Shown here one piece after another: positions 1-64,000 of a stretch of DNA of 64,000 nucleotides. The DNA comes from Akkermansia muciniphila. GTDB taxonomy: Bacteria; Verrucomicrobiota; Verrucomicrobiia; Verrucomicrobiales; Verrucomicrobiaceae. Both the position numbers and the translations under genes were made by a program. The notes beneath the pieces were generated by a model. The model had not been told where the DNA came from, searched no databases, and worked only from the letters and a program-made list of their open reading frames with translations. Location: NCBI GenBank assembly GCA_945882215.1, contig CAMCWM010000007.1:992-64991 (forward strand). Reading direction: 5' to 3'. The stretch's first letter is position 1. The number at the start of each line of letters is the position of its first letter.

Positions 1-842
1 ATGCTCGGACAAAGCGTGTTGGAGAACAAATACGGGCGCGAACGTTGCCGCAGCAACTCGATGATCTCCTTCTTCCCGCTCGTGTAGCCGCCACTGGCTC
101 CACCGAGCGCTTTGCCGAGCGTTCCGGTCAAAATGTCGATGCGGCCCATGACATCGCACTGCTCGTGCGTGCCACGGCCGGTTTTGCCCATGAAGCCGAC
201 GGCGTGAGAGTCATCGACCATTACCAGCGCATGGTATTTGTCAGCGAGATCGCAAATCGCCTTCAGCGGCGCGATGAAGCCGTCCATTGAAAACACGCCG
301 TCTGTGGCGATCAGCTTGAAGCGTGCGCCTTTGGCATCGGCGGCGATCAATTGCGCCTCCAGATCGGCCATGTCGCAGTTCTTGTAGCGATAGCGCTGCG
401 CTTTGCACAAACGCACGCCGTCGATGATCGACGCATGATTCAATTCATCACTGATGATCGCATCCTCGGGCCCGAGGATCGTCTCAAACAGGCCGCCGTT
501 CGCGTCGAAGCATGATCCGTAGAGAATGGTGTCCTCGGTGCCGAGGAAGTCGGACAACGAGGCTTCCAGCTCCTTATGCACACTCTGCGTGCCGCAGATG
601 AAGCGCACGCTCGCCAGCCCGTAGCCCCAATGCTCCAGCGCCTCATGCGCTGCCTGCCGCACCTTCGGATGCTGCGCGAGGCCGAGGTAGTTGTTCGCGC
701 ACATGTTCAGCACCGCCGCGCCGCCATTGGCACGCACGAGCGTGCCCTGCGGAGTGGAGAGCACGCGCTCGCGCTTGTAAGTGCCCGCAGCGCGGATGGC
801 GTCGAGCTGGGCAGTCAGATGGTCTTTGAAAGTCGTGTTCAT
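1..842 (-). CDS. kbl: 2-amino-3-ketobutyrate CoA ligase (glycine C-acetyltransferase), C-terminus cut by window edge
   Basis: My own minus-strand translation from the ATG at 842-840 reads [72 protein letters not shown]. It is absent from the ORF track because no stop lies in the window. It starts 5 nt after the tdh stop. Confidence 0.9.
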
Positions 843-847
843 GGCAT

Positions 848-1876
<1,029 letters not shown>

Positions 1877-1935
1877 GGTTGTGGCGGCATATTGGACGCA
1901 TATCCGGTAAATTGGCAACCGCTATTTCCTGTTTT

Positions 1936-1957
1936 ATGGACACGCGTCCATTATAAT
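1936..1957 (-). promoter_or_regulatory. Candidate -10 box (TATAAT inside palindromic ATTATAAT, 1952-1957) followed by the inverted repeat ATGGAC-N4-GTCCAT (1936-1951), upstream of tdh
   Basis: Read directly from the sequence, 60-80 nt upstream of the tdh ATG. No convincing -35 box was found. It lies at the very 3' end of, and just beyond, the neighbouring DUF1501 gene. Confidence 0.25.
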
Positions 1958-1959
1958 GG

Positions 1960-3384
1960 TTAAGCCAGCACTTGGCCGATCACATGGCCAAAATCGCGCT
2001 CAAGCCGTTTGCGGCCGGGAATTTCCAACTGGTGCGGATCGAGGCCGAGCAGCTGCAGGATCGTGGCATGCACGTCGGTGACGTAATGCGGATGCTCGAC
2101 GGCGTGGAAGCCGAGTTCGTCGGTGCTGCCGTGGATCGTGCCGCCTTTGATGCCTCCGCCAGCCATCCAGACACTGAAACCATACGGGTGATGATCGCGT
2201 CCATCACTGCCTTGAGATCCCGGCGTGCGACCGAACTCGGTGGCGAAGACGACGAGCGTGTCGTCGAGCAGGCCGCGCTGCTTGAGATCTTTGAGGAGGC
2301 CGGAGATCGGTTTGTCCACCTGCTGCGCGAGCATGGAGTGATTCTTCTTCAGCCCTGAATGCGAATCCCACGCACCCGCGGCACCGTCGCCATGCTGGAG
2401 CTGGATGAAGCGCACGCCGCGTTCGGCGAGACGACGCGCGACGATGAGCTGTCGCGCGAATGGCTCTGTCACCTTGTCATCGAGTCCGTAGAGCTTCTTA
2501 GTTGCTTCGCTCTCGCTGTCGAGATTCATCGTCTCCGGCACGGCGGTCTGCATGTTGAAGGCGAGTTGGTAGCTCTTCATGCGCGCGGCGAGCGTCTTGT
2601 CGCCGGGATACTGCTCAGCATTGAGCGTGTTCAGCTTGTGGATGAGATCAAATTGCGCCGCCTGTTCCGGTTTGCCGACGGCAATCTCCGGCGCGGCAAA
2701 GGTGAGCGGGTTCTTTGGATCGACCTTCAGATTCACCGCGTCGTAGGCCGGACCGAGGTAGTGCCCGTCGCGAATATCAAAGTATCGCGGTCCCATGTTG
2801 ATGAACGATGGCAGATTGTCCGTCATCGAGCCGAGGCCATACGTCACCCACGCGCCGAGCGTCGGCACACGCGGTTCCAGCATGTGGCGGCCGCTGTGGA
2901 ATTGCACCTGGGCGCCATGATTGTCGTCCGTGGTCCACATGCTGCGGATGAAGGCGATCTCGTCCGCGCAGGAGCCGATGTGCGGGAACCAGTCGCTGAT
3001 CTCGATGCCGCACTGGCCGTACTTTTTGTAGCCGACCTGCAGCGGGTAAATCGTCGTGCGCTGCTTGCCGTTCGCATCGTTCACCACGACCACGCGCACC
3101 TTTTTGAGCTTCTCCGGGTCTTGAACGCTCGCAAAGGGCGTCTCGCCGATGGATTTGCCGGCATACTTCGTGAGCATCGGCTTCGGATCAAAGCTCTCCA
3201 TGTGGCTGACGCCGCCGCGCATGAAGAGCCAGATCACGCGCTTCGCCTTCTGCGGGGTCACCGGCAACCCGCTCGGCGGCTGCCAGCCTTCCTCAGCCTT
3301 CAACATCGACGCGACCGCGATGCTGCCGAGTCCGCCGAGGATGTCGCGGCGGAGGAAAGGTGTCGGCTGATGTTTGAAGTTCAT
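1960..3384 (-). CDS. DUF1501 domain protein (sulfatase/alkaline-phosphatase-like fold), Tat-type signal
   Basis: [67 protein letters not shown]. The start was trimmed to 3384, giving an ATGA overlap with the stop of the upstream PSD gene. Confidence 0.9.
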
Positions 3385-6300
3385 CGCAGGGTGACGAAGT
3401 CGTTGTGATTGATGAGCGCCTGCAAAAACAGGCTGCGGTTCTGTTTCAACGCCTGGAAGCCTTCGAGGCTTGCGCGGCGTTCGGCATCCGAAGGCGGACG
3501 ACCGAGCACGGCGAGAAAGGATTGTGTCACAAAAAGCTCCGCATCGAGCTTGCCGAGTTTCACGGCCAAGGCGTCGGCGCATTCGCGGCTGAGCTTGCTG
3601 TTCGTGAGCGCGAGCGCCTGCTGCGGGACGACGCTTTCGTTGCGGCGGTAGCATTCGAGGACGTTGCTGTTGTCGAAGACAGCGAGGAAGCGGTGCTCGG
3701 TGTCGGCGTTTTGGACGAAGTAGAGTGAGCGTCGCGGGCTGGTTTCCGACGACGCGGGATCAAGGCTGGGGCCACCAAGCGTGAGATCGAGCTTGCCGGC
3801 GAGATGCAGCAGGCTGTCGCGCACGAGCTGGCTTTCCATTCGGCGCGGATTCATGCGCCAGTAGCTGGCGTTGTCGGGGTCAGCGGCGACGGTGACTGCA
3901 TCGGCCTCCGCATTCGAGGAACTGCGGCGATACAGCTCAGACAGGACCATGGCACGATGCAGATGCTTCATGCTCCAGCCGCTGTTCATGAAATCGATCG
4001 TGAGCGTGTCGAGAATGTCCTGATGCAGCGGTGCCAGTGAACGGCGGCCGAAGTCGTCCATGTTGGCGACGAGCGGCGCGCCGAAGTGCCGCATCCAGAC
4101 TTGGTTCACGAGCACGCGGGCGGTGAGAGGATTGCGTTTGTCGGCGATCCATTTGGCGAAAGCAAGTCTGCGGCCCGTGCTGTTCTCAGGATAGGTCTGC
4201 ACGGTCGCGTTGTTGTTTTCCTCCGGGCCTTCCTGGGCCTTCAAGCTCGCTGGCAGCGAGGTGTATGTCTCTCCGGGCGCTGCGACCTTCTTCTTCGCCT
4301 TCTCCAAGGCTTCGCGTGCGGCTTTGATCTTCTTATCAGCGTCCTTGGCCTTCAGATCGGCCTCGGCTTTTACGAGATCGACCTCGGCCTGAGCCAGCTT
4401 GTAGTTCGACTCGGCAGCAGCGGCGGCTTTGGCGAGTGCTTTGTCCTGCTTGGCCTTATCCGCAACGAAAACAGCGCGAATCATCGCGGGTTTGGCCTTG
4501 GCGGCTGCGAGTTGTTTTTCAGCGAGTGCGACGGCGGCTTTCGCATCTGCCAGCGGCACTAACTTGTCAGCGGCAGGTTCCCGCAAAACGGTATTCAGAG
4601 CCAACTCGGCGAGCTTGAAGCTGTGAAACTCGACATCGGCATCGAAAGCGCCGAGCGCCAGACTACCTGGACGGCGCTGCTGTGGCAGACGGTAAGCGAG
4701 TGCCGGCTCGCCATTGATGCTGGCGTTGATGAGCTGGCCGCGCACACGCAGATCGAGCGTATAGCGCACGTCCTGCGAGATTGGGCGGGCCACCGAACCA
4801 GCGGCGGGATAGGTGGACTTGCCAGCGCTGGCCAGGGCGATCTGAATCTTCGATCCGCCGCTGAAGGCACTCATGTAAACCATCACATCGTCGCCATCCG
4901 CGCTGTCGAAAGCGATGCCGACGGATTTCCATTTCTGTCCGCCGCGAATGGTGAAGCTCAAACTGGCCTCGAAGTCGGCGGGTGGAGCTGGTTTCAGCCG
5001 CAGCGAGCGACGCTCGGCTCCGGTTTCATGCTGGCGCACGCCGGTCGGCGAATGTTTCCAGTCACCTTTGATAATCTCCCAATGATCAGGTTTCGCAGCG
5101 GTGAAATCATCGCTGACGATCACCTTGGGCGTTGTCACTGGCTTCGCAGCAGGCTGAGGTGATTTGGCGAGCGTCTGTCGTGCTTGATCGAGCGCCTTTT
5201 GCGCGGCGGTGATTTCACGCTCAGCCGCACCCAGATGATCTTCGAGCACAAACGGCAGCAGCGCCGGTTTGGCAGATGCAGGTGGCAGTTTGACGGATGC
5301 TGGTTGGAAAGAAGCGAACTCCAGCACCTGCGGAACGCCTGCTTTCAGCGGCTTCGACTTGTCCTCGTTCTTTTCGTCGCCACGCACATGGCGAAAGGTC
5401 GGTTTGTCGAGATGGAGGTCAAAGACACGAGGCAGGCCGTTTTTATCGAAGTCTGTCTCGCCTTGCCATGGATCGAGGCGCACGTGCAGCGGCTCGAAGA
5501 TGGCGCGCATGCGGTAGTAGTCAGCCTGCTCGATGGGATCGTATTTGTGGTCGTGGCACTTCACGCACTGCATCGTCAGGCCGAGGAAGGCGCGGCAGGT
5601 GTGCTCGATGGTTTCGTCGAGCCAGGTGGTGCGGTTGAAGAGGTAGTAGCTGCGGGCGAGGAAGCCGGTGGCGCGGAGGTTGTCGCGATCCTCGGGCGCG
5701 AGTTCATCGGCAGCGAGCATCTGCACGATCATCTGGTCGTAGCCTTTGTCGGTGTTCAGCGATTCCACGATCCAGTCACGCCAGTGCCAGATGTGCTTCT
5801 GCGAATGACGAAGCTGTGCGCCAAGGCCATACCAGTCGCAATAGCGCCAGATGTCCATGAAGTGACGTGCCCAGCGCTCGCCGTATTGCGGCGTGCCAAG
5901 CAGGTGATCGACCACACGCTGACGCGCCGGCATGGAGGTGTCCTTCAAGAACGCAGTGATCTGCTCCGGCGTCGGCGGCAGGCCGATGAGATCGAGATAC
6001 ACGCGGCGAAGCCAGAGTTCCGGCTCGGCTTCGGGCTGCGGTTTGAGATTTTTCGAAGCGAGCCGTGCTGCAAGCAGTGCATCGACCGGCTTGCCTGACG
6101 ACTTCGGCATTTGGTAGGCCCAATGTGCGCGCGGATCGGCCTCGGGCTGCTCATTCGCGGGCGAGGGCGCTCCGGCGACGAGCCAGGCTTTGAGCTTGGC
6201 GACTTGCTCGGTGTTGAGCATGGAGCCTTCGCCTTCGGGCGGCATGCGGTCCTCCTTGTCGGTGGTTGTCACGCGTTCGAGCAGCAGTGAATGATCGCCC

Positions 6301-6530
6301 GCGAGAATGTCCCCGCCATCGCCGCCCTTGCGCATGGCGGCGGCCGTGTCGAGCCGCAGATCCGCCTTCTGCTTCAAAGCGCCGTGGCAGGCGTAGCAGC
6401 GCTCTTTGAGCAGCGGCTTGATCTCCTTTTCATAATCCACTGCCAGCGCAGGAAGCGCCATCCAAGCGAGCGCGAGCATTCCTCGTGTCAGGAAAACGCG
6501 TGGAACTGGATTGGGAATGGCATTCTTCAT
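3381..6530 (-). CDS. PSCyt1 / DUF1549 / DUF1553 (PSD1) protein with an inserted LamG/DUF1080-like domain and an Ala/Lys coiled coil
   Basis: The signal peptide [30 protein letters not shown] is followed by CYACHG..ADLRLD (planctomycete cytochrome c motif). DUF1549-like [23 protein letters not shown] and DUF1553-like [10 protein letters not shown] follow. The start was trimmed from 6812 to 6530. Confidence 0.9.
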
Positions 6531-6630
6531 GGGCAAAGCGACCGAGACATTACGCCGCCGGAAGAAGAACTCTTTGCTGTCCAAAAACCGGCTTCCCAAG
6601 CCTTGGAGCGTCTGCCATCCTGATTTCCTC

Positions 6631-8481
6631 ATGCGCCCGCTCTTTTTTGCCGCTCTCACGCTGTCATCGGTTTTCGCCGGAGACGCCACCATCATCGAAA
6701 AAACACCCGGACTTGTCGGTTTCTGGACGTTTGGCGAGGAGGCAGGGCAGAAACGTGTTTCCCAAGGCACGAAGGAACAACACCCTCTCAGCGAGGTAAA
6801 CGGACCCATCAAACGCGTGGCCGGTGGTCCGTTCTCCGGTTACGCCGCCGATTTGAATGGCAGCCAGTATTTCGAGATCAAGCACGGCGAGACGGGCGAC
6901 CTCAACATCTCCGGCAAAGACGCGCAGGTCTCGATGTTCGCCGCCGTGCGCATCGTGGACCTCAAAAAAAGCCGCACCATCGCCGGCATGTGGAGCGAGG
7001 GAAAGGGCGCGAACGATGACACCGGCACACGGCAATATGCGCTGCTCATGAACATGCCCACCTACGGCGGCAACCGCCAGCTCGTGCCGCATATCAGCAG
7101 CGAGGGCGGCGTGACGATGCGTGCCGACGGCACGAAGTTCCCGTGGTGCGCCGATTACGCGGCCACGAAGCGCGAAGTGCCGGAGGAGGAGTGGTGTACG
7201 CTCGCCTTCACCTACGATTCCAAATACCTCTGCGCCTACATCAACGGCGTGCTTGATGAGCGCCAGCTAGACGCCGTCAAAGACAAGCGCAACGACCCGT
7301 ATTTCACCAAGGAAGGCCCCGACGGCAAGGATCGCGGTATGAACCCCTACTACCACGGTCGCGGCATCTTCAAGTATGACTCGGCCTTGCATGCGAAGAC
7401 CAAGATCGCCCCGTCCGACTTCACCGTCGGTGCCCGCATGGCTGTTGGTTCGATGACTGGCGAGGCGACGATTGGGAAATTCGGCGGCTTGGCGGTGTTC
7501 AACCGTGCTTTGAGCGATGCAGAGATCAAAACGCTGCATGACTCGGCGGGGGTGGAGACGCTCAACGCCCAGCCGCCGCCAAAGCCAGTGATTTTTCGTC
7601 ATCCGAAGGGCAGCGTGACGTTGGAGGGCGAAAACGTGCTCTACACACTCGATGGCAGCGATCCCATGGCGAAATCCAATCCGTATCTCGCTCCCATTGC
7701 GCTCGCCAGCGGGGGCACGGTGAAGGCGCGTTCGTTTTCCAAGGATCGTAAACGAATGAGCGAGGTCGCGACGATGATTTACGAGCCATTGCCCGGCCAA
7801 AAGCCTCTGCCCAGCACCGTCGTGCCCGTCACGCAGGATCGGAGCTGGCCCAGCTACGACTGGCGGAAGCGGCACGAGCTCACCAGCGCCGTCGTGAAGC
7901 GTACGAAGCCGCAGATTCTCTTCATCGGCGACTCGATCACGCATTTCTTCGGCGGCGAGCAGTTCGACGGCTACGCGCTGCGCGGCAAGAACACCTGGGA
8001 CGAATTCAACGCGCCGCGAAAGGCCGGAAATCTCGGTTTTGGCTGGGACAAGACCGAGAACGTGCTCTGGCGGCTTCAGCACGGTGCCATCGACGGCATC
8101 GCGCCGAAACTCGTCGTCATGATGATCGGCACCAACAACACCGGGGACAGCGCCGCGGCCGACATAGCCGCCGGCATTGAAGCCATCGTGCTTGAACTCG
8201 AAAAACGCCTGCCGCAGTCGAAAATCCTCCTCCTTGGCGTCTTCCCGCGCGGCGAAAAGCCCGGTCCGCAGCGTGACAAGATCGCCGAGATCAATCGCGG
8301 CATCGCCAAGCTCGACGGCACGCACAACGTCACCTTCCTCGACATCGGCGCAAAATTTCTCACCGCCGACGGCCTCATCACGAAGGACATCATGCCCGAC
8401 TTCCTCCACCCAAATGAAAAAGGCTATCGCATCTGGGCCGAGGCCATCGAGCCGACAGTGAAAAAGCTGATGGGAGAATAA
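6631..8481 (+). CDS. Exported multidomain protein with LamG-like lectin, chitobiase/Hex C-terminal-like and SGNH/GDSL esterase domains
   Basis: The signal is [17 protein letters not shown]. The LamG-like block ends at [19 protein letters not shown], followed by [14 protein letters not shown]. The SGNH blocks are [22 protein letters not shown] and [10 protein letters not shown]. Confidence 0.85.
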
Positions 8482-8834
8482 CATTGGCCGCACAGCGACA
8501 CCTCCGCCTTTTTTAAGTAGATTAATTTCGCCCTCGCCTTTCTGGAGCTTGCGAAGCGAGGCACGAACGGCCTCGCCGGCGATGTTGTAGTGACCTGTGA
8601 TGATGAGCTGCTTGATGAAGCCATCAAAACGGGGAGGCTAGCGCGACATTCATCCAGCCGGCCGGCCATCAGCAATAGATGTCAAGCTTCAACATCGCCT
8701 CATTTGCGATTCATGAATTCCGCATCGTTCCGTGGCGCTGCTCTCTTGGCGATAAACACAGGCAGCGCCGAGCGTAGGTCTCACACATGTCATCCATCAT
8801 TCAGCCCCCTTCCCTTATTCGTTGCTCCGGCCCC

Positions 8835-10211
8835 ATGTCACGCCGCGGTTTCATGCAGTTTGGCCTGACCGGGATGGCGACGCTGAGCTGGCCTGGATTG
8901 CTCAAACTGCGCGCGGCGAACGCGGCGCTGCCGAAGGCGGAACGTAAATCCATCATCATGGTGTGGCTGCCGGGCGGACAATCGCACATCGACACCTACG
9001 ATCCGAAACCGGACGCGAGCAGCGAGTATCGCGGGCCGTTCAAGACGATCAGCACCAAGGTGCCGGGCACGCATTTCACCGAACTGCTGCCGATGAGTGC
9101 GAAGATCGCGGACAAGTTCACCGTGCTGCGCTCGATGCATCAGTCGGCGGGCGGACATCCGGCAGGCACGATGCAGATGTTCTCCGGCGACAAAGACACA
9201 CGAGACAAACCCAAGCCGCGCCTGCCAGACTGGATGTCGGTGACTCACTATTTGAGGGCAAAAGAAGGCGGACGCGCCAATCCGCTGCCGAATTACATCG
9301 GCGTTCCCGCCGCATCGCCTGAGTATTCGAGCCCCGCCTATCTTGGCGATGCCTACGCGCCCTTCGCTGTGAGTGATGATCCGAATCGTCCAACCTTCCA
9401 GGTGCCGAACATCGGTCTGGCGGATGAATCAGAAAACCGCCGCCTCGGCGACCGCATCGCGCTCCGCAAGAGCCTCGACAAGATGGAGCGTGCGTTTGAT
9501 CGCGAGGGCGAACTCGGTGCGCTGGATGAATTTGAAGCTCAAGCCGCCACGCTGCTCACTAATCCGCAAACGCGTGATGCTTTTGACCTGAGCAAGGAAG
9601 ATCCGGCAACTCGTGACCGCTATGGGCGCAATCGCTGGGGGCAGCAGTTGCTGCTCGCGCGTCGTCTCGTTGAATCCGGCGTGGAAATCGTCACCAGCAG
9701 CCTTAGCGGGCCGCTCTGCGGTCGCGTGAACAACTGGGACGACCACGCAGTGAACCAGCATCAGTTTGAAGCGCTGCGCTTCCGCATGCCGACCTATGAC
9801 CGCTGCGTGTCCGCATTGATCGAGGACATCTACGCGCGTGGACTCGACAAGAAGGTGCTTGTCGTCGTCACAGGCGAGTTTGGCCGCACGCCAAAGATCA
9901 GCTTCGACCGCAGCACCGGTGCGGGCGATGCCAGCGGCCCCACGGGCACGCTGCAACCCGGCCGCGATCACTGGCCGCGCGCCTTCACCAACATCTGGGC
10001 CGGCGGCGGCATCCAGACCGGCGGTGTCATCGGTGCCAGCGACAAACGCGGTGAAGACGTGGTCGAGCGCCCCTGCAACGCCAGCGACTTCCTCGCGACG
10101 ATCTATCACCATCTCGGCATCGACTACGGCAAGGTCACGCTCAACGACCTCAACGGCCGCCCAGTCCACATCGTGGAGAACGGCAGGGCGATTCCGGAAT
10201 TGATCGCGTAA
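8835..10211 (+). CDS. DUF1501 domain protein (GRDHWP subtype), Tat-type signal
   Basis: MSRRGFMQFGLTGMATL..IMVWLPGGQSHIDTYDPKP..GEFGRTPK..GRDHWPRAFTNIWAGGGIQTG. An alternative upstream ATG lies at 8787. Confidence 0.88.
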   Translation: MSRRGFMQFGLTGMATLSWPGLLKLRAANAALPKAERKSIIMVWLPGGQSHIDTYDPKPDASSEYRGPFKTISTKVPGTHFTELLPMSAKIADKFTVLRSMHQSAGGHPAGTMQMFSGDKDTRDKPKPRLPDWMSVTHYLRAKEGGRANPLPNYIGVPAASPEYSSPAYLGDAYAPFAVSDDPNRPTFQVPNIGLADESENRRLGDRIALRKSLDKMERAFDREGELGALDEFEAQAATLLTNPQTRDAFDLSKEDPATRDRYGRNRWGQQLLLARRLVESGVEIVTSSLSGPLCGRVNNWDDHAVNQHQFEALRFRMPTYDRCVSALIEDIYARGLDKKVLVVVTGEFGRTPKISFDRSTGAGDASGPTGTLQPGRDHWPRAFTNIWAGGGIQTGGVIGASDKRGEDVVERPCNASDFLATIYHHLGIDYGKVTLNDLNGRPVHIVENGRAIPELIA

Positions 10212-10228
10212 CACACCTTCTACATCCC

Positions 10229-11560
10229 ATGAGCCGCCACCACTACTCGCGCCGAGCGTTCCTGCGTGGGACAGGAGTCAGCATGGCTTTGCCGTGGATG
10301 GAGTCGGTCAATGTGTGGGGCGATGAGCCGAAACGTAACAAGCCGGCCAGCGAGGCTCCGGTGCGCCTGTGCGTGACGTTTTCCGGCAACGGCTTCCACT
10401 CGAAGGAATGGTGGGCGAAGGGTGAGGGCAAAGCGATGGAAGTGGGCAAGGTGCTCGCACCGTTGAAGGATTTTCGCGAGAAGATGCTCTTCGTGCGCGG
10501 GCTGTATCATGAGGAGGCACGGAAAGGGAACATTCACTCGTCGCAGACAGGAAACATGCTCTCCGGCGCGCCGATTGCGTCAGGTGGCGAGATCCGGTCG
10601 GGCACGAGCTTCGATCAATTGCTGGCCCAGACTTATGGCCGCAGCACGAAGGTGCCGAGCCTTGTGCTTGCTTGCGAAAAATCGAACCCCTCGGTGCACA
10701 AGAACTACTCGATGCTCTACAGCTCGCACATCTCGTGGAGTTCACCGACTACGCCGACGCCGCTGGAGCTTTACCCCGCCCTGGCGTTTGACCGGCTCTT
10801 CAAAGACGATGCCTCGCCCGCCGACAAGAGTGTGCTGGATGCTGTGCTGGCCGATGCTCAGGATTTGCGCCGCGACATCAGCGCCAGCGACCAGCGCAAG
10901 CTCGACGAATACCTCGACAGCGTGCGCGAGGTGGAGAAGCGCATCGAGAACGCTGGCAAACGCGGCGAATTGCAGGGCTGGCGTCCCACGCTCGACAAGC
11001 CGAACATGCAGCGCCCCGCTGACGGCATCCCGCAGGACATCGGCGAGCACATGCGGTTGATGATCGACCTGCTTGTGCTTGGCTTCCAGACGGACACGAC
11101 GCGCATCACCACGCTGAAGCTCAACAACGACCACAGCGCCCTGCGTTTCCCGAATCTGCCCAGCGTGCAGCAGGCCGGGCACGGCATCGACTACATGATC
11201 CATCACCTGCTCTCCCACAGCGACGGCGAGGACTGGATGAAGGTGAACCAGTTCTTCATGGAGCAGATCGCCTACCTCGCACGGAAGCTCGACGCCATCC
11301 AGGAAGGACCGCGCACGCTGCTCGACAACACCATGCTCATGCATTGCTCCAGCATGATGGCCGGTGCGAAGCACGACAACGACCAGCTTCCCATCATCGT
11401 GCTTGGTGGCGCGGGAGGGCGGCTCAAAACCGGCCGCGCACTCGACTACACGGGCAAACCCGAGCGCCAGCTCTGCCGCCTGTTCATGTCGATGATGGAC
11501 AAGATGGACGTTCGCCCGAAGGCCTTCGGTGATGCGAAGATGATGCTGGAGGAGGTGTGA
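10229..11560 (+). CDS. DUF1552 (HXXSHH family) protein, Tat-type signal
   Basis: MSRHHYSRRAFLRGTGVSMALPWMES and the family motif variant IHHLLSHS. It starts 17 nt after the preceding DUF1501 gene. Confidence 0.82.
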   Translation: MSRHHYSRRAFLRGTGVSMALPWMESVNVWGDEPKRNKPASEAPVRLCVTFSGNGFHSKEWWAKGEGKAMEVGKVLAPLKDFREKMLFVRGLYHEEARKGNIHSSQTGNMLSGAPIASGGEIRSGTSFDQLLAQTYGRSTKVPSLVLACEKSNPSVHKNYSMLYSSHISWSSPTTPTPLELYPALAFDRLFKDDASPADKSVLDAVLADAQDLRRDISASDQRKLDEYLDSVREVEKRIENAGKRGELQGWRPTLDKPNMQRPADGIPQDIGEHMRLMIDLLVLGFQTDTTRITTLKLNNDHSALRFPNLPSVQQAGHGIDYMIHHLLSHSDGEDWMKVNQFFMEQIAYLARKLDAIQEGPRTLLDNTMLMHCSSMMAGAKHDNDQLPIIVLGGAGGRLKTGRALDYTGKPERQLCRLFMSMMDKMDVRPKAFGDAKMMLEEV

Positions 11561-11622
11561 GCCTCACGGAAGTGGGATGACAAGCATGTCAGAAACGCCA
11601 AGATCGTTGACGTATTTAAACG

Positions 11623-13491
11623 ATGTCCCTGCTTTCTCGCCTTTGCCTTTCCTGCCTATGTCTGGCCTCGATTTCGTCTGCCATTGCCGCCGTGGTGCGG
11701 GTGGAAGTGTCTGAGCGTTCGGATCTTGGCAAGACAGGCTATGAACAGATCATCGGGAAGCTGCATTTCGAGATCGATCCGAAGTTGTCGGGCAATGCAA
11801 TCATCGCGGATGTCGATCTGGCTCCGGTGAATGCGGCGGGCAAAGTGAGCTTTGTGGCCGATTTGAGGCTGTGGAAGCCGAAAGACGACTCACGCAGCAA
11901 TGGCGCGGCGTGGGTGGAGATTCCGAATCGCGGTGGCAAATCGAGCCTGCCAGCCTCGATGATGGCGCAGGGCTTCACGATGCTGAATGTCGGCTGGGAG
12001 TTCGATGTCTCTGCCGATAAACTGCGCCTGGAGGTGCCCAAGGCGCGAAACAAGGACGGCAGCCCAATTCGCGGCGTGGTGAGCGCCTTCTTCACGCCTG
12101 ACAAACGCGCTGATGAGCAGACGCTCACCGATTTGACCGATTATCCGCCGGTGGATATCGAAGGGGCCGACAGTCGGCTCATCGTGCGAGATCGCGCCGC
12201 CTTCCCCGGTGGCCAGGAAGTGCCGCGAAAGCAGTGGAGCATCCAAAATGGCCGAATCAGCCTCGAAGGTGGGTTTGAGCCGGGGAAGACTTATGAAGTG
12301 TTTTATCTGGCCGAAGGACCGCCTGTCGCGGGACTCGGCTATGCGGCCATTCGCGATGCGGTGGCTTGGTTGAAACATGGTGCTGGAACGCTGGCACCGG
12401 TGAAGCATGCGTATGCGTTTGGTTCCTCTCAATGCGGACGCTTCCTGCGCGACTTCCTTTATCTGGGCTTCAATACGGACGAGCAAGACCATCAAGCTCT
12501 CGATGGCGTGATGTCGCATGTCGCCGGAGCGGGGCGTTTGGTGCTGAATCAGCGCTGGTCCACTCCTCGTGCTGTGGCGGGCTATTACACGGCCTCCTAT
12601 CCGTTTGCCGACACCGCGCAAAAAGACCCGGTGAGTGGTCATGCGGAGGGAATTTTGGCAAACGCCCGCGTGAAGCACGCGCCAAAGATCTTTTACACGA
12701 ACATGGCGGCGGAATACTGGGGTGCGGGACGTGTCGCGGCGCTCTCGCACACGACGCCGGATGGCGCGAAGGACATCGATCTGCCGGAAAACGTGCGCTC
12801 CTATTTCTTTGCGGGCACCTCGCATGGCCCGGCACCCTTTCCGCCGACCTCGCAGGTCAAAGGCTCGCCACTGGCGAATCCAGTCAGTGCGAATGCCTCC
12901 ATCATCGCGCTGCGACTCGCGCTGCATCGTTGGGTCACGGAAGGCATCGAACCACCGGCGAGCGTGCATCCGAAACTCAGCGACGGCACGCTGACGCCGG
13001 TCGCTGAAGTGCGCTTTCCCAAAGTGCCCGGCATGGCTGCGCCAAATGCGGTGAAGGCCGGTGGTCGCGTGCGCAATCCACAGTTGGCCGATGGCGGGGG
13101 CGAAGGCACCGAACTGCCGCTGCTAGTTCCTCAAGTCGATGCGGATGGCAATGATCTCGGTGGCATTCGCATGCCCGACATCGCGGTGCCGCTGGGCACG
13201 GCCACGGGCTGGGTGTTTCGCCCGGCCGAGTTTGGATCACAGCAGGACTTCTACCTGCTGCGTGGCGCGTGGGTTCCTTTTGCCACGACGAAGGCACGTC
13301 GCGCTGAGACGAAGGATCCGCGTCCATCGCTGGAAGAGCGCTATGCGTCCAAAGAAGAGTATCAGGCCAGGGTGAAAGCAGTCGTGCTGAAGCTCATCGA
13401 GCAACGCCTCATGGCCGAATCCGATCTCGAATCCCAACTCAAGCAAGCCGCCGCTCGCTGGGATTGGGTGATGCGTCCTTCCGCTCCGTAA
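11623..13491 (+). CDS. Exported protein, probably of the family annotated as alpha/beta hydrolase domain-containing (function unknown)
   Basis: It has a signal peptide. The N-terminal block VRVEVSERSDLGKTGYEQIIGKLHFEIDPK..DLAPVNAAGKVSFVADLRLWKP..WVEIPNRGGK resembles that family as I remember it. This is a recollection only. Confidence 0.65.
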   Translation: MSLLSRLCLSCLCLASISSAIAAVVRVEVSERSDLGKTGYEQIIGKLHFEIDPKLSGNAIIADVDLAPVNAAGKVSFVADLRLWKPKDDSRSNGAAWVEIPNRGGKSSLPASMMAQGFTMLNVGWEFDVSADKLRLEVPKARNKDGSPIRGVVSAFFTPDKRADEQTLTDLTDYPPVDIEGADSRLIVRDRAAFPGGQEVPRKQWSIQNGRISLEGGFEPGKTYEVFYLAEGPPVAGLGYAAIRDAVAWLKHGAGTLAPVKHAYAFGSSQCGRFLRDFLYLGFNTDEQDHQALDGVMSHVAGAGRLVLNQRWSTPRAVAGYYTASYPFADTAQKDPVSGHAEGILANARVKHAPKIFYTNMAAEYWGAGRVAALSHTTPDGAKDIDLPENVRSYFFAGTSHGPAPFPPTSQVKGSPLANPVSANASIIALRLALHRWVTEGIEPPASVHPKLSDGTLTPVAEVRFPKVPGMAAPNAVKAGGRVRNPQLADGGGEGTELPLLVPQVDADGNDLGGIRMPDIAVPLGTATGWVFRPAEFGSQQDFYLLRGAWVPFATTKARRAETKDPRPSLEERYASKEEYQARVKAVVLKLIEQRLMAESDLESQLKQAAARWDWVMRPSAP

Positions 13492-13511
13492 ACATCCACC
13501 CGACCTCACTT

Positions 13512-14195
13512 ATGACACGCTCACGCTTCCATCATCTCCTGTTCGCTCTCGTTTGCCTGGGCTCCGCCGTTCAAGCCTCCGCTCAGAGCAGCTATCACAA
13601 AGTCCTCTTCCTCGGCAACAGCATCACCAAGCATGGTCCGAAGGCCGACATCGACTGGTCGGGCAACTGGGGCATGGCGGCCAGCACCGAGGCGAAAGAC
13701 TATGTGTATCTCGTCACGAAGGCCCTTACCGAGAAACAAGGCACCGCGCCCGAGGTGCTGGTGAAAAACATCGCTGACTTTGAGCGGGCGTATGTGGGCT
13801 ACGACATCGCCACGAAGCTCAAGGAGGCCGTCGATTTCCAAGCGGACCTCATCATCCTCGCCATCGGCGAAAACGTGCCCGGATTGAAGACGCCCGAAGA
13901 CAAGGCGAAGCTCCAGGAGAGCGTCACAAAGCTGCTCACCACGCTGAAAGGTGATCGCAAGCCCACGATCCTCGTGCGCAGTTGCTTCTGGGCGAATGCC
14001 GCCAAGGACGAGGCGCTTCGCGGAGCCTGCGCCGCTGTGAATGGCATCCATGTGGACATCAGCGCCCTCAGCAAAGACGAGAAGAACTACGCCCGCTCTG
14101 AGCGCCCCTTCAAACATGCCGGCGTCGCGAATCATCCTGGCGATCAGGGCATGGCGGCCATCGCGGAGGCACTGGTGAAAGCTTTGGCAAAGTAG
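13512..14195 (+). CDS. Exported SGNH/GDSL-family hydrolase
   Basis: The signal is MTRSRFHHLLFALVCLGSAVQASA, followed by VLFLGNSITKHGP, ILAIGENV and ANHPGDQGM. The start was trimmed from 13464. Confidence 0.78.
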   Translation: MTRSRFHHLLFALVCLGSAVQASAQSSYHKVLFLGNSITKHGPKADIDWSGNWGMAASTEAKDYVYLVTKALTEKQGTAPEVLVKNIADFERAYVGYDIATKLKEAVDFQADLIILAIGENVPGLKTPEDKAKLQESVTKLLTTLKGDRKPTILVRSCFWANAAKDEALRGACAAVNGIHVDISALSKDEKNYARSERPFKHAGVANHPGDQGMAAIAEALVKALAK

Positions 14196-14262
14196 TCAAA
14201 GTGGAAGTGGAGTTTGAGACTGGAAGAAGCTGTCTCAGCAGATCGTTTCGTGTTCATCCACC

Positions 14263-14871
14263 ATGCTCCGCCTCATTCTGCCACTGCTGCTTGTCACAAC
14301 CACGTTCGCCCAGACCGCCGACCCGGCACCGCTCGTCGAAAAAGCCCTCACCGCCATCGGCGGAAAGGAAAAGCTGCTCAAAAACTTCCGCATCAAAGAA
14401 GTCTTCCACTTCGGCAGCACACCGGAACCTGCCGAGGGCAAAAAGCGCAGTACACGCGAGTCCATCCTCTCCCAGCCGGACAAATGGTGGATCAACAAGA
14501 AGGAGCGCGGCACCGAGCCGGCCAAGGACGACGTGCGCGCCTGGTCGCTCGACCTGCTCGTCGATGAAAAGTCGAAAATCGAGGTCATCCCTGATCTCAC
14601 CGACGAGGGCAAAAACTGCTTCGGCCTCCAAGTCAGCGGCAGCGTCGATCCCGCGATGAAATTCTACTTCGATAAGGAGACGAGCCTCCTACATCGCCTC
14701 GAATGGCGTGGTGACTTCTACCGCTTCAGCGACTGGAAAGAGCACGACGGCCTCAAATTCGCCAGCAAGACGATCATCTTCAAAACAAAGGACAATAAGC
14801 CGTGGTTCTTCCACGAAGTCACCGAACTCGAACGCCTCGCCAATCTGCCCGAAGGCCTCGCGAAGCCATGA
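14263..14871 (+). CDS. Exported hypothetical protein
   Basis: The signal is MLRLILPLLLVTTTFAQT. The composition looks coding, and its stop overlaps the next start as ATGA. Confidence 0.6.
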   Translation: MLRLILPLLLVTTTFAQTADPAPLVEKALTAIGGKEKLLKNFRIKEVFHFGSTPEPAEGKKRSTRESILSQPDKWWINKKERGTEPAKDDVRAWSLDLLVDEKSKIEVIPDLTDEGKNCFGLQVSGSVDPAMKFYFDKETSLLHRLEWRGDFYRFSDWKEHDGLKFASKTIIFKTKDNKPWFFHEVTELERLANLPEGLAKP

Positions 14872-15917
14872 GAACGCTGCTGTTCCTGCTCTTCGGCAGT
14901 TTGGCCGCCGCCGATGAAATCATCGTGCGTGATGGAGATTCGTTGCGCACCGCTTCGCGCGATCTCAAACCCGGCACCACGCTCAAAATCGCCCCCGGCG
15001 ACTATCCCGGCGGTCACTCAGTCAGTGGAGTCCAAAAGCTCACCATCGAAGCCCTGGATGCGAAAAATCCGCCGCATTTCAAAGGCGGCGGCAACGCGTG
15101 GCATTTCTCCCGTTGTAACGACCTGACTCTGCGCAACCTTCGCGTCTGCGGCCAGACCGGCAACGGCCTCAACCTCGACGACGGCGGTGATCTGGCGAAT
15201 CCCACCACCGGCATCACGATTGAGCACGTTGAAATCAGCGACATCGGTCCCAAGGGCAATCACGACGGCATCAAGTGCTCCGGCCTCGACAAGCTGACGA
15301 TCCGCGATTGCACGATCACCGGCTGGGGTGGCCAGGGCATCGACTTCGTCGGTTGCCATCACTCGCTGATCACCGGCTGCCGTTTCATCGGCAAGGAAGG
15401 CTTCACCGCCAGCGCTGGCATTCAGCTCAAAGGCGGCACGAGCGATGTCACCGTCGAAAAATGCCATTTCACCAACGCTGGCGAGCGTCCCATCAATGTC
15501 GGCGGCTCCACCGGCCTGCCCTACTTTCGCCCGCAAGGCGCAAAATACGAGGCGACTCGTATCACCGCCCGCAACAACATCATCGAAGGCAGTTTATGCA
15601 CGGCGGCATTTGTCGGCGTTGATGGCGCGGAGTTCAGCGGCAACACGATCCTGTTTCCGACGAAGTGGATCTTCCGCATCCTCCAGGAGACAAAGGAGCC
15701 CGGCTTCGCCCTCTGCCGCAACGTGCTCATCAAAAATAACACGATCGTCTTTCGCCGCGCTCAGGTGCAGATCGACATCAACATCGGTGACGGCACCGCC
15801 CCCGAAACCTTCCGCTTCGAGAACAACCACTGGTTTGCCGAGGACAAACCACAAGCGTCAAAGCCCAGGCTGCCGGTGGAGGAAAAGGATGGCATTTACG
15901 GCGTTGATCCGCGTTAG
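14868..15917 (+). CDS. Exported right-handed parallel beta-helix repeat protein
   Basis: The signal is MRTLLFLLFGSLAAA. Repetitive G/N/D-rich turns are visible (GNGLNLDDGG, GNHDGIKCSG, ITGWGGQGIDFVGC, GIQLKGGTSDV). The start was trimmed from 14802. Confidence 0.72.
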   Translation: MRTLLFLLFGSLAAADEIIVRDGDSLRTASRDLKPGTTLKIAPGDYPGGHSVSGVQKLTIEALDAKNPPHFKGGGNAWHFSRCNDLTLRNLRVCGQTGNGLNLDDGGDLANPTTGITIEHVEISDIGPKGNHDGIKCSGLDKLTIRDCTITGWGGQGIDFVGCHHSLITGCRFIGKEGFTASAGIQLKGGTSDVTVEKCHFTNAGERPINVGGSTGLPYFRPQGAKYEATRITARNNIIEGSLCTAAFVGVDGAEFSGNTILFPTKWIFRILQETKEPGFALCRNVLIKNNTIVFRRAQVQIDINIGDGTAPETFRFENNHWFAEDKPQASKPRLPVEEKDGIYGVDPR

Positions 15918-15949
15918 GGACACGCGAGGCAGAGCGTTGGTTCTGCACC

Positions 15950-17185
15950 ATGCACTTCCGATCCATCGCGTCGTTCTCGCTGCTGCTCCTCACGCCCGCC
16001 TTAGCCCAGACCAAGCTCCAAAAAGCCGACGTCACCCTCACGCCGCCGAAGAACCTCAAAACGAAGCTCCCGCCCGGCTACACCATTCCCATCGTGGACA
16101 TCAGCGGCGAGACGCAACGCCAGGTGATCGTGGATCGCGAGAAGGGACAGTATCTTGGCCATCCGACGACGGTGCTGCTCGAAGACAACAAGACCATGCT
16201 CACTGTCTATCCGAAAGGCCACGGACGCGGAGCCATCGTTTACAAACGCAGTAACGACACCGGACTGACCTGGAGCGATCGTCTGCCCACGCCAAAATCG
16301 TGGGAGACATCGCTGGAGGTGCCCACGCTGCACCGCACGGTCGATGCGAGCGGCAAAAAGCGCCTCATCATGTTCAGCGGCCTCTATCCCATCCGCATGG
16401 CCGTCACCGATGACGATGGCGCAAACTGGAGCGAGCTGAAATCCATCGGCGACTTCGGTGGCGTGGTCACGATGAGCACGGTGATCGGCTTGCAGACACC
16501 GGGGCACTACCTCGCCTTCTTCCATGACGACGGTCGCTTCATCCGTGGCGGAGAGGTCGAAAAATACCGCATCAAAAGCCCACATGTGCCGGATTACTCG
16601 TCCTCGACGGCCAAACCGTGGCGCTTTTGGGTTTACACCACGCTTTCCAAAGACGGTGGCCTCACCTGGAGTGTGCCCGCGCCTATCGCCATGCTTCCCG
16701 ACGCGAATCTTTGCGAACCCGGCGCTCTCCGCTCGCCGGATGGCAAACAAATCGCCGTGCTGCTGCGTGAGAACAGCCGGAAGTACAATTCCTTCGTCAT
16801 CTTCTCCAACGACGAGGGTCTGAGCTGGAGCGAGCCGAAGGAACTGCCCGCCGCGCTCACCGGCGACCGCCATGTTGCCAAGTATGCGCCCGATGGGCGC
16901 CTGTTCATCAGTTTCCGTGACACCACGCACGTCAGCCCAACGAAGGGCGACTGGGTCGGCTGGGTGGGCAAATACGATGACATCGTGAACGGCACCGAAG
17001 GCCAGTATCGCGTCCGCATCATGGACAACACCAAAGGCCAGGACACCACCTACCCAGGAGTCGAACTGCTCCCTGACGGCACCATCGTCACCACGACTTA
17101 CGGCCACTGGACCGAGGGTGAAGAAGCCTATGTCGTCAGCGTTCGCTTCAAACTGGAGGAGCTCGATGCCAAACTTCAAAAGTAA
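15950..17185 (+). CDS. Exported BNR/Asp-box repeat sialidase-fold glycosidase
   Basis: It has a signal peptide and four Asp boxes: SNDTGLTW, TDDDGANW, SKDGGLTW and SNDEGLSW. Confidence 0.85.
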   Translation: MHFRSIASFSLLLLTPALAQTKLQKADVTLTPPKNLKTKLPPGYTIPIVDISGETQRQVIVDREKGQYLGHPTTVLLEDNKTMLTVYPKGHGRGAIVYKRSNDTGLTWSDRLPTPKSWETSLEVPTLHRTVDASGKKRLIMFSGLYPIRMAVTDDDGANWSELKSIGDFGGVVTMSTVIGLQTPGHYLAFFHDDGRFIRGGEVEKYRIKSPHVPDYSSSTAKPWRFWVYTTLSKDGGLTWSVPAPIAMLPDANLCEPGALRSPDGKQIAVLLRENSRKYNSFVIFSNDEGLSWSEPKELPAALTGDRHVAKYAPDGRLFISFRDTTHVSPTKGDWVGWVGKYDDIVNGTEGQYRVRIMDNTKGQDTTYPGVELLPDGTIVTTTYGHWTEGEEAYVVSVRFKLEELDAKLQK

Positions 17186-18185
17186 CCGCCGCAGCTTCCT
17201 CGCCGGGCTGCCCGCCATTGGTTGGATCGCGGCTCATGCCGCCGAGGAGCAGCCGCTTCAAAATATTGTCTTCGGTTCCTGTCTCGACACGCATGAGCAC
17301 CCGATGCTCGACCTCACGCTGACCCTGCCGCGTGATCTGTTCATCTTCATGGGCGACAACATCTATGCCGACAAAGGAGGCATCCCGATGATGCAGGAAA
17401 AATACGCGCTGCTGAAAAACAGCCGCTTCTTCCTTGGATTGAAGAACAAGCCCATCCTCGCCACATGGGACGATCACGATTTCGGCCTCAACGACGGCGG
17501 AGCCGAGTATGCGCAGAAAAAAGAGGCGCAGGCCGAGTTTTGGAACTGGCTCGACGAACCGGCCGATTCACCGCGACGCAAACAGGAGGGCGTTTATCAC
17601 GCGCAGAGCTTTGGGCCGGTTGGAAAGCGTGTGCAGGTCATCATGCTCGACACGCGCTACTTCCGCAGCCCACTCAAGAAGGTCCCGAAGGAAAAAGCGA
17701 TGCTCGGCGGCACCTCGGCGCCCACGGATGATGAAACCACCACCATCCTCGGCGCGGCGCAATGGCGCTGGCTCGAAAGAGCCCTGGAGGAACCTGCGGA
17801 GCTACGCGTCATCGTCTCCAGCATCCAGTTTGCCCCCGAAGCGCACGGCGGTGAGTGCTGGGCGAATTTCCCGCACGAGCAGCGGCGCATGCTGAAGCTG
17901 CTCAACGGCCACAAAGCCGTGGTATTGAGCGGCGACCGGCACTGGTGCGAGTTTTCACACCACGGCGTCTTCGACTTCACCTCCAGCTCAATGACGCAGA
18001 AGCACCCACGCGGCACACCCACGCTCAACAAGCACCGCATTGCGCCCAAAACCTATCATCTGCCGAATGTTGGGCATCTCCACATCGACTGGGTTGCGGC
18101 GACGATCACTGTGAAAATCATCGGCGAGGATGGTGGCATGGAAATCGACCGGCAGGTGAGTTTCAGCGAGCTTCGGCAGGTTTGA
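17166..18185 (+). CDS. PhoD-like metallophosphatase, Tat-type signal
   Basis: MPNFKSNRRSFLAGLPAIG..FGSC..FIFMGDNIYAD..WDDHDFGLNDGG..VLSGDRHW. The start was trimmed from 17118. Confidence 0.8.
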   Translation: MPNFKSNRRSFLAGLPAIGWIAAHAAEEQPLQNIVFGSCLDTHEHPMLDLTLTLPRDLFIFMGDNIYADKGGIPMMQEKYALLKNSRFFLGLKNKPILATWDDHDFGLNDGGAEYAQKKEAQAEFWNWLDEPADSPRRKQEGVYHAQSFGPVGKRVQVIMLDTRYFRSPLKKVPKEKAMLGGTSAPTDDETTTILGAAQWRWLERALEEPAELRVIVSSIQFAPEAHGGECWANFPHEQRRMLKLLNGHKAVVLSGDRHWCEFSHHGVFDFTSSSMTQKHPRGTPTLNKHRIAPKTYHLPNVGHLHIDWVAATITVKIIGEDGGMEIDRQVSFSELRQV

Positions 18186-20895
18186 GGCGCACCTCCCACG
18201 CAGGCGGCAGGTCCTTCGATTCCGGTCCATACGTCTGCGAGACGACGAATCCGCTCGCCTGCGAAGTGTAAAAGATGCGGCCATTGCTCACCACGGCTCC
18301 TAAGCACTCGCGTGAATCAATCGCGGGGCCGGTGGAGACGAGTTTGCCATCCTGGCTGAGGTCGATCATGTCCATGTTCGCGCCGAGCACATACGGCTCG
18401 CTCATGGTGAAGCGGCAGCAGGCGTAGTTGGTGAGAATGCTGAAGGTCACCTTGCCGGTTTCGCGGTCGAAGATGTTGCCTTTGCCACGCAGGGCGTTGG
18501 AGAACATGAAACGCTCGCCCACACTGACGACGTTGAGCGCAGAGGTCACGGCGTCGGATTTCCAGACGAGCTTGCCGGTGTTCGCATCAAGGCACCAGAC
18601 GAAGCGGTCGTCGGTGCCCTGCTGCGCGCGGTTGAAGCCGCCGATGTAGAGTTTGCCATCACGCGCGCTGAGCGTGCATTTGGCGGTGACGTAGTAGTCG
18701 TTGGTCTGCCAGAGGATGTTTCCCGTCTTGGGGTCGATGCAGCAGGTGAGGCCGTTGTTCTTCACGGGAAGGCCGCGCCGGGCGCGCTGATCGGCGTCGT
18801 AGCCGAAGAAGACGCTGTAGTAGAGCTTGCCGTCGAGGATGCAGATGCCGCAGTCGTTGCCGCCGCGACCCTGGTCATAAAAATCCTTCTCCCACACGAC
18901 CTTGCCCGTTTCCAAATCCCAGGCCCACACGCGCGGGTGATGGTTCTTCGGGTAATACGGATTGTCGTTCGAGTAGATGAAGCTCATCACCTCGCTGCCG
19001 TCCGCAGGTTTCACCGGCTCGCCGCCGAAGGTGTAGGGCTTCTCGCTTCCTTGCGGCGCGTAATCGCCGGAGCCGCTCGCATAGATGGCGATCTTGCCCG
19101 CGACGACCGGCGGGAACTGCCGACTCCAGCTTGGGCTGCCGGTAAAGGGCGCTTCCCACAGCATGTTGCCCGTGGCGGCATCCAGGCAGCGCACAAACGA
19201 CTTCTTCATGCCCGCTTGCGGAATCAGCAGCTTCCCCTCGATGTAGAGCGGCGAGGTGAAGCTCAAATACACATCCGGCCACCAGCGCCGCCACAGCAAG
19301 CGGCCGGTGTCCTGCTCCACCGCGATGATCTGCCCCTCCGCCGTATGCGTGTAGAGCCGTCCGCCGCCACAGACCGGCAGATGCTTCACCGTGCCTTCCA
19401 GACGCCGCGCCCAGCGCATGCGCAGCGGCGGCTTCAGATCCTGGTTGTTCGAGTTCTGGCCCGCGAAGTTGCCGTAGTTCGTGTACCAGTCGTATTTCGA
19501 GTCAGCGAGCTTGCCGGTGAGCGGGGAGCGGACTTTTGGAACATCATGGTTGTCAGAGATCGCGGAGGATTTCCCTTTGGGTCCATACACATAAATTTTT
19601 CCATCCTCACAGGGAGCAAAAACGCATCCATCTGCCACAGCAACTGGCGCGGTGAATGCCGCTTCAGTCGGCTGGTCATAAAAGTCGCCCCATGCCTTCC
19701 CGGAGATCGCTTTTATATGAAAATGGCCACTCAGGCCACCCACGATCAGATATTTCATTACAAGCACCGGCGGCGCAATAAATCCCCCTTTGTATTCCAA
19801 GACGTCATTGGTATGAGATACGACATCATGAAGCATCAAGCCGCGTCCTTGTTCCGGTCGTGAGCGATAAACATACTTCCCACGAATCGCCACCGGCGAA
19901 AAGCTCAACAAACCATCCATGCGGATGTTCGTGTCGGTGCCTGCGACGAAGTCGCCGGTTTTCAGCGTGTCGCCTTCGAGACGCATGATGTCCACGCGGC
20001 CTGCGTTGTCGCGGCGGTGCCATTGTACATAGACATTGCCCTCGTCATCGGCGCTTTGGCCGAAGGTGGCGGGATATTCTTTGCCGGACCACTCCGGGAT
20101 CTCACCCGTGGCCTTCAGCTTCGGCGCGGCACCCGTGTCTTCGAGGAACAGCGTCCGCCCGCCTGCGGGAATGACGACGACGTTGCCCTTGATGAGGCAG
20201 ATGTCGCGCGAGCACACGAAATGGTCCTTCCAGTTCACGCGACCATCGCTGGAAGTCGGCTTCGTGCCTGGTTTGAGCGTGGCAAGCATGCGTTTCTCAC
20301 AAAACGCGGCCCAGGACTCGCCGCTCCAGCGATTGCCATCAAAGCCGACGACTTCCTTCACGAAATCCCACTTCCACTGCTGCTCGCCTTCAAATGTGAG
20401 CGCCAGCACCTGCGCTCCGAGCGTGGCGACATACACACGGTCCTTCGCCACGACCGGTGTGCTGAAAATCGGTTCGCCGCAGTCGATCTCCTTGACCACC
20501 GCGCCCGTCTCGCGATCCAGCACATAGTAAAGGCCCGCCGTGGTGCCGAAGTGCAGGTATTTCCCCGCGATGGCGGGCGAGGAGACGTTGTTGACGTTCT
20601 GCTTGCCGCCCTTGCTTTGAAAGCGCCAGACCTCCTTCAGCGTCGCCGCGTCAAAACATGCCGCGCAGCCCGAACCATCGACGACATACACCTTGCCGCC
20701 CGCGACCACAGGCGAGGTGTAGATGCCGTCCGTCATCGCCACCGCACCTTGCAGGCCGAGTTTTTCGACATCCAGGTCGATCTGGGCCGCATTGCCGCTG
20801 TGCGCCGCGTTGAACATGAACTGCGGCCAGTCCTCGGCGAATGTGGGAACGGCAAGAGCGAGGCAAAGACAGGTGAAAATGCGATTCATGGCCAT
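18163..20895 (-). CDS. Exported PQQ-like (BamB-type) beta-propeller repeat protein, about 910 aa
   Basis: The signal is MAMNRIFTCLCLALAVPTFA followed by EDWPQFMFNAAHSGN. Recurrent G-KVYV / GKLYY propeller-blade motifs are visible. Its 3' end overlaps the converging PhoD-like gene by 23 nt. Confidence 0.8.
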   Translation of the reverse strand: MAMNRIFTCLCLALAVPTFAEDWPQFMFNAAHSGNAAQIDLDVEKLGLQGAVAMTDGIYTSPVVAGGKVYVVDGSGCAACFDAATLKEVWRFQSKGGKQNVNNVSSPAIAGKYLHFGTTAGLYYVLDRETGAVVKEIDCGEPIFSTPVVAKDRVYVATLGAQVLALTFEGEQQWKWDFVKEVVGFDGNRWSGESWAAFCEKRMLATLKPGTKPTSSDGRVNWKDHFVCSRDICLIKGNVVVIPAGGRTLFLEDTGAAPKLKATGEIPEWSGKEYPATFGQSADDEGNVYVQWHRRDNAGRVDIMRLEGDTLKTGDFVAGTDTNIRMDGLLSFSPVAIRGKYVYRSRPEQGRGLMLHDVVSHTNDVLEYKGGFIAPPVLVMKYLIVGGLSGHFHIKAISGKAWGDFYDQPTEAAFTAPVAVADGCVFAPCEDGKIYVYGPKGKSSAISDNHDVPKVRSPLTGKLADSKYDWYTNYGNFAGQNSNNQDLKPPLRMRWARRLEGTVKHLPVCGGGRLYTHTAEGQIIAVEQDTGRLLWRRWWPDVYLSFTSPLYIEGKLLIPQAGMKKSFVRCLDAATGNMLWEAPFTGSPSWSRQFPPVVAGKIAIYASGSGDYAPQGSEKPYTFGGEPVKPADGSEVMSFIYSNDNPYYPKNHHPRVWAWDLETGKVVWEKDFYDQGRGGNDCGICILDGKLYYSVFFGYDADQRARRGLPVKNNGLTCCIDPKTGNILWQTNDYYVTAKCTLSARDGKLYIGGFNRAQQGTDDRFVWCLDANTGKLVWKSDAVTSALNVVSVGERFMFSNALRGKGNIFDRETGKVTFSILTNYACCRFTMSEPYVLGANMDMIDLSQDGKLVSTGPAIDSRECLGAVVSNGRIFYTSQASGFVVSQTYGPESKDLPPAWEVRLKPAEAR

Positions 20896-20965
20896 TGAAT
20901 ACGAAATGCCGGGCTCGAACTCGCAACTTGAAGAATCTTCCTCCTCGCGGTGTTTTAGTCATCGC

Positions 20966-22201
20966 ATGACCAACCGCCGCCATTTCCTCTCCACCCTCGC
21001 TCTAGCTCCTCTTGCCGCTCGTGGTCAGGAAGCGCCGAAGTTCCCACCGACCCGCATCATCACGAAGGGGCCCGGCTTTCACTGGTTCGCCTACTATGAC
21101 AAGCTGCAGTTCTCGCCGGACAACCGCTTCGTGCTCAGCAACAAGGTGAACTTTGAGCATCGCTCCCCCACGGGCGACGACGTGATCGAGGTGGGCATGG
21201 TCGATTTGCAGGAGAAGGACAAGTGGATTCCGCTCGGCAAGTCGAATGCGTGGAACTGGCAGCAGGGCTGCATGCTGCAATGGATACCGGGCACCGAATC
21301 GAAAATCATCTGGAACGATCGCGAGAAGGATCGCTACGTCAGCCACATCATGGATGTCAAAACGGGCGAGAAGCACACGCTACCGGCTCCGATCTACGCT
21401 TTGAGTCCCAACGGCAAAGAAGCCGTGAGCTGTGATTTCTCACGCGTGGCGGACTGCCGGCCTGGATATGGCTACGCAGGCATTCGCGACCGGTTCTTCG
21501 ACGACATGGCTCCCAAAGGCAGCGGCGTGACTCATGTGAATCTGGAAACGGGCGCCGAGAAGCCCATCGTGAGCCATGAACTGCTCTCCAAGACGGGCGA
21601 AGTGATGGAAAACCACCCGACTTCGAAGCATCATGCTTATCACCTGCTCGTGGGGCCGGATGGGAAGCGCTTCATCATGCTGCACCGCTGGACGCAGCCG
21701 AAAGGCGGCCACCTTACCCGCCTCATCACCGCGAACATGGACGGCAGCGATCTGCGCATCGTGATCCCGAACGGCTACGCCTCTCATTTCATCTGGCGCG
21801 ATGCCACGCACATCCTCTCGCAGGCGAAGGACTGGCTCGGCAACAAGGAGTGGGGAGATTTCCTCTTTGAAGACAAGGACAGCGGCATCGTCGCCGAGAT
21901 CGGCCACGGCGTGCTCGATGGCAGCGGCCACCTCACCTATTTGAAGAACAACGAATGGATCCTCAACGATACCTATCCCAAAGGCGTGCGCCGCATCCAG
22001 ACGCCGCATCTCTATCACATCGCCACGAACCGCCGCATCGACCTCGGCTACTTCCCGCAGCCGCCGGAATACAAAGGAGAGTGGCGCGTGGACTGTCATC
22101 CGCGCAGCAGCCGCGATGAGAAGCTCGTCTGCATCGACGCCCCCGATGGTGCCAATGGCCGCCAGCTTCATCTCATCGACATCCAGGGGCTGATGGGGTG
22201 A
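20966..22201 (+). CDS. Exported hypothetical protein (Tat-like signal, probable beta-propeller)
   Basis: MTNRRHFLSTLALAPLAARG. The start was trimmed from 20723, because the extension would overlap the diverging PQQ gene. I recognised no family. Confidence 0.65.
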   Translation: MTNRRHFLSTLALAPLAARGQEAPKFPPTRIITKGPGFHWFAYYDKLQFSPDNRFVLSNKVNFEHRSPTGDDVIEVGMVDLQEKDKWIPLGKSNAWNWQQGCMLQWIPGTESKIIWNDREKDRYVSHIMDVKTGEKHTLPAPIYALSPNGKEAVSCDFSRVADCRPGYGYAGIRDRFFDDMAPKGSGVTHVNLETGAEKPIVSHELLSKTGEVMENHPTSKHHAYHLLVGPDGKRFIMLHRWTQPKGGHLTRLITANMDGSDLRIVIPNGYASHFIWRDATHILSQAKDWLGNKEWGDFLFEDKDSGIVAEIGHGVLDGSGHLTYLKNNEWILNDTYPKGVRRIQTPHLYHIATNRRIDLGYFPQPPEYKGEWRVDCHPRSSRDEKLVCIDAPDGANGRQLHLIDIQGLMG

Positions 22202-22247
22202 ACTCGCTCTACTCGCCGCAGCACGACCAACCGCAGATCCTCCACCC

Positions 22248-23555
22248 ATGAAAACACTTCTCTGCTTGTTCCTGCTTCCGATTCAGGCCTTTGCGGTGCA
22301 AATCGCCACGTTTCGTGCCGATGTGACACCACCGGTCGGCGCGCCGTTGTGTGGTGGACTCGTCAAACCTGCATTGGGAGTCAGCGAACCGCTGCTCGCG
22401 CTTGGTGTCGTGCTCTTGAGCGATGAAAAGCCCGTCGTGCTCTGCGCGGTGGACTTCTGCGAGATTCGCGGGGCGGATCACATTCACTGGCGCGAAGTTT
22501 TGGCAAAAGCGGCGGGCACTTCGGCGGAGCGTGTGGCCCTGCACTCACTGCATCAACACAATGCGCCACTGGTGGACAACGCCGCGCAGAAGCTGCTGCC
22601 GGAGATCGGCATCATTGATGCAGCAGCGACGGAGAAAGCGCTCGCAGGTGTCGCTGCGAACATCGAGGCCGCATTGAAGGCTCCGCAGGCCGTCACACAC
22701 ATCTCAACAGGCGAGGCCAAAGTGCTCGAAGTGGCCGGGAATCGCCGTGTGCAGGTTATCGATGGCAAGGTGGGCAAGATGCGAGGCAGTGGCTCGAAGG
22801 ATCCCGTGCTGCGAGCGCTGCCGGAAGGCCTCATCGACCCGATGCTCAAGACGATCAGCTTTTGGAACGGAGACAAGAAGCTCGCCGCGCTGCACTACTA
22901 TGCCACGCACCCGATGAGCTACTACGGCGACGGCATCGTGAGCCACGACTTCGCGGGCATCGCCCGTGAAAAGCGCACGCAGGAGGAAGGCGTGCCGCAC
23001 ATCTACTTCACCGGCTGCGGCGGCAACATCGGCGCGGGCAAATACAATGACGGCACACCGCCCATGCGCCCGTTGCTCGCAGGTCGTATCCACGCTGCCA
23101 TGGTCGAGTCGGAGAAGGAAGCAAAGCGAGTGCCGCTCACGAGGATCGCTTGGAAGCATGTGCCGGTCGTCCTGCAGCCTGATCCCGAGTTCCCGGAGGA
23201 GCGCGTGATGAAGGTGATGCAAAACACCGCCACCTCGACCTCGCAGCGCATCGCTGCCGCGTTGCGCATCGGCTTCATCCGCCATCGCGAGCCGATTCCC
23301 TTCACCAGCCTGCATCTCGGCGATGACGTGTGCCTCATCCACCTGCCCGGCGAGAGCTTCGTCGAGTATCAGCTCTTCGCTCAGCAGCAGCGTGCAGGCG
23401 GCTTCGTCTGCACCGCGAGTTATGGCGACGGCGTGACGGGCTACATCCCGCTGGAGCATTCCTTCAAAGAAGGCGGTTACGAGCCCACGCAGGCCTACGC
23501 GGCTCCGTCATCAGAGAAGGTGATGAAACAGACGATCTCGGAACTCCTGAAGTAG
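22248..23555 (+). CDS. Exported hypothetical protein, neutral/alkaline ceramidase N-terminal-like
   Basis: It has a signal peptide, then ATFRADVTPPVGAPLCGG..VVLCAVDFCEI, which resembles the ceramidase N-domain pattern. This is a weak call made by eye. Confidence 0.55.
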   Translation: MKTLLCLFLLPIQAFAVQIATFRADVTPPVGAPLCGGLVKPALGVSEPLLALGVVLLSDEKPVVLCAVDFCEIRGADHIHWREVLAKAAGTSAERVALHSLHQHNAPLVDNAAQKLLPEIGIIDAAATEKALAGVAANIEAALKAPQAVTHISTGEAKVLEVAGNRRVQVIDGKVGKMRGSGSKDPVLRALPEGLIDPMLKTISFWNGDKKLAALHYYATHPMSYYGDGIVSHDFAGIAREKRTQEEGVPHIYFTGCGGNIGAGKYNDGTPPMRPLLAGRIHAAMVESEKEAKRVPLTRIAWKHVPVVLQPDPEFPEERVMKVMQNTATSTSQRIAAALRIGFIRHREPIPFTSLHLGDDVCLIHLPGESFVEYQLFAQQQRAGGFVCTASYGDGVTGYIPLEHSFKEGGYEPTQAYAAPSSEKVMKQTISELLK

Positions 23556-23572
23556 CTCACGAGGTTGATCCC

Positions 23573-25675
23573 TCACGCCTGGACGTCCTCCAGCCCGACC
23601 TCATGGCAGGCGAGGATGAACTCGGCGGCTGACCATGCCTGATAGGCCTTGCCCATCGGATTGCCGGTGCGGGCATGCGCCCATTCGTTGAACTCCCATT
23701 CGCCCTGCACGCCGCGCTGGTTGATTCGCGCGAGCTTGAGCAGCTCCTGCAGGGCCAGCGAGCGCATGCCCAGACGGCTGATGAACTGCACCCACTTGCC
23801 GCCGATGAAGGGCCAGATGCCGCCGTTGTGGTAGTGATGCGGCAGGTTCAGCAGATTCACCGCATAGTAGGGCTTCCAATCAGGATCACCCGGCATGACG
23901 ATCGGATAAAGATTCGCCACCGGAAAGGGTTCGTTCACGCCCACGCCCCACATGAAGCGAAACGCGGTGCGCGCCCGTGGGATGTCCAGCACGTTGAAGA
24001 GGAAGGCAAGGATGTTGCCATACACATCACAGCGCCAGTTGAAGTCGAACGGCGTGACTTGCGCGAGGAGGTAGGAGGCGTCCCCCACGCTGTATTGCAT
24101 GTCGGCAAAGGTGCGCATCGTGCTGGTGCTGGCGGTGGTGGGCCAGAAACGATGGAGAATGGCGGACTTGATGGACTGCGACCAGCGGAGGTATTCCCCC
24201 GCCTTCCGCCCCTGCCCAAATGTTTCCAGGATGCGGCCGAAGGCGATGTTTGCACGATACCAGATGACCTGGTCCACGAGGACGTTGTAGGAGCGACCGA
24301 AGAGGTCCGTCCAGTCGCCCGCCTCCGGGATTTCAAGCAGCGCGTCGTAGTTGGAATCGTGCGCGGTCAGCCAGTCCATGGCGCGTTGGAGCACGGGCAG
24401 GAACTCACGGATGAGGGCGGTTTCTCGCGTGACGCGCAGATATTCATACGCGGCGATGATCGTCCACAGGCCGCTGTCGATGGAACAGATCCCACCGATG
24501 CCGGAGAAGTCCGGCGCCGCAGTGTCGATGTTCACATTGGCCGGGATCTGGCCGTGCGGCGAGACGTGGGAGAGCAGCGTGCGCAAGGTCGCGCGCTGGC
24601 AGTCACGGATGTCGGCGTCGGCCAGCGGCAGCGAGGCGATCAACGTGATCGCACCGTCCCGGCCCCACACGCTGCGATAGTTCACGTCCGTGCCCCGGAT
24701 TTCATTGTCCGCAAGCGAGCAGGCGGAAAAGCCCATGGGCGTGATGTTGCGGCGCAAAGCGGAAACCGCGCGTGCGTAGGCTTCGTTGAGATAATCGCGG
24801 TCCTCGTGCTTCAAAGCCTCAGGCGAAACCTCGCTGAGCAACTGGCGGATCTCCGGCTCATACTGGACATGCTGCGGCTCACGTCCGGGCGTGAGGTTGC
24901 AGGTGCTCGGCAGCACGCCGTAGTGCATCAGCCCTTCAATCACTCCATCCGCGCAGATGGTGTGGGCGCGATAGCAGGACAGCCCGACGGTGGCCTCCAT
25001 GATCTCGGGCTGGGAATTCTCCACCACGATGCCATGCACGCCCGGAATCTGAAGCATGGCGGTGTCATTGCCTGAATCTCCGGCCACGATGACCTCTCGG
25101 GCCGGTATTTTTAGATGCCGGAGCAGCCAGGCCAGCGCGTTGCCCTTGTTGGCGTATTTGGGCAGGATGTCGAGATCGCGGTCGCTGCTGTACACCACCA
25201 ATGCCTCGATGCCTGCCTCGCTGAGCGCCGCCTCCAGAGTGGCGATGAGTTCCGCCGGGGCCTGATGCAGATACCAGCTCGACTTGCAGGCGTTTTGAAA
25301 GGGAGCCGGCTGGCGCACCGCGCTGGTGACGGTCTGCACCACCTGCTCGGCACGGTCCCGGTCCCAACCCTCGTTGAGGATGTCGGCAAACTCCTGCACC
25401 GTCTTGCCCGTGCGTCCGTTGTGGATCAGCGTGCCGACACCGCAGATGAGGTAATCCGGGTCAGGCAGATCGGAGCGCTGCACCGTGCGCAGCGCGTCTT
25501 TGAGCAGACGCCCCGTGTTGTACACCAGCAGCGGGCGCTCATCTTTGGGCATGGAGCCCCACAGTTGCTGAAATAGAAGAGTCGCATCGGGCTTGCCCAG
25601 CAGGGTGCCGTCGAGATCACTGCAAATAAGCTGAAAATTCACGTCAGGTTGGGTCAAACAAGGTTTGTTACTCAA
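23573..25675 (-). CDS. Fusion of a HAD-IIB sucrose-phosphate-phosphatase-like domain (N-terminal) with a GH100 alkaline/neutral invertase-like domain (C-terminal)
   Basis: HAD motifs are LICSDLDGTLLG, YNTGR and VIVAGDSGNDTAML. The C-terminal half reads RSVWGRDGAI..GQIPANV..DFSGIGGICSIDSGLWTIIAAYEY..GDWTD, matching the invertase pattern DFG..AIGRV.PVDSGLWWIILL.AY. Its start overlaps the upstream stop as ATGA. Confidence 0.82.
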   Translation of the reverse strand: MSNKPCLTQPDVNFQLICSDLDGTLLGKPDATLLFQQLWGSMPKDERPLLVYNTGRLLKDALRTVQRSDLPDPDYLICGVGTLIHNGRTGKTVQEFADILNEGWDRDRAEQVVQTVTSAVRQPAPFQNACKSSWYLHQAPAELIATLEAALSEAGIEALVVYSSDRDLDILPKYANKGNALAWLLRHLKIPAREVIVAGDSGNDTAMLQIPGVHGIVVENSQPEIMEATVGLSCYRAHTICADGVIEGLMHYGVLPSTCNLTPGREPQHVQYEPEIRQLLSEVSPEALKHEDRDYLNEAYARAVSALRRNITPMGFSACSLADNEIRGTDVNYRSVWGRDGAITLIASLPLADADIRDCQRATLRTLLSHVSPHGQIPANVNIDTAAPDFSGIGGICSIDSGLWTIIAAYEYLRVTRETALIREFLPVLQRAMDWLTAHDSNYDALLEIPEAGDWTDLFGRSYNVLVDQVIWYRANIAFGRILETFGQGRKAGEYLRWSQSIKSAILHRFWPTTASTSTMRTFADMQYSVGDASYLLAQVTPFDFNWRCDVYGNILAFLFNVLDIPRARTAFRFMWGVGVNEPFPVANLYPIVMPGDPDWKPYYAVNLLNLPHHYHNGGIWPFIGGKWVQFISRLGMRSLALQELLKLARINQRGVQGEWEFNEWAHARTGNPMGKAYQAWSAAEFILACHEVGLEDVQA

Positions 25676-27045
25676 ATTTCCCCCACAAACTGGGGCGTCA
25701 GCCCGCCCTTCTCTGCCGGCAGCTCATCCTCGCTCACATTGAGCGCCATCCGGTCCTCCACCGCGCGCACCAGTTGCTGGGCGATGCCGCTCCAGGTGAA
25801 AAGCGCCCGCACCCGCTGGCTGCCCTGCTGATGCAGCCGCGTCCGCAGCCGCTGATACTTGAGAGCTTGAAGAATGGCGATGCCAAACTCCTCGATGTCC
25901 TCCGTGTCGGTGTAGATCGCATGCACGCCGAAATCCAGGGCACGGTACAAGCCGCCGCGCGTGGTCACCACCGTGGGCGTGCCGCAGGCCAGCGCCTCCA
26001 CCGCCGTCATGCCAAACGGCTCGTAGCGGCTGGACAGCACAAACACATCCGCCGCGCGGTAATAGTCGGCCATTTGCTCGTCCGGCAGCGAGGCGCTGAT
26101 CGTCACCTTTTCCAGCAGTCCATGCTCCGTGATCAGACCTTCCAGCTCTTTCAAAAGGTTCGCGTCTCCAGGATCGGAAGACTGCATGCCCACCGCCAGC
26201 CGCAGCCGCGCCTCCGGCATGCGCGAGGCCACTACCGCGAAGGCCCGGACCAGCAGATCAAACCCCTTGTTGCGAGCCAGCCGACCGATGGAGGCCACCA
26301 CCAGGCCCGCGTAACCCATCTCATGTCGTATGGTCTGCCGCGTCGGCTCGCTGACCGGAAAGAATCGGTTGTCATCATAACCGGGCGGAATCATGCGGAT
26401 CTTCGTGCGCGGGATGTTGTAATCCTTTACGATCAGGTCCGACTGCGGCGGTGTCGTGGCGATCACCAGATCGCTCGTCTCGAAGATGCGCTGCTCGTTT
26501 TTCCGCCGTGTCCTGAAGTTGAACTGCTTTTCCAGCTTCTCCTGCTCCTCCGGCGCGGCATCCACCATCTGACGCTGCTTCCACGAGCCCAGCGAGTGCG
26601 GCGTGTGGACGTGCGGGATGTTCAGCACCGAGGCCAGGGACAGTCCGGCCAGCCCCGCGTCCCAGTAGTGGCTGTTGATGAAGTAATACGACCAGCCATT
26701 GCGCAGGATCAGACGATGCGCGTTCTCCACCCACTCCGGGATGCTGTTATAGAGGTGCTCTTTGGAAATGAACCCGCTGCCGCCGCACGGCACGCGCACG
26801 ATGTTCACATTCTCATCCACCGCCTCGATTTCCGGCTGGCCTTCAAAACGGCGTGTCCAGATGTCCACCTTGTGGCCGAGCTGCGCCAGCTTGCGGGACA
26901 GCTCCAGCACAAACACCACCTGCCCGCCGGTGTCAGGCGCGCCCAGCGGCGGTGACGCGGCCACATAGCCGTGGGTGGAGATCATGGCAATGCGCTGACG
27001 CACGCGTGGGCGTCGGCGCGACAGGGGCGCTTTGGTGATGGTCAT
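25672..27045 (-). CDS. Sucrose-phosphate synthase-like GT4 glycosyltransferase (mannosylfructose-phosphate synthase not excluded)
   Basis: IAMISTHGYVAASPPLGAPDTGGQVVFVLELSRKLAQLGHKVDIWTRRF..HSHYWDAG..HTPHSLG; C-terminal GT-B half with EPFGMTAVEALACGTP. Confidence 0.86.
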   Translation of the reverse strand: MTITKAPLSRRRPRVRQRIAMISTHGYVAASPPLGAPDTGGQVVFVLELSRKLAQLGHKVDIWTRRFEGQPEIEAVDENVNIVRVPCGGSGFISKEHLYNSIPEWVENAHRLILRNGWSYYFINSHYWDAGLAGLSLASVLNIPHVHTPHSLGSWKQRQMVDAAPEEQEKLEKQFNFRTRRKNEQRIFETSDLVIATTPPQSDLIVKDYNIPRTKIRMIPPGYDDNRFFPVSEPTRQTIRHEMGYAGLVVASIGRLARNKGFDLLVRAFAVVASRMPEARLRLAVGMQSSDPGDANLLKELEGLITEHGLLEKVTISASLPDEQMADYYRAADVFVLSSRYEPFGMTAVEALACGTPTVVTTRGGLYRALDFGVHAIYTDTEDIEEFGIAILQALKYQRLRTRLHQQGSQRVRALFTWSGIAQQLVRAVEDRMALNVSEDELPAEKGGLTPQFVGEI

Positions 27046-27102
27046 GGCGTTTCATGGGGGTTGTCGCGAGACCCGCGTGGTCCCGTGTTTCCCATTCCCA
27101 TA

Positions 27103-27154
27103 GGCCAAAAATGCCCGCGCTCGGCATGACTTGGCCTGTGGTGGCTCCCGCCAC
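27103..27154. promoter_or_regulatory. Two adjacent hairpins in the divergent intergenic region between the synthase and the Gfo gene
   Basis: The first is GGCCAA-aa-ATGCC-cgcgctc-GGCAT-gac-TTGGCC (27103-27136). The second is GTGGC-tccc-GCCAC followed by TTT (27141-27157). Both were read directly from the sequence. Confidence 0.3.
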
Positions 27155-27244
27155 TTTCGTGTCATCTCTCGAACTCGCAGTCTCAATCCAGATCTTACGC
27201 ACAATGAACGACTGCGAACATTCATCCCGTTGATACAATCACTC

Positions 27245-28240
27245 ATGAAACACATCCTCCTCGCACTCCTTCTCAGCGGCACCGCCATTGCTCAAGACGG
27301 CCTCAAACAGCTCCGCGCTGGCATTGTGGGCCTCGACACCTCACACGTTCCGGCCTTCACTAAGCTCTTTAACAAAGGCGAGACGGAGGGTGAACTCGCG
27401 GGCATCAAAGTGACCACAGGCTACACCGGCGGCACGGACATGCCCGCCAGTGCCACCCGCAAAGAAAAGTTCACGCAGCAGCTTCGCGACATGGGCGTGG
27501 AGATTGTCGATTCGATCCCGAAGCTGCTTGAAAAAGTTGATGTCATCCTGCTGGAGAGCGTCGATGGCCGCATTCATCTCCAAGAGGCGAAAGAGATTTT
27601 CAAGGCGGGCAAACCTGTCTTCATCGACAAGCCTCTCGCCGGCACGCTCGCCGAGGCCATCGCCATCGTGGAACTGGCGAAGAAGCACAACGTGCCGTTT
27701 TTCAGCAGTTCCTCTTCGCGCTTCGGCGCGGAAATGGTCGCGCTGAAAGCGAATGCGGAGCTGGGAGAGCTGCTCGGTGCTCAGACCTGGGGTCCGTGCT
27801 CGTATCAAGACGGCACGCCCGACTTTTTCTTCTATGGCATCCACGGTGTCGAGGCGCTCTACACGCTCATGGGCACTGGCTGCGAGACGGTTTCGCGTGT
27901 GAAGGCGGGCAATCATGACGTGGCTACCGGCGTGTGGAAGGATGGACGCGTCGGTGCCTATCGCGGCATCGTGAAGGGCAAGGCGGACTTCGGTGCCGTG
28001 GCCTACGGCAGCAAAAGCATCGGTCAGGCCGCGAAAGCCGTGAGCTACGAGGGTCTGTGCCGCCAGATCGGCAAATTCTTCCGCAGCGGCCAGCCGCCGG
28101 TGAGCGCGGAGGAGACCCTCGAGATCTTCACGTTCATGGAAGCCGCCGACGAAAGCCTGCGTCAGGGCGGGAAGCCCGTCGCACTTGCCGATGTGCTCGC
28201 GAAGGCGAAAGCGGAAGCCGCAAAACTGCTGACGGAGTGA
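27245..28240 (+). CDS. Exported Gfo/Idh/MocA-family oxidoreductase
   Basis: The signal is MKHILLALLLSGTAIA, followed by LRAGIVGLDTSHVPAF (Rossmann N-terminus). The start was trimmed from 27131. Its stop shares 1 nt with the next start (TGATG). Confidence 0.82.
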   Translation: MKHILLALLLSGTAIAQDGLKQLRAGIVGLDTSHVPAFTKLFNKGETEGELAGIKVTTGYTGGTDMPASATRKEKFTQQLRDMGVEIVDSIPKLLEKVDVILLESVDGRIHLQEAKEIFKAGKPVFIDKPLAGTLAEAIAIVELAKKHNVPFFSSSSSRFGAEMVALKANAELGELLGAQTWGPCSYQDGTPDFFFYGIHGVEALYTLMGTGCETVSRVKAGNHDVATGVWKDGRVGAYRGIVKGKADFGAVAYGSKSIGQAAKAVSYEGLCRQIGKFFRSGQPPVSAEETLEIFTFMEAADESLRQGGKPVALADVLAKAKAEAAKLLTE

Positions 28241-30315
28241 TGCGTGCCGTCACTTCCATCTTGATGCTCCTGACCGCCGGTTTTTCGGCGGCGGCGGAGC
28301 GTGTCAGCTACAATCGTGACGTGCGGCCCATCCTCGCCGCGAAGTGCTTCGCCTGCCACGGCCCCGACGAGGACAAACGCGAGGCCGACCTGCGCCTCGA
28401 CGTGCGTGGCGACCACTTCGACGCGAAGGACATCCTCCACCGCATCACCACCGCCGATCCCGATGATGTGATGCCGCCGCGCACCTCGCCCAAACCGCTA
28501 ACGAATCAGGAAAGCACCGTCTTGAAGCAATGGATCACCGCTGGCGCGAACTACGAGCAGCACTGGGCCTTCCTGCCGGTTCGCAGCCCGGAAGCTCATG
28601 ACGGCATTGATGGCTTCATCCGTGCCGAATTAAAAAAACACCAGCTTCGCCCCGCTCCACGCGCCGACTCCGCCACACTCATCCGTCGCCTCTTTCTCGA
28701 TCTCACCGGCCTGCCGCCGACTCCGGCAGACTTATCCGACTTGTCCGATGTAAAATATGCGCTCCTCGTGGACCGGCTTCTGGCATCACCGCATTTCGGC
28801 GAGCGCTGGGGCCGTCACTGGCTCGACATGGCACGCTACGCCGACTCAAACGGCTTCCTCGGCGACGGCCTGCGACCAAACGCCTACAAGTATCGCGACT
28901 GGGTCATCCGCGCCTTCAATGAAGACCTGCCCTTCGATCAATTCACCATCCAGCAAATCGCCGGTGACCTGCTGCCCAATCCCACGCGCGAGCAAATTGC
29001 CGCCACCGGTTTCCATCGTAACGCGGCTCTCAACACAGAAGCGGGCCTCGACAAAGAGGAAGCGCGTTTTCAAAACCTCGCTGACCGCGTGAACACTACG
29101 GGCCGCGTCTGGATGGGCCTCACCGTCGGTTGTGCGCAGTGCCACACGCACAAATACGACCCAATTACCATCCGCGACTACTACAGCTTCTACGCCTTCT
29201 TCGACAACACCGAGGATCGCGACGAGCCGACATCCAAAGCACCCGCCCTCGCTGAAGTGATCAAGGACCGCCGGCAGACTTATGTCCACATGGCAGGCGA
29301 CTACACGCGACGTGGCCCGGATGTCGTGCCAGCGAGCCTCTCGTCACTGCCAGCGATGAACAAGCCCGCGCACCCCGAGCCGAATCGCCTCGATCTCGCG
29401 AGATGGCTCGTGTCGCCCAATCATCCACTCACCAGCCGCGTCGCGGTGAATCAAATCTGGAGCAGGCTTTTTGGCACTGGCCTCGTACGCACGCCTGATG
29501 ATTTCGGCACGAGCGGTGAGTCGCCTTCGCATCCGGAATTGCTCGACTGGCTCGCCTCCGAATTCATGCGCAACGGCTGGAGCCGAAAACAGCTCATCAA
29601 GCGCATCGTCATGAGCGACACCTACCGCCAGTCCTCCGCACATCGCGATGACATCGTCGTGCTCGATCCGCTGAACCGACTGCTTTCGCGTCAAAACCGC
29701 GTACGTCTCGATGCTGAAATCCTGCGTGACTCTGCACTCGCTGTCAGCGGCTTGCTCAAGCGCAGCATTGGCGGCCCGAGCTTTCGCCCGCCATTGCCGG
29801 AGGATGTGTTCGATGTCGGCCGCTCCTCAAACTGGCAGGCCAGCCCCGGCGATGAGATTTACCGCCGCAGCCTCTACATCATCACGCTGCGCAGCGTGCT
29901 CTATCCCACGCTCACCACCTTCGACGCACCGGACGCCGCCGATGCCTGCGTGCGCCGCGAACGCTCGAATACTCCGCTGCAAGCCCTCACAATGATGAAT
30001 GATGGCGTCTTCGTCGAAGCGGCGCAATCGCTGGCTCTTCGCATCATGCGCGAAGACGCGTCAGAAACATCAAAACGCCTCCAGAAACTCTTCCAGCTTG
30101 TTTTGAACCGCGCACCACGTGCGGAAGAGATTTTGCGTCTGAAATCATTCCACGCGGAGCAAAAGGCCCACGTGCAAAATGGCGGTGCAGAAGCTCTGGA
30201 AGCTCTCGGCATCATCAAAAAGGCTGTTTCGCCAGCCGAAGCCATCGAAGCAGCTACACTCGTCGCCACCGCACGCGTGCTCATGAACCTGGATGAGTTC
30301 ATCAACCGCGAATAG
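28240..30315 (+). CDS. PSCyt1 / DUF1549 / DUF1553 (PSD1) protein
   Basis: The signal is MRAVTSILMLLTAGFSAAA, followed by CFACHGPDEDKREADLRLD, LDLTGLPPTPAD, CAQCHTHKYDP and VNQIWSRLFG. The start was trimmed from 27934. Confidence 0.9.
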   Translation: MRAVTSILMLLTAGFSAAAERVSYNRDVRPILAAKCFACHGPDEDKREADLRLDVRGDHFDAKDILHRITTADPDDVMPPRTSPKPLTNQESTVLKQWITAGANYEQHWAFLPVRSPEAHDGIDGFIRAELKKHQLRPAPRADSATLIRRLFLDLTGLPPTPADLSDLSDVKYALLVDRLLASPHFGERWGRHWLDMARYADSNGFLGDGLRPNAYKYRDWVIRAFNEDLPFDQFTIQQIAGDLLPNPTREQIAATGFHRNAALNTEAGLDKEEARFQNLADRVNTTGRVWMGLTVGCAQCHTHKYDPITIRDYYSFYAFFDNTEDRDEPTSKAPALAEVIKDRRQTYVHMAGDYTRRGPDVVPASLSSLPAMNKPAHPEPNRLDLARWLVSPNHPLTSRVAVNQIWSRLFGTGLVRTPDDFGTSGESPSHPELLDWLASEFMRNGWSRKQLIKRIVMSDTYRQSSAHRDDIVVLDPLNRLLSRQNRVRLDAEILRDSALAVSGLLKRSIGGPSFRPPLPEDVFDVGRSSNWQASPGDEIYRRSLYIITLRSVLYPTLTTFDAPDAADACVRRERSNTPLQALTMMNDGVFVEAAQSLALRIMREDASETSKRLQKLFQLVLNRAPRAEEILRLKSFHAEQKAHVQNGGAEALEALGIIKKAVSPAEAIEAATLVATARVLMNLDEFINRE

Positions 30316-30375
30316 CCTCATCACTCACGGCTCACCATCGCAACACCTCCTTCCCTTCGTCCGTTTAGAAACGCC

Positions 30376-31713
30376 ATGCTCACCCTTTTCTCCAAACAGT
30401 CCGCCAACCGCTACTGCGACGGCCTTTCACGCCGTTCGTTCCTGCGCATCGGCGGCCTCGGGCTAGGAGGCTTGAGCTTCCCTGAGCTGCTGCGTGCGGA
30501 GTCGGAACAGGGCCTCGGCAAATCGCAGAAGGCGCTCATCCTGGTTTACCTGCCGGGGGGGCCGCCGCATCAGGACATGTATGACATCAAGGTGAACGCG
30601 CCTTCGGAAGTGCGCGGACCGTTCAAGGCCATCGGCACGAATGTGGCGGGCATCCAGATCAGCGAGCACCTGCCGCGCATGGCGAAGATGGCGGACAAGT
30701 TCAGCTTCATCCGCAGCGTCGTGGGTGCCAAGGACCGGCATGAGAGCTTTCAATGCGTGACGGGCCGCCTCAGCAACAACGCGCCTCCGGGCGGCTGGCC
30801 GGAGATCGGCAGCGTCGTGTCGAAGCTCAAAGGCGGAGCGCCCACGGTGCCCGGCTATGTGAATCTCTCGCAGCAGATGAAGCACACGCCCTACAATCAA
30901 GGACGGCCGAGCTTCCTCGGCGTGGCGCATGCGCCCTTCATGCCCTTGGAGCGCGGGAAAGAAGACATGTCACTCAATGGCGTGACGCTGGAGCGTCTGG
31001 GAGATCGCCGAGGCTTGCTCTCCGCCTTCGACAACTTCCGGCGTGAGACGGATGCCTCCGGCACCATGGCAGGGATTGATGTCTTCCGGCAGCAGGCCTA
31101 CGGCATTCTCACCTCCTCGCGCCTCGTCGATGCGCTCGATCTTTCCAAGGAGTCGCCGAAGATCCGCGAGCGCTATGGCAAAGGCACCGAGAAAATCCAA
31201 GGCGATGCCGCACCACGATTGAATGAGCAGTTTTTGCTCGCCCGCCGACTCGTCGAGGCCGGTGTGCGCGTGGTGACGCTCAGCTACAGCTTCTGGGACT
31301 GGCACGGACAGAACTTCAAGAACGCGCAGGAAAACTTGCCCGATTTCGATCAGGCAATCACCGCGCTCGTGCAGGACTTGCATGAGCGCGGCATGGACAA
31401 GGATGTGACCGTGCTCGCCTGGGGCGAGTTTGGCCGCACGCCACGCGTGAATGACAAAGGCGGGCGCGATCACTGGCCGAACGTGTCCTGCGCCTTGCTC
31501 GCCGGTGGCGGCATGCGGAATGGGCAGGTCATCGGCGCCACTGATCGCCTCGGTGGTGAGGCATCGGATCGCCCGGTGCACTTCCAGGAGATCTTTGCCA
31601 CGCTTTACAACAACTTGGGCATCAATCCGCACACCAGCACGGTGTCGGACTTCTCCGGTCGCCCGCATTACCTGGTCGATAACGAATTCCAGTCGATCAA
31701 GGAGCTGGCGTAG
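30376..31713 (+). CDS. DUF1501 domain protein (GRDHWP subtype), Tat-type signal
   Basis: LSRRSFLRIGGLGLGG..LILVYLPGGPPHQDMYD..GEFGRTPRVNDKGGRDHWPNVSCALLAGGG. Confidence 0.9.
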   Translation: MLTLFSKQSANRYCDGLSRRSFLRIGGLGLGGLSFPELLRAESEQGLGKSQKALILVYLPGGPPHQDMYDIKVNAPSEVRGPFKAIGTNVAGIQISEHLPRMAKMADKFSFIRSVVGAKDRHESFQCVTGRLSNNAPPGGWPEIGSVVSKLKGGAPTVPGYVNLSQQMKHTPYNQGRPSFLGVAHAPFMPLERGKEDMSLNGVTLERLGDRRGLLSAFDNFRRETDASGTMAGIDVFRQQAYGILTSSRLVDALDLSKESPKIRERYGKGTEKIQGDAAPRLNEQFLLARRLVEAGVRVVTLSYSFWDWHGQNFKNAQENLPDFDQAITALVQDLHERGMDKDVTVLAWGEFGRTPRVNDKGGRDHWPNVSCALLAGGGMRNGQVIGATDRLGGEASDRPVHFQEIFATLYNNLGINPHTSTVSDFSGRPHYLVDNEFQSIKELA

Positions 31714-31718
31714 CGTTC

Positions 31719-33203
31719 ATGTCCCCTTTTGAAAAACATCTCATGCAAACCCGCCGCGATTTCCTCGCGACGAGTTCGTGCGGGTTGGGGACGCTCGCGT
31801 TGGCATCGCTATTGAAGCAGGACGGCCTGCTGGCGGAGGATGCGAGCCTTCCGGCGAATCCGCTATCGACTCGGGTGTCGCATTTCGCGCCGAAGGCGGA
31901 GCGCTGCATCTTCATCTTCCTCGAAGGCGGGCCGTCGCAGATGGACCTCTTTGATCCGAAGCCGCTGCTCAACAAATACGACGGCCAGCCGTTGCCCGAC
32001 TCGATCGTGGGCAATGCAAAGTTCGCCTTCTTGCAAAAAGAATCGGCCACGGTGATGGGCACAAGCCGTGTGTTCAAAAAGCACGGCCAGTGCGGCATGG
32101 AGATCAGCGATTTGCTGCCGCACATCGCGACATGCGCGGATGACATCGCCTTGATCCGCTCGATGCACACAACGCAGTTCAACCACCTTCCAGGCCAGCT
32201 CATGCTGAACTGCGGCGCGGCCTTGCTCGGGCGTCCGAGCGTCGGTTCGTGGGTGACGTATGGCCTTGGCAATGCCTCGCAGGAGCTGCCATCCTATGTC
32301 GTGATGGTCAGCAAAGGTCGCGGCTTGCCTGGTGGCAGCTCCACATGGTCGAGTGGCTTTTTGCCATCGTCATATGGCGGCGTGATGTTTCGCAACGGAG
32401 CCTCGCCCGTTTTGAATCTGGCCAACCCCGACGGCATCACGCCGGAGATGCAATCGGCGAGCATCCGTGCGCTCAATGATTTGAATCGCCTCCAACACAA
32501 GCACATCGGCGATCCCGAGATCGCCGCACGGATCAACAGCTACGAACTCGCCTTTCGCATGCAAAGTTCGGCACCCGAATTGGTCGATCTCAGTGGCGAA
32601 TCGCAGGCCACGCTCGACGCCTACGGTGTGAATCGCATCGAGCCGCCGATCAAGAGTAACCTCGGCGGCATCGGCAACTACCAGACCTTCTCGCGCCACT
32701 GTTTGAATGCGCGACGCATGGTCGAGCGCGGTGTGCGCTTCGTGAATATCATCCACGCCTCATGGGATCATCACAGTGCGCTCGATCCCCAGCTCGCGCA
32801 CAATTGCCAGATGGTCGATCAACCCATCGCCGCGCTGCTGAAGGATCTGAAACAGCGCGGTCTGCTCGACACCACGCTAGTCGTGTGGGGCAGCGAGTTC
32901 GGCCGCACTGCGCTCGGCGAAAACCGCAAGGGCTTCAAGAAGGTCACCGGCCGCGATCATCATCCCGCCGCGTTCAGTTTATGGATGGCTGGCGGCGGCA
33001 TCAAAGGCGGCCAGGTCCATGGCGAGACCGACGACTTCGCCTGGCACGTCGCACGTGACCCTGTGTCGATGCACGACTTCCACGCCACGATTCTGCATCT
33101 CTTCGGCCTCGATCACAACAAGCTCAGCTACCGCTTCCAAGGCCTCGACTTCCGCCTCACCGGTGTGAATCCGGCGAAGGTGATGAAGGGGCTGATTGCG
33201 TAG
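31719..33203 (+). CDS. DUF1501 domain protein (GRDHHP subtype), Tat-type signal
   Basis: [62 protein letters not shown]. It starts 5 nt after the preceding DUF1501 gene. Confidence 0.9.
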   Translation: MSPFEKHLMQTRRDFLATSSCGLGTLALASLLKQDGLLAEDASLPANPLSTRVSHFAPKAERCIFIFLEGGPSQMDLFDPKPLLNKYDGQPLPDSIVGNAKFAFLQKESATVMGTSRVFKKHGQCGMEISDLLPHIATCADDIALIRSMHTTQFNHLPGQLMLNCGAALLGRPSVGSWVTYGLGNASQELPSYVVMVSKGRGLPGGSSTWSSGFLPSSYGGVMFRNGASPVLNLANPDGITPEMQSASIRALNDLNRLQHKHIGDPEIAARINSYELAFRMQSSAPELVDLSGESQATLDAYGVNRIEPPIKSNLGGIGNYQTFSRHCLNARRMVERGVRFVNIIHASWDHHSALDPQLAHNCQMVDQPIAALLKDLKQRGLLDTTLVVWGSEFGRTALGENRKGFKKVTGRDHHPAAFSLWMAGGGIKGGQVHGETDDFAWHVARDPVSMHDFHATILHLFGLDHNKLSYRFQGLDFRLTGVNPAKVMKGLIA

Positions 33204-33223
33204 CTTCGATCGGTAATCGAAGC
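33203..33223. repeat. Hairpin repeat copy 1: GCTTCGAT-cggta-ATCGAAGC (context GCGTAGCTTCGAT..ATCGAAGCCTTG)
   Basis: Read directly from the sequence. The 8-bp perfect stem begins on the last base of the DUF1501 stop codon. A near-identical copy lies at 33952-33973. Confidence 0.85.
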
Positions 33224-33231
33224 CTTGCTCC

Positions 33232-33260
33232 TTGACGAAATCACGGAATCCAGAGACAAT
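33232..33260 (+). promoter_or_regulatory. Candidate vapBC promoter TTGACG-N17-GACAAT
   Basis: The hexamers lie at 33232-33237 and 33255-33260. The -10 element ends 6 nt before the vapB ATG, so the transcript would be leaderless or nearly so. This rests on a pattern match only. Confidence 0.25.
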
Positions 33261-33266
33261 CCGTGC

Positions 33267-33533
33267 ATGACGTATTCATCCACGCTGACCTCAAAGAACC
33301 AGACCACCCTGCCCAAGGCCATCGCTTTGCTGCTCGGGGCGAGTCCTCCAGCCAAACTTTCTTATGAGGTGATGGATGACGGTAAAGTGCTCCTCAGCGC
33401 CAAGTCCTCGACGTTCAAGGACCTTTCAGACAGCTTCCCGAAAAAGAAACCAGTCAAACCGGTGACGATTGAGGATATGCGGAAAGCTGTCGCAACCGGA
33501 GCGGCGAAACGTTTCAAGAAAGCCGTGCGATGA
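33267..33533 (+). CDS. vapB: AbrB/SpoVT-fold type II antitoxin (VapB-like)
   Basis: MTYSSTLTSKNQTTLPKAIALLLG has the looped-hinge-helix pattern S-K-x-Q-x-T-hPK. It is 88 aa, and its stop overlaps the PIN gene start (ATGA). The track start at 33225 is a TTG, which I judged less likely. Confidence 0.78.
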   Translation: MTYSSTLTSKNQTTLPKAIALLLGASPPAKLSYEVMDDGKVLLSAKSSTFKDLSDSFPKKKPVKPVTIEDMRKAVATGAAKRFKKAVR

Positions 33534-33922
33534 CCGGTCTCGACACCAACGTGCTCGTCCGCTACCTCGCCCAGGACGATGAGGCGCAGTTGCGTGGCGT
33601 GCTCGCCATGCTTTTGAAGAAGAATGCGACCTTCTTCGTGCCTGACATCGTTCTCGTGGAGGTCGATTGGGTGCTGGATTCACTTTATGACTGGACGGCT
33701 GACGAAGTCGCCGAAGCCTTCGGGCGATTGCTAACCGTTCACAATCTCATCTTCGAAGATGAAGGCCGCATTCGCGGCGCTTTGCGTGCACTGCGGCAAG
33801 GCGCCGATCTGTCCGACGAACTGATCGTGGATCGCTGTCGTGATGTGGGCTGCAAGGCGCTGGCCACTTTCGACAAAGGAATCGTCAAAAGGCATCGCGG
33901 ATTCGCCATCACACCGCAATAG
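33530..33922 (+). CDS. vapC: PIN-domain ribonuclease toxin (VapC)
   Basis: MTGLDTNVLVRYL (Asp5), VLVEV (Glu) and C-terminal acidic residues DELIVD..ATFD. It is 130 aa. Confidence 0.88.
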   Translation: MTGLDTNVLVRYLAQDDEAQLRGVLAMLLKKNATFFVPDIVLVEVDWVLDSLYDWTADEVAEAFGRLLTVHNLIFEDEGRIRGALRALRQGADLSDELIVDRCRDVGCKALATFDKGIVKRHRGFAITPQ

Positions 33923-33951
33923 GCTCCGGCTCACCATCTGCGACTGGTGTA

Positions 33952-33973
33952 GCTTCGATTGGCAAATCGAAGC
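33952..33973. repeat. Hairpin repeat copy 2: GCTTCGAT-tggcaa-ATCGAAGC (context GTGTAGCTTCGAT..ATCGAAGCCTGG)
   Basis: Read directly from the sequence. It lies 29 nt after the vapC stop and has the same 8-bp stem and flanking bases as copy 1. Confidence 0.85.
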
Positions 33974-34017
33974 CTGGATCGAGCGCAAAACATCGCTTCA
34001 GCACGCGTAATGTCCGG

Positions 34018-35829
34018 GTGCCAAACGCATCGTTCCAACTCATCGCCACCTCACTCCTGCTCTGCATCATCACGCAGGCGGCGGAGCCTGTGGTGATTGA
34101 TTGGGCGAAGGCACGCCAGCACTGGTCCTTTGTGCCGCCGAAGGCACGGGCCTTGCCAAAGGTGAAGGACACCGCTTGGCCGCGTGCGCGTGTGGATCAC
34201 TTCATCCTCGCGAGCATGGAGGCAAAGGAACTCACACCTTCAGGCGAAGCCGATGCGAGGACGTTGATCCGCCGTGTGACTTTTGATCTCACGGGTCTGC
34301 CGCCAACACCGGAGGAAGTGCGGGCCTTTGTGAATGACTCGCATCCCGATGCGTATGCGCGGCTGGTGGATGATTTGCTCGGCCGACGGGCCTTCGGCGA
34401 ACGCCTGGCCAGTGTGTGGCTGAATCTCGCGCGCTATGCTGAGGATCAGGCGCATCAGGTGGGTGGTAACTCGTCGCTCAACTACCCGAACGCGTGGCGC
34501 TATCGCGACTGGGTCATCGCGGCCTTCAATGCCGACCTGCCTTACGATGCGTTCATCGAGAAGCAACTCGCGGTCGATTTGATCGAGCCGCAAAACAAAG
34601 CGGACCTAGCCGCGCTCGGTTTTCTCGGCCTCGGGCACAAGCTGTATGCGCGCAGCCGGCTCGATGTGCAGGCGGAGGAGTGGTCGGAGCAGGTGGACAC
34701 CGTTTCGCAGACCTTCCTCGGTCTCACCGTGGCCTGCGCACGCTGCCACGATCACAAGTTCGATCCGATCACGGCCCGCGATTACTACGCGATGGCCGGT
34801 GTCTTCGCCTCGGTGCAGATGGTGAACCTGCGGCCCGATGGCAAGGAGGAGGACAGCAAAACATTGGCCGACAAGATGGACCCCGGCACCCTGCACGTCG
34901 TGCGTGATCTCAAGCCGCACGATCTGCCCGTCTATGATCGCGGTGATATGGAGTCTCCAGGTGCCATGGCTCCGCGTGGCTGGTTGCAGGTGCTGAGCAA
35001 GGGTGAGCCGGCGAAGTTTCAGCAAGGCAGCGGTCGTGCGGAACTGGCCCGCCAGATCACCGATCCCGCCAATCCGCTCACGGCCCGCGTGATGGTGAAT
35101 CGCGTGTGGGACCTGCTCTTCGGCAAGCCCTTGGCACGCACCACGAGCAACTTCGGCGCGACGGGTGACAAGCCGACGCATCCTGAACTGCTCGACGATC
35201 TCGCCGTGCGTTTCATGCAGAACGGCTGGTCTTTGAAACATCTCATGCGCGAGTTGGTCAAGTCCGCCACCTATCGCCAAAGCAGCAGCGGCAGCGCCGC
35301 GAATGCGCAACTCGATGAGGCAAACGATCACTTCTGGCGCATGAACCGCCGCCAGCTCGGCATCGAGTCCTGGCGCGATTCCATCATGGCAGCCGCAGGC
35401 ACGCTCACGCTGGAAGGCGGCCCGTCACAGAGCCTCGACGCCCCCACGCATCATAAGCGCACGATCTACTCTCAGGTGAGCCGCCGCGAGCTGAATAAAA
35501 CGCTCATGCTCTTCGATTACCCGGATGCAAACGTCCACGCCGCACGCCGAAGCAACAGCACCACGCCCACGCAGAAGCTCTTCGTGATGAACAGCCCCTT
35601 CATCATCGAACAGTCGAAAAAACTGGCCCAGCGCCTCCAGCAAAGCGGCAGCGATGACACCTCACGCATCCACTTCGCCTACGAACTCCTCTTTGCCCGC
35701 GAACCCGAAGCTGAAGAACTCGCCATCGCCCAGGAATTTCTGAAACAACCCGCCGAGTCTTCACTCACTGCTTGGGAGCAGCTCGCGCAGGCTCTGCTGG
35801 CCACCAACGAAATGCTTTATGTGGACTGA
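34018..35829 (+). CDS. DUF1549 / DUF1553 (PSD1) protein without the N-terminal cytochrome-c-like domain
   Basis: It has a GTG start and a signal-like N-terminus. Motifs are FDLTGLPPTPEE, CARCHDHKFDP and VNRVWDLLFG. No CxxCH motif occurs near the N-terminus. Confidence 0.88.
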   Translation: MPNASFQLIATSLLLCIITQAAEPVVIDWAKARQHWSFVPPKARALPKVKDTAWPRARVDHFILASMEAKELTPSGEADARTLIRRVTFDLTGLPPTPEEVRAFVNDSHPDAYARLVDDLLGRRAFGERLASVWLNLARYAEDQAHQVGGNSSLNYPNAWRYRDWVIAAFNADLPYDAFIEKQLAVDLIEPQNKADLAALGFLGLGHKLYARSRLDVQAEEWSEQVDTVSQTFLGLTVACARCHDHKFDPITARDYYAMAGVFASVQMVNLRPDGKEEDSKTLADKMDPGTLHVVRDLKPHDLPVYDRGDMESPGAMAPRGWLQVLSKGEPAKFQQGSGRAELARQITDPANPLTARVMVNRVWDLLFGKPLARTTSNFGATGDKPTHPELLDDLAVRFMQNGWSLKHLMRELVKSATYRQSSSGSAANAQLDEANDHFWRMNRRQLGIESWRDSIMAAAGTLTLEGGPSQSLDAPTHHKRTIYSQVSRRELNKTLMLFDYPDANVHAARRSNSTTPTQKLFVMNSPFIIEQSKKLAQRLQQSGSDDTSRIHFAYELLFAREPEAEELAIAQEFLKQPAESSLTAWEQLAQALLATNEMLYVD

Positions 35830-37231
35830 ACACAACCCAGCCCAGATGACCCGTCGTGATGCCCTCCACCGACTCTCGGCGGGCTTCGGCGCGATTGGCC
35901 TCGCGGGCATGATGGGATCGCAGGCGAACGCGGCGGTGAAGCAGCAGGTCACGCCGAAGGCGAAGCGCGTGATCTTCCTGTTCATGAACGGAGCGCCGTC
36001 GCACATCGACACGTTCGATCCGAAGCCAGCGCTGAAGAAATACGAAGGCCAGCAACCGTCGGGCAAGCTTTACCGCGCACCGAAGACCAGCGGCTTCATG
36101 TCGTCGCCGCTGCGATTTGAAAAACGCGGCCAAAGCGGCATTGAGGTGAGCGAAAGTCTGCCATCGCTGGGCAGCATCATCGATGATTGCTGCGTCATCC
36201 GCTCCATGCACACAAACGTTCCGAATCACGAGCCAGCGCTGCTCATGATGAACACGGGCAACATCCAGCCGATCCGCCCCTCGCTCGGCTCGTGGGTACT
36301 GTATGGACTTGGCAGCGAGAATGAAAACCTGCCCGGCTTTGTCGTGCTGCGGCCCACGCCGAACATCGTGGTGGGACCGGCCTTGTGGAGCAATTCCTTC
36401 CTGCCCGCCGAATACCAGGCCACGGGCGTCATCACCTCCGACATGAGCGTTGATAAACTCGTCGCCAACGTGCGCAACTCCGTGCTCGCTCCCGCGCAGC
36501 AGCGACGGCAGATCGATCTCATTCAAAAGCTCAATCACCTCCACGCTGCGAAGCGTGAGCACGACACGGCGCTCGAAGGCCAGATCAAGGCCATGGAGAC
36601 CGCTTACCGCATGCAAAGCGCCGCCAGCGATGCCTTCGATATCAGCCGCGAGCCCGCGAAGATGCGCGAGCTGTATGGCGACACTCCGTTTGGCCGCTCC
36701 TGCCTGCTCGCGCGTCGCCTCGCCGAGTCCGGCGTGCGCTACATCAGCGTCTATTACACCAGCAGCAACAACCAGCCCTGGGACACTCATAGCGACCACT
36801 ACAAGCGCCACCCCGAACTCTGCGCCGACAGTGACCGCGCCTCCGCCGCACTCATCAGCGATCTCAAACAGCGCGGCCTGCTCGATGACACCCTCGTCGT
36901 CTGGACCGGCGAGTTCGGTCGCACGCCTTACTCGCAGGAAACCGAGGACAAGAACAAGAAGACCGATCTCATGAAGCGAGGTCGCGATCATCATCACACC
37001 GCTTTCAGCACGCTCCTCGCTGGTGGCGGCATCAAAGGCGGCCTCGCGTATGGAACCTCTGACGAACTCGGCATGAACGCCGAGGAAAACAAAGTCCACG
37101 TCCACGATCTGCACGCCACCATCCTGCATCAGCTAGGTCTCGATCACGAAAAGCTCACCTACCGCTACGCTGGTCGCGATTTCCGCCTCACCGATGTCTA
37201 TGGCGACGTGGTGCATGACATCATTGCATGA
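35819..37231 (+). CDS. DUF1501 domain protein (GRDHHH subtype), Tat-type signal
   Basis: [65 protein letters not shown]. It overlaps the upstream gene by 11 nt. Confidence 0.9.
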   Translation: MWTEHNPAQMTRRDALHRLSAGFGAIGLAGMMGSQANAAVKQQVTPKAKRVIFLFMNGAPSHIDTFDPKPALKKYEGQQPSGKLYRAPKTSGFMSSPLRFEKRGQSGIEVSESLPSLGSIIDDCCVIRSMHTNVPNHEPALLMMNTGNIQPIRPSLGSWVLYGLGSENENLPGFVVLRPTPNIVVGPALWSNSFLPAEYQATGVITSDMSVDKLVANVRNSVLAPAQQRRQIDLIQKLNHLHAAKREHDTALEGQIKAMETAYRMQSAASDAFDISREPAKMRELYGDTPFGRSCLLARRLAESGVRYISVYYTSSNNQPWDTHSDHYKRHPELCADSDRASAALISDLKQRGLLDDTLVVWTGEFGRTPYSQETEDKNKKTDLMKRGRDHHHTAFSTLLAGGGIKGGLAYGTSDELGMNAEENKVHVHDLHATILHQLGLDHEKLTYRYAGRDFRLTDVYGDVVHDIIA

Positions 37232-38754
37232 AGCGCCTGCTCATCCTCCTCTGTCTGCTCTCATCATTCGCGGCAGCGGCACCACGCCCAAACATCATCG
37301 TCATTCTGGCCGATGACATGGGCTTCTCCGATCTTGGCTGCTACGGCGGCGAGATCCAGACGCCGAATCTCGACAAACTGGCCGCCGAGGGCATGCGCTT
37401 CTCGCAGTTCTACAACTGCGCCTTGTGCGGTCCCTCACGTGCGGCGCTGATGACGGGCCTGCATCCGCATCAGGTCGGCATGACGCAGTGGACCGGGCTG
37501 CTCACGAACAACTGCGTGACGATGTTTGAGGTGCTGAAACGCGCCGATTACACGACTTGCGCCGTGGGGCGGCTCGACATGCTCACGGCGGAGGACTGGC
37601 ATGATCCGCAAAACCTCTCGCATCATGTGGATCGCTACTTTGGCACCACCGGGCATCAAGGACCGGGCAACTACTTCGCCAACACCCGCAACACCGCCTT
37701 CTACCGCGATGGAAAGCCCTACACGGTCCCCGACGGCGGCTACAAGACCAACCTCATCACCGATTTCACCATCGAGTTCCTCCAGCAGCGCGACCAAGCG
37801 AAGCCCTTCCTGCTCTACATGAGCCATTACGCGCCGCACTGGCCGCTGCATGCGAAGGAGGCCGACATCGCGAAGTATCGGAAGCTCTATCGCGATCTTG
37901 GCTGGGATGCCGCGCGCGAGCAGCGGCTGAAGCGCCTCATTGAAAACGGTATCCTGCCTGCCGACACGAAACTCTCGCCGCGCGAAGCTCGTGCAGCCGC
38001 ATGGAGTGAAGCGGAGAATCTCGACTGGGAGGCGGAGCGCATGGCCGTCTTTGCCGCGCAGATCGACTGCCTCGATCAAAGCGTGGGGCGCGTGATGGAG
38101 GCCGTGAGTGGCACCAACACGCTCGTCTTCTTCCTCAGTGATAATGGCGCGTCCGACAAGGCCGTGGGACAGCTCGACAAGCCGGGCCAAACCTGGCGTG
38201 CCGACGGCAAACGCACCCGTGTGGGCAACAAGCCTGACATCATGCCCGGTCCAGGCGACACCTTCGTCACCGCCGGTCCTGCCTGGGCCAATGTTTCCAA
38301 CTCGCCCTTCCGCGAGCACAAGCAGTCGAATCACGAAGGCGGCATCTCTTCGCCACTCATCGCCTGGTGGCCGGGAGTCGTGCCTGCGGGCAAAATCAGC
38401 CCCGAGGTCAGCCACATCACCGACATCACCGCGACCCTCTTCGATGTCGCCGGCCAGAATTATCCCACAGCCTTCGACAATCGCGTCGTGACGCCTATCG
38501 CAGGAAAATCGCTGCTGCCCGTGATCAAAGGCGGCGCACGGACCGGTCACGAGTCACTCTGCTGGGCCACCTCCGGCTGCAAAGCCGTGCGCATGGGCGA
38601 CTGGAAGCTCGTCGCGCTCCCAGGAAAGCCTTGGGAGCTTTACGATCTCAAGATGGATCGCACCGAACTCCATGATCTCGCTCCCCAGCAGCCCGAACGT
38701 GTCGCCACCATGGCGAAGGTGTTTGAGGCATGGCAGAAGAACGGAACTCCATGA
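37228..38754 (+). CDS. Exported arylsulfatase (formylglycine-dependent sulfatase family)
   Basis: The signal peptide is followed by PNIIVILADDMGFSDLGCYGG and the C-x-P-x-R site in YNCALCGPSRAALMTG. Its start overlaps the DUF1501 stop as ATGA. Confidence 0.9.
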   Translation: MKRLLILLCLLSSFAAAAPRPNIIVILADDMGFSDLGCYGGEIQTPNLDKLAAEGMRFSQFYNCALCGPSRAALMTGLHPHQVGMTQWTGLLTNNCVTMFEVLKRADYTTCAVGRLDMLTAEDWHDPQNLSHHVDRYFGTTGHQGPGNYFANTRNTAFYRDGKPYTVPDGGYKTNLITDFTIEFLQQRDQAKPFLLYMSHYAPHWPLHAKEADIAKYRKLYRDLGWDAAREQRLKRLIENGILPADTKLSPREARAAAWSEAENLDWEAERMAVFAAQIDCLDQSVGRVMEAVSGTNTLVFFLSDNGASDKAVGQLDKPGQTWRADGKRTRVGNKPDIMPGPGDTFVTAGPAWANVSNSPFREHKQSNHEGGISSPLIAWWPGVVPAGKISPEVSHITDITATLFDVAGQNYPTAFDNRVVTPIAGKSLLPVIKGGARTGHESLCWATSGCKAVRMGDWKLVALPGKPWELYDLKMDRTELHDLAPQQPERVATMAKVFEAWQKNGTP

Positions 38755-39320
38755 ATGCGGCGTTGATCAAGCTCCTGATTCTCGCCGTGCTATCAGGAGT
38801 CGCATGGCGTGCCGAGCTGGAGTGGCGTGGTGGATGGGCCGGCCTGACGTGGATCACCTACTTTCATTGGGCGATCCCGGTCTGCGGGCTGGCCTTCATC
38901 GCGTGGGTGGTGGGTTTGAAGCTGGTAAAGCACCCCGGGATGTTCGCGGCAGCGCTGGTTGGATTCTTCAGCTTGTCTTTCGTCTTCTTCGATCAGGCTG
39001 CGAGGTTGTGCTACAGCCGTTGGGTCGTTCTGCCGGGTCTAATGGAGGCGTTGCTTTGGGCGACACCAGTTTTCTGGGCGATGATACCGATCTTTTTCGG
39101 GGTGATCTGCCATGTTTTCGGTGTGCGGCTTGGATGGTGGCGGCTCGGGATTTCATCGGCGCTTTTTGTCATGAGTTGGCCACTCGCCATGGTGATTCTC
39201 GATCTGACAGGTCATCGCGGTGGGGCGGACGTCATTCATGCGCTCAAAAGCGGATTTGTGATCCCCCTTCTCATCGTCTCCCTCGGCTATCCGCTGCTGC
39301 ACCGTCCAACCAAGCATTGA
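38751..39320 (+). CDS. Polytopic membrane protein, function unknown
   Basis: It has 5-6 hydrophobic segments (LLILAVLSGVAW, WAIPVCGLAFIAWVVGL, AAALVGFFSLSFVFF and others). The start was trimmed to 38751, giving an ATGA overlap with the sulfatase stop. Confidence 0.62.
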   Translation: MNAALIKLLILAVLSGVAWRAELEWRGGWAGLTWITYFHWAIPVCGLAFIAWVVGLKLVKHPGMFAAALVGFFSLSFVFFDQAARLCYSRWVVLPGLMEALLWATPVFWAMIPIFFGVICHVFGVRLGWWRLGISSALFVMSWPLAMVILDLTGHRGGADVIHALKSGFVIPLLIVSLGYPLLHRPTKH

Positions 39321-39350
39321 ACTCCCTTTTGCGCTGCGTATCACCCGTCC

Positions 39351-39926
39351 ATGGCCTGGAGATTCGACAAAATGGTGATTCGCGGTGAGATCGACAACAC
39401 CGTGCGCGGGAGTGTGAGCGGCACGCTCTGGCTGCTCGGAAGCGAGCAGCCGATGACGCTGGATCTCGTGGGCGATGCGTGGCCGGACCTCGCCGGGTGC
39501 AAGCTGACGTTTGAAAACCCCAATCCCGTTCCGCAGCCGCAATACGACGAGGGGCTGGCGATGATCCAGACCGGCTCCGTGGGCGACATCACCGCGTCTC
39601 AGAAGCTCAAGAAGCTGCTGGTGCCCGAGGAGGTCTGGATGAAGGCGCTGGAAGAGAGACGTTTCCATGAAGTGCCCTGGGTGCTCTCCAATTCGCTCTA
39701 TCTCGAATGGTTCAGTGACCGCAACGGCCGCATCGTCATTCAAACCACCGACTATGTGCTCCATGTCTCCGAGCGTCAGTGGGAGCCGGATGCGGATGAG
39801 CAGGCCGCCCAGCAGGCCATCAACGAGGAAAACATGCGCGCCTTCATGGAAGATGCCGCGCGTGCGCTCGGCGGCGAGGATCTGGCGGATGAAGCCGAGG
39901 ATGAGGATGGCCTCAAACCGCATTGA
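39351..39926 (+). CDS. Cytoplasmic hypothetical protein with an acidic C-terminus
   Basis: MAWRFDKMVIRGEIDNTVRGSV...EDLADEAEDEDGLKPH. It has no signal peptide and I recognised no family. Confidence 0.55.
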   Translation: MAWRFDKMVIRGEIDNTVRGSVSGTLWLLGSEQPMTLDLVGDAWPDLAGCKLTFENPNPVPQPQYDEGLAMIQTGSVGDITASQKLKKLLVPEEVWMKALEERRFHEVPWVLSNSLYLEWFSDRNGRIVIQTTDYVLHVSERQWEPDADEQAAQQAINEENMRAFMEDAARALGGEDLADEAEDEDGLKPH

Positions 39927-39970
39927 TCCATCGTGCCGCAAGGGGCGGGTTTGGAGAGCGTTTGGGCATC

Positions 39971-41074
39971 ATGCGCACCCTCCTGCCTCTCCTCGCCACC
40001 ATGTCTCTGTCCGCCGCTGAACCGCTCGTTTTCGTCTCTGCCTTCGCTTCGGGCGAAAAAGCCGGCATTCATGCTTTTGGCTTCGACTCCGAAAAAGGCA
40101 CGCTGAAGACGCTGAAACGTGCCACGGGCGTGCAGAGCCCGTTTTTCATCGCGCTCTCGCCGGACAGGCGGTTCTTGTATTCCATCGACGAGTTCGGCGG
40201 GAAGGACAATTTCGTCGCCGCCTTCGCGATTGAGGGCCGTGAGGGCGATTTGAAACCGCTCAATCGCCAAAACACACGAGGCACGGCCTCTTGCTTCCTC
40301 GATGTCGATCCCACCGGCAAAAGCGTGCTCGTCGCGAACTACAGCAGCGGCAACGTCACATCCTTTCCCGTGAAGAGCGATGGCTCGCTCGGCGAGGCGG
40401 TGTCGTTCTTCCAGCACAGCGGCTCCAGCTCCGATCCGCAGCGGCAGAAAGGCCCGAACGCGCATTGCTTCGTCATCAGCCCCGATGGCAAACACGCCCT
40501 CGCCGCCGATCTCGGCATCGACAAGATCATGATCTACACGCTTGATGCCGAGACGGCCAAACTCACGCCGAACGAGATCCAGGCCTTCGCCAAACTCACG
40601 CCCGGCAGCGGCCCGCGACACCTGACCTTTCATCCGAACGGCAAGCTCGTGTATGTCATCAACGAACTCGCCAACACGATCACCGTCTTCGACTGGAGCG
40701 CCGCCGACAGCAGTCTGAAGGAGAAACAAACCATCGCCACGCTTCCGAAGGACTTCACCGGCAAGAGCTACACCGCTGATCTGAAGATCACGCCCGACGG
40801 AAAACACCTCTACGGCACGAATCGCGGCCACGACAGCCTCGCCAGCTACCGCATCGCCGCCGACGGTACGCTCACCCTCCTCACCATCCAACCCAGCGGC
40901 GGCAAAGGCCCGCAGAACCTGCTCGTCACACCTGACGGACGCTGGCTCCTCTGCGCGAACATGCCCGGCAACAATGTGGTCGTCTTCAAGATCGACTCCG
41001 CCAGCGGCAGCATCACAGCACACGGTGATCCGATCACAGTGCCCATGGCGTCGTGCATCCGCTGGCTGGAGTGA
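39971..41074 (+). CDS. Exported lactonase-family 7-bladed beta-propeller (6-phosphogluconolactonase/YbhE-like)
   Basis: The signal is MRTLLPLLATMSLSAA. Motifs include FLYSIDEFG, VLVANYSSGNV, GPRHLTFHPNGKLVYVINELANTITVF and LLCANMPGNNVVVF. The start was trimmed from 39923. Confidence 0.83.
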   Translation: MRTLLPLLATMSLSAAEPLVFVSAFASGEKAGIHAFGFDSEKGTLKTLKRATGVQSPFFIALSPDRRFLYSIDEFGGKDNFVAAFAIEGREGDLKPLNRQNTRGTASCFLDVDPTGKSVLVANYSSGNVTSFPVKSDGSLGEAVSFFQHSGSSSDPQRQKGPNAHCFVISPDGKHALAADLGIDKIMIYTLDAETAKLTPNEIQAFAKLTPGSGPRHLTFHPNGKLVYVINELANTITVFDWSAADSSLKEKQTIATLPKDFTGKSYTADLKITPDGKHLYGTNRGHDSLASYRIAADGTLTLLTIQPSGGKGPQNLLVTPDGRWLLCANMPGNNVVVFKIDSASGSITAHGDPITVPMASCIRWLE

Positions 41075-41092
41075 ACTTCGATTCGAAAAGCC

Positions 41093-42139
41093 ATGCGTCA
41101 CTTCATCGCCATCTTCTTCATTGCCTTGTTCACGGCTCATGCCGCCGAACCGCCAAAGGTCACCGTCACCAACATTCGCCGCGTCTTCCACAACGGCGAG
41201 CACAATGCCTTCACCGACCTGTGCCGGTTTCGCGATCAGCTCTATCTCACCTTCCGCAGTTGTCCCGACGGACACATGGTCAATCCCACGGCCTCGGTCA
41301 TCGTTTTGCGCAGCGGCGATGAAGGCGCGTCGTGGCACCAGGTGCATCATTTCAGCGTCAAAGATCGCGACACGCGTGATCCGCACTTCCTCGTCTTCAA
41401 GGACCGCTTGTTCGTTTACGCGGGAACGTGGTGGAGCGGTTCGACGACGCTGCCGCGCGACCAGTATGACATGAACAAGCACCTCGGCTACGCGGCGTCC
41501 TCGGACGATGGCACGAAATGGAGCGGGCCGACAATTCTCGAAGGCACCTTCGGCCACTACATCTGGCGCGCGGCCACGCATGGCGGCAAAGCCTATCTCT
41601 GCGGCCGAAGGAAGGCCGATTTTGCGGTCAGCGTGATGGGCGAGCGCGGCCACAACCAGTCCATCATGCTCGAAAGCGATGACGGCATCATCTTCCGCCA
41701 TCGTGCCTACTTCCAGGAGTCCGGCGGCAATGAAACAGCCTTCTTCTTCGAGAAGGACGGCAGCGTTTTGGCCTTGGATCGCAACGCAGGAGGCAACTCC
41801 ATGCTCGCCAGCTCCAAACCGCCCTACACCGACTGGAACCGTCGCCCGCTCGACCGTTTCGTCGGCGGCCCGCTGCTCGTGAAATGGGGAAATCACATCC
41901 TCATCGGCGGACGCCACCAAACCAAGGATCGCGGCCCGAAAACCACCCTCGGTTGGCTCATCGACGACAAGTTCCACGAGTTCGCCGAACTCCCCAGCGG
42001 CGGCGATAATTCCTATCCCGGCTTCGTCGAGCTTTCGGCTACCAAGGGCCTTATCTCATGGTATTCGAGCCACGAAAAGAATGATGCAGGTAACACTATA
42101 ACGGCCATCTACATGGCGGAGCTGGCGATCACTCCGTAA
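41093..42139 (+). CDS. Exported BNR/sialidase-fold protein
   Basis: It has a signal peptide and Asp-box-like motifs SGDEGASW, SSDDGTKW and SDDGIIF. Confidence 0.7.
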   Translation: MRHFIAIFFIALFTAHAAEPPKVTVTNIRRVFHNGEHNAFTDLCRFRDQLYLTFRSCPDGHMVNPTASVIVLRSGDEGASWHQVHHFSVKDRDTRDPHFLVFKDRLFVYAGTWWSGSTTLPRDQYDMNKHLGYAASSDDGTKWSGPTILEGTFGHYIWRAATHGGKAYLCGRRKADFAVSVMGERGHNQSIMLESDDGIIFRHRAYFQESGGNETAFFFEKDGSVLALDRNAGGNSMLASSKPPYTDWNRRPLDRFVGGPLLVKWGNHILIGGRHQTKDRGPKTTLGWLIDDKFHEFAELPSGGDNSYPGFVELSATKGLISWYSSHEKNDAGNTITAIYMAELAITP

Positions 42140-42154
42140 AAGCGCCTGCGTTCA

Positions 42155-42718
42155 TCAAGCTGCCAATGCCTTCTCCAGCAAATCTGTCACGCCGAGCTCG
42201 GCGGCACTGCTTTGTAGCAGTTCCAGATCGAGCTTGCCAGCGTTGAGACTCAGCACGCCGAGAATGTCGCCCCACTGACGTTCGGAGTCTTCACCGCCGA
42301 GTCGATACCACTCCAGCTTGGCGATCACGATGTCCTCGGCGCAGCAGATGCGGGCTTCGTAGTCCGATCCTTCCAGCTTGATGCATTGTGACCGGGCGAA
42401 CTCGCCGCCATCAAAGCGCCGCAGTTTGGGAATAAACACATCCACCTTCATCGCGGTATCGAGGTGGATGAGATTGAAGGAGGAACGATCACGAATGGCA
42501 TTCTGCATTGCGCCCTCGTCCGCATACCAGGCATCTCCGAGCACACGAAGAAAAGGCCGCACATGCTGAGGACGAATGTCCGCCATGATGTCTGCATCAA
42601 AGGTCGCCCGTGGCACTCCGTGAATAGAACTCGCCAGTGAGCCGCCGAGAAACCAGCGCACTCCGAGCTTTTCCAGCTCAGCCGCAGCAGCCAGAGCAGC
42701 TCGCAAGGTGTCATCCAT
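42155..42718 (-). CDS. Small nucleotidyltransferase-fold protein (minimal NTase motif)
   Basis: FLGGSLASSIHGVPRATFDADIM fits the pattern hG[GS]-x13-D-h-[DE]-h. It is 187 aa and overlaps the upstream 80-aa ORF by 8 nt. Confidence 0.65.
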   Translation of the reverse strand: MDDTLRAALAAAAELEKLGVRWFLGGSLASSIHGVPRATFDADIMADIRPQHVRPFLRVLGDAWYADEGAMQNAIRDRSSFNLIHLDTAMKVDVFIPKLRRFDGGEFARSQCIKLEGSDYEARICCAEDIVIAKLEWYRLGGEDSERQWGDILGVLSLNAGKLDLELLQSSAAELGVTDLLEKALAA

Positions 42719-42953
42719 GGCTCGGCAGAGGCCCGTAGGCTTTGAGCGCCAACTCCTTGCCGAGAAAGCGCTCGGCGAGCAAGCGATGCAGGGCCTGTGG
42801 TGGCAATTTGGGGTGCTGCTGGCGCAGTGAACTCTGCGTCAACTCTCGCACTGACTGGCTCCACCCTAGAGCCAGGCTCAAGCGTCTAGCAGGCGACATC
42901 GCCTGCAAGGCTCGCAGGCGCATGATCTCCGCAGCGGGGTTGGTGTCGTTCAT
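42711..42953 (-). CDS. 80-aa hypothetical protein, putative partner of the NTase-fold protein
   Basis: MNDTNPAAEIMRLRALQAMSPARRLSLALGW... looks helical. It is translationally coupled to the downstream gene, and I recognised no family. Confidence 0.5.
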   Translation of the reverse strand: MNDTNPAAEIMRLRALQAMSPARRLSLALGWSQSVRELTQSSLRQQHPKLPPQALHRLLAERFLGKELALKAYGPLPSHG

Positions 42954-43056
42954 GACGTCAGAGTGCCACTTGGGTCTGAATTGGCAACTCCACGCATCAT
43001 CAGAGATTTACCTTCAACGGCAGATTCACCACTCTGGCGACGTATGACTGCCCACC

Positions 43057-44496
43057 ATGCTCACACCCACTCGCCGACGCTTTTTTGAAGACTCGCTCAT
43101 GGCCGCTGCGGCGGTCGCTTTGCCGAAAACTTTGCTGGGGGCCGAGACGACGGCGGTTTCGCCGAATGAGAAACTCACGGCGGCGATCATTGGGTGCGGG
43201 ATTCGGGGGAAGGCGCATGCACGGGAGCTGGCGAGGCTGGCAGACTGCGATGTGGCGTATGTTTGCGATCCGGATCTCGATCGTGCGGATGAGGTGGGCG
43301 CGTTGCTGGTCGAGTTGAAGCGTCCGATGCCGAAGAAGGTGCAGGACTTGCGGAAGGTGCTCGAAGACAAGGCGGTGGATGTCGTTTTCATCGCCACGCC
43401 GAACCACTGGCATGCGCTGGCGGCGATCTGGGCGATGCAGGCGGGCAAGGACGTGTATGTCGAAAAACCGGTGAGCCAGAATGTCGAGGAAGGCCGCCGC
43501 ATCGTGCAGGTGGCGCGTAAACTCGGGCGCATCGCGCAGACGGGCACGCAGAATCGCTCACGCGGGGCTTTGGCGGAGGCAGTGAAGTTCATGCGCGAGG
43601 GCAAACTGGGCGAGGTGAAGCTCGCCAAGAGCATCATCTACAGTGGACGCGGCAGCATCGGCGGCCCGGCGGAGTGTGTGATGCCGCCGAGGTGCGATTA
43701 CGACCTGTGGGCCGGCCCCGCGCCGATGACAAAGCTCACGCGGCCGAAGTTCCATTACGACTGGCATTGGTTCTGGGACACCGGCAACGGCGAAATTGGC
43801 AACAACAACGTCCACTCGCTCGACATCTGCCGCTGGGGACTCGGCGTGACCGGTTTGGGCAAGAGCGTGCTCAGCTACGGCGGCCGACTCGGCTACACCG
43901 ACGTGGCCGAGACACCGAACTCCCAGGTCGGCATCTTCGACTTTGGCGACAAGACCATCGTCTCCGAAACCCGCGGCCTCAAAACCGCGCCGTTTCATCC
44001 CACGATCAAATCCATGTGGTTCTTCTACGGCAGCGAGGGCATCATCGCCGACACCAGTCTCTTTGATCCGAAAGGCAATCTCGTCCGCGCCTTTGAAGGA
44101 GGCAAATCCGAAAACCACTTCGCCAACTTCCTCCGCGCTGTGCGCAGTCGCAAACACACCGACCTCACCGCCGACATCGAGGAAGGCCACCAAAGCACCG
44201 CGCTCTGCCACATCGCGAACATCTCTTATCGCCTCGGCCAGCCCACCTTCGCGGGTGAACTCTCGAAGCGGCTGAGCGCCATCCAAGCTCACGAAGACGT
44301 GCAGGACACGCTGGAGCGCACGAAGCACTACCTCACTGAGGCTGGAGTCGATCTTGGGAAGACGAAACTCACTCTAGGGCAGTATCTCCGTGTGGATGGT
44401 GACAAAGAAGCCTTCATCGATAACGCCGCCGCGAACGCGCTGCTAACCCGCGAGTATCGTGCACCGTTTGTGGTGCCGAAGCTGAGTGAAATCTGA
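43057..44496 (+). CDS. Tat-exported Gfo/Idh/MocA-family oxidoreductase
   Basis: MLTPTRRRFFEDSLMAAAAVAL (twin-Arg), AAIIGCGIRGKAHAREL, and FIATPNHWHALAAIWAMQAGKDVYVEKP. Confidence 0.88.
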   Translation: MLTPTRRRFFEDSLMAAAAVALPKTLLGAETTAVSPNEKLTAAIIGCGIRGKAHARELARLADCDVAYVCDPDLDRADEVGALLVELKRPMPKKVQDLRKVLEDKAVDVVFIATPNHWHALAAIWAMQAGKDVYVEKPVSQNVEEGRRIVQVARKLGRIAQTGTQNRSRGALAEAVKFMREGKLGEVKLAKSIIYSGRGSIGGPAECVMPPRCDYDLWAGPAPMTKLTRPKFHYDWHWFWDTGNGEIGNNNVHSLDICRWGLGVTGLGKSVLSYGGRLGYTDVAETPNSQVGIFDFGDKTIVSETRGLKTAPFHPTIKSMWFFYGSEGIIADTSLFDPKGNLVRAFEGGKSENHFANFLRAVRSRKHTDLTADIEEGHQSTALCHIANISYRLGQPTFAGELSKRLSAIQAHEDVQDTLERTKHYLTEAGVDLGKTKLTLGQYLRVDGDKEAFIDNAAANALLTREYRAPFVVPKLSEI

Positions 44497-44500
44497 CCTC

Positions 44501-45688
44501 ATGAAGGCTATTCTCTGCGTTCTCCTGATCTCTGCGGTGCCTCATTTGCAAGCTGCCGAGCCGGTCGAGTTCACCGTGAAGCTCGAAACGGTGATGAAAC
44601 ACGATGACGGCCAGTTCCTCTGGTTCCATCCACGCGCCGCCGCCATGCCCGGCGGCGTGATGATGACGATCCAGAAGCATCTAAAAGTCTCCGACTACTA
44701 CTCCGGACTGCATTTCATGACGCGCCAGGGCGTGGACGGAACCTGGACTGGTCCGTTGCTGACACCGGAGCTGGACTGGCAGAAACAGCCGGATGGTGTG
44801 ACCCTCAGCGTGGCTGATGTGACGCCCGGCTGGCACGAAAAGACCGGCAAGCTCATCGCCCTCGGCGCGCGCGTCCGCTACAGCCCTCAAGGTAAACAAC
44901 TCGAGGACGTGAAGCGCGCGCACCAGACGGTGTATGCGGTTTACGATCCCAAGACCTCGAAGTGGACGCCATGGCGAGTTCTGGAGCTGCCAGCGGATGA
45001 GGAGTTCAACTTCGCCCGAAACGCCTGCGCGCAATGGCTCGTGAAACCCGACGGCACATTGCTCGTGCCGCTCTACATCGGCAAAAGCGCGAAGGATCGC
45101 TTCAGCACCACCGTGGCCGAGTGCCGCTTCGACGGCGACAAGCTTACCTTCATCAAAAACGGCAGCGTGCTGCGCCTGGATGTCGCCCGTGGTCTGTATG
45201 AGCCATCGCTGGCCGCGTTTGGCGGCCGCTACTTCCTCACGCTGCGCAATGACGTTCGTGGCCATGTCAGTGTGAGTGACGACGGACTGCAATTTGCCGA
45301 ACCGAAGCCCTGGACCTTCGACGACGGCGCTGAACTCGGCAGCTACAACACCCAGCAGCACTGGTTGGCCCACAGCGACGGACTGTTTCTCATCTACACC
45401 CGGCGCGGCGCGAACAACGACCACATCGTGCGTCATCGCGCGCCGCTGTTCATGGCACGGGTGGACACGGACAAGCTGCACATCATTCGCAGCACCGAAA
45501 AGATCGTCGTGCCTGAGCGCGGCGCGGAGATGGGCAACTTTGGCGCGAACACCATCAACGCGAATGAGTCCTGGGTGACGGTCTCCGAAGGCATGTTCAT
45601 GAAGGACTCCGCCAAACGCGGCGCCGAGGGCGCGACCTTTGTGGCACGCATCCTGTGGTCAAAGCCCAACCAGTTGATCGGCAAGTGA
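44501..45688 (+). CDS. Exported hypothetical protein, possibly sialidase/BNR-like fold
   Basis: The signal is MKAILCVLLISAVPHLQA. It has one Asp-box-like motif, VSDDGLQF. It starts 4 nt after the Gfo gene. The start was trimmed from the GTG at 44486. Confidence 0.6.
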   Translation: MKAILCVLLISAVPHLQAAEPVEFTVKLETVMKHDDGQFLWFHPRAAAMPGGVMMTIQKHLKVSDYYSGLHFMTRQGVDGTWTGPLLTPELDWQKQPDGVTLSVADVTPGWHEKTGKLIALGARVRYSPQGKQLEDVKRAHQTVYAVYDPKTSKWTPWRVLELPADEEFNFARNACAQWLVKPDGTLLVPLYIGKSAKDRFSTTVAECRFDGDKLTFIKNGSVLRLDVARGLYEPSLAAFGGRYFLTLRNDVRGHVSVSDDGLQFAEPKPWTFDDGAELGSYNTQQHWLAHSDGLFLIYTRRGANNDHIVRHRAPLFMARVDTDKLHIIRSTEKIVVPERGAEMGNFGANTINANESWVTVSEGMFMKDSAKRGAEGATFVARILWSKPNQLIGK

Positions 45689-47575
45689 TCAATCCTGCCT
45701 CGCGGCCAGCGCCTGCAACTGTGGCACGTTGAAATGCTCCAGCAGGCCGAAGCAGAACATCTCGGGCTTGTCGCTGACGGTCCAGTTGTTGCGCAAGATG
45801 CCGTGGAGGTCTTCGATGTGCTGTGAAGGCTTGAGCCTGCCGGAGGCCACGGGTTCAAGCGCTTTGGCAACGAGTGCGACGAGGCTGGTGCGTGGACCGA
45901 TGGAATGCACCGCAGGGGTTGATTTGAATGTCTGGGCCGCCCAATGAGCCACCGCATTCACTTCAGCGCTCTCGATGCCGAGGGCGCGCTGCCCCACGGT
46001 CGCGGCGAGAAGCGCGTGGAGGTATGTTCGGCCGCCCATGCTCGCCTCGCCGATGAAGGTGGGATCGAGTGCGAGCACGCGCTTGCCGGTGGAGAGCAGT
46101 GCTTCGACCTCTTTGGCGGCGGATTTGCGTCCGGCGTCGGCGATGACGATGGCGGTGCCTTTGACGTCGCCTCGCGTGAGTTCGGTGAGCGGCACGGTCC
46201 AGTCGCTGCCGATGCGGAGCCGCCAAAACACAGCCTTCGTGTCCGCGCGGCTCTCCCCGCCTGCTTTTTCCGCCAAAGCCTCGTATTTCGGCCCGATGAC
46301 GAGTTCGCGCAGTTTTTCGCGCGTGGCCTGCGCGGGATCGCGCGGCAGATTCTTCGCCGCGGCGAGGGCGAGTTGATGAAAATCGAGATTGTCGGCCGGC
46401 AGCGGCACGTCGAGCTGCTCCTTGGTTTTCACCTCGATTTCGCAGGGCATCTCTTTCGCGCTGAAACCGGCGTCTCCAGGAAAAAAGATGTCGCCGACCA
46501 TGCCGTAGAGCGCCTGACGGTTGTCGATCTCGAAGTTGTGCGTGCCTGGATCTGTGTTGATGTGGGAGCGCAGGCGCTCCGGTTGGCCGTAGATTTTGAA
46601 GACGGGCTCCGCGGCATCTAGCAGCGGCGGAAGCGCGTGGTCGGCGGCGAAGCAGCAGTTGTCCTTGGCGTTGTAAGTGAGCAACGCGGCGCGACCGGCG
46701 AGCATGGCGGTGAGATGCGTGTAATCAGCGACGGTGGCGAGATCGTTCGGCGTCTGCTCGGAATCACCGAGATCGCTGCCATGCTCGGCGCGAGTGATGA
46801 AGGACGAGTAGCCCGCGACGGGATTCGCGAGCGTGACGCGTGTGTCGAGCGAACTAATCGTGATCGTCTGCCAGCCGCCGCCGGAGAGGCCGCTCACCGC
46901 GACGCGAGCGGGATCGGCCTTCGGCAGTGCGAGCAGGATGTCGAGCCCGCGCGACATCGATAGGTAAAACGGCGCAAGGCCGCTGACGCCGCAGAGATCG
47001 AGCTGGTTCATGCGCGAATGCACGAAGCCATCGGTTCGAAGCTGGCCCATGCCGAGCCATTCGACATTCAGGCTGGCGATGCCGCGTTTGGCCAGGTTGA
47101 TGCAGCGAATCTGCTTGTAAGGCGCGGCCTTCCCCACGCCGTCGTGGCCGTTGACGGCGAGATGCACGGGCATCTTCGCCTGAAGTTTGTCCGGCTGGTA
47201 AAGCAGCGCGGGAATCCAAAGACCGGGTAGCGCCTCGTAGCGCAACTTCTTGATCGAGTAGCCCGCGCCGCCTTCGATGGAGTCCAGCCACTCGACTTTT
47301 GTCTTCGCATCGCGCCACTGTTTTGCCAACGCGCCGCGAAAGACGATGTTCTCGAGTGCATCGCGCCGCGTCTTGTCGGCAAATGTCTTCCACTCGTCGA
47401 GCGTGGTCAGTTTTGGCATGCGCGGCACCTTGGTATCGCAAAACGCGCGCGATTCGCGCTCCGGCTGGCCTTTTTCGAGGATGGGATGAGATAGCAGTGC
47501 TTCGAGATCGGGTGGTGGCGGCGTTTGCGCCAGCAATGGCAGACTAAGCACGAGGAAAAGGATGGCTGGCTTCAT
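45689..47575 (-). CDS. Exported alpha/beta hydrolase (acetyl-xylan-esterase / dienelactone-hydrolase-like)
   Basis: The signal is MKPAILFLVLSLPLLAQ. The nucleophile elbow is VAVSGLSGGGW (G-x-S-x-G). Confidence 0.72.
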   Translation of the reverse strand: MKPAILFLVLSLPLLAQTPPPPDLEALLSHPILEKGQPERESRAFCDTKVPRMPKLTTLDEWKTFADKTRRDALENIVFRGALAKQWRDAKTKVEWLDSIEGGAGYSIKKLRYEALPGLWIPALLYQPDKLQAKMPVHLAVNGHDGVGKAAPYKQIRCINLAKRGIASLNVEWLGMGQLRTDGFVHSRMNQLDLCGVSGLAPFYLSMSRGLDILLALPKADPARVAVSGLSGGGWQTITISSLDTRVTLANPVAGYSSFITRAEHGSDLGDSEQTPNDLATVADYTHLTAMLAGRAALLTYNAKDNCCFAADHALPPLLDAAEPVFKIYGQPERLRSHINTDPGTHNFEIDNRQALYGMVGDIFFPGDAGFSAKEMPCEIEVKTKEQLDVPLPADNLDFHQLALAAAKNLPRDPAQATREKLRELVIGPKYEALAEKAGGESRADTKAVFWRLRIGSDWTVPLTELTRGDVKGTAIVIADAGRKSAAKEVEALLSTGKRVLALDPTFIGEASMGGRTYLHALLAATVGQRALGIESAEVNAVAHWAAQTFKSTPAVHSIGPRTSLVALVAKALEPVASGRLKPSQHIEDLHGILRNNWTVSDKPEMFCFGLLEHFNVPQLQALAARQD

Positions 47576-47636
47576 GACTGACCACTACGCGGCGAGGAGC
47601 AGGCTTTGATCGCGAGAGGAACCCTGATCGGCGCGT

Positions 47637-48470
47637 ATGAGTCGCATGCTGTTCCGTCTGCTTTGCCTGCTCATGAGTGTCTCCGTCATGTTCGCGGAGA
47701 CGACGGGTGATGTGCTCGTCATCGCACCGCATCCGGATGATGAGGTGATCGGCTGTGCGGGTGTGATCCTGCGAACGCTGGAGGCGAAAAAGAGAGTGAC
47801 AGTGGTTCTTTTGACGAATGGAGACGGTCATGTGGCGCTGACGGCTGCGGTGGCCAAAAAAGAGCGCGAGCAGCTCACGGCAGAAGATTTCATGAAGGCG
47901 GGCGCGTTGCGGCAAGGTCACTCGGTGACTGCGATGAAGCGCCTCGGTGTGCCGCGGGAGGATTTGATCTTCCTCGGCTATCCGGACGGCGGTTTGGAGA
48001 AGATGTGGCGGATGGATGGCAGCGCGGCTTTTCGACAGATGCTCACGCAGAAACGCGAAACCTATGGATTGACCGCGCGGGACCATCATTCGGCCACGCA
48101 CGGCAAACCGGCGGCCTATTTGAAAACGAACGTGGTGGCCGATCTGGCGGAGATCATCCGCACACGCAGACCTCAGGAGGTGTTTGTCTCTCACGACTCC
48201 GACAAGCACGGAGATCATCGTGCCGCGTTCTGGTATGCGCGCGACGCCTTGCAGATCGCGAAGGTGGAGGCGCGCCTGCTGGCGTTTGTCGTGCATGGTG
48301 ATCCGCTGTCGCGCGAGCCGGATCTACGGCTCAAACTTTCGCCCCAGGCCTACGAGACAAAAAAGGCAGCTCTGATCGACCACACGAAAGGCACGTCGCC
48401 TGTGCATGATGGCCTTGTGGACGAGTATTTGAAGCCGGAGGAGCTTTTCTGGCAGTTTCCCATCCCATGA
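47637..48470 (+). CDS. PIG-L/LmbE-family deacetylase
   Basis: VLVIAPHPDDEVIGCAG, followed later by HGDHRAAF. Confidence 0.85.
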   Translation: MSRMLFRLLCLLMSVSVMFAETTGDVLVIAPHPDDEVIGCAGVILRTLEAKKRVTVVLLTNGDGHVALTAAVAKKEREQLTAEDFMKAGALRQGHSVTAMKRLGVPREDLIFLGYPDGGLEKMWRMDGSAAFRQMLTQKRETYGLTARDHHSATHGKPAAYLKTNVVADLAEIIRTRRPQEVFVSHDSDKHGDHRAAFWYARDALQIAKVEARLLAFVVHGDPLSREPDLRLKLSPQAYETKKAALIDHTKGTSPVHDGLVDEYLKPEELFWQFPIP

Positions 48471-49363
48471 GCGAACCCATCGTCTATCTGAATGAGCGCT
48501 TTGTTCCCGCCTCGCAGGCAAAGCTAAACATCTACGACCTCGGCCTCGTGCTCGGCGCGACGCTGACGGAGATGACGCGGACGTTTCGGGCCGAGGACCA
48601 TGTGGCGCGGCTGTATCGTTCGCTGAAGTTCTCCGGCATCACGGTGCCGCTCACGCCTGAGGAAATGCTGGCGCGGACGAAGGAACTGGCGGAGGCGAAC
48701 TGCAAGCTGCTCGGCCCGGAGGAGGACCTCGGCATCGTGCATTTCGTCACGCCGGGTGAAAACGCGCTCTATGCAGGCAGCGCGGGGTCTGCGGGGACGC
48801 TGCGGCCGACGATTTGCATCCACAGCTTTCCGCTGCGCTTTGAGATGTGGCGGCATCTGTTCACAGATGGGGCGCATGTCGTCACGCCATCGATCCGGCA
48901 CATTCCGCCACAATGTTTGGAGCCGAAGATGAAGAACCGCAGCCGCCTGCACTGGTGGCTGGCCGACAAACAGTCCCAGGCCGTCGATCCGCGTGCCATC
49001 ACGCTGCTGCTCGATCTCGACGGCAACGTCACCGAGTGCGCAGGCTCGAATTTCGTCATCATCAAAGGCAATACGATCATTTCGCCGACGACACGTAACA
49101 TCCTCTGGGGCGTGAGCCTGCAAACGGTGAAGGAGCTAGCGCCGCAGATCGGCATGGAGTTCATCGAAAAGGATTTCCAGCCCTACGATATCGTAAACGC
49201 GGACGAGGCCTGGCTGACCACCACGCCCTACTGCATGGCCCCCTGCACGAAAATCAACACCACACCCATCGCGGATGGGAAGCCGGGCCCGTGGTTCAAA
49301 AAGATGATCGGCGCGTGGAGCAAGCGTGTCGGGACGAACATCGAAGCACAGGTGATGGAATGA
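48467..49363 (+). CDS. Class IV (branched-chain / D-amino-acid) aminotransferase-family protein
   Basis: MSEPIVYLNERFVPASQAKLNIYDLGLVLG..EPKMKNRSRLHWW..CAGSNFVIIKGNTIISP. Its start overlaps the PIG-L stop as ATGA. Confidence 0.82.
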   Translation: MSEPIVYLNERFVPASQAKLNIYDLGLVLGATLTEMTRTFRAEDHVARLYRSLKFSGITVPLTPEEMLARTKELAEANCKLLGPEEDLGIVHFVTPGENALYAGSAGSAGTLRPTICIHSFPLRFEMWRHLFTDGAHVVTPSIRHIPPQCLEPKMKNRSRLHWWLADKQSQAVDPRAITLLLDLDGNVTECAGSNFVIIKGNTIISPTTRNILWGVSLQTVKELAPQIGMEFIEKDFQPYDIVNADEAWLTTTPYCMAPCTKINTTPIADGKPGPWFKKMIGAWSKRVGTNIEAQVME

Positions 49364-49495
49364 TTCACCATTGTGGAGTTGCCATTCAGGTCGTCAGGGG
49401 CTCGAGTTGAAACATCCACCGAAACACCGCTATTGATCCCGGCGAGCAGGGATCTGTGACTGGTTTATCCCGGTTTCTTGGAGGGAGACGAGCTG

Positions 49496-49524
49496 TTGAA
49501 GCTATATTTACTGTAATTTACATT
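49496..49524 (+). promoter_or_regulatory. Candidate sigma70-like promoter TTGAAG-N17-TACATT in an AT-rich island. The spacer and -10 element contain the palindrome TGTAA-T-TTACA (49512-49522).
   Basis: Read directly from the sequence, 78-106 nt upstream of the first ORF of the pilus-like operon. By hand count, 49491-49590 is about 35% G+C. Confidence 0.25.
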
Positions 49525-49546
49525 AATTCCAGATATTCATGTGTCC

Positions 49547-49561
49547 ATCCCTCAGAGGGAT
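49547..49561. promoter_or_regulatory. Perfect 15-bp palindrome ATCCCTC-A-GAGGGAT (operator-like)
   Basis: Read directly from the sequence, 41 nt upstream of the ATG at 49602. Confidence 0.4.
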
Positions 49562-49601
49562 AAGTCTGGAAACATGAAAACTCCAAAATGAGGCCCCCTG
49601 T

Positions 49602-50180
49602 ATGAAAACGCACCTCCTTACCATCTGCTTAATCGTCACAGTATTGGCCAGTTCTGACACCAAGGCAGACATCCTGCTCGGTGCGCCAGGCGTGCCCGCT
49701 GGCACACGCATCGCGACCAAGGTGCCGTTCATGATCAACTACACTCTGCCGAACTCCTACAAGTTCATCTTCTCTGGCATTCAGGCCAAGGGAGACACGC
49801 TCGGTGCTCCGGGCTCCTCGGGCACGAATGGCAATGGCGGGCAGTTTCACCTTCAGGCCACGGTCTCTGGGGACAGCGGCGGTTCCGAGCGGGCGGGACT
49901 GATCGAGTTCCGCGATATTCAGGACTACAATTCCTCTCCGCTTCAGACGATCCTCATCTCGCCTGTTGCGGTGTTCAAGGCGACCTCAAGCCCGATCACC
50001 ATCAACTTGCAATGGAAAGGCAATGGGAATGCACACAAGCCCAACGGCATCTTCACCATCCTAGGCGAGTACCAAAAGGACCCGCCAATCCCAACAGGCT
50101 CGCTAACCTTTTCCACGGGTGCTTGGATTCTCGAAGAGAGTCCAAACCCCGAGGGGGCGGTGACCATTGTTCGCGAATGA
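49602..50180 (+). CDS. Exported ORFan A (192 aa)
   Basis: The signal is MKTHLLTICLIVTVLASSDTKA. GAGG lies 8 nt upstream of the ATG. It has a Gly/Ser-rich middle (GAPGSSGTNGNGG), and I recognised no family. Confidence 0.7.
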   Translation: MKTHLLTICLIVTVLASSDTKADILLGAPGVPAGTRIATKVPFMINYTLPNSYKFIFSGIQAKGDTLGAPGSSGTNGNGGQFHLQATVSGDSGGSERAGLIEFRDIQDYNSSPLQTILISPVAVFKATSSPITINLQWKGNGNAHKPNGIFTILGEYQKDPPIPTGSLTFSTGAWILEESPNPEGAVTIVRE

Positions 50181-50193
50181 CCCGAGGACTCAC

Positions 50194-50748
50194 ATGAAAC
50201 CTGAACGCATATTCCGACCTGCAACACGCTTCGGCGCGTTGCTTCTTGGGATCATCGCCACCACGGGAATGCTGCATGCCCAGCAGGCGCGGGATGTGAT
50301 TCATGAGGAAGCCCTGCGTCAGCAAGTCGCTGCGGCACCCACACTGAAATCTCACCTGAGTTCCAAAGCCAGGCCGCTCACAAACCAAGCACCGGCCATT
50401 CAAAGCTCTCTGTGGAGAAATTCGATCATCCTCACGGATGGAGAAAAGTTCACTCTCGTGCCCGTCGGCTCCATCCTGCATCTTCCATCTGAGCTGAGAA
50501 CTCGCGTCATCGCCAAGCCACAGGGTGACTTCACTTTTTGGCCAAACTTTTTGAAGCGCAATGCAGCCTGGCTCGCTGCCAAAGAAGTTTCGCTGAAGCT
50601 TTCACGCGGCAATGCCCAGGAAGCGAATGCCTTGCTGAAAAGTCTTTCCCAAGATCCGCATCTTGTCGTCGCGACCTACAAAGGTGGGCCGATCACCATT
50701 CTTGAACCCGCGCACGTGAGTTCGGGCGCCAATCCCACACCGCCATGA
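50194..50748 (+). CDS. Exported or membrane-anchored ORFan B (184 aa)
   Basis: MKPERIFRPATRFGALLLGIIATTGMLHA. The start was trimmed from 50167. Its stop overlaps the next start (ATGA). Confidence 0.65.
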   Translation: MKPERIFRPATRFGALLLGIIATTGMLHAQQARDVIHEEALRQQVAAAPTLKSHLSSKARPLTNQAPAIQSSLWRNSIILTDGEKFTLVPVGSILHLPSELRTRVIAKPQGDFTFWPNFLKRNAAWLAAKEVSLKLSRGNAQEANALLKSLSQDPHLVVATYKGGPITILEPAHVSSGANPTPP

Positions 50749-51830
50749 ATGTGAAAACCGCTTTTTTCTGTTTGTTCACCACTGGCGTGCTCGGGCAGGT
50801 TCCGGAAGCTTGGGTACGTCAGACAGATCTGGCCACCGGTCAAATCTATGACACTCCCATCACGGGAACCGGCGGTGCGTACACCTCGCCTGAACACGTG
50901 AATGCGGGTGGCTCTCTCTTTGAACTTTTTGCACGTGGCACTGCTTGGGATAGCAACATCTACCTGCTCGACACCAAGATCATCGGCACCTACAACCCCG
51001 AGACGTCCATCAGCATCACCTCGGAAGACGACTATGTGCGGGGCGATCCTGCCAGCACCACTTTCGTGAAGCGCACCCGTGCAGACCGCCCCTTCTCGGT
51101 GAACATCCAGGTGCAGGGTCTGGTCGCTGGCAGCACCACCCTGGCAGAGAATTCGGTCTATCTGGCGGTGCATGGCAAAAACTACGACCCGCTGACCTAC
51201 TCGTCGTTGAACCAGGCACAGTATCTGATCGAAGAATCGAATCTGGAAAATGGCACCCACACCTTCGGTCCGATCTATCATCAACTGACATCACCCACGA
51301 TGAGTTCAGGCAATGGGGAGCAGTCTTTCACCATCGTCCGTTACGCCTCCTATCAGGTCCCCGACACCATCCTGGCGCAGCCGAAAGTCGAAATCTGGCC
51401 CGTGGCGTCAGCCAGCGTCAGCAACATCACGGCCGGGCAGGTCTTCATTGATCGCATTCCTTCTCTCGTGGTTGCTCTCAACCATCTTTACCCGGACTCC
51501 CGTACCTACGTACAGATCTACAAGGGCAACCAGGTGCTGGGAACCGCCGGAACGCTCGTCAATGGGACTGAGTTGCGCTTCGGCAGGCACTACAATCCAG
51601 AGCAGACGGAGAGCTCCACCAATGTGCCGCAGAGTCTTTCGGTGTCGATTGATGACCTCTCCAACTACGCCTCCGAGGATGGCACCTACACATTGGAGGT
51701 CATCACCCATACCCCTTTCTTTGGGCGCTCGGCCGAGCGGTTGTATCACATCACCTTTGAAGTGGACCGCGTCATCACATCGCGCGGCCAGATCAGCACG
51801 ATGGAGCTGTCCAGCCCGGTTTCGCCATGA
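50745..51830 (+). CDS. Exported ORFan C (361 aa), beta-rich and possibly Ig-like at the C-terminus
   Basis: The signal is MNVKTAFFCLFTTGVLG. The C-terminal segment EDGTYTLEVITH is typical of Ig-like sandwich strands. It has ATGA overlaps on both sides. Confidence 0.7.
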   Translation: MNVKTAFFCLFTTGVLGQVPEAWVRQTDLATGQIYDTPITGTGGAYTSPEHVNAGGSLFELFARGTAWDSNIYLLDTKIIGTYNPETSISITSEDDYVRGDPASTTFVKRTRADRPFSVNIQVQGLVAGSTTLAENSVYLAVHGKNYDPLTYSSLNQAQYLIEESNLENGTHTFGPIYHQLTSPTMSSGNGEQSFTIVRYASYQVPDTILAQPKVEIWPVASASVSNITAGQVFIDRIPSLVVALNHLYPDSRTYVQIYKGNQVLGTAGTLVNGTELRFGRHYNPEQTESSTNVPQSLSVSIDDLSNYASEDGTYTLEVITHTPFFGRSAERLYHITFEVDRVITSRGQISTMELSSPVSP

Positions 51831-52282
51831 ACTTACCACGACGCCAGCGCCTTCACCCACGTGGAAGTTTGCTGATCGAGGTGTCGATGGCCCTCGCCCT
51901 GACCTCGGCGCTGGCGCTGGTGATCATGCGCGCCTCGCTGCTTTCCATTTCAGGCAATCAATGGACCATCATGCAGACTCTGACGGATGCCTATCTCTCA
52001 CGTGAAAGTGCGTTGTCCAACCGGCTTCCGTTTGCCGATCTCACCAGTGCCGAGTCCACCTGGCCGGAGCTGGCCGATGATCCCCTGCCTGAACAAACCG
52101 TCACGCTGGGACGAGTCGCCGGTGGCCATGCAGTGCATGGAACCTTGAAGCGCTTTCGCACCTCTGAGGTCGCGTCCAATGCGGAGGCCCCGCTGACGGT
52201 GTGGCGGCTGCATTCGATCCTGAGTTATCGCATCGGAAGCCAGGAGTACATGAAAAGCCGGTCCACCCTGCGTCTGCAATGA
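51827..52282 (+). CDS. Minor pseudopilin (prepilin-type N-terminus, Ser at +1)
   Basis: MNLPRRQRLHPRG|SLLIEVSMALALTSALALVIM has a Gly(-1), Glu(+5) and a hydrophobic helix. Confidence 0.75.
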   Translation: MNLPRRQRLHPRGSLLIEVSMALALTSALALVIMRASLLSISGNQWTIMQTLTDAYLSRESALSNRLPFADLTSAESTWPELADDPLPEQTVTLGRVAGGHAVHGTLKRFRTSEVASNAEAPLTVWRLHSILSYRIGSQEYMKSRSTLRLQ

Positions 52283-52809
52283 AATGGCCGCTCCATCGCA
52301 CTCGTCTGAATCGCCGCGGCTTCACGCTGATGGAGGTTTCCACAGCGATGGGGCTGATGGTCATGCTCAGCGGTGCCCTGGTGGTCATGTTGCAGCAGCA
52401 TCTCAGTTTCATGGGAATGGCGCAGCGGCAGTCTTTCCTCGCGCAGGAAGCTCCGCAGATCGGCAACATCTTGGGCCGCATCTTCCAGCAGGCGGATCAC
52501 TTTTTCATCTATACCAGTCGTGAAAGCGCCCTTAACGGAGGAACTCCGGTGATTGAGAATGGCAACGTTGTGCGGCTGTTCTTCAAAACCGCCGTACAGA
52601 CCACTCAGTAACGCTTGATCGCCGCCGAGACAGGCAGCAATGGCACCTCGTTGCGTTTCTATACGCCGCAGCCCGATGGCACAGAAACTTCCTGGTTGAT
52701 CTGCCAGGGACTCCAAGGCGCGACTTTCAATGCCAATGAAGGGATTCTCACGGTCACGCTCACTGGTCCGAACGGCGAAGAGATCACCTACTGTGGAGGT
52801 GCCCGATGA
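52279..52809 (+). pseudogene. Pseudopilin gene interrupted by a single in-frame TAA (52609-52611). The halves are 52279-52611 and 52615-52809.
   Basis: MKWPLHRTRLNRRG|FTLMEVSTAMGLMVMLSG. My codon-by-codon reading gives ..AVQTTQ-TAA-R-L-IAAETGSNGTSLRFY.. in one frame. The second half ends in an ATGA overlap with the next gene. Confidence 0.6.
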
Positions 52810-54755
52810 ACAACCGCGCTCTCAAACGCGACTCGGGCTATGTCTCGCTCCCGATCGTCACCGGACTGGCCATCATGTTCACGCTCAGCCTGACCATGCT
52901 CTTCAAGAGCACGCTCATGAATCGTGACCAGGCTTCGAAGACACAGCTGCGTGTGGACTACCGCCAGCGCGAGGAAGCCCTTCTGCGAGCGCTCGTCGCC
53001 ACCTTTCCTGGCAAGGCAATGGAATGCATGAAAGCCAATCACGCCGAGGGAGCTGCCCACGCCTGGAGCACGATCTTTGCCGAGGCCGTGACGCTGTCGT
53101 CCTCGTCTCAACGTCTTTCGCCTGAAATTCTGCAAAGTCTCAATCTGGGTGGCAAACTCAGTGGTGATGTTGGCGACCACAGCAGCGTCGAGGTGAGGAG
53201 CTGGATCACCTCGCTGACCGGTGAGGCCGGGCAAGTCACACCCGGCACCACCACGTATGCTGAAATTTTTGCCCAGCCTGCCTTTGCTGGAAAAGTGCCA
53301 CCACTGCTGGACACAAGCGCCGAGCTGCAAACTGCCGATGCTCTGCGGCCCATCGTCACGCCGTTGAAGCGCTACGTCACCCAGGTTCCAGGCCTGCTTG
53401 CGGATGTGGCAGTGCATCCAGTTTACAATTTGATCCCCTACCCCAACATCCGTTTTGGGTATGCCGCGCCCGGAGAACCATTTGTGGCAAAGCGGAACTG
53501 GTGGGCCTTCACCGTGAACTACGGCAGCAGCAACAGCACCGTGGCCCGTCATTACGTGCTGTCGTTGTATGAGATCCCCTCACAAATGCCGATCGAGGCC
53601 GCCACCTTCGCCGCCATTGGCACACATCAAGATGGCACGGCGTGGAATGCGGACATGGTAAGCATTGAGGGTTCCGTCTATGCCGCGCGCATGAGTGTCT
53701 CAGGGGCTTACGGTGCCGCACGGCTCGCAGGCCGCAGCGGCATCGAGATGACAGCGGACCTCGACCTTGGTGGTGTCTCCGTGGGCTCTGATTTTGACGC
53801 TCTGGGCGAACGCGAACGTCTCCAGGCCGAGCAGGGCACCGATGTGCTTCCGGTCGCCTTGTCGGCCAACTCCGGGCGTCTCACCTTTCTTCCTCTGCCC
53901 ACGGGTTCTGGTTACCTTCGTCGCAGCCCTCCGGGGAACACGCTGAATGCGTTTGAGGAATACACCTCTGGAGGTCAGCGCTGCCGAATCACCGTCGAGG
54001 CCACGTCCATGGTAAGCTACGAAGATCAAACACCCACGGCCATCCGTGTGCGTTTTCCAAATCCTGCCGGCGGCACGAGCGAGATTGTTCTGCAACGCGG
54101 CAGTAACTGGCCGACGGTTTTTGAACCTGGAGGCTCCATCATCCCCTTCCAGACCGAACTGACCAACAACAATCGTTCCTGCCTCACCTTTCATCCATCA
54201 CTGCTGGATGCCTGGCTACTGGCGCAGGGAGCAGCCAGTGTGGCGACCAACAACAGCCTCTACTTCGATGTGGATCCAACCCTGGACCCGATGAATGTGC
54301 GCGTCGTCAGCGATCCACCGGCCATGGAAGACATGTGTGTCATCATCCGCCGGGGGAAGGATCTCACAAACTACACCGCCGGACTCAGCATCATCGCGCC
54401 ACTGCGGGTTTATGTGGGTGATGATCTGAACGCCATCCCTGCAGCGACCATCCCCGTCGGCTCGGGCCTGGTGGATAGCACCGTATTCTATCCGCCGCTC
54501 TCCATCTTTGCCGCCGAGTTGCGCGTGGGCACCACTGGATTCAATCGCCCCATCGAGCACCATGGGCAGCTCGGCAGTCTTGCCACAAGCGGTGCCACCG
54601 CCTGGCAACCGCTGGACATGAAATCCGGCAGTGATGACGCGGTGCATTCCGACAGCATTTCCGCCGATCTCAAGCCGTTGCGCAGTCCCGCCGAACTGCC
54701 ACCGGTTCATCCCATGAACTGGTTGGTCGTCATAGAAGAGATCCCTCAAGACTGA
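52806..54755 (+). CDS. Large GspK/PilX-like minor pseudopilin (649 aa), lacking Glu+5
   Basis: MNNRALKRDSG|YVSLPIVTGLAIMFTLSLTMLF has a single N-terminal hydrophobic helix followed by a large domain with no family I could recognise. Confidence 0.65.
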   Translation: MNNRALKRDSGYVSLPIVTGLAIMFTLSLTMLFKSTLMNRDQASKTQLRVDYRQREEALLRALVATFPGKAMECMKANHAEGAAHAWSTIFAEAVTLSSSSQRLSPEILQSLNLGGKLSGDVGDHSSVEVRSWITSLTGEAGQVTPGTTTYAEIFAQPAFAGKVPPLLDTSAELQTADALRPIVTPLKRYVTQVPGLLADVAVHPVYNLIPYPNIRFGYAAPGEPFVAKRNWWAFTVNYGSSNSTVARHYVLSLYEIPSQMPIEAATFAAIGTHQDGTAWNADMVSIEGSVYAARMSVSGAYGAARLAGRSGIEMTADLDLGGVSVGSDFDALGERERLQAEQGTDVLPVALSANSGRLTFLPLPTGSGYLRRSPPGNTLNAFEEYTSGGQRCRITVEATSMVSYEDQTPTAIRVRFPNPAGGTSEIVLQRGSNWPTVFEPGGSIIPFQTELTNNNRSCLTFHPSLLDAWLLAQGAASVATNNSLYFDVDPTLDPMNVRVVSDPPAMEDMCVIIRRGKDLTNYTAGLSIIAPLRVYVGDDLNAIPAATIPVGSGLVDSTVFYPPLSIFAAELRVGTTGFNRPIEHHGQLGSLATSGATAWQPLDMKSGSDDAVHSDSISADLKPLRSPAELPPVHPMNWLVVIEEIPQD

Positions 54756-54764
54756 ATCCCACCC

Positions 54765-55919
54765 ATGTGTACCGCCACTTCCACCAACAACATCCTCGGT
54801 GATCTCGCCAAGATCTTTGCCGGGCGTGAAATCTCCGATGTACAAGTTCGCACAGGCGGACTGATCTATCTGCACACCAATCGCGGTCTGGAGATCGCCG
54901 AGAGTTTTGGCATCCAGGATGCCGAAGCCGTGAGGCGCCTGGCCGAGGCGCTCTTCATGCGCCAGTCCGTCGAGATCTGGACAGATACGGATGCCGTCGG
55001 CAATGCTGACCGGATGTGGGAGATGGTGCGCAGCCGCCGGGTCATCGACTTCAGTTGTGAAGAAGGCGCGCTCGGCTCCCCGGTGCGAATGCGTGTGCAG
55101 GTGCATCTCAGTGAGCACGGCATGGGCGTTACCTGCCGCTGGCTGCGCGCAAAAATCAACCAGCTCGAGACGCTCGGCATCGATCCGCTCATCTCCGACA
55201 GCCTGCGCGATCTGATGCAGCGTCGTTTTGGCCTGGGGCTCATCACCGGTCCCACGGGCTCCGGTAAATCCACCACGCTGGCCGCCATCCTTGACTGGGT
55301 GCGGCGTCATTTCCCCAAACACATCGTCACCATCGAAGACCCCATCGAATATCGCTACGACGCGATGATGGACGATCCCAACCAGCCTGGTGTGCGGTTT
55401 CCAGCGCCATCCCTGGTCACACAGCAGGAGGTGGGAAGGCACACGTTGTCGTATCAAAGCGGTCTGAAGGAAGTGCTGCGCAAAACGCCCAACATCATCC
55501 TCATCGGAGAAATTCGTGATCGTGAAACGATGGAGACCTGCATCGAAGCCGCGCAGACGGGCCACTTTGTGCTCTCCACACTGCACACCCGTGGCGCGGT
55601 GAAGACAATTGACCGTATCCTCGAATTTTTCCCCAAAGATCAGCAACCCGGCATCCTGCATCGACTGAGCGAGACGCTGACCTTTGTGCTCTCCCAAGGC
55701 CTGCTCACGGGCTTCAATGGCCGCGTGCTTGTCACCGAATACCTGCAAAACACCAGCGAAGCTGTGGCTGCCGGTATGCGCGCCTATGACGGCAGCGCCA
55801 CCTCCCTCGCCGATGCGCTTCGCTACAAAGGCAATCTGCGCTGGGATCAGAGCCTCATCAATCTCTACCGAGCCGGCCACATCTCCGAGGACATCTTCAA
55901 CGCGAACCTGCTGGGATAG
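54765..55919 (+). CDS. pilT: PilT/PilU-family type IV pilus retraction ATPase
   Basis: Walker A is GLITGPTGSGKST, the Asp box is HIVTIEDPIEY, Walker B is PNIILIGEIRD and the His box is GHFVLSTLHT. It is 384 aa and has no T2SSE_N domain or Zn-Cys cluster. Confidence 0.88.
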   Translation: MCTATSTNNILGDLAKIFAGREISDVQVRTGGLIYLHTNRGLEIAESFGIQDAEAVRRLAEALFMRQSVEIWTDTDAVGNADRMWEMVRSRRVIDFSCEEGALGSPVRMRVQVHLSEHGMGVTCRWLRAKINQLETLGIDPLISDSLRDLMQRRFGLGLITGPTGSGKSTTLAAILDWVRRHFPKHIVTIEDPIEYRYDAMMDDPNQPGVRFPAPSLVTQQEVGRHTLSYQSGLKEVLRKTPNIILIGEIRDRETMETCIEAAQTGHFVLSTLHTRGAVKTIDRILEFFPKDQQPGILHRLSETLTFVLSQGLLTGFNGRVLVTEYLQNTSEAVAAGMRAYDGSATSLADALRYKGNLRWDQSLINLYRAGHISEDIFNANLLG

Positions 55920-56814
55920 GCGGAGCTGCACTCGATGATGCGGTGCCAGGCGGCAACAAAGGACGGATCATCTCGCTGATGCGGGAGAGCAGCTTCGCAT
56001 GGTCTTCGAACTCCTGGCGACGCACCGCCGGGACGCCATCCCACCAGCCTTCCGTTTGGGCGGTGTTGCGCAGATTCCGATAGCGCTCCAAGCAGCGCTC
56101 CAAAGCATGCCATTGGCTGATGACCGCCTTGTTGTCGCGGCGCAGGTTGCCGGGTTGCAGTTGGTCATTGAGCAGATTGATGGCGGCACCTGCGCCGGTC
56201 AGAGCATCGGACAAACTGCCATGTTCACGCACACCATAAGCCATGGCGCTCTGCGCCAGAGAGTCGATGGCAGACCGGGCGGCTTCCGGCGATTTGGTGC
56301 GGGAGGCGATGTGAAAGTGCAGAATCTCGTAAAGCGTCGCATCACCAGGATCGAGCTGATAGGCGAAGCGCAGCCGCACATCGGCTGCGGCGTTGAGATA
56401 ATTCTGATGTGCTGCTGATAACGGCAAGGTGCTGGTGCGCTTGGTGCGGCTTTTTTCGAGCCGGGTGAGATGATCGATACGGCTCTGCAACCATGAGACA
56501 TCCGCTTGGACCTGCGGCGGAGGTTTTGGCATGCCCTTTCGAGCAAAGCGACCCGGCGGTGGTGGAGGTGGCGGAGTGCCTTGTGGAGCTTTTGTCTCGA
56601 CGGCTGGGACCGCGCTCTCGCCACCATGCCAGTAGCTGTAAAGCGAGTCGCGAATCAAACGCGCAGCCAGACTGCCATAGGCGCTTCCTGGCAGCGCAAA
56701 GGCCGGCGGGGGAGCTGTTGCCTGCAAGCTCCTCTGCGAGCAGGACAAGGCATGTCCCGCCCACCAAAGAACGCTCGCGGCGGTCAGAGTCAGGAGCGTG
56801 TGCGGAAGAGACAT
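55897..56814 (-). CDS. Membrane-anchored hypothetical protein with a poly-Pro linker and a helical C-domain
   Basis: MSLPHTLLTLTAASVLWWAGHAL, then GTPPPPPPPGRFARKGMPKPPP. It overlaps the permease end by 25 nt and the converging pilT end by 23 nt. The coding call is less certain than for its neighbours. Confidence 0.5.
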   Translation of the reverse strand: MSLPHTLLTLTAASVLWWAGHALSCSQRSLQATAPPPAFALPGSAYGSLAARLIRDSLYSYWHGGESAVPAVETKAPQGTPPPPPPPGRFARKGMPKPPPQVQADVSWLQSRIDHLTRLEKSRTKRTSTLPLSAAHQNYLNAAADVRLRFAYQLDPGDATLYEILHFHIASRTKSPEAARSAIDSLAQSAMAYGVREHGSLSDALTGAGAAINLLNDQLQPGNLRRDNKAVISQWHALERCLERYRNLRNTAQTEGWWDGVPAVRRQEFEDHAKLLSRISEMIRPLLPPGTASSSAAPPIPAGSR

Positions 56815-57569
56815 AACCCAAAGATGGAAATGGCGGCGCCTTGCAGGCCCAGCGTGCCTGCCACGCCAATGAAATCAGCGGCTGGCAGCGGACCCATTTT
56901 GAAAACCAGACGCGGAGTCAAATCCGCCAGATGATAGTGCGGCAGCGCCAGCCAGAACGATTGCAACACGCCCGAATCCGCACCTCCGAGCAGTGGTGCC
57001 AGCCACGCGGCACCAAACAGGCCCACAAACAGGAGTCCTGTGGGAACCATGAAGGCAATGACCTCCGCTGTGCGAGTGCCCAATGCCACCGCCAGCATCA
57101 ACAAGGGAGCGGCACAAAGGCTGTAGATGAAGGCATACTGTAGAACGAGCGTCGTCCACATCTGCGCCTCCTCAGGCCGTTTGGGCAAAGTCCAAGTGAG
57201 GCAAAAGATCACCGCGATGAGCACCACGGCCAGCATCCACACCAAAATGGCCGCGCTGAGTTGCAGGCACTGGCTGATCCTGCCAGTTCCGCCTGCATGC
57301 AGGTGCTCCAACATGCCTTCACACCGCATTCGATGCCCGAGCGCCGAGGCTTGAAACGGCAGCCAGGTAAAGAGCGCGATCCAGGCATAAACCCAGGCAG
57401 CCTGAGCACGTGCGGGCTGGAGAATCTGCGGATTTTCCTCCCACGGTGTGAGCAGCGGTGCGATCCAGATGAAGAGGCCCGCTCCGAGCAGCAGCAGCCA
57501 GCAACTGCCGCGCCCCATGAGTCCGGCGAGGCTGAGGCGAAATAAAGGCCATGCACGCAAGGAACTCAT
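56790..57569 (-). CDS. ABC-2-type permease-like polytopic membrane protein
   Basis: It begins MSSLRAWPLFRLSLAGLMG and has about 6 hydrophobic segments. The start was trimmed from 57677 to 57569, giving an ATGA overlap with the ABC ATPase stop. Confidence 0.68.
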   Translation of the reverse strand: MSSLRAWPLFRLSLAGLMGRGSCWLLLLGAGLFIWIAPLLTPWEENPQILQPARAQAAWVYAWIALFTWLPFQASALGHRMRCEGMLEHLHAGGTGRISQCLQLSAAILVWMLAVVLIAVIFCLTWTLPKRPEEAQMWTTLVLQYAFIYSLCAAPLLMLAVALGTRTAEVIAFMVPTGLLFVGLFGAAWLAPLLGGADSGVLQSFWLALPHYHLADLTPRLVFKMGPLPAADFIGVAGTLGLQGAAISIFGLCLFRTRS

Positions 57570-58246
57570 GATTGCAGATTGCGGTAGGTTTCCATCCATG
57601 TGCTGCCGCTGCGCTCCTGGGCGTGACGCAACTGCCCGCGCGCGATGGTCAGCAACGAGTCCGCCTGACGCACGCATTCCAGTTCATGCATGATGACCAA
57701 GCGCATCGTGCGCGTGCCTGCGGCGGCCCAAAGCTGCGTCACCTGCTCACGTGTCTCGGCATCCAGGCCGGTGAGCGGCTCGTCCATGAGCAGCACGCTG
57801 GTTTCGCTTTGTGCCGCCTTCACCTCGGCCAAAATCAAAAGCACTTTCTGACGGTTGCCGCGTGAGAGCTTGCCGATGGGAGTGGTCAGATTCAGCCGCA
57901 GTGTCTCGGCCAGCTCTTCTGCGGAGACAAGCGATTCACCCTTGAACCAGGCGCGGAAAAAAGTGCGCGATTTCATCTCAGGATCGACGCGCAGCTCATC
58001 AGCGAAGTAATGCACCTGGGCGTCTGTTTTCACCCGGCCTTTCAGCGCAGGAGACAAACCGGCCAGCGTGCGCAGCAACGTTGTTTTGCCTGTGCCGTTC
58101 GGAGCCACCAGCAGGTGCAGACCCGTGCCGGCATGGATGTCGTCAGCAACTTCGACGAGGCATTGGGCGGCACGTTTCCAAGGCAAACCGGTGCGGTAGC
58201 CGAAGCGTGTGCCACTGGGGATATGCAGAAGAGTTTCAGAAGCCAT
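57566..58246 (-). CDS. ABC transporter ATP-binding protein
   Basis: Walker A is APNGTGKTTLLRTLAG, the signature is LSRGNRQKV and Walker B is VLLMDEPLTGLD. The start was trimmed from 58282 to the ATG at 58246. Confidence 0.85.
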   Translation of the reverse strand: MASETLLHIPSGTRFGYRTGLPWKRAAQCLVEVADDIHAGTGLHLLVAPNGTGKTTLLRTLAGLSPALKGRVKTDAQVHYFADELRVDPEMKSRTFFRAWFKGESLVSAEELAETLRLNLTTPIGKLSRGNRQKVLLILAEVKAAQSETSVLLMDEPLTGLDAETREQVTQLWAAAGTRTMRLVIMHELECVRQADSLLTIARGQLRHAQERSGSTWMETYRNLQS

Positions 58247-58263
58247 GCGAGAATGAGGTACGT

Positions 58264-58674
58264 TCACTGTCCGGCGTCCCAAAGTCCATCACTTCCCTTC
58301 AAGGAGGGATCATAAACGGACGTACCCAGCATAAAGCGAGGGGGCATGACCGTGTGGTCCACGGTAAGGGTGTCGTCGTCCAGACTCCTCACCACAGGCA
58401 TCGTGCTCCAGCCCTGCGGCAGATAGACCTGCAACTGCACCGTGCTCACTTCGGCAATGTCAGCCGTGGGATGATCGGACATGTAAGCGCGCTGGGCGGC
58501 AAAGACGGCCTGAAGGGACACTGCGGCATCCTTGCCACGCTGCCAGTCACGCACGGTTGAAATGTTCATGCCAACGAAAGTGGCCAGTCCCAGCAGCAGT
58601 CCGATCACGAGACTGATCTCGATCAGCGTGAATCCTGCGTTGCACCTGGCTTTGTGCGAAGAGATCGTTTTCAT
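58264..58674 (-). CDS. Major (pseudo)pilin with a canonical prepilin cleavage/methylation site
   Basis: MKTISSHKARCNAG|FTLIEISLVIGLLLGLATFVG. It is 136 aa. Confidence 0.85.
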   Translation of the reverse strand: MKTISSHKARCNAGFTLIEISLVIGLLLGLATFVGMNISTVRDWQRGKDAAVSLQAVFAAQRAYMSDHPTADIAEVSTVQLQVYLPQGWSTMPVVRSLDDDTLTVDHTVMPPRFMLGTSVYDPSLKGSDGLWDAGQ

Positions 58675-58677
58675 GAT

Positions 58678-59043
58678 TCAGGATTTCGGCGTGATGATCT
58701 GGGCCACCTGGGACTTGGGAATGATTTTCACGGCACCTTGCCGCACGTTGAGCATTGTTGCAGAAACCGTGGGGGCCGCCTGAGATGCAGGCAGGCTCTT
58801 CGTCAACTCCACAGGCAAGGTGGCGCGACGATGAATGTACAAAATGCGGGCCCGGTCCGGATTGGTGATGAGGGTCGAAGCGGGCTGCTGTGTGGAGGCC
58901 AATGTCACTGGAGCAACCGCCGCTTTGACAGGTGTTGGGGCAGGCATTCCGGGGATCGGCCGCGGGACCAGCTTGGGTGGATCAGCCGCCAAGGCCGCAG
59001 CGGAGGGAAGAAGCAGGGTGAGAAGCAGGGATCGTGTTTTCAT
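58678..59043 (-). CDS. Small exported Pro/Ala-rich hypothetical protein (121 aa)
   Basis: The signal is MKTRSLLLTLLLPSAAALA. It sits between the platform gene and the pilin gene, with gaps of 15 and 3 nt. Confidence 0.6.
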   Translation of the reverse strand: MKTRSLLLTLLLPSAAALAADPPKLVPRPIPGMPAPTPVKAAVAPVTLASTQQPASTLITNPDRARILYIHRRATLPVELTKSLPASQAAPTVSATMLNVRQGAVKIIPKSQVAQIITPKS

Positions 59044-59058
59044 AAGGATGAGTTGAGA

Positions 59059-60276
59059 TCACATGTTGCCTGACTGCATCATGCGCGGCCCCATCAGGAA
59101 GATGGGCAGCATGGAGCCAGTAAAGACAAAGCCGATGAGCACCACGGCCATGGCCAAGGTGATGAAATTGATGACCTGCGTGAAGTCCGCCATGATCGCG
59201 GCGGTATCTTCCTCATAGATGTCACGCAGGAGCTCAAGTTGCTGCGGCAGGGAGGCCGAACGCTCGCCGATGCCGATCATGTGGATGACCTGGGGATCAA
59301 GCGTGGTGTTGCGCTTCAGGGCCTCGGCAAACGGCACGCCGGATGATTCATAAACCTGCGAGGCCTTGATGAAGTCCGCATACATCGGCGTTCCATGCAA
59401 CACACGCGCAGACAAGGCGGATGCGCGGGCGAGGTTGATGCCATTGGCATACAGCATCTGAAGCGTGCCGATGTAGGCGCTCTGGCGCAGTCCCATGACC
59501 AGCTTCATCAGCAGCCGCCAATACTTCATAAGGAAGACCAGCAGCTTCTGCCTGAAGTCCGCCGAGCGGAACAAGGCGGTGATGAAAGCCACAAGGCCAA
59601 TGACAAAGAAGGGCCAGACCTTCTGCACCACATGACTGATCGCAAAGATCACGACCGAGATCTGATCCGGCTCCTGGCGCACGCTTTTCAGGGTCTCCTC
59701 CACTTGGGACACGACAAAAATCTGCGAATAGATGAAGAGGCCGATTTGAAACAGGATCACCAGCGATGGCACCAGCAAGGCAGTGCGGATTTTGCTGGCA
59801 AACATGAGCTCGATCTTGATGCGCCGCGCGAGGGACGCGAAGGCCTCGCCAAGCTGGCCAGCATCCGCACCGGCCTCAATGATCGTGATGATGGTGCCAT
59901 CAAACTTCTGTTCCTTGGCAAAGGCGATGTGAATCGGCAGCCCGGCCTCCAGGCGGTTGCGAATGTTCATCAGCGACGATTGCAACACCGGATCAGGCAG
60001 GCCCTGCGAGTAGTACAGCAGGGCATCGGCGGTGCTGATGTTTGCCTTCAGCATGGAGGCGAGCCCGCGGAAAAGCTTGATGAGTTCCTTGCGCGATACC
60101 GGCTTCTTCGACTTCTCGCTCTTCGGCGTGCCTGAGAGTGATTTGATCAACGCCACGCGGAATCCTGGCTTGCTGGCGAGCAGCGCGGCCTGCTCACGGT
60201 TCGGCGCTTCACACTCGAGCACCTTGGAGATCTCGGGCCGCTTGATGTTGCGCAGAGTGACTTGGAAGGCGTTCAT
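59059..60276 (-). CDS. GspF/PilC-family inner-membrane platform protein
   Basis: It is 405 aa with the two-repeat T2SSF architecture. Hydrophobic segments lie around LLVPSLVILFQIGLFIY, VWPFFVIGLVAFITALF and INFITLAMAVVLIGFVF. It sits directly after the E ATPase. Confidence 0.85.
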   Translation of the reverse strand: MNAFQVTLRNIKRPEISKVLECEAPNREQAALLASKPGFRVALIKSLSGTPKSEKSKKPVSRKELIKLFRGLASMLKANISTADALLYYSQGLPDPVLQSSLMNIRNRLEAGLPIHIAFAKEQKFDGTIITIIEAGADAGQLGEAFASLARRIKIELMFASKIRTALLVPSLVILFQIGLFIYSQIFVVSQVEETLKSVRQEPDQISVVIFAISHVVQKVWPFFVIGLVAFITALFRSADFRQKLLVFLMKYWRLLMKLVMGLRQSAYIGTLQMLYANGINLARASALSARVLHGTPMYADFIKASQVYESSGVPFAEALKRNTTLDPQVIHMIGIGERSASLPQQLELLRDIYEEDTAAIMADFTQVINFITLAMAVVLIGFVFTGSMLPIFLMGPRMMQSGNM

Positions 60277-60279
60277 GAC

Positions 60280-61971
60280 TCAAGATTCATAGGTGAGATC
60301 CAGCACCTTTTTCAGGGCATCGAGGTCGGTCTTGCCCTCGGCCATCAGTTTCAAACCGTTGTCCCGCAACGAGGGCAGGCCGGACTCCCGGCGCACTTCT
60401 TGTTCGAGCTCAAAAGGGGTGATCTCGCCTTTGGCCAGCTTGTCGCCCAGCTTCGGGCTGATGGGCAAGATCTCCAGGATGGCCGTGCGTCCGGCATAAC
60501 CGCGCCCTTTGCAGTCCGGGCAGCCCTCTTTGTGATGCACAAACACCGGACGTGTGGCCCAGGCTGGATCGAGATGGAAGAGACGAATCTCGCGCTCCGG
60601 GATGCCTTCGGTGCGTTCTTTGCAGGCGGGACATAGCAGCTTCACCAATCGTTGAGCGCAGGCTGCTTTCAGAGTCTGCGCGATTTTCCAACGCTCCATG
60701 CCAAGCTGCTGAAAGCGCTCGATGATCTGCGAAGCGCGCGGGGTGTGAATGGTGGTGAGTACTTTGTGACCGGTGATGGCGGCCTCGATGGCCAGTTCCG
60801 CAGATTCGCGGTCGCGCACCTCGCCCATGAGGATGACGTCAGGGTCGGAGCGCATGAAGCTGGCGATCATCGGCTTGAACTCGGTTGAGTCGCGCAAGTC
60901 ACAGTGGGTCACGCCAGGAATCTCGTCTTCCACCGGATTTTCCAGCGTCAGGATGTTGTCCTCGGGATGATTCAGCTCACGCAGCATGGCATTGAGCGTG
61001 GTTGATTTGCCGGAGCCCGTGGGGCCTGACATGACAATGATGCCGGAGGGCACGGCCATGGCTTTGTCGAGCTCGAACAAGGTCTCCTCATCAAAAGCCA
61101 GCGTGCCCATGCCGAGCCGTGCTTCCAGATGCGTCTTGTCCAGCAGACGCATGGTGACGTGGTAACCACGATAGGTGCGATGCCGCTCATAACGCACACC
61201 GACCGCGCGCCCGTAGTAGCTGGCGGTGAAGCGTCCGGAAATGCCCGGGCGTTTGCTGCGCTCCTCAGGGGCAAGACGCATGAGATTGAGCAGAAAGGCA
61301 TCCACACGATCCCGCAACTTCACCGGCATATCGACGCGCACACCGAGATCGCCATCCACACGAAAGCAGTATTGAAAGCTGGCCTTCTCCGTTTTGATGT
61401 GAATGTCCGAGGCGTGCTGCTTGATCGCATCACTGACCATGCTGGCCACGAGTTGGGCGATCGGCTCGTCGTATTGGCGCGTGACATCGAAATCGGGAGT
61501 TTCATTGGAGAACTCCTCCACCTCCACCGCCTCGAGTTCCGCACGACTGGGTCCCGAGGAGTTGGAGGAGCCCTCGATCACTGCCGAAACCTCGGAGGCG
61601 AGCGTGACCACCTTCAGCACTTCATCCTCTGGGAAACGTGCGGCGCAATAGTCGTCGGCGCGATAGTCCCATGGATTGGCGACAGCCAGCAAAACCTGCT
61701 GTGGGCTGCGGCGCAGCGGCACAAACATGCCGCGAGACATCACGACGGGATCGCAGTAGCCGACGAACTCTGCATCCGCCATCTCACGCACCTGAGGAAA
61801 GGCCGGCAGCCCTGAAGCACGACCGACAGCGCCCAACATGCGCGTTTTCGACGAGCGGCGCACGAGAGCCTCATCCGACTGCATTTCCTGCCCGGCCGTG
61901 GCCGCCCGCAACTGGCTGATGATCAGCCGCTGGATGGTGTCATTAAACTCAATGCCAAGGTTCAGGTTCAT
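60280..61971 (-). CDS. GspE/PilB-family secretion/assembly ATPase
   Basis: It has a T2SSE_N-like N-terminus. Walker A is IIVMSGPTGSGKSTTL, followed by LTLENPVED and ILMGEVRD, and the His box is GHKVLTTIHT. The tetracysteine is CPACK..CPDCKGRGYAGR. Confidence 0.9.
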   Translation of the reverse strand: MNLNLGIEFNDTIQRLIISQLRAATAGQEMQSDEALVRRSSKTRMLGAVGRASGLPAFPQVREMADAEFVGYCDPVVMSRGMFVPLRRSPQQVLLAVANPWDYRADDYCAARFPEDEVLKVVTLASEVSAVIEGSSNSSGPSRAELEAVEVEEFSNETPDFDVTRQYDEPIAQLVASMVSDAIKQHASDIHIKTEKASFQYCFRVDGDLGVRVDMPVKLRDRVDAFLLNLMRLAPEERSKRPGISGRFTASYYGRAVGVRYERHRTYRGYHVTMRLLDKTHLEARLGMGTLAFDEETLFELDKAMAVPSGIIVMSGPTGSGKSTTLNAMLRELNHPEDNILTLENPVEDEIPGVTHCDLRDSTEFKPMIASFMRSDPDVILMGEVRDRESAELAIEAAITGHKVLTTIHTPRASQIIERFQQLGMERWKIAQTLKAACAQRLVKLLCPACKERTEGIPEREIRLFHLDPAWATRPVFVHHKEGCPDCKGRGYAGRTAILEILPISPKLGDKLAKGEITPFELEQEVRRESGLPSLRDNGLKLMAEGKTDLDALKKVLDLTYES

Positions 61972-62606
61972 GAGGCAAAGTGACGCTGCATGAGCACCTG
62001 CCAGATGGGCAGGTCAGTGAGAAAGGTGAAGACAAAGGGCGATTCGCCGTCGGACATGCGGTTCAACTCCTGGCTGATCCAAAAGGACGCGACCAGAGCC
62101 GAGACGGGATTGAGGGAGGCGACATGGACGATGCTCGTCTCGCCAGCCAAGGTCGCAGGACAACCGAGGGCCGTGCAGACCGGACGCAGGCTGGGGCAGT
62201 GGTCGTAAAGCGCCGAGGCCTTGCCGGACAAGGGGCCAAAACTCCAGTAATGCACGCGGTCATTCAGGCTGTTGCGCAGCAGTTTCTGCATGCGGGCCAC
62301 TTCTTCATCGACAGTGAGCGAATGCTTCTGCGCCTGGGTCTGGGCAGTGAAATTCAAGAAGTCTGGCATCAAACTGGAGGCCGTCCCGAGCTTCTCTCCA
62401 TAAGCGGCCAGCAAAGGCGCGCCCTCCGCATCCGACAGATAACCACCCTGCTGAAGATACATCACCGTCGTTGTCGCGATGCGATCCAACACAGGTCGCA
62501 GACTGTTGAGGTCTGTTTGCGCCGGGAGCGGGAGATTTGGGAGAGGCGAGGACATGGGGTGTTCGGTTCGGCGGGCGCTCGTGGGTTCAGTGAGGTTTCT
62601 GAACAC
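61968..62606 (-). CDS. Hypothetical protein with a C-terminal T2SSE_N-like segment
   Basis: ..LAGETSIVHVASLNPVSALVASFWISQEL..FVFTFLTDLPIWQVL parallels LLLAVANPWDYRADDYCAARF..LKVVTLASEV of the adjacent ATPase. The start is uncertain (GTG at 62606 or ATG at 62555). Its stop overlaps the gspE-like start (ATGA). Confidence 0.55.
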   Translation of the reverse strand: MFRNLTEPTSARRTEHPMSSPLPNLPLPAQTDLNSLRPVLDRIATTTVMYLQQGGYLSDAEGAPLLAAYGEKLGTASSLMPDFLNFTAQTQAQKHSLTVDEEVARMQKLLRNSLNDRVHYWSFGPLSGKASALYDHCPSLRPVCTALGCPATLAGETSIVHVASLNPVSALVASFWISQELNRMSDGESPFVFTFLTDLPIWQVLMQRHFAS

Positions 62607-62616
62607 AGTCCACGGT

Positions 62617-64000
62617 TTACTGACCGCTCGCCTTCTTCGTGAACAGGCGCTTTACCCATGACTGCTTCGGCTTGACGGGCGTCACGGGAACGGTTTCTGC
62701 GGTATTGACGCTGGGAAGGTTTTGGTACCAGGCACCTTGAGGAAGATCGATGCCGGTGTCCCTGATGTCATTAGGCTGCATGCCGGAGAACTCACGCACG
62801 TGCCAGTTGACCTCGGGAAGGGCCTCAGAACTCGATGCGTCATAAACGCGTGGCGTGATGACAAAGACCAGGCTGACCTGTTCCAGCTTCTTTTTGTCGG
62901 AACTGAAGAGCCTGCCGATGAGCGGGATGGTGCTGAGGACCGGCACTTTGTTGCCGCCGTCGCTCGAGTTGTAATCATAGAAGCCGCCGAGAAAGAGCGA
63001 CTGTCCCGCAGGAATGCGGCTGATGGCTTCAACCGTGGACTCGCTCACGCGCGGAAACACATTGTTGGTCCGCCCCGGGATGAGTTCGACGATCTTGGCC
63101 ACGCGAGGACGCAATTTCATACGAACGGTGCCGTCAGGCAGCAGTGTGGGCGTGACGGAGAGTGTGACACCGATTTCGCGGTTCTTCTCCGGCTCCTCCG
63201 TGGCGCTGGGATCTTCTGCGTCGATTTTATAGCGCACTTTGTCCGTGATGTTCTGACCGGCGGCAGTGTTGGTGATGTCCGACGTGATGACCGGAAAGCG
63301 ATCAACGATGGAGATGATGCCCTGCTCATTGTCCTCCGTGATGATGGTGGGGCAGGCCTCCTGGGTGACGAGATCGGCGTCCTCCAGCGCACGCAGGATG
63401 GCCTGCACCTGCATGTTGTCGAAGACCAGCCCGGACCCTTCGACATTGATCTTGTTCATCGAGAGCGTCGGAGCGAGGGGATTTCCCGTTCTGCTCAGAG
63501 TGTTGATGTCCGGAAGGTTGAACAGCGCATTCAAGCTCTGCCGGGCGATCAGGTTGGTGCCCGTGTCTCCCAGAGAGCGGCTCCAATCCACGCCGACCTG
63601 GCGGCCCTGGTTGCGCTTGATGCGCAGGACCCGGACGTTGACCATGATCTGCGGCTTGGCCTTGTCGATCCCTTCGAGCAATTTGCGCACGCGTTCGAGC
63701 TTGATGCTGTTGTCGCTGACCAAAAGCGTGTTGGTTTTCTCCTCAAACTCGATCTGCCCGACCTCGTGAGTGAGCATGGGACGGATGATAGACTTCAGCT
63801 TTTCGAAGTCGGACTGCGCTGCGTTTGACGAGCCACCGCCCCCTTCCGAGTTATTCGTCGGCGCGGCGCTGGACATGTTGCGATTCAGAGGAGCGCCACG
63901 CAGGTACTTCAGAGCGTAGCTCATCACCTCGACCGGCAGCTTCGCGAGCTGGGCCTCATTCATGAGGCTGACACTGGAACGCTGCCGATGCAGCGTAAGT
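62617..64000 (-). CDS. Secretin (GspD/PilQ family), N-terminus beyond the window edge
   Basis: The C-terminal secretin signature is VPVLSTIPLIGRLFSSDKKKLEQVSLVFVITPRV. My reading of 63964-64000 shows the frame stays open upstream of the track start (..LTLHRQRSSVSL-M), so the gene is 5'-truncated by the window. Confidence 0.88.
   Translation of the reverse strand, partial: LTLHRQRSSVSLMNEAQLAKLPVEVMSYALKYLRGAPLNRNMSSAAPTNNSEGGGGSSNAAQSDFEKLKSIIRPMLTHEVGQIEFEEKTNTLLVSDNSIKLERVRKLLEGIDKAKPQIMVNVRVLRIKRNQGRQVGVDWSRSLGDTGTNLIARQSLNALFNLPDINTLSRTGNPLAPTLSMNKINVEGSGLVFDNMQVQAILRALEDADLVTQEACPTIITEDNEQGIISIVDRFPVITSDITNTAAGQNITDKVRYKIDAEDPSATEEPEKNREIGVTLSVTPTLLPDGTVRMKLRPRVAKIVELIPGRTNNVFPRVSESTVEAISRIPAGQSLFLGGFYDYNSSDGGNKVPVLSTIPLIGRLFSSDKKKLEQVSLVFVITPRVYDASSSEALPEVNWHVREFSGMQPNDIRDTGIDLPQGAWYQNLPSVNTAETVPVTPVKPKQSWVKRLFTKKASGQ

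Follow-up and report, generated by a model that had tools for sequence, protein, structure and literature searches.

We think that the window (the whole stretch of 64,000 nucleotides analysed) carries 16 of about 20 genes from one Verrucomicrobiales-specific type IV filament machine. In this reading, to which we give a probability of roughly 60%, the locus encodes a lineage-specific and probably retractile machine that combines T2SS-like platform parts with PilT and a PilGHI-like ABC module. The DNA comes from a relative of Prosthecobacter/Brevifollis. As the original prediction had stated, the open reading frames of the locus form two tightly packed operons, seven on the plus strand (p1–p7) and nine on the minus strand (m1–m8 and a secretin gene), which meet convergently at 55.9 kb. 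At this meeting point p7 shares 23 nt with m1, 3' end on 3' end. The features are the following:

49364..49601, no strand: AT-rich spacer preceding the plus-strand operon (GC 0.47 vs 0.60 for the window)
49602..50180, +: p1, 192 aa, signal-peptide-like N-terminal segment, no known family (ORF, conservation)
50194..50748, +: p2, ~184 aa, signal-peptide-like N-terminus, no known family (ORF, conservation)
50745..51830, +: p3, 361 aa, signal-peptide-like N-terminus, no known family (ORF, conservation)
51827..52282, +: p4, 151-aa minor pilin, G|SLLIEV (conserved Gly-1/Glu+5, TM)
52279..52809, +: p5, minor pilin, G|FTLMEV, in-frame TAA (N_methyl and TIGR02532 matches)
52806..54755, +: p6, 649-aa giant pilin-like protein without Glu+5, G|YVSLP (AF2, orthologs)
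54765..55919, +: p7, 384-aa PilT-family ATPase (T2SSE 2.5e-44)
55897..56814, −: m1, 305-aa Pro-rich protein, third ABC-module gene (synteny)
56790..57569, −: m2, 259-aa ABC-2-type permease (ABC2_membrane_3 1e-3)
57566..58246, −: m3, 226-aa ABC ATPase (ABC_tran 1.3e-11)
58264..58674, −: m4, 136-aa pilin, G|FTLIEI (TIGR02532)
58678..59043, −: m5, 121-aa Pro/Ala-rich protein, signal-peptide-like N-terminus (ORF, dN/dS)
59059..60276, −: m6, 405-aa GspF/PilC platform protein (T2SSF 3.6e-25)
60280..61971, −: m7, 563-aa extension ATPase of PilB/GspE type, CPAC...CPDC (T2SSE 6e-84)
61968..62606, −: m8, 195-212 aa, no TM segment, ATGA-coupled to m7 (synteny)
62617..64000, −: secretin, C-terminal 461 codons only (Secretin 9e-33 and Secretin_N)

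ATGA overlaps occur at p3 (with p2), p4, p5, m7 and m2 (with m3), and the permease and the Pro-rich protein overlap by 25 nt; these junctions had been foreseen, as had the AT-rich break before the plus-strand operon. The spacer is likely a promoter region, and it contains no match to the sigma-70 consensus or to Rfam. Values of dN/dS between 0.03 and 0.26 in 14 of 14 genes tested, ORFans included, indicate purifying selection on all of them. Pfam and NCBIfam profile searches agree with the family labels first proposed for PilT, the secretin, GspE/PilB, GspF/PilC and the ABC ATPase.

The original prediction was to fail if its two operons were not co-conserved; it survives, since members of the Verrucomicrobiales conserve the whole gene set together, both operons and the ABC module included. 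What is lineage-specific is the layout. In distant members the cluster lies on one strand, in the order p2-p3-p4-p5-p6-ABC-PilT-pilin-L-M-u4-secretin-m8-PilB, where the ABC genes separate p6, the giant minor pilin, from PilT, and comparison of gene orders indicates that the convergent arrangement is a rearrangement of that cluster.

The class III motifs read earlier from the sequence (G|SLLIE, G|FTLME and G|FTLIE) and the 649-aa protein lacking Glu+5 are kept across orthologs; the alignments show four pilins that retain both Gly-1 and Glu+5, and a p6 that has no Glu+5. For p4, which has a single TM segment (residues 15-33), this conservation extends over 76 orthologs, and hhalign links its N-terminus to p5 and m4. 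The latter passes the TIGR02532 cut-off (17.8 vs 16.3) and is related to u1, a pilin encoded beyond the window (hhalign probability 98%). In p5, an in-frame TAA interrupts the gene at 52609-52611, a point that ~70 of ~70 orthologs read through to reach ~176 aa, their frames meeting p6 in an ATGA overlap; the closest orthologs have Glu in its place. Because the orthologs continue, the 194-nt "gap" after this pseudopilin is coding sequence, the rest of p5. An uninterrupted copy is present in GCA_047513905.1, whereas the window strain has the truncated form, and its machine may therefore be impaired.

The giant p6 belongs to a closed family, with 261 representatives among 1.84 billion, and occurs in 297 species genomes. 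Its AF2 model (pLDDT 73.6) has an N-terminal helix at 14-76 and gives no Foldseek match in the PDB at E<0.001, and the strand at the C-terminus of the protein, MNWLVVIEE, hardly varies among orthologs. Tip complexes use a Glu5-less GspK/PilK-type subunit together with a terminal beta-strand (PMC13533445), and p6 is a probable tip subunit. The label "GspK-like" that it had received was abandoned for want of support from Pfam, NCBIfam or Foldseek.

None of the core proteins reaches a curated NCBIfam equivalog cut-off for T4aP, T2SS or MSH, all being far below, which bears out the earlier view that neither canonical class fits. The extension ATPase m7 scores 300.7 with PilB and 297.2 with GspE, both under the cut-offs; it carries an MshEN match (25.3 bits) and its best PDB match, over the full length, is M. 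xanthus PilB. The platform protein m6 obtains 123.5 bits with GspF (cut-off 424) and 96.8 bits with PilC. The secretin was correctly identified but is incomplete: its frame is open to base 64000, where the window end cuts the gene, and the full protein, seen complete in loci L001 and L082, has 577 aa with a signal peptide; the GspD, PilQ, SctC and MshL models all score under their cut-offs. Between secretin and PilB, m8 keeps its position in distant loci. It had been described as T2SSE_N-like, a description that four comparisons (Pfam, NCBIfam, PDB profile search and hhalign against the PilB N-terminus) failed to sustain. The best NCBIfam match of p7 is pilT_fam (253 bits vs a cut-off of 319) and the PDB entries that it matches best are without exception PilT (162 bits vs 103 for GspE). 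Its AIRNLIRE motif is degenerate. Judged from these matches, p7 is a probable retraction motor, and PilT adjoins the cluster in 26 of 27 close and 21 of 25 distant loci.

The minus-strand operon runs on for ~5.6 kb past base 64000 with four more genes (u1–u4). The first encodes a very conserved pilin, with an N-terminal helix ~99% conserved, and the last an exported 204-aa protein. The 613-aa u2 has a GspL-like build, combining a PilM domain of the actin-like type with a single TM helix and a periplasmic part, and u3 is GspM-like. The "missing" platform genes thus exist: GspC/L/M, PilM/N/O/P and a prepilin peptidase had been reported absent from the window, and the L/M-type genes lie just outside it, whereas the peptidase appears in neither cluster nor window. 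The proposed mixture of PilT with T2SS-like parts is thereby substantiated, as a PilT-family ATPase accompanies a GspM-like protein and a GspL-built PilM/N fusion.

These same parts could belong to a T2SS-like secretion machine, in which a short pseudopilus would push the exported p1–p3 (and m5) through the secretin while PilT resets or dismantles it. We regard this as an unlikely reading, although the original idea that the pseudopilus might export or display the co-encoded ORFans is still one of two in contention. In its favour, the u3 orthologs match GspM in 12 of 12 cases (best 3.8e-11), u2 has the one-chain GspL build with cyto-EpsL among its fold matches, GspF and GspD are the top scores for m6 and the secretin, the only named matches of u1, all weak, are to GspG, and the co-conserved genes of the operon include two to three for Sec-type exported proteins. 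Nevertheless, PilT is kept throughout, whereas we know of no retraction ATPase in a canonical T2SS; profile searches found neither a GspC with PDZ domain nor GspH-K matches; every Gsp equivalog cut-off is missed by a wide margin; and the cytoplasmic domain of u2 is nearer in fold to PilM than to EpsL.

A retractile filament serving mainly natural transformation is improbable. Competence T4aP do rely on a motor of the PilT family, on a secretin and on short pilins, all present here, but ComEA, ComEC or DprA-type genes were found neither in the cluster nor in its flanks, and no feature points specifically to DNA binding.

The ABC module comprises m1, m2 and m3. The ATPase m3 reaches no NCBIfam equivalog cut-off; m2 has ~6 hydrophobic segments, and its earlier designation as an ABC-2-like permease holds through a weak Pfam match (1e-3), with PF12698 present in its relatives. 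The Pro-rich m1, with no family or PDB match, travels with both in distant loci. This three-gene module is always linked to the cluster, the ATPase gene starting <400 nt from the p6 end in 27 of 32 distant loci. That the transporter is an unrelated neighbour and the operons separate abutting systems seems very improbable and is disfavoured by synteny: 9 of 27 close relatives have no minus-operon gene <10 kb from PilT and the ABC proteins match no pilus-specific family, but linkage of these genes to the cluster persists in two different gene orders and over p6 identities from 89% down to 34%.

The exported proteins differ in their distribution. Both p2 and p3 occur in 30 of 30 close and 28 of 29 distant loci, p1 in 30 of 30 close relatives vs 4 of 29 distant ones, and m5, uncalled as a gene in one assembly, was seen only in close relatives. 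Their dN/dS values are 0.12-0.15 (p1), 0.16-0.20 (p2) and 0.13-0.26 (m5). Pfam and NCBIfam searches gave no match for any of the four, nor did a PDB profile search for p3, a candidate tip partner or cargo. The roles of p1–p3, m1, m5 and m8 are purely inferential.

In the filament machine that we favour, the three minor pilins would prime a fibre with p6 at its tip, and m7 would act on m6, held by the L/M-like pair, so that pilin is polymerised through the secretin. Retraction would be driven by p7, p2 and p3 might be carried on the tip or delivered by it, and the ABC module may aid pilus biogenesis as PilGHI does in Myxococcus, where pilG, pilH and pilI mutants lack pili (PMC3724824). Several observations weigh against this reading: no prepilin peptidase in cluster or window, the p7 score and its unclean motif, the slight tilt of platform, secretin and pilin matches towards T2SS, a p6 for which no relation to GspK or to a solved fold could be detected, and the interrupted p5.

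Among known systems, the T4aP of P. aeruginosa and M. xanthus shares the PilB-type and PilT-family ATPases, PilC-type platform, secretin and class III pilins, and likewise has a set of minor pilins and a PilM-type domain of actin-like fold. In the locus, however, that domain forms one chain with a TM helix and a periplasmic part, its partner matches GspM instead of PilO, no AMIN domain was detected in the short secretin, nothing matched PilY1, FimU or PilV/W/X, and a single cluster encodes the system together with an ABC module. With T2SS, including the compact chlamydial D-E-F-G order, the locus shares the one-chain GspL-like protein, the GspM-like protein, short pilins, the secretin-ATPase-platform order and a large Glu5-less tip pilin where GspK would be; it differs in its PilT-family ATPase, in that the searches gave no GspC and no GspH/I/J/K match, and in a p6 with no fold match to GspK.

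In gene order the locus resembles the Vibrio MSH system (mshIJKLMNEGF and pilin genes): a fused PilM/N-type protein is followed by one of PilO/GspM type, a small exported one and a short secretin, then by ATPase and platform. The ATPase of the locus has an MshEN domain, and MSH pili are pulled back by PilT. On the other side, the MshL model gives 107 bits vs a cut-off of 250, nothing equivalent to MshM or MshN was seen, and here PilT and the ABC module sit inside the cluster. In the same phylum, the "type IV pili" cluster Amuc_1098-1102 of Akkermansia muciniphila is ordered much alike, with genes for a pilin-like and a PilM-like protein, for two small proteins and then for the secretin. This secretin, Amuc_1098, is ~800-900 aa long and includes a fused TPR domain (PMC4960237). 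Identity with that system is ruled out, as the NCBIfam model of Amuc_1098 gives only 66 bits here vs a cut-off of 750 and no Amuc-named model matched u1–u4.

At the tip of Tad pili, the large pilin-like proteins of TadG/CpaL type each contribute a terminal beta-strand of their own (PMC13533445). The size, pilin-like N-terminus and invariant end strand of p6 recall them, although no sequence or fold match links them and the remaining machine is not Tad-like. Finally, M. xanthus PilG-PilH-PilI, needed for piliation (PMC3724824, PMC6060248), is likewise a three-gene module of ABC ATPase, polytopic permease and third protein among pilus genes; the likeness is one of gene make-up, and the families of m1 and m2 seem to be restricted to Verrucomicrobia.

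The gene cluster considered here is formed, within the window, by two tightly packed runs of genes that converge, and it continues past the window end. Its features are the following:

49364-49601: spacer of 238 nt, with a GC content of 0.47 against 0.60 for the window
Up to 55919, plus strand: seven genes, p1-p7, for three exported ORFans (p1-p3), two minor pilins (p4, p5), a giant pilin-like protein of 649 aa (p6) and a PilT-family ATPase (p7)
55897-55919, both strands: 23-nt overlap of the 3' ends of the convergent p7 and m1
From the window end down to 55897, minus strand: nine genes, m9-m1, for a secretin (m9), an unassigned protein (m8), a PilB/GspE ATPase (m7), a GspF/PilC platform (m6), an exported protein (m5), a pilin (m4), an ABC ATPase (m3), an ABC permease (m2) and a Pro-rich protein (m1)
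Past base 64000, minus strand: four further genes, u1-u4, for a pilin, a PilM-like fusion, a GspM-like protein and an exported protein

Within the window, ORF listing and translation reproduced the gene map of the original prediction, together with its AT-rich break and its tight packing (ATGA overlaps at p3, p4, p5, m7 and m2, and a 25-nt overlap of m2 and m1). No terminator-like hairpin was found between p7 and m1, and Rfam, promoter and terminator scans of the locus were uninformative. Two gene ends of that map had to be corrected. The secretin frame is open from its first ATG up to base 64000, so that the gene continues past the window; the identical metagenome contig L001 gives the full protein, of 577 aa with a signal peptide. 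The end assigned to the second pseudopilin, p5 (G|FTLME), is an in-frame TAA at 52609-52611 that interrupts the gene, and the 194 nt after it, which are good pilin sequence in the same frame, with 65 intact codons and an ATGA overlap with p6, are the rest of it. About 70 p5 orthologs are uninterrupted at this position, with Glu at that codon in the closest ones, and p5 is an intact protein of 176 aa in a 95%-identical relative, versus a stump of 110 aa in the window strain's own assembly. The TAA reflects a recent nonsense mutation or else an error in the sequence.

The dN/dS values against three relatives were 0.03-0.26 for all 14 genes tested, and therefore the ORFans are real genes. The Pro/Ala-rich exported protein m5 (121 aa, 58678-59043) lacks a gene call in the 99%-related assembly L082, yet it is kept in close relatives, with a dN/dS of 0.13-0.26. 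In the metagenome assembly ENA ERZ27280265 the locus is found as two shorter contigs, L001 and L084 (9.4 kb and 11.0 kb).

In L001 and L082 the start of the minus operon lies some 5.6 kb beyond base 64000, and u1-u4 precede the secretin there, including the GspL-like (u2) and GspM-like (u3) components that the original prediction had placed, if anywhere, beyond the window. The first gene, u1, encodes a 144-aa pilin (G|MTLIE) with an N-terminal helix that shows about 99% conservation across orthologs. For u2 (613 aa), a model made on a 99%-identical homolog (pLDDT 83.8) has an actin-like domain at the N-terminus, a single transmembrane helix around residues 387-405, a coiled coil and, in the periplasm, an alpha/beta domain, and its best Foldseek matches are BT_3980, PilM (1.4e-8), FtsA and cyto-EpsL (5e-6). 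On this predicted fold, u2 is a putative fusion of PilM and PilN, i.e., the GspL architecture. The 187-aa bitopic protein u3 gives 22 bits with the GspM model (cut-off 60) in the window strain, and 12 of 12 orthologs match the GspM/XpsM model, the best at 3.8e-11. From its position, the exported 204-aa protein u4 may have a PilP- or GspC-like role. Upstream of u1 there are divergent, unrelated genes (PSCyt, DUF1501). On the other side, the left flank (35819-49363) contains DUF1501, sulfatase, lactonase, GFO/IDH oxidoreductase, PIG-L deacetylase and class IV aminotransferase genes, a content typical of the PVC group and unrelated to the pilus cluster. With u1-u4 found and unrelated flanks on both sides, the system therefore comprises about 20 genes over some 20 kb. 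No prepilin peptidase (PilD) was found in the cluster or, by motif search, in the window, as had been noted for the latter.

The family identities proposed for the secretin, m7 and m6 were borne out by Pfam and NCBIfam: Secretin (9e-33) and Secretin_N in m9, T2SSE (6e-84) and MshEN (25 bits) in m7, which also carries the predicted CxxC..CxxC as CPAC...CPDC, and T2SSF in m6. However, none of the components reaches a curated equivalog cut-off of T4aP, T2SS or MSH. The PilT-family ATPase, p7, has a T2SSE domain (2.5e-44), its best NCBIfam family is pilT_fam (PilT/PilU, TIGR01420) and its top PDB matches are PilT in every case, although its 253.3 bits stay below the cut-off of 319.1 and the AIRNLIRE motif is degenerate (AVAAGMRA in p7, AVRxGI in the family). 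Compared with solved PilT structures, p7 bears an insertion of about 13 residues at residues ~197-209 (55353-55391), MMDDPNQPGVRFP, of which DPNQPG is conserved in the family. For m8, which lacks a transmembrane segment and is ATGA-coupled to m7, the proposed T2SSE_N-like label was abandoned: no Pfam or NCBIfam family or PDB support was obtained, and hhalign against the PilB N-terminus gave a probability of 0.3%. PDB profile searches with m8, p3, m1 and u3 returned chance-level matches only.

All four pilins, p4, p5, m4 and u1, have a class III signal peptide with Gly-1 and Glu+5, in agreement with the motifs claimed for the first three. Weak N-methyl matches were obtained for p5 and m4 (Pfam, NCBIfam), and a Pfam scan of 62 orthologs of p4, p5, m4, p2, p1, m5 and u4 gave no family except N_methyl. 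The giant protein p6 lacks Glu+5, as predicted, because YxxLP follows a conserved Gly-1 in its orthologs. Its predicted model (pLDDT 73.6) has a 63-residue N-terminal helix, and its C-terminus is a nearly invariant strand, MNWLVVIEE. The idea that p6 is GspK-like was dropped because Foldseek against the PDB gave no match at E<0.001; moreover, neither Pfam nor NCBIfam links it to GspK, and family scans and Foldseek connect it to no solved fold. A p6 profile searched against 1.84 billion representative proteins retrieved only 261, a closed family whose weakest members appear by name look-up only as "hypothetical protein".

The original prediction of an ABC ATPase and an ABC-2-like permease agrees with ABC_tran in m3 (1.3e-11) and, weakly, ABC2_membrane_3 in m2 (1e-3). 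The genes m3, m2 and m1 are neighbours and are co-conserved with the pilus genes. The module resembles PilGHI of Myxococcus in gene types and placement, with an ABC ATPase, a permease and one more protein encoded among pilus genes. Myxococcus PilGHI mutants have no pili (PMC3724824, PMC6060248). A search with m2 for PilI-like relatives gave only proteins labelled Verrucomicrobia.

Relatives of p6 number 436, with identities of 84% in Prosthecobacter fluviatilis, 82% in Brevifollis gellanilyticus and about 55% in Roseimicrobium, and, with one genome scanned per GTDB species, p6 was present in 297 genomes. The 80 loci retrieved are all Verrucomicrobia-labelled (Verrucomicrobiaceae, Akkermansiaceae-type MAGs, Oceaniferula and a few labelled Chthoniobacter). 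In a tblastn search of these loci with all 20 proteins, p2-p6 occurred in essentially every locus with sufficient flank. Of the close relatives, 27 have 9 kb or more of flank downstream; PilT comes after p6 in 26 of these, the entire minus operon is convergent as in the window in 17, and none of it lies within 10 kb in nine. Distant relatives (p6 about 35% identical) carry on one strand p2-p3-p4-p5-p6, ABC ATPase-permease-m1, PilT, the u1 pilin, u2, u3, u4, secretin, m8 and PilB, with p2 and p3 divergent in some, and the ABC ATPase starts less than 400 nt from the p6 end in 27 of 32 distant loci. The synteny of close and distant loci therefore makes the ABC module and both "operons" one conserved gene set, in line with the original view of a single locus, whereas the convergent two-operon layout is a local rearrangement. 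In one distant relative (L079, 4741-6411, minus strand), the divergent operon of p1-like, p2 and p3 genes runs on into an ECF-type sigma-factor-like gene (Sigma70_r4_2), which may be a dedicated regulator, and a 297-aa gene of no assigned role; such a sigma-factor-like gene is absent from the window.

With the component identities and their co-conservation as the observed part, we infer the following working steps. By analogy with GspK/PilK and TadG/CpaL, p4, p5 and p6 would form a priming complex with the Glu5-less p6 at the tip; TadG/CpaL supply a terminal beta-strand (PMC13533445). The pilins u1 and m4 would be polymerised through the secretin by m7 on m6, with u2, u3 and u4 providing the alignment, and the fibre would be retracted by p7. 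The proteins p2 and p3 could be tip partners or cargo, and the ABC module might support biogenesis, as PilGHI does in Myxococcus. A more far-reaching reading, to which we give a probability of about 0.3, is that of an unnamed, distinct type IV filament branch confined to Verrucomicrobiales: a PilT-retracted fibre on a T2SS/MSH-type GspL/GspM platform, needing its own ABC-2 exporter and carrying two or three exported partners together with a giant tip pilin that lacks Glu5 and has a novel fold.

The chief alternative to this filament mechanism, less likely but plausible, would be the secretion of p1-p3 in the manner of a T2SS. The cluster resembles T2SS in the fused GspL-type fold and topology of u2, in the GspM match of the u3 orthologs, in the slightly higher GspF and GspD scores (123.5 bits for m6, 133 bits for the secretin) and in weak GspG matches for u1 (17 bits, cut-off 88.85). 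Unlike T2SS, however, it misses the cut-offs for GspE (m7, 297.2 bits against 630), GspF (424) and GspD (351), gives no GspC or GspH-K match in family scans of its proteins, and includes a PilT-family gene, whereas T2SS has no dedicated retraction ATPase. The Amuc_1098-1102 cluster of Akkermansia is not the same system: the secretin of the window scores 66 bits with the Amuc_1098 model NF042912 (cut-off 750), over its C-terminal 70 residues only, no Amuc-named NCBIfam model matched u1-u4 or 41 distant orthologs of them, and the Amuc secretin is a fusion with a TPR domain, about 800-900 aa long (PMC4960237). Horizontal transfer was set aside since the GC content of the locus (0.54-0.63) resembles the rest of the window.

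Under the reading of a retracted filament, the cluster is a clean example, conserved order-wide, of a retraction ATPase joined to GspL/GspM-type platform parts. It also defines several protein families that are new: the giant tip pilin, p2, p3, m1 and m8. Fimbriae have been described on Verrucomicrobiaceae cells, and the cluster could be the machine behind them or a retractile secretion device. Moreover, the retention of an ABC transporter over a long evolutionary distance offers a second, independent lineage for asking what the PilGHI-type module, long unexplained in Myxococcus, does. Tests are feasible in cultured hosts, among them Prosthecobacter, Brevifollis, Roseimicrobium and Verrucomicrobium.

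The usual classes of type IV filament machines are T4aP, T4bP, Tad, MSH, Com and T2SS, with hundreds of systems still "generic"; the superfamily survey left 884 systems so labelled and does not mention Verrucomicrobia (PMC6668835). The cluster is like T4aP in its class III pilins, its PilT-family ATPase and the PilM-like fold of u2, and also in m7, whose best PDB match, over its full length, is PilB of M. xanthus. Unlike T4aP, it has no separate PilM, PilN, PilO or PilP, the PilM-like fold being fused to a transmembrane helix and a periplasmic domain in one protein, and the next protein, u3, matches GspM; m7 misses the PilB cut-off (TIGR02538, 300.7 bits against 675.65), and the secretin, in which family scans reported no AMIN domain, stays below that of PilQ (TIGR02515, 125.8 against 284.35). 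It also differs from the MSH pilus, with 107-108 bits for MshL (TIGR02519, cut-off 250.2) and no MshM/MshN-like matches in family scans. The gene order presumably resembles that of the Vibrio MSH secretory operon, the MSH order being mshIJKL-MN-EG. The original description of the locus is for the most part accurate, and the proposed hybrid character is partly supported, in that T4aP-like and T2SS-like parts are combined, although several of the domain assignments and gene boundaries had to be corrected. We think that the cluster does not form a category of its own and is best placed within the type IV filament family, as a variant specific to its lineage.
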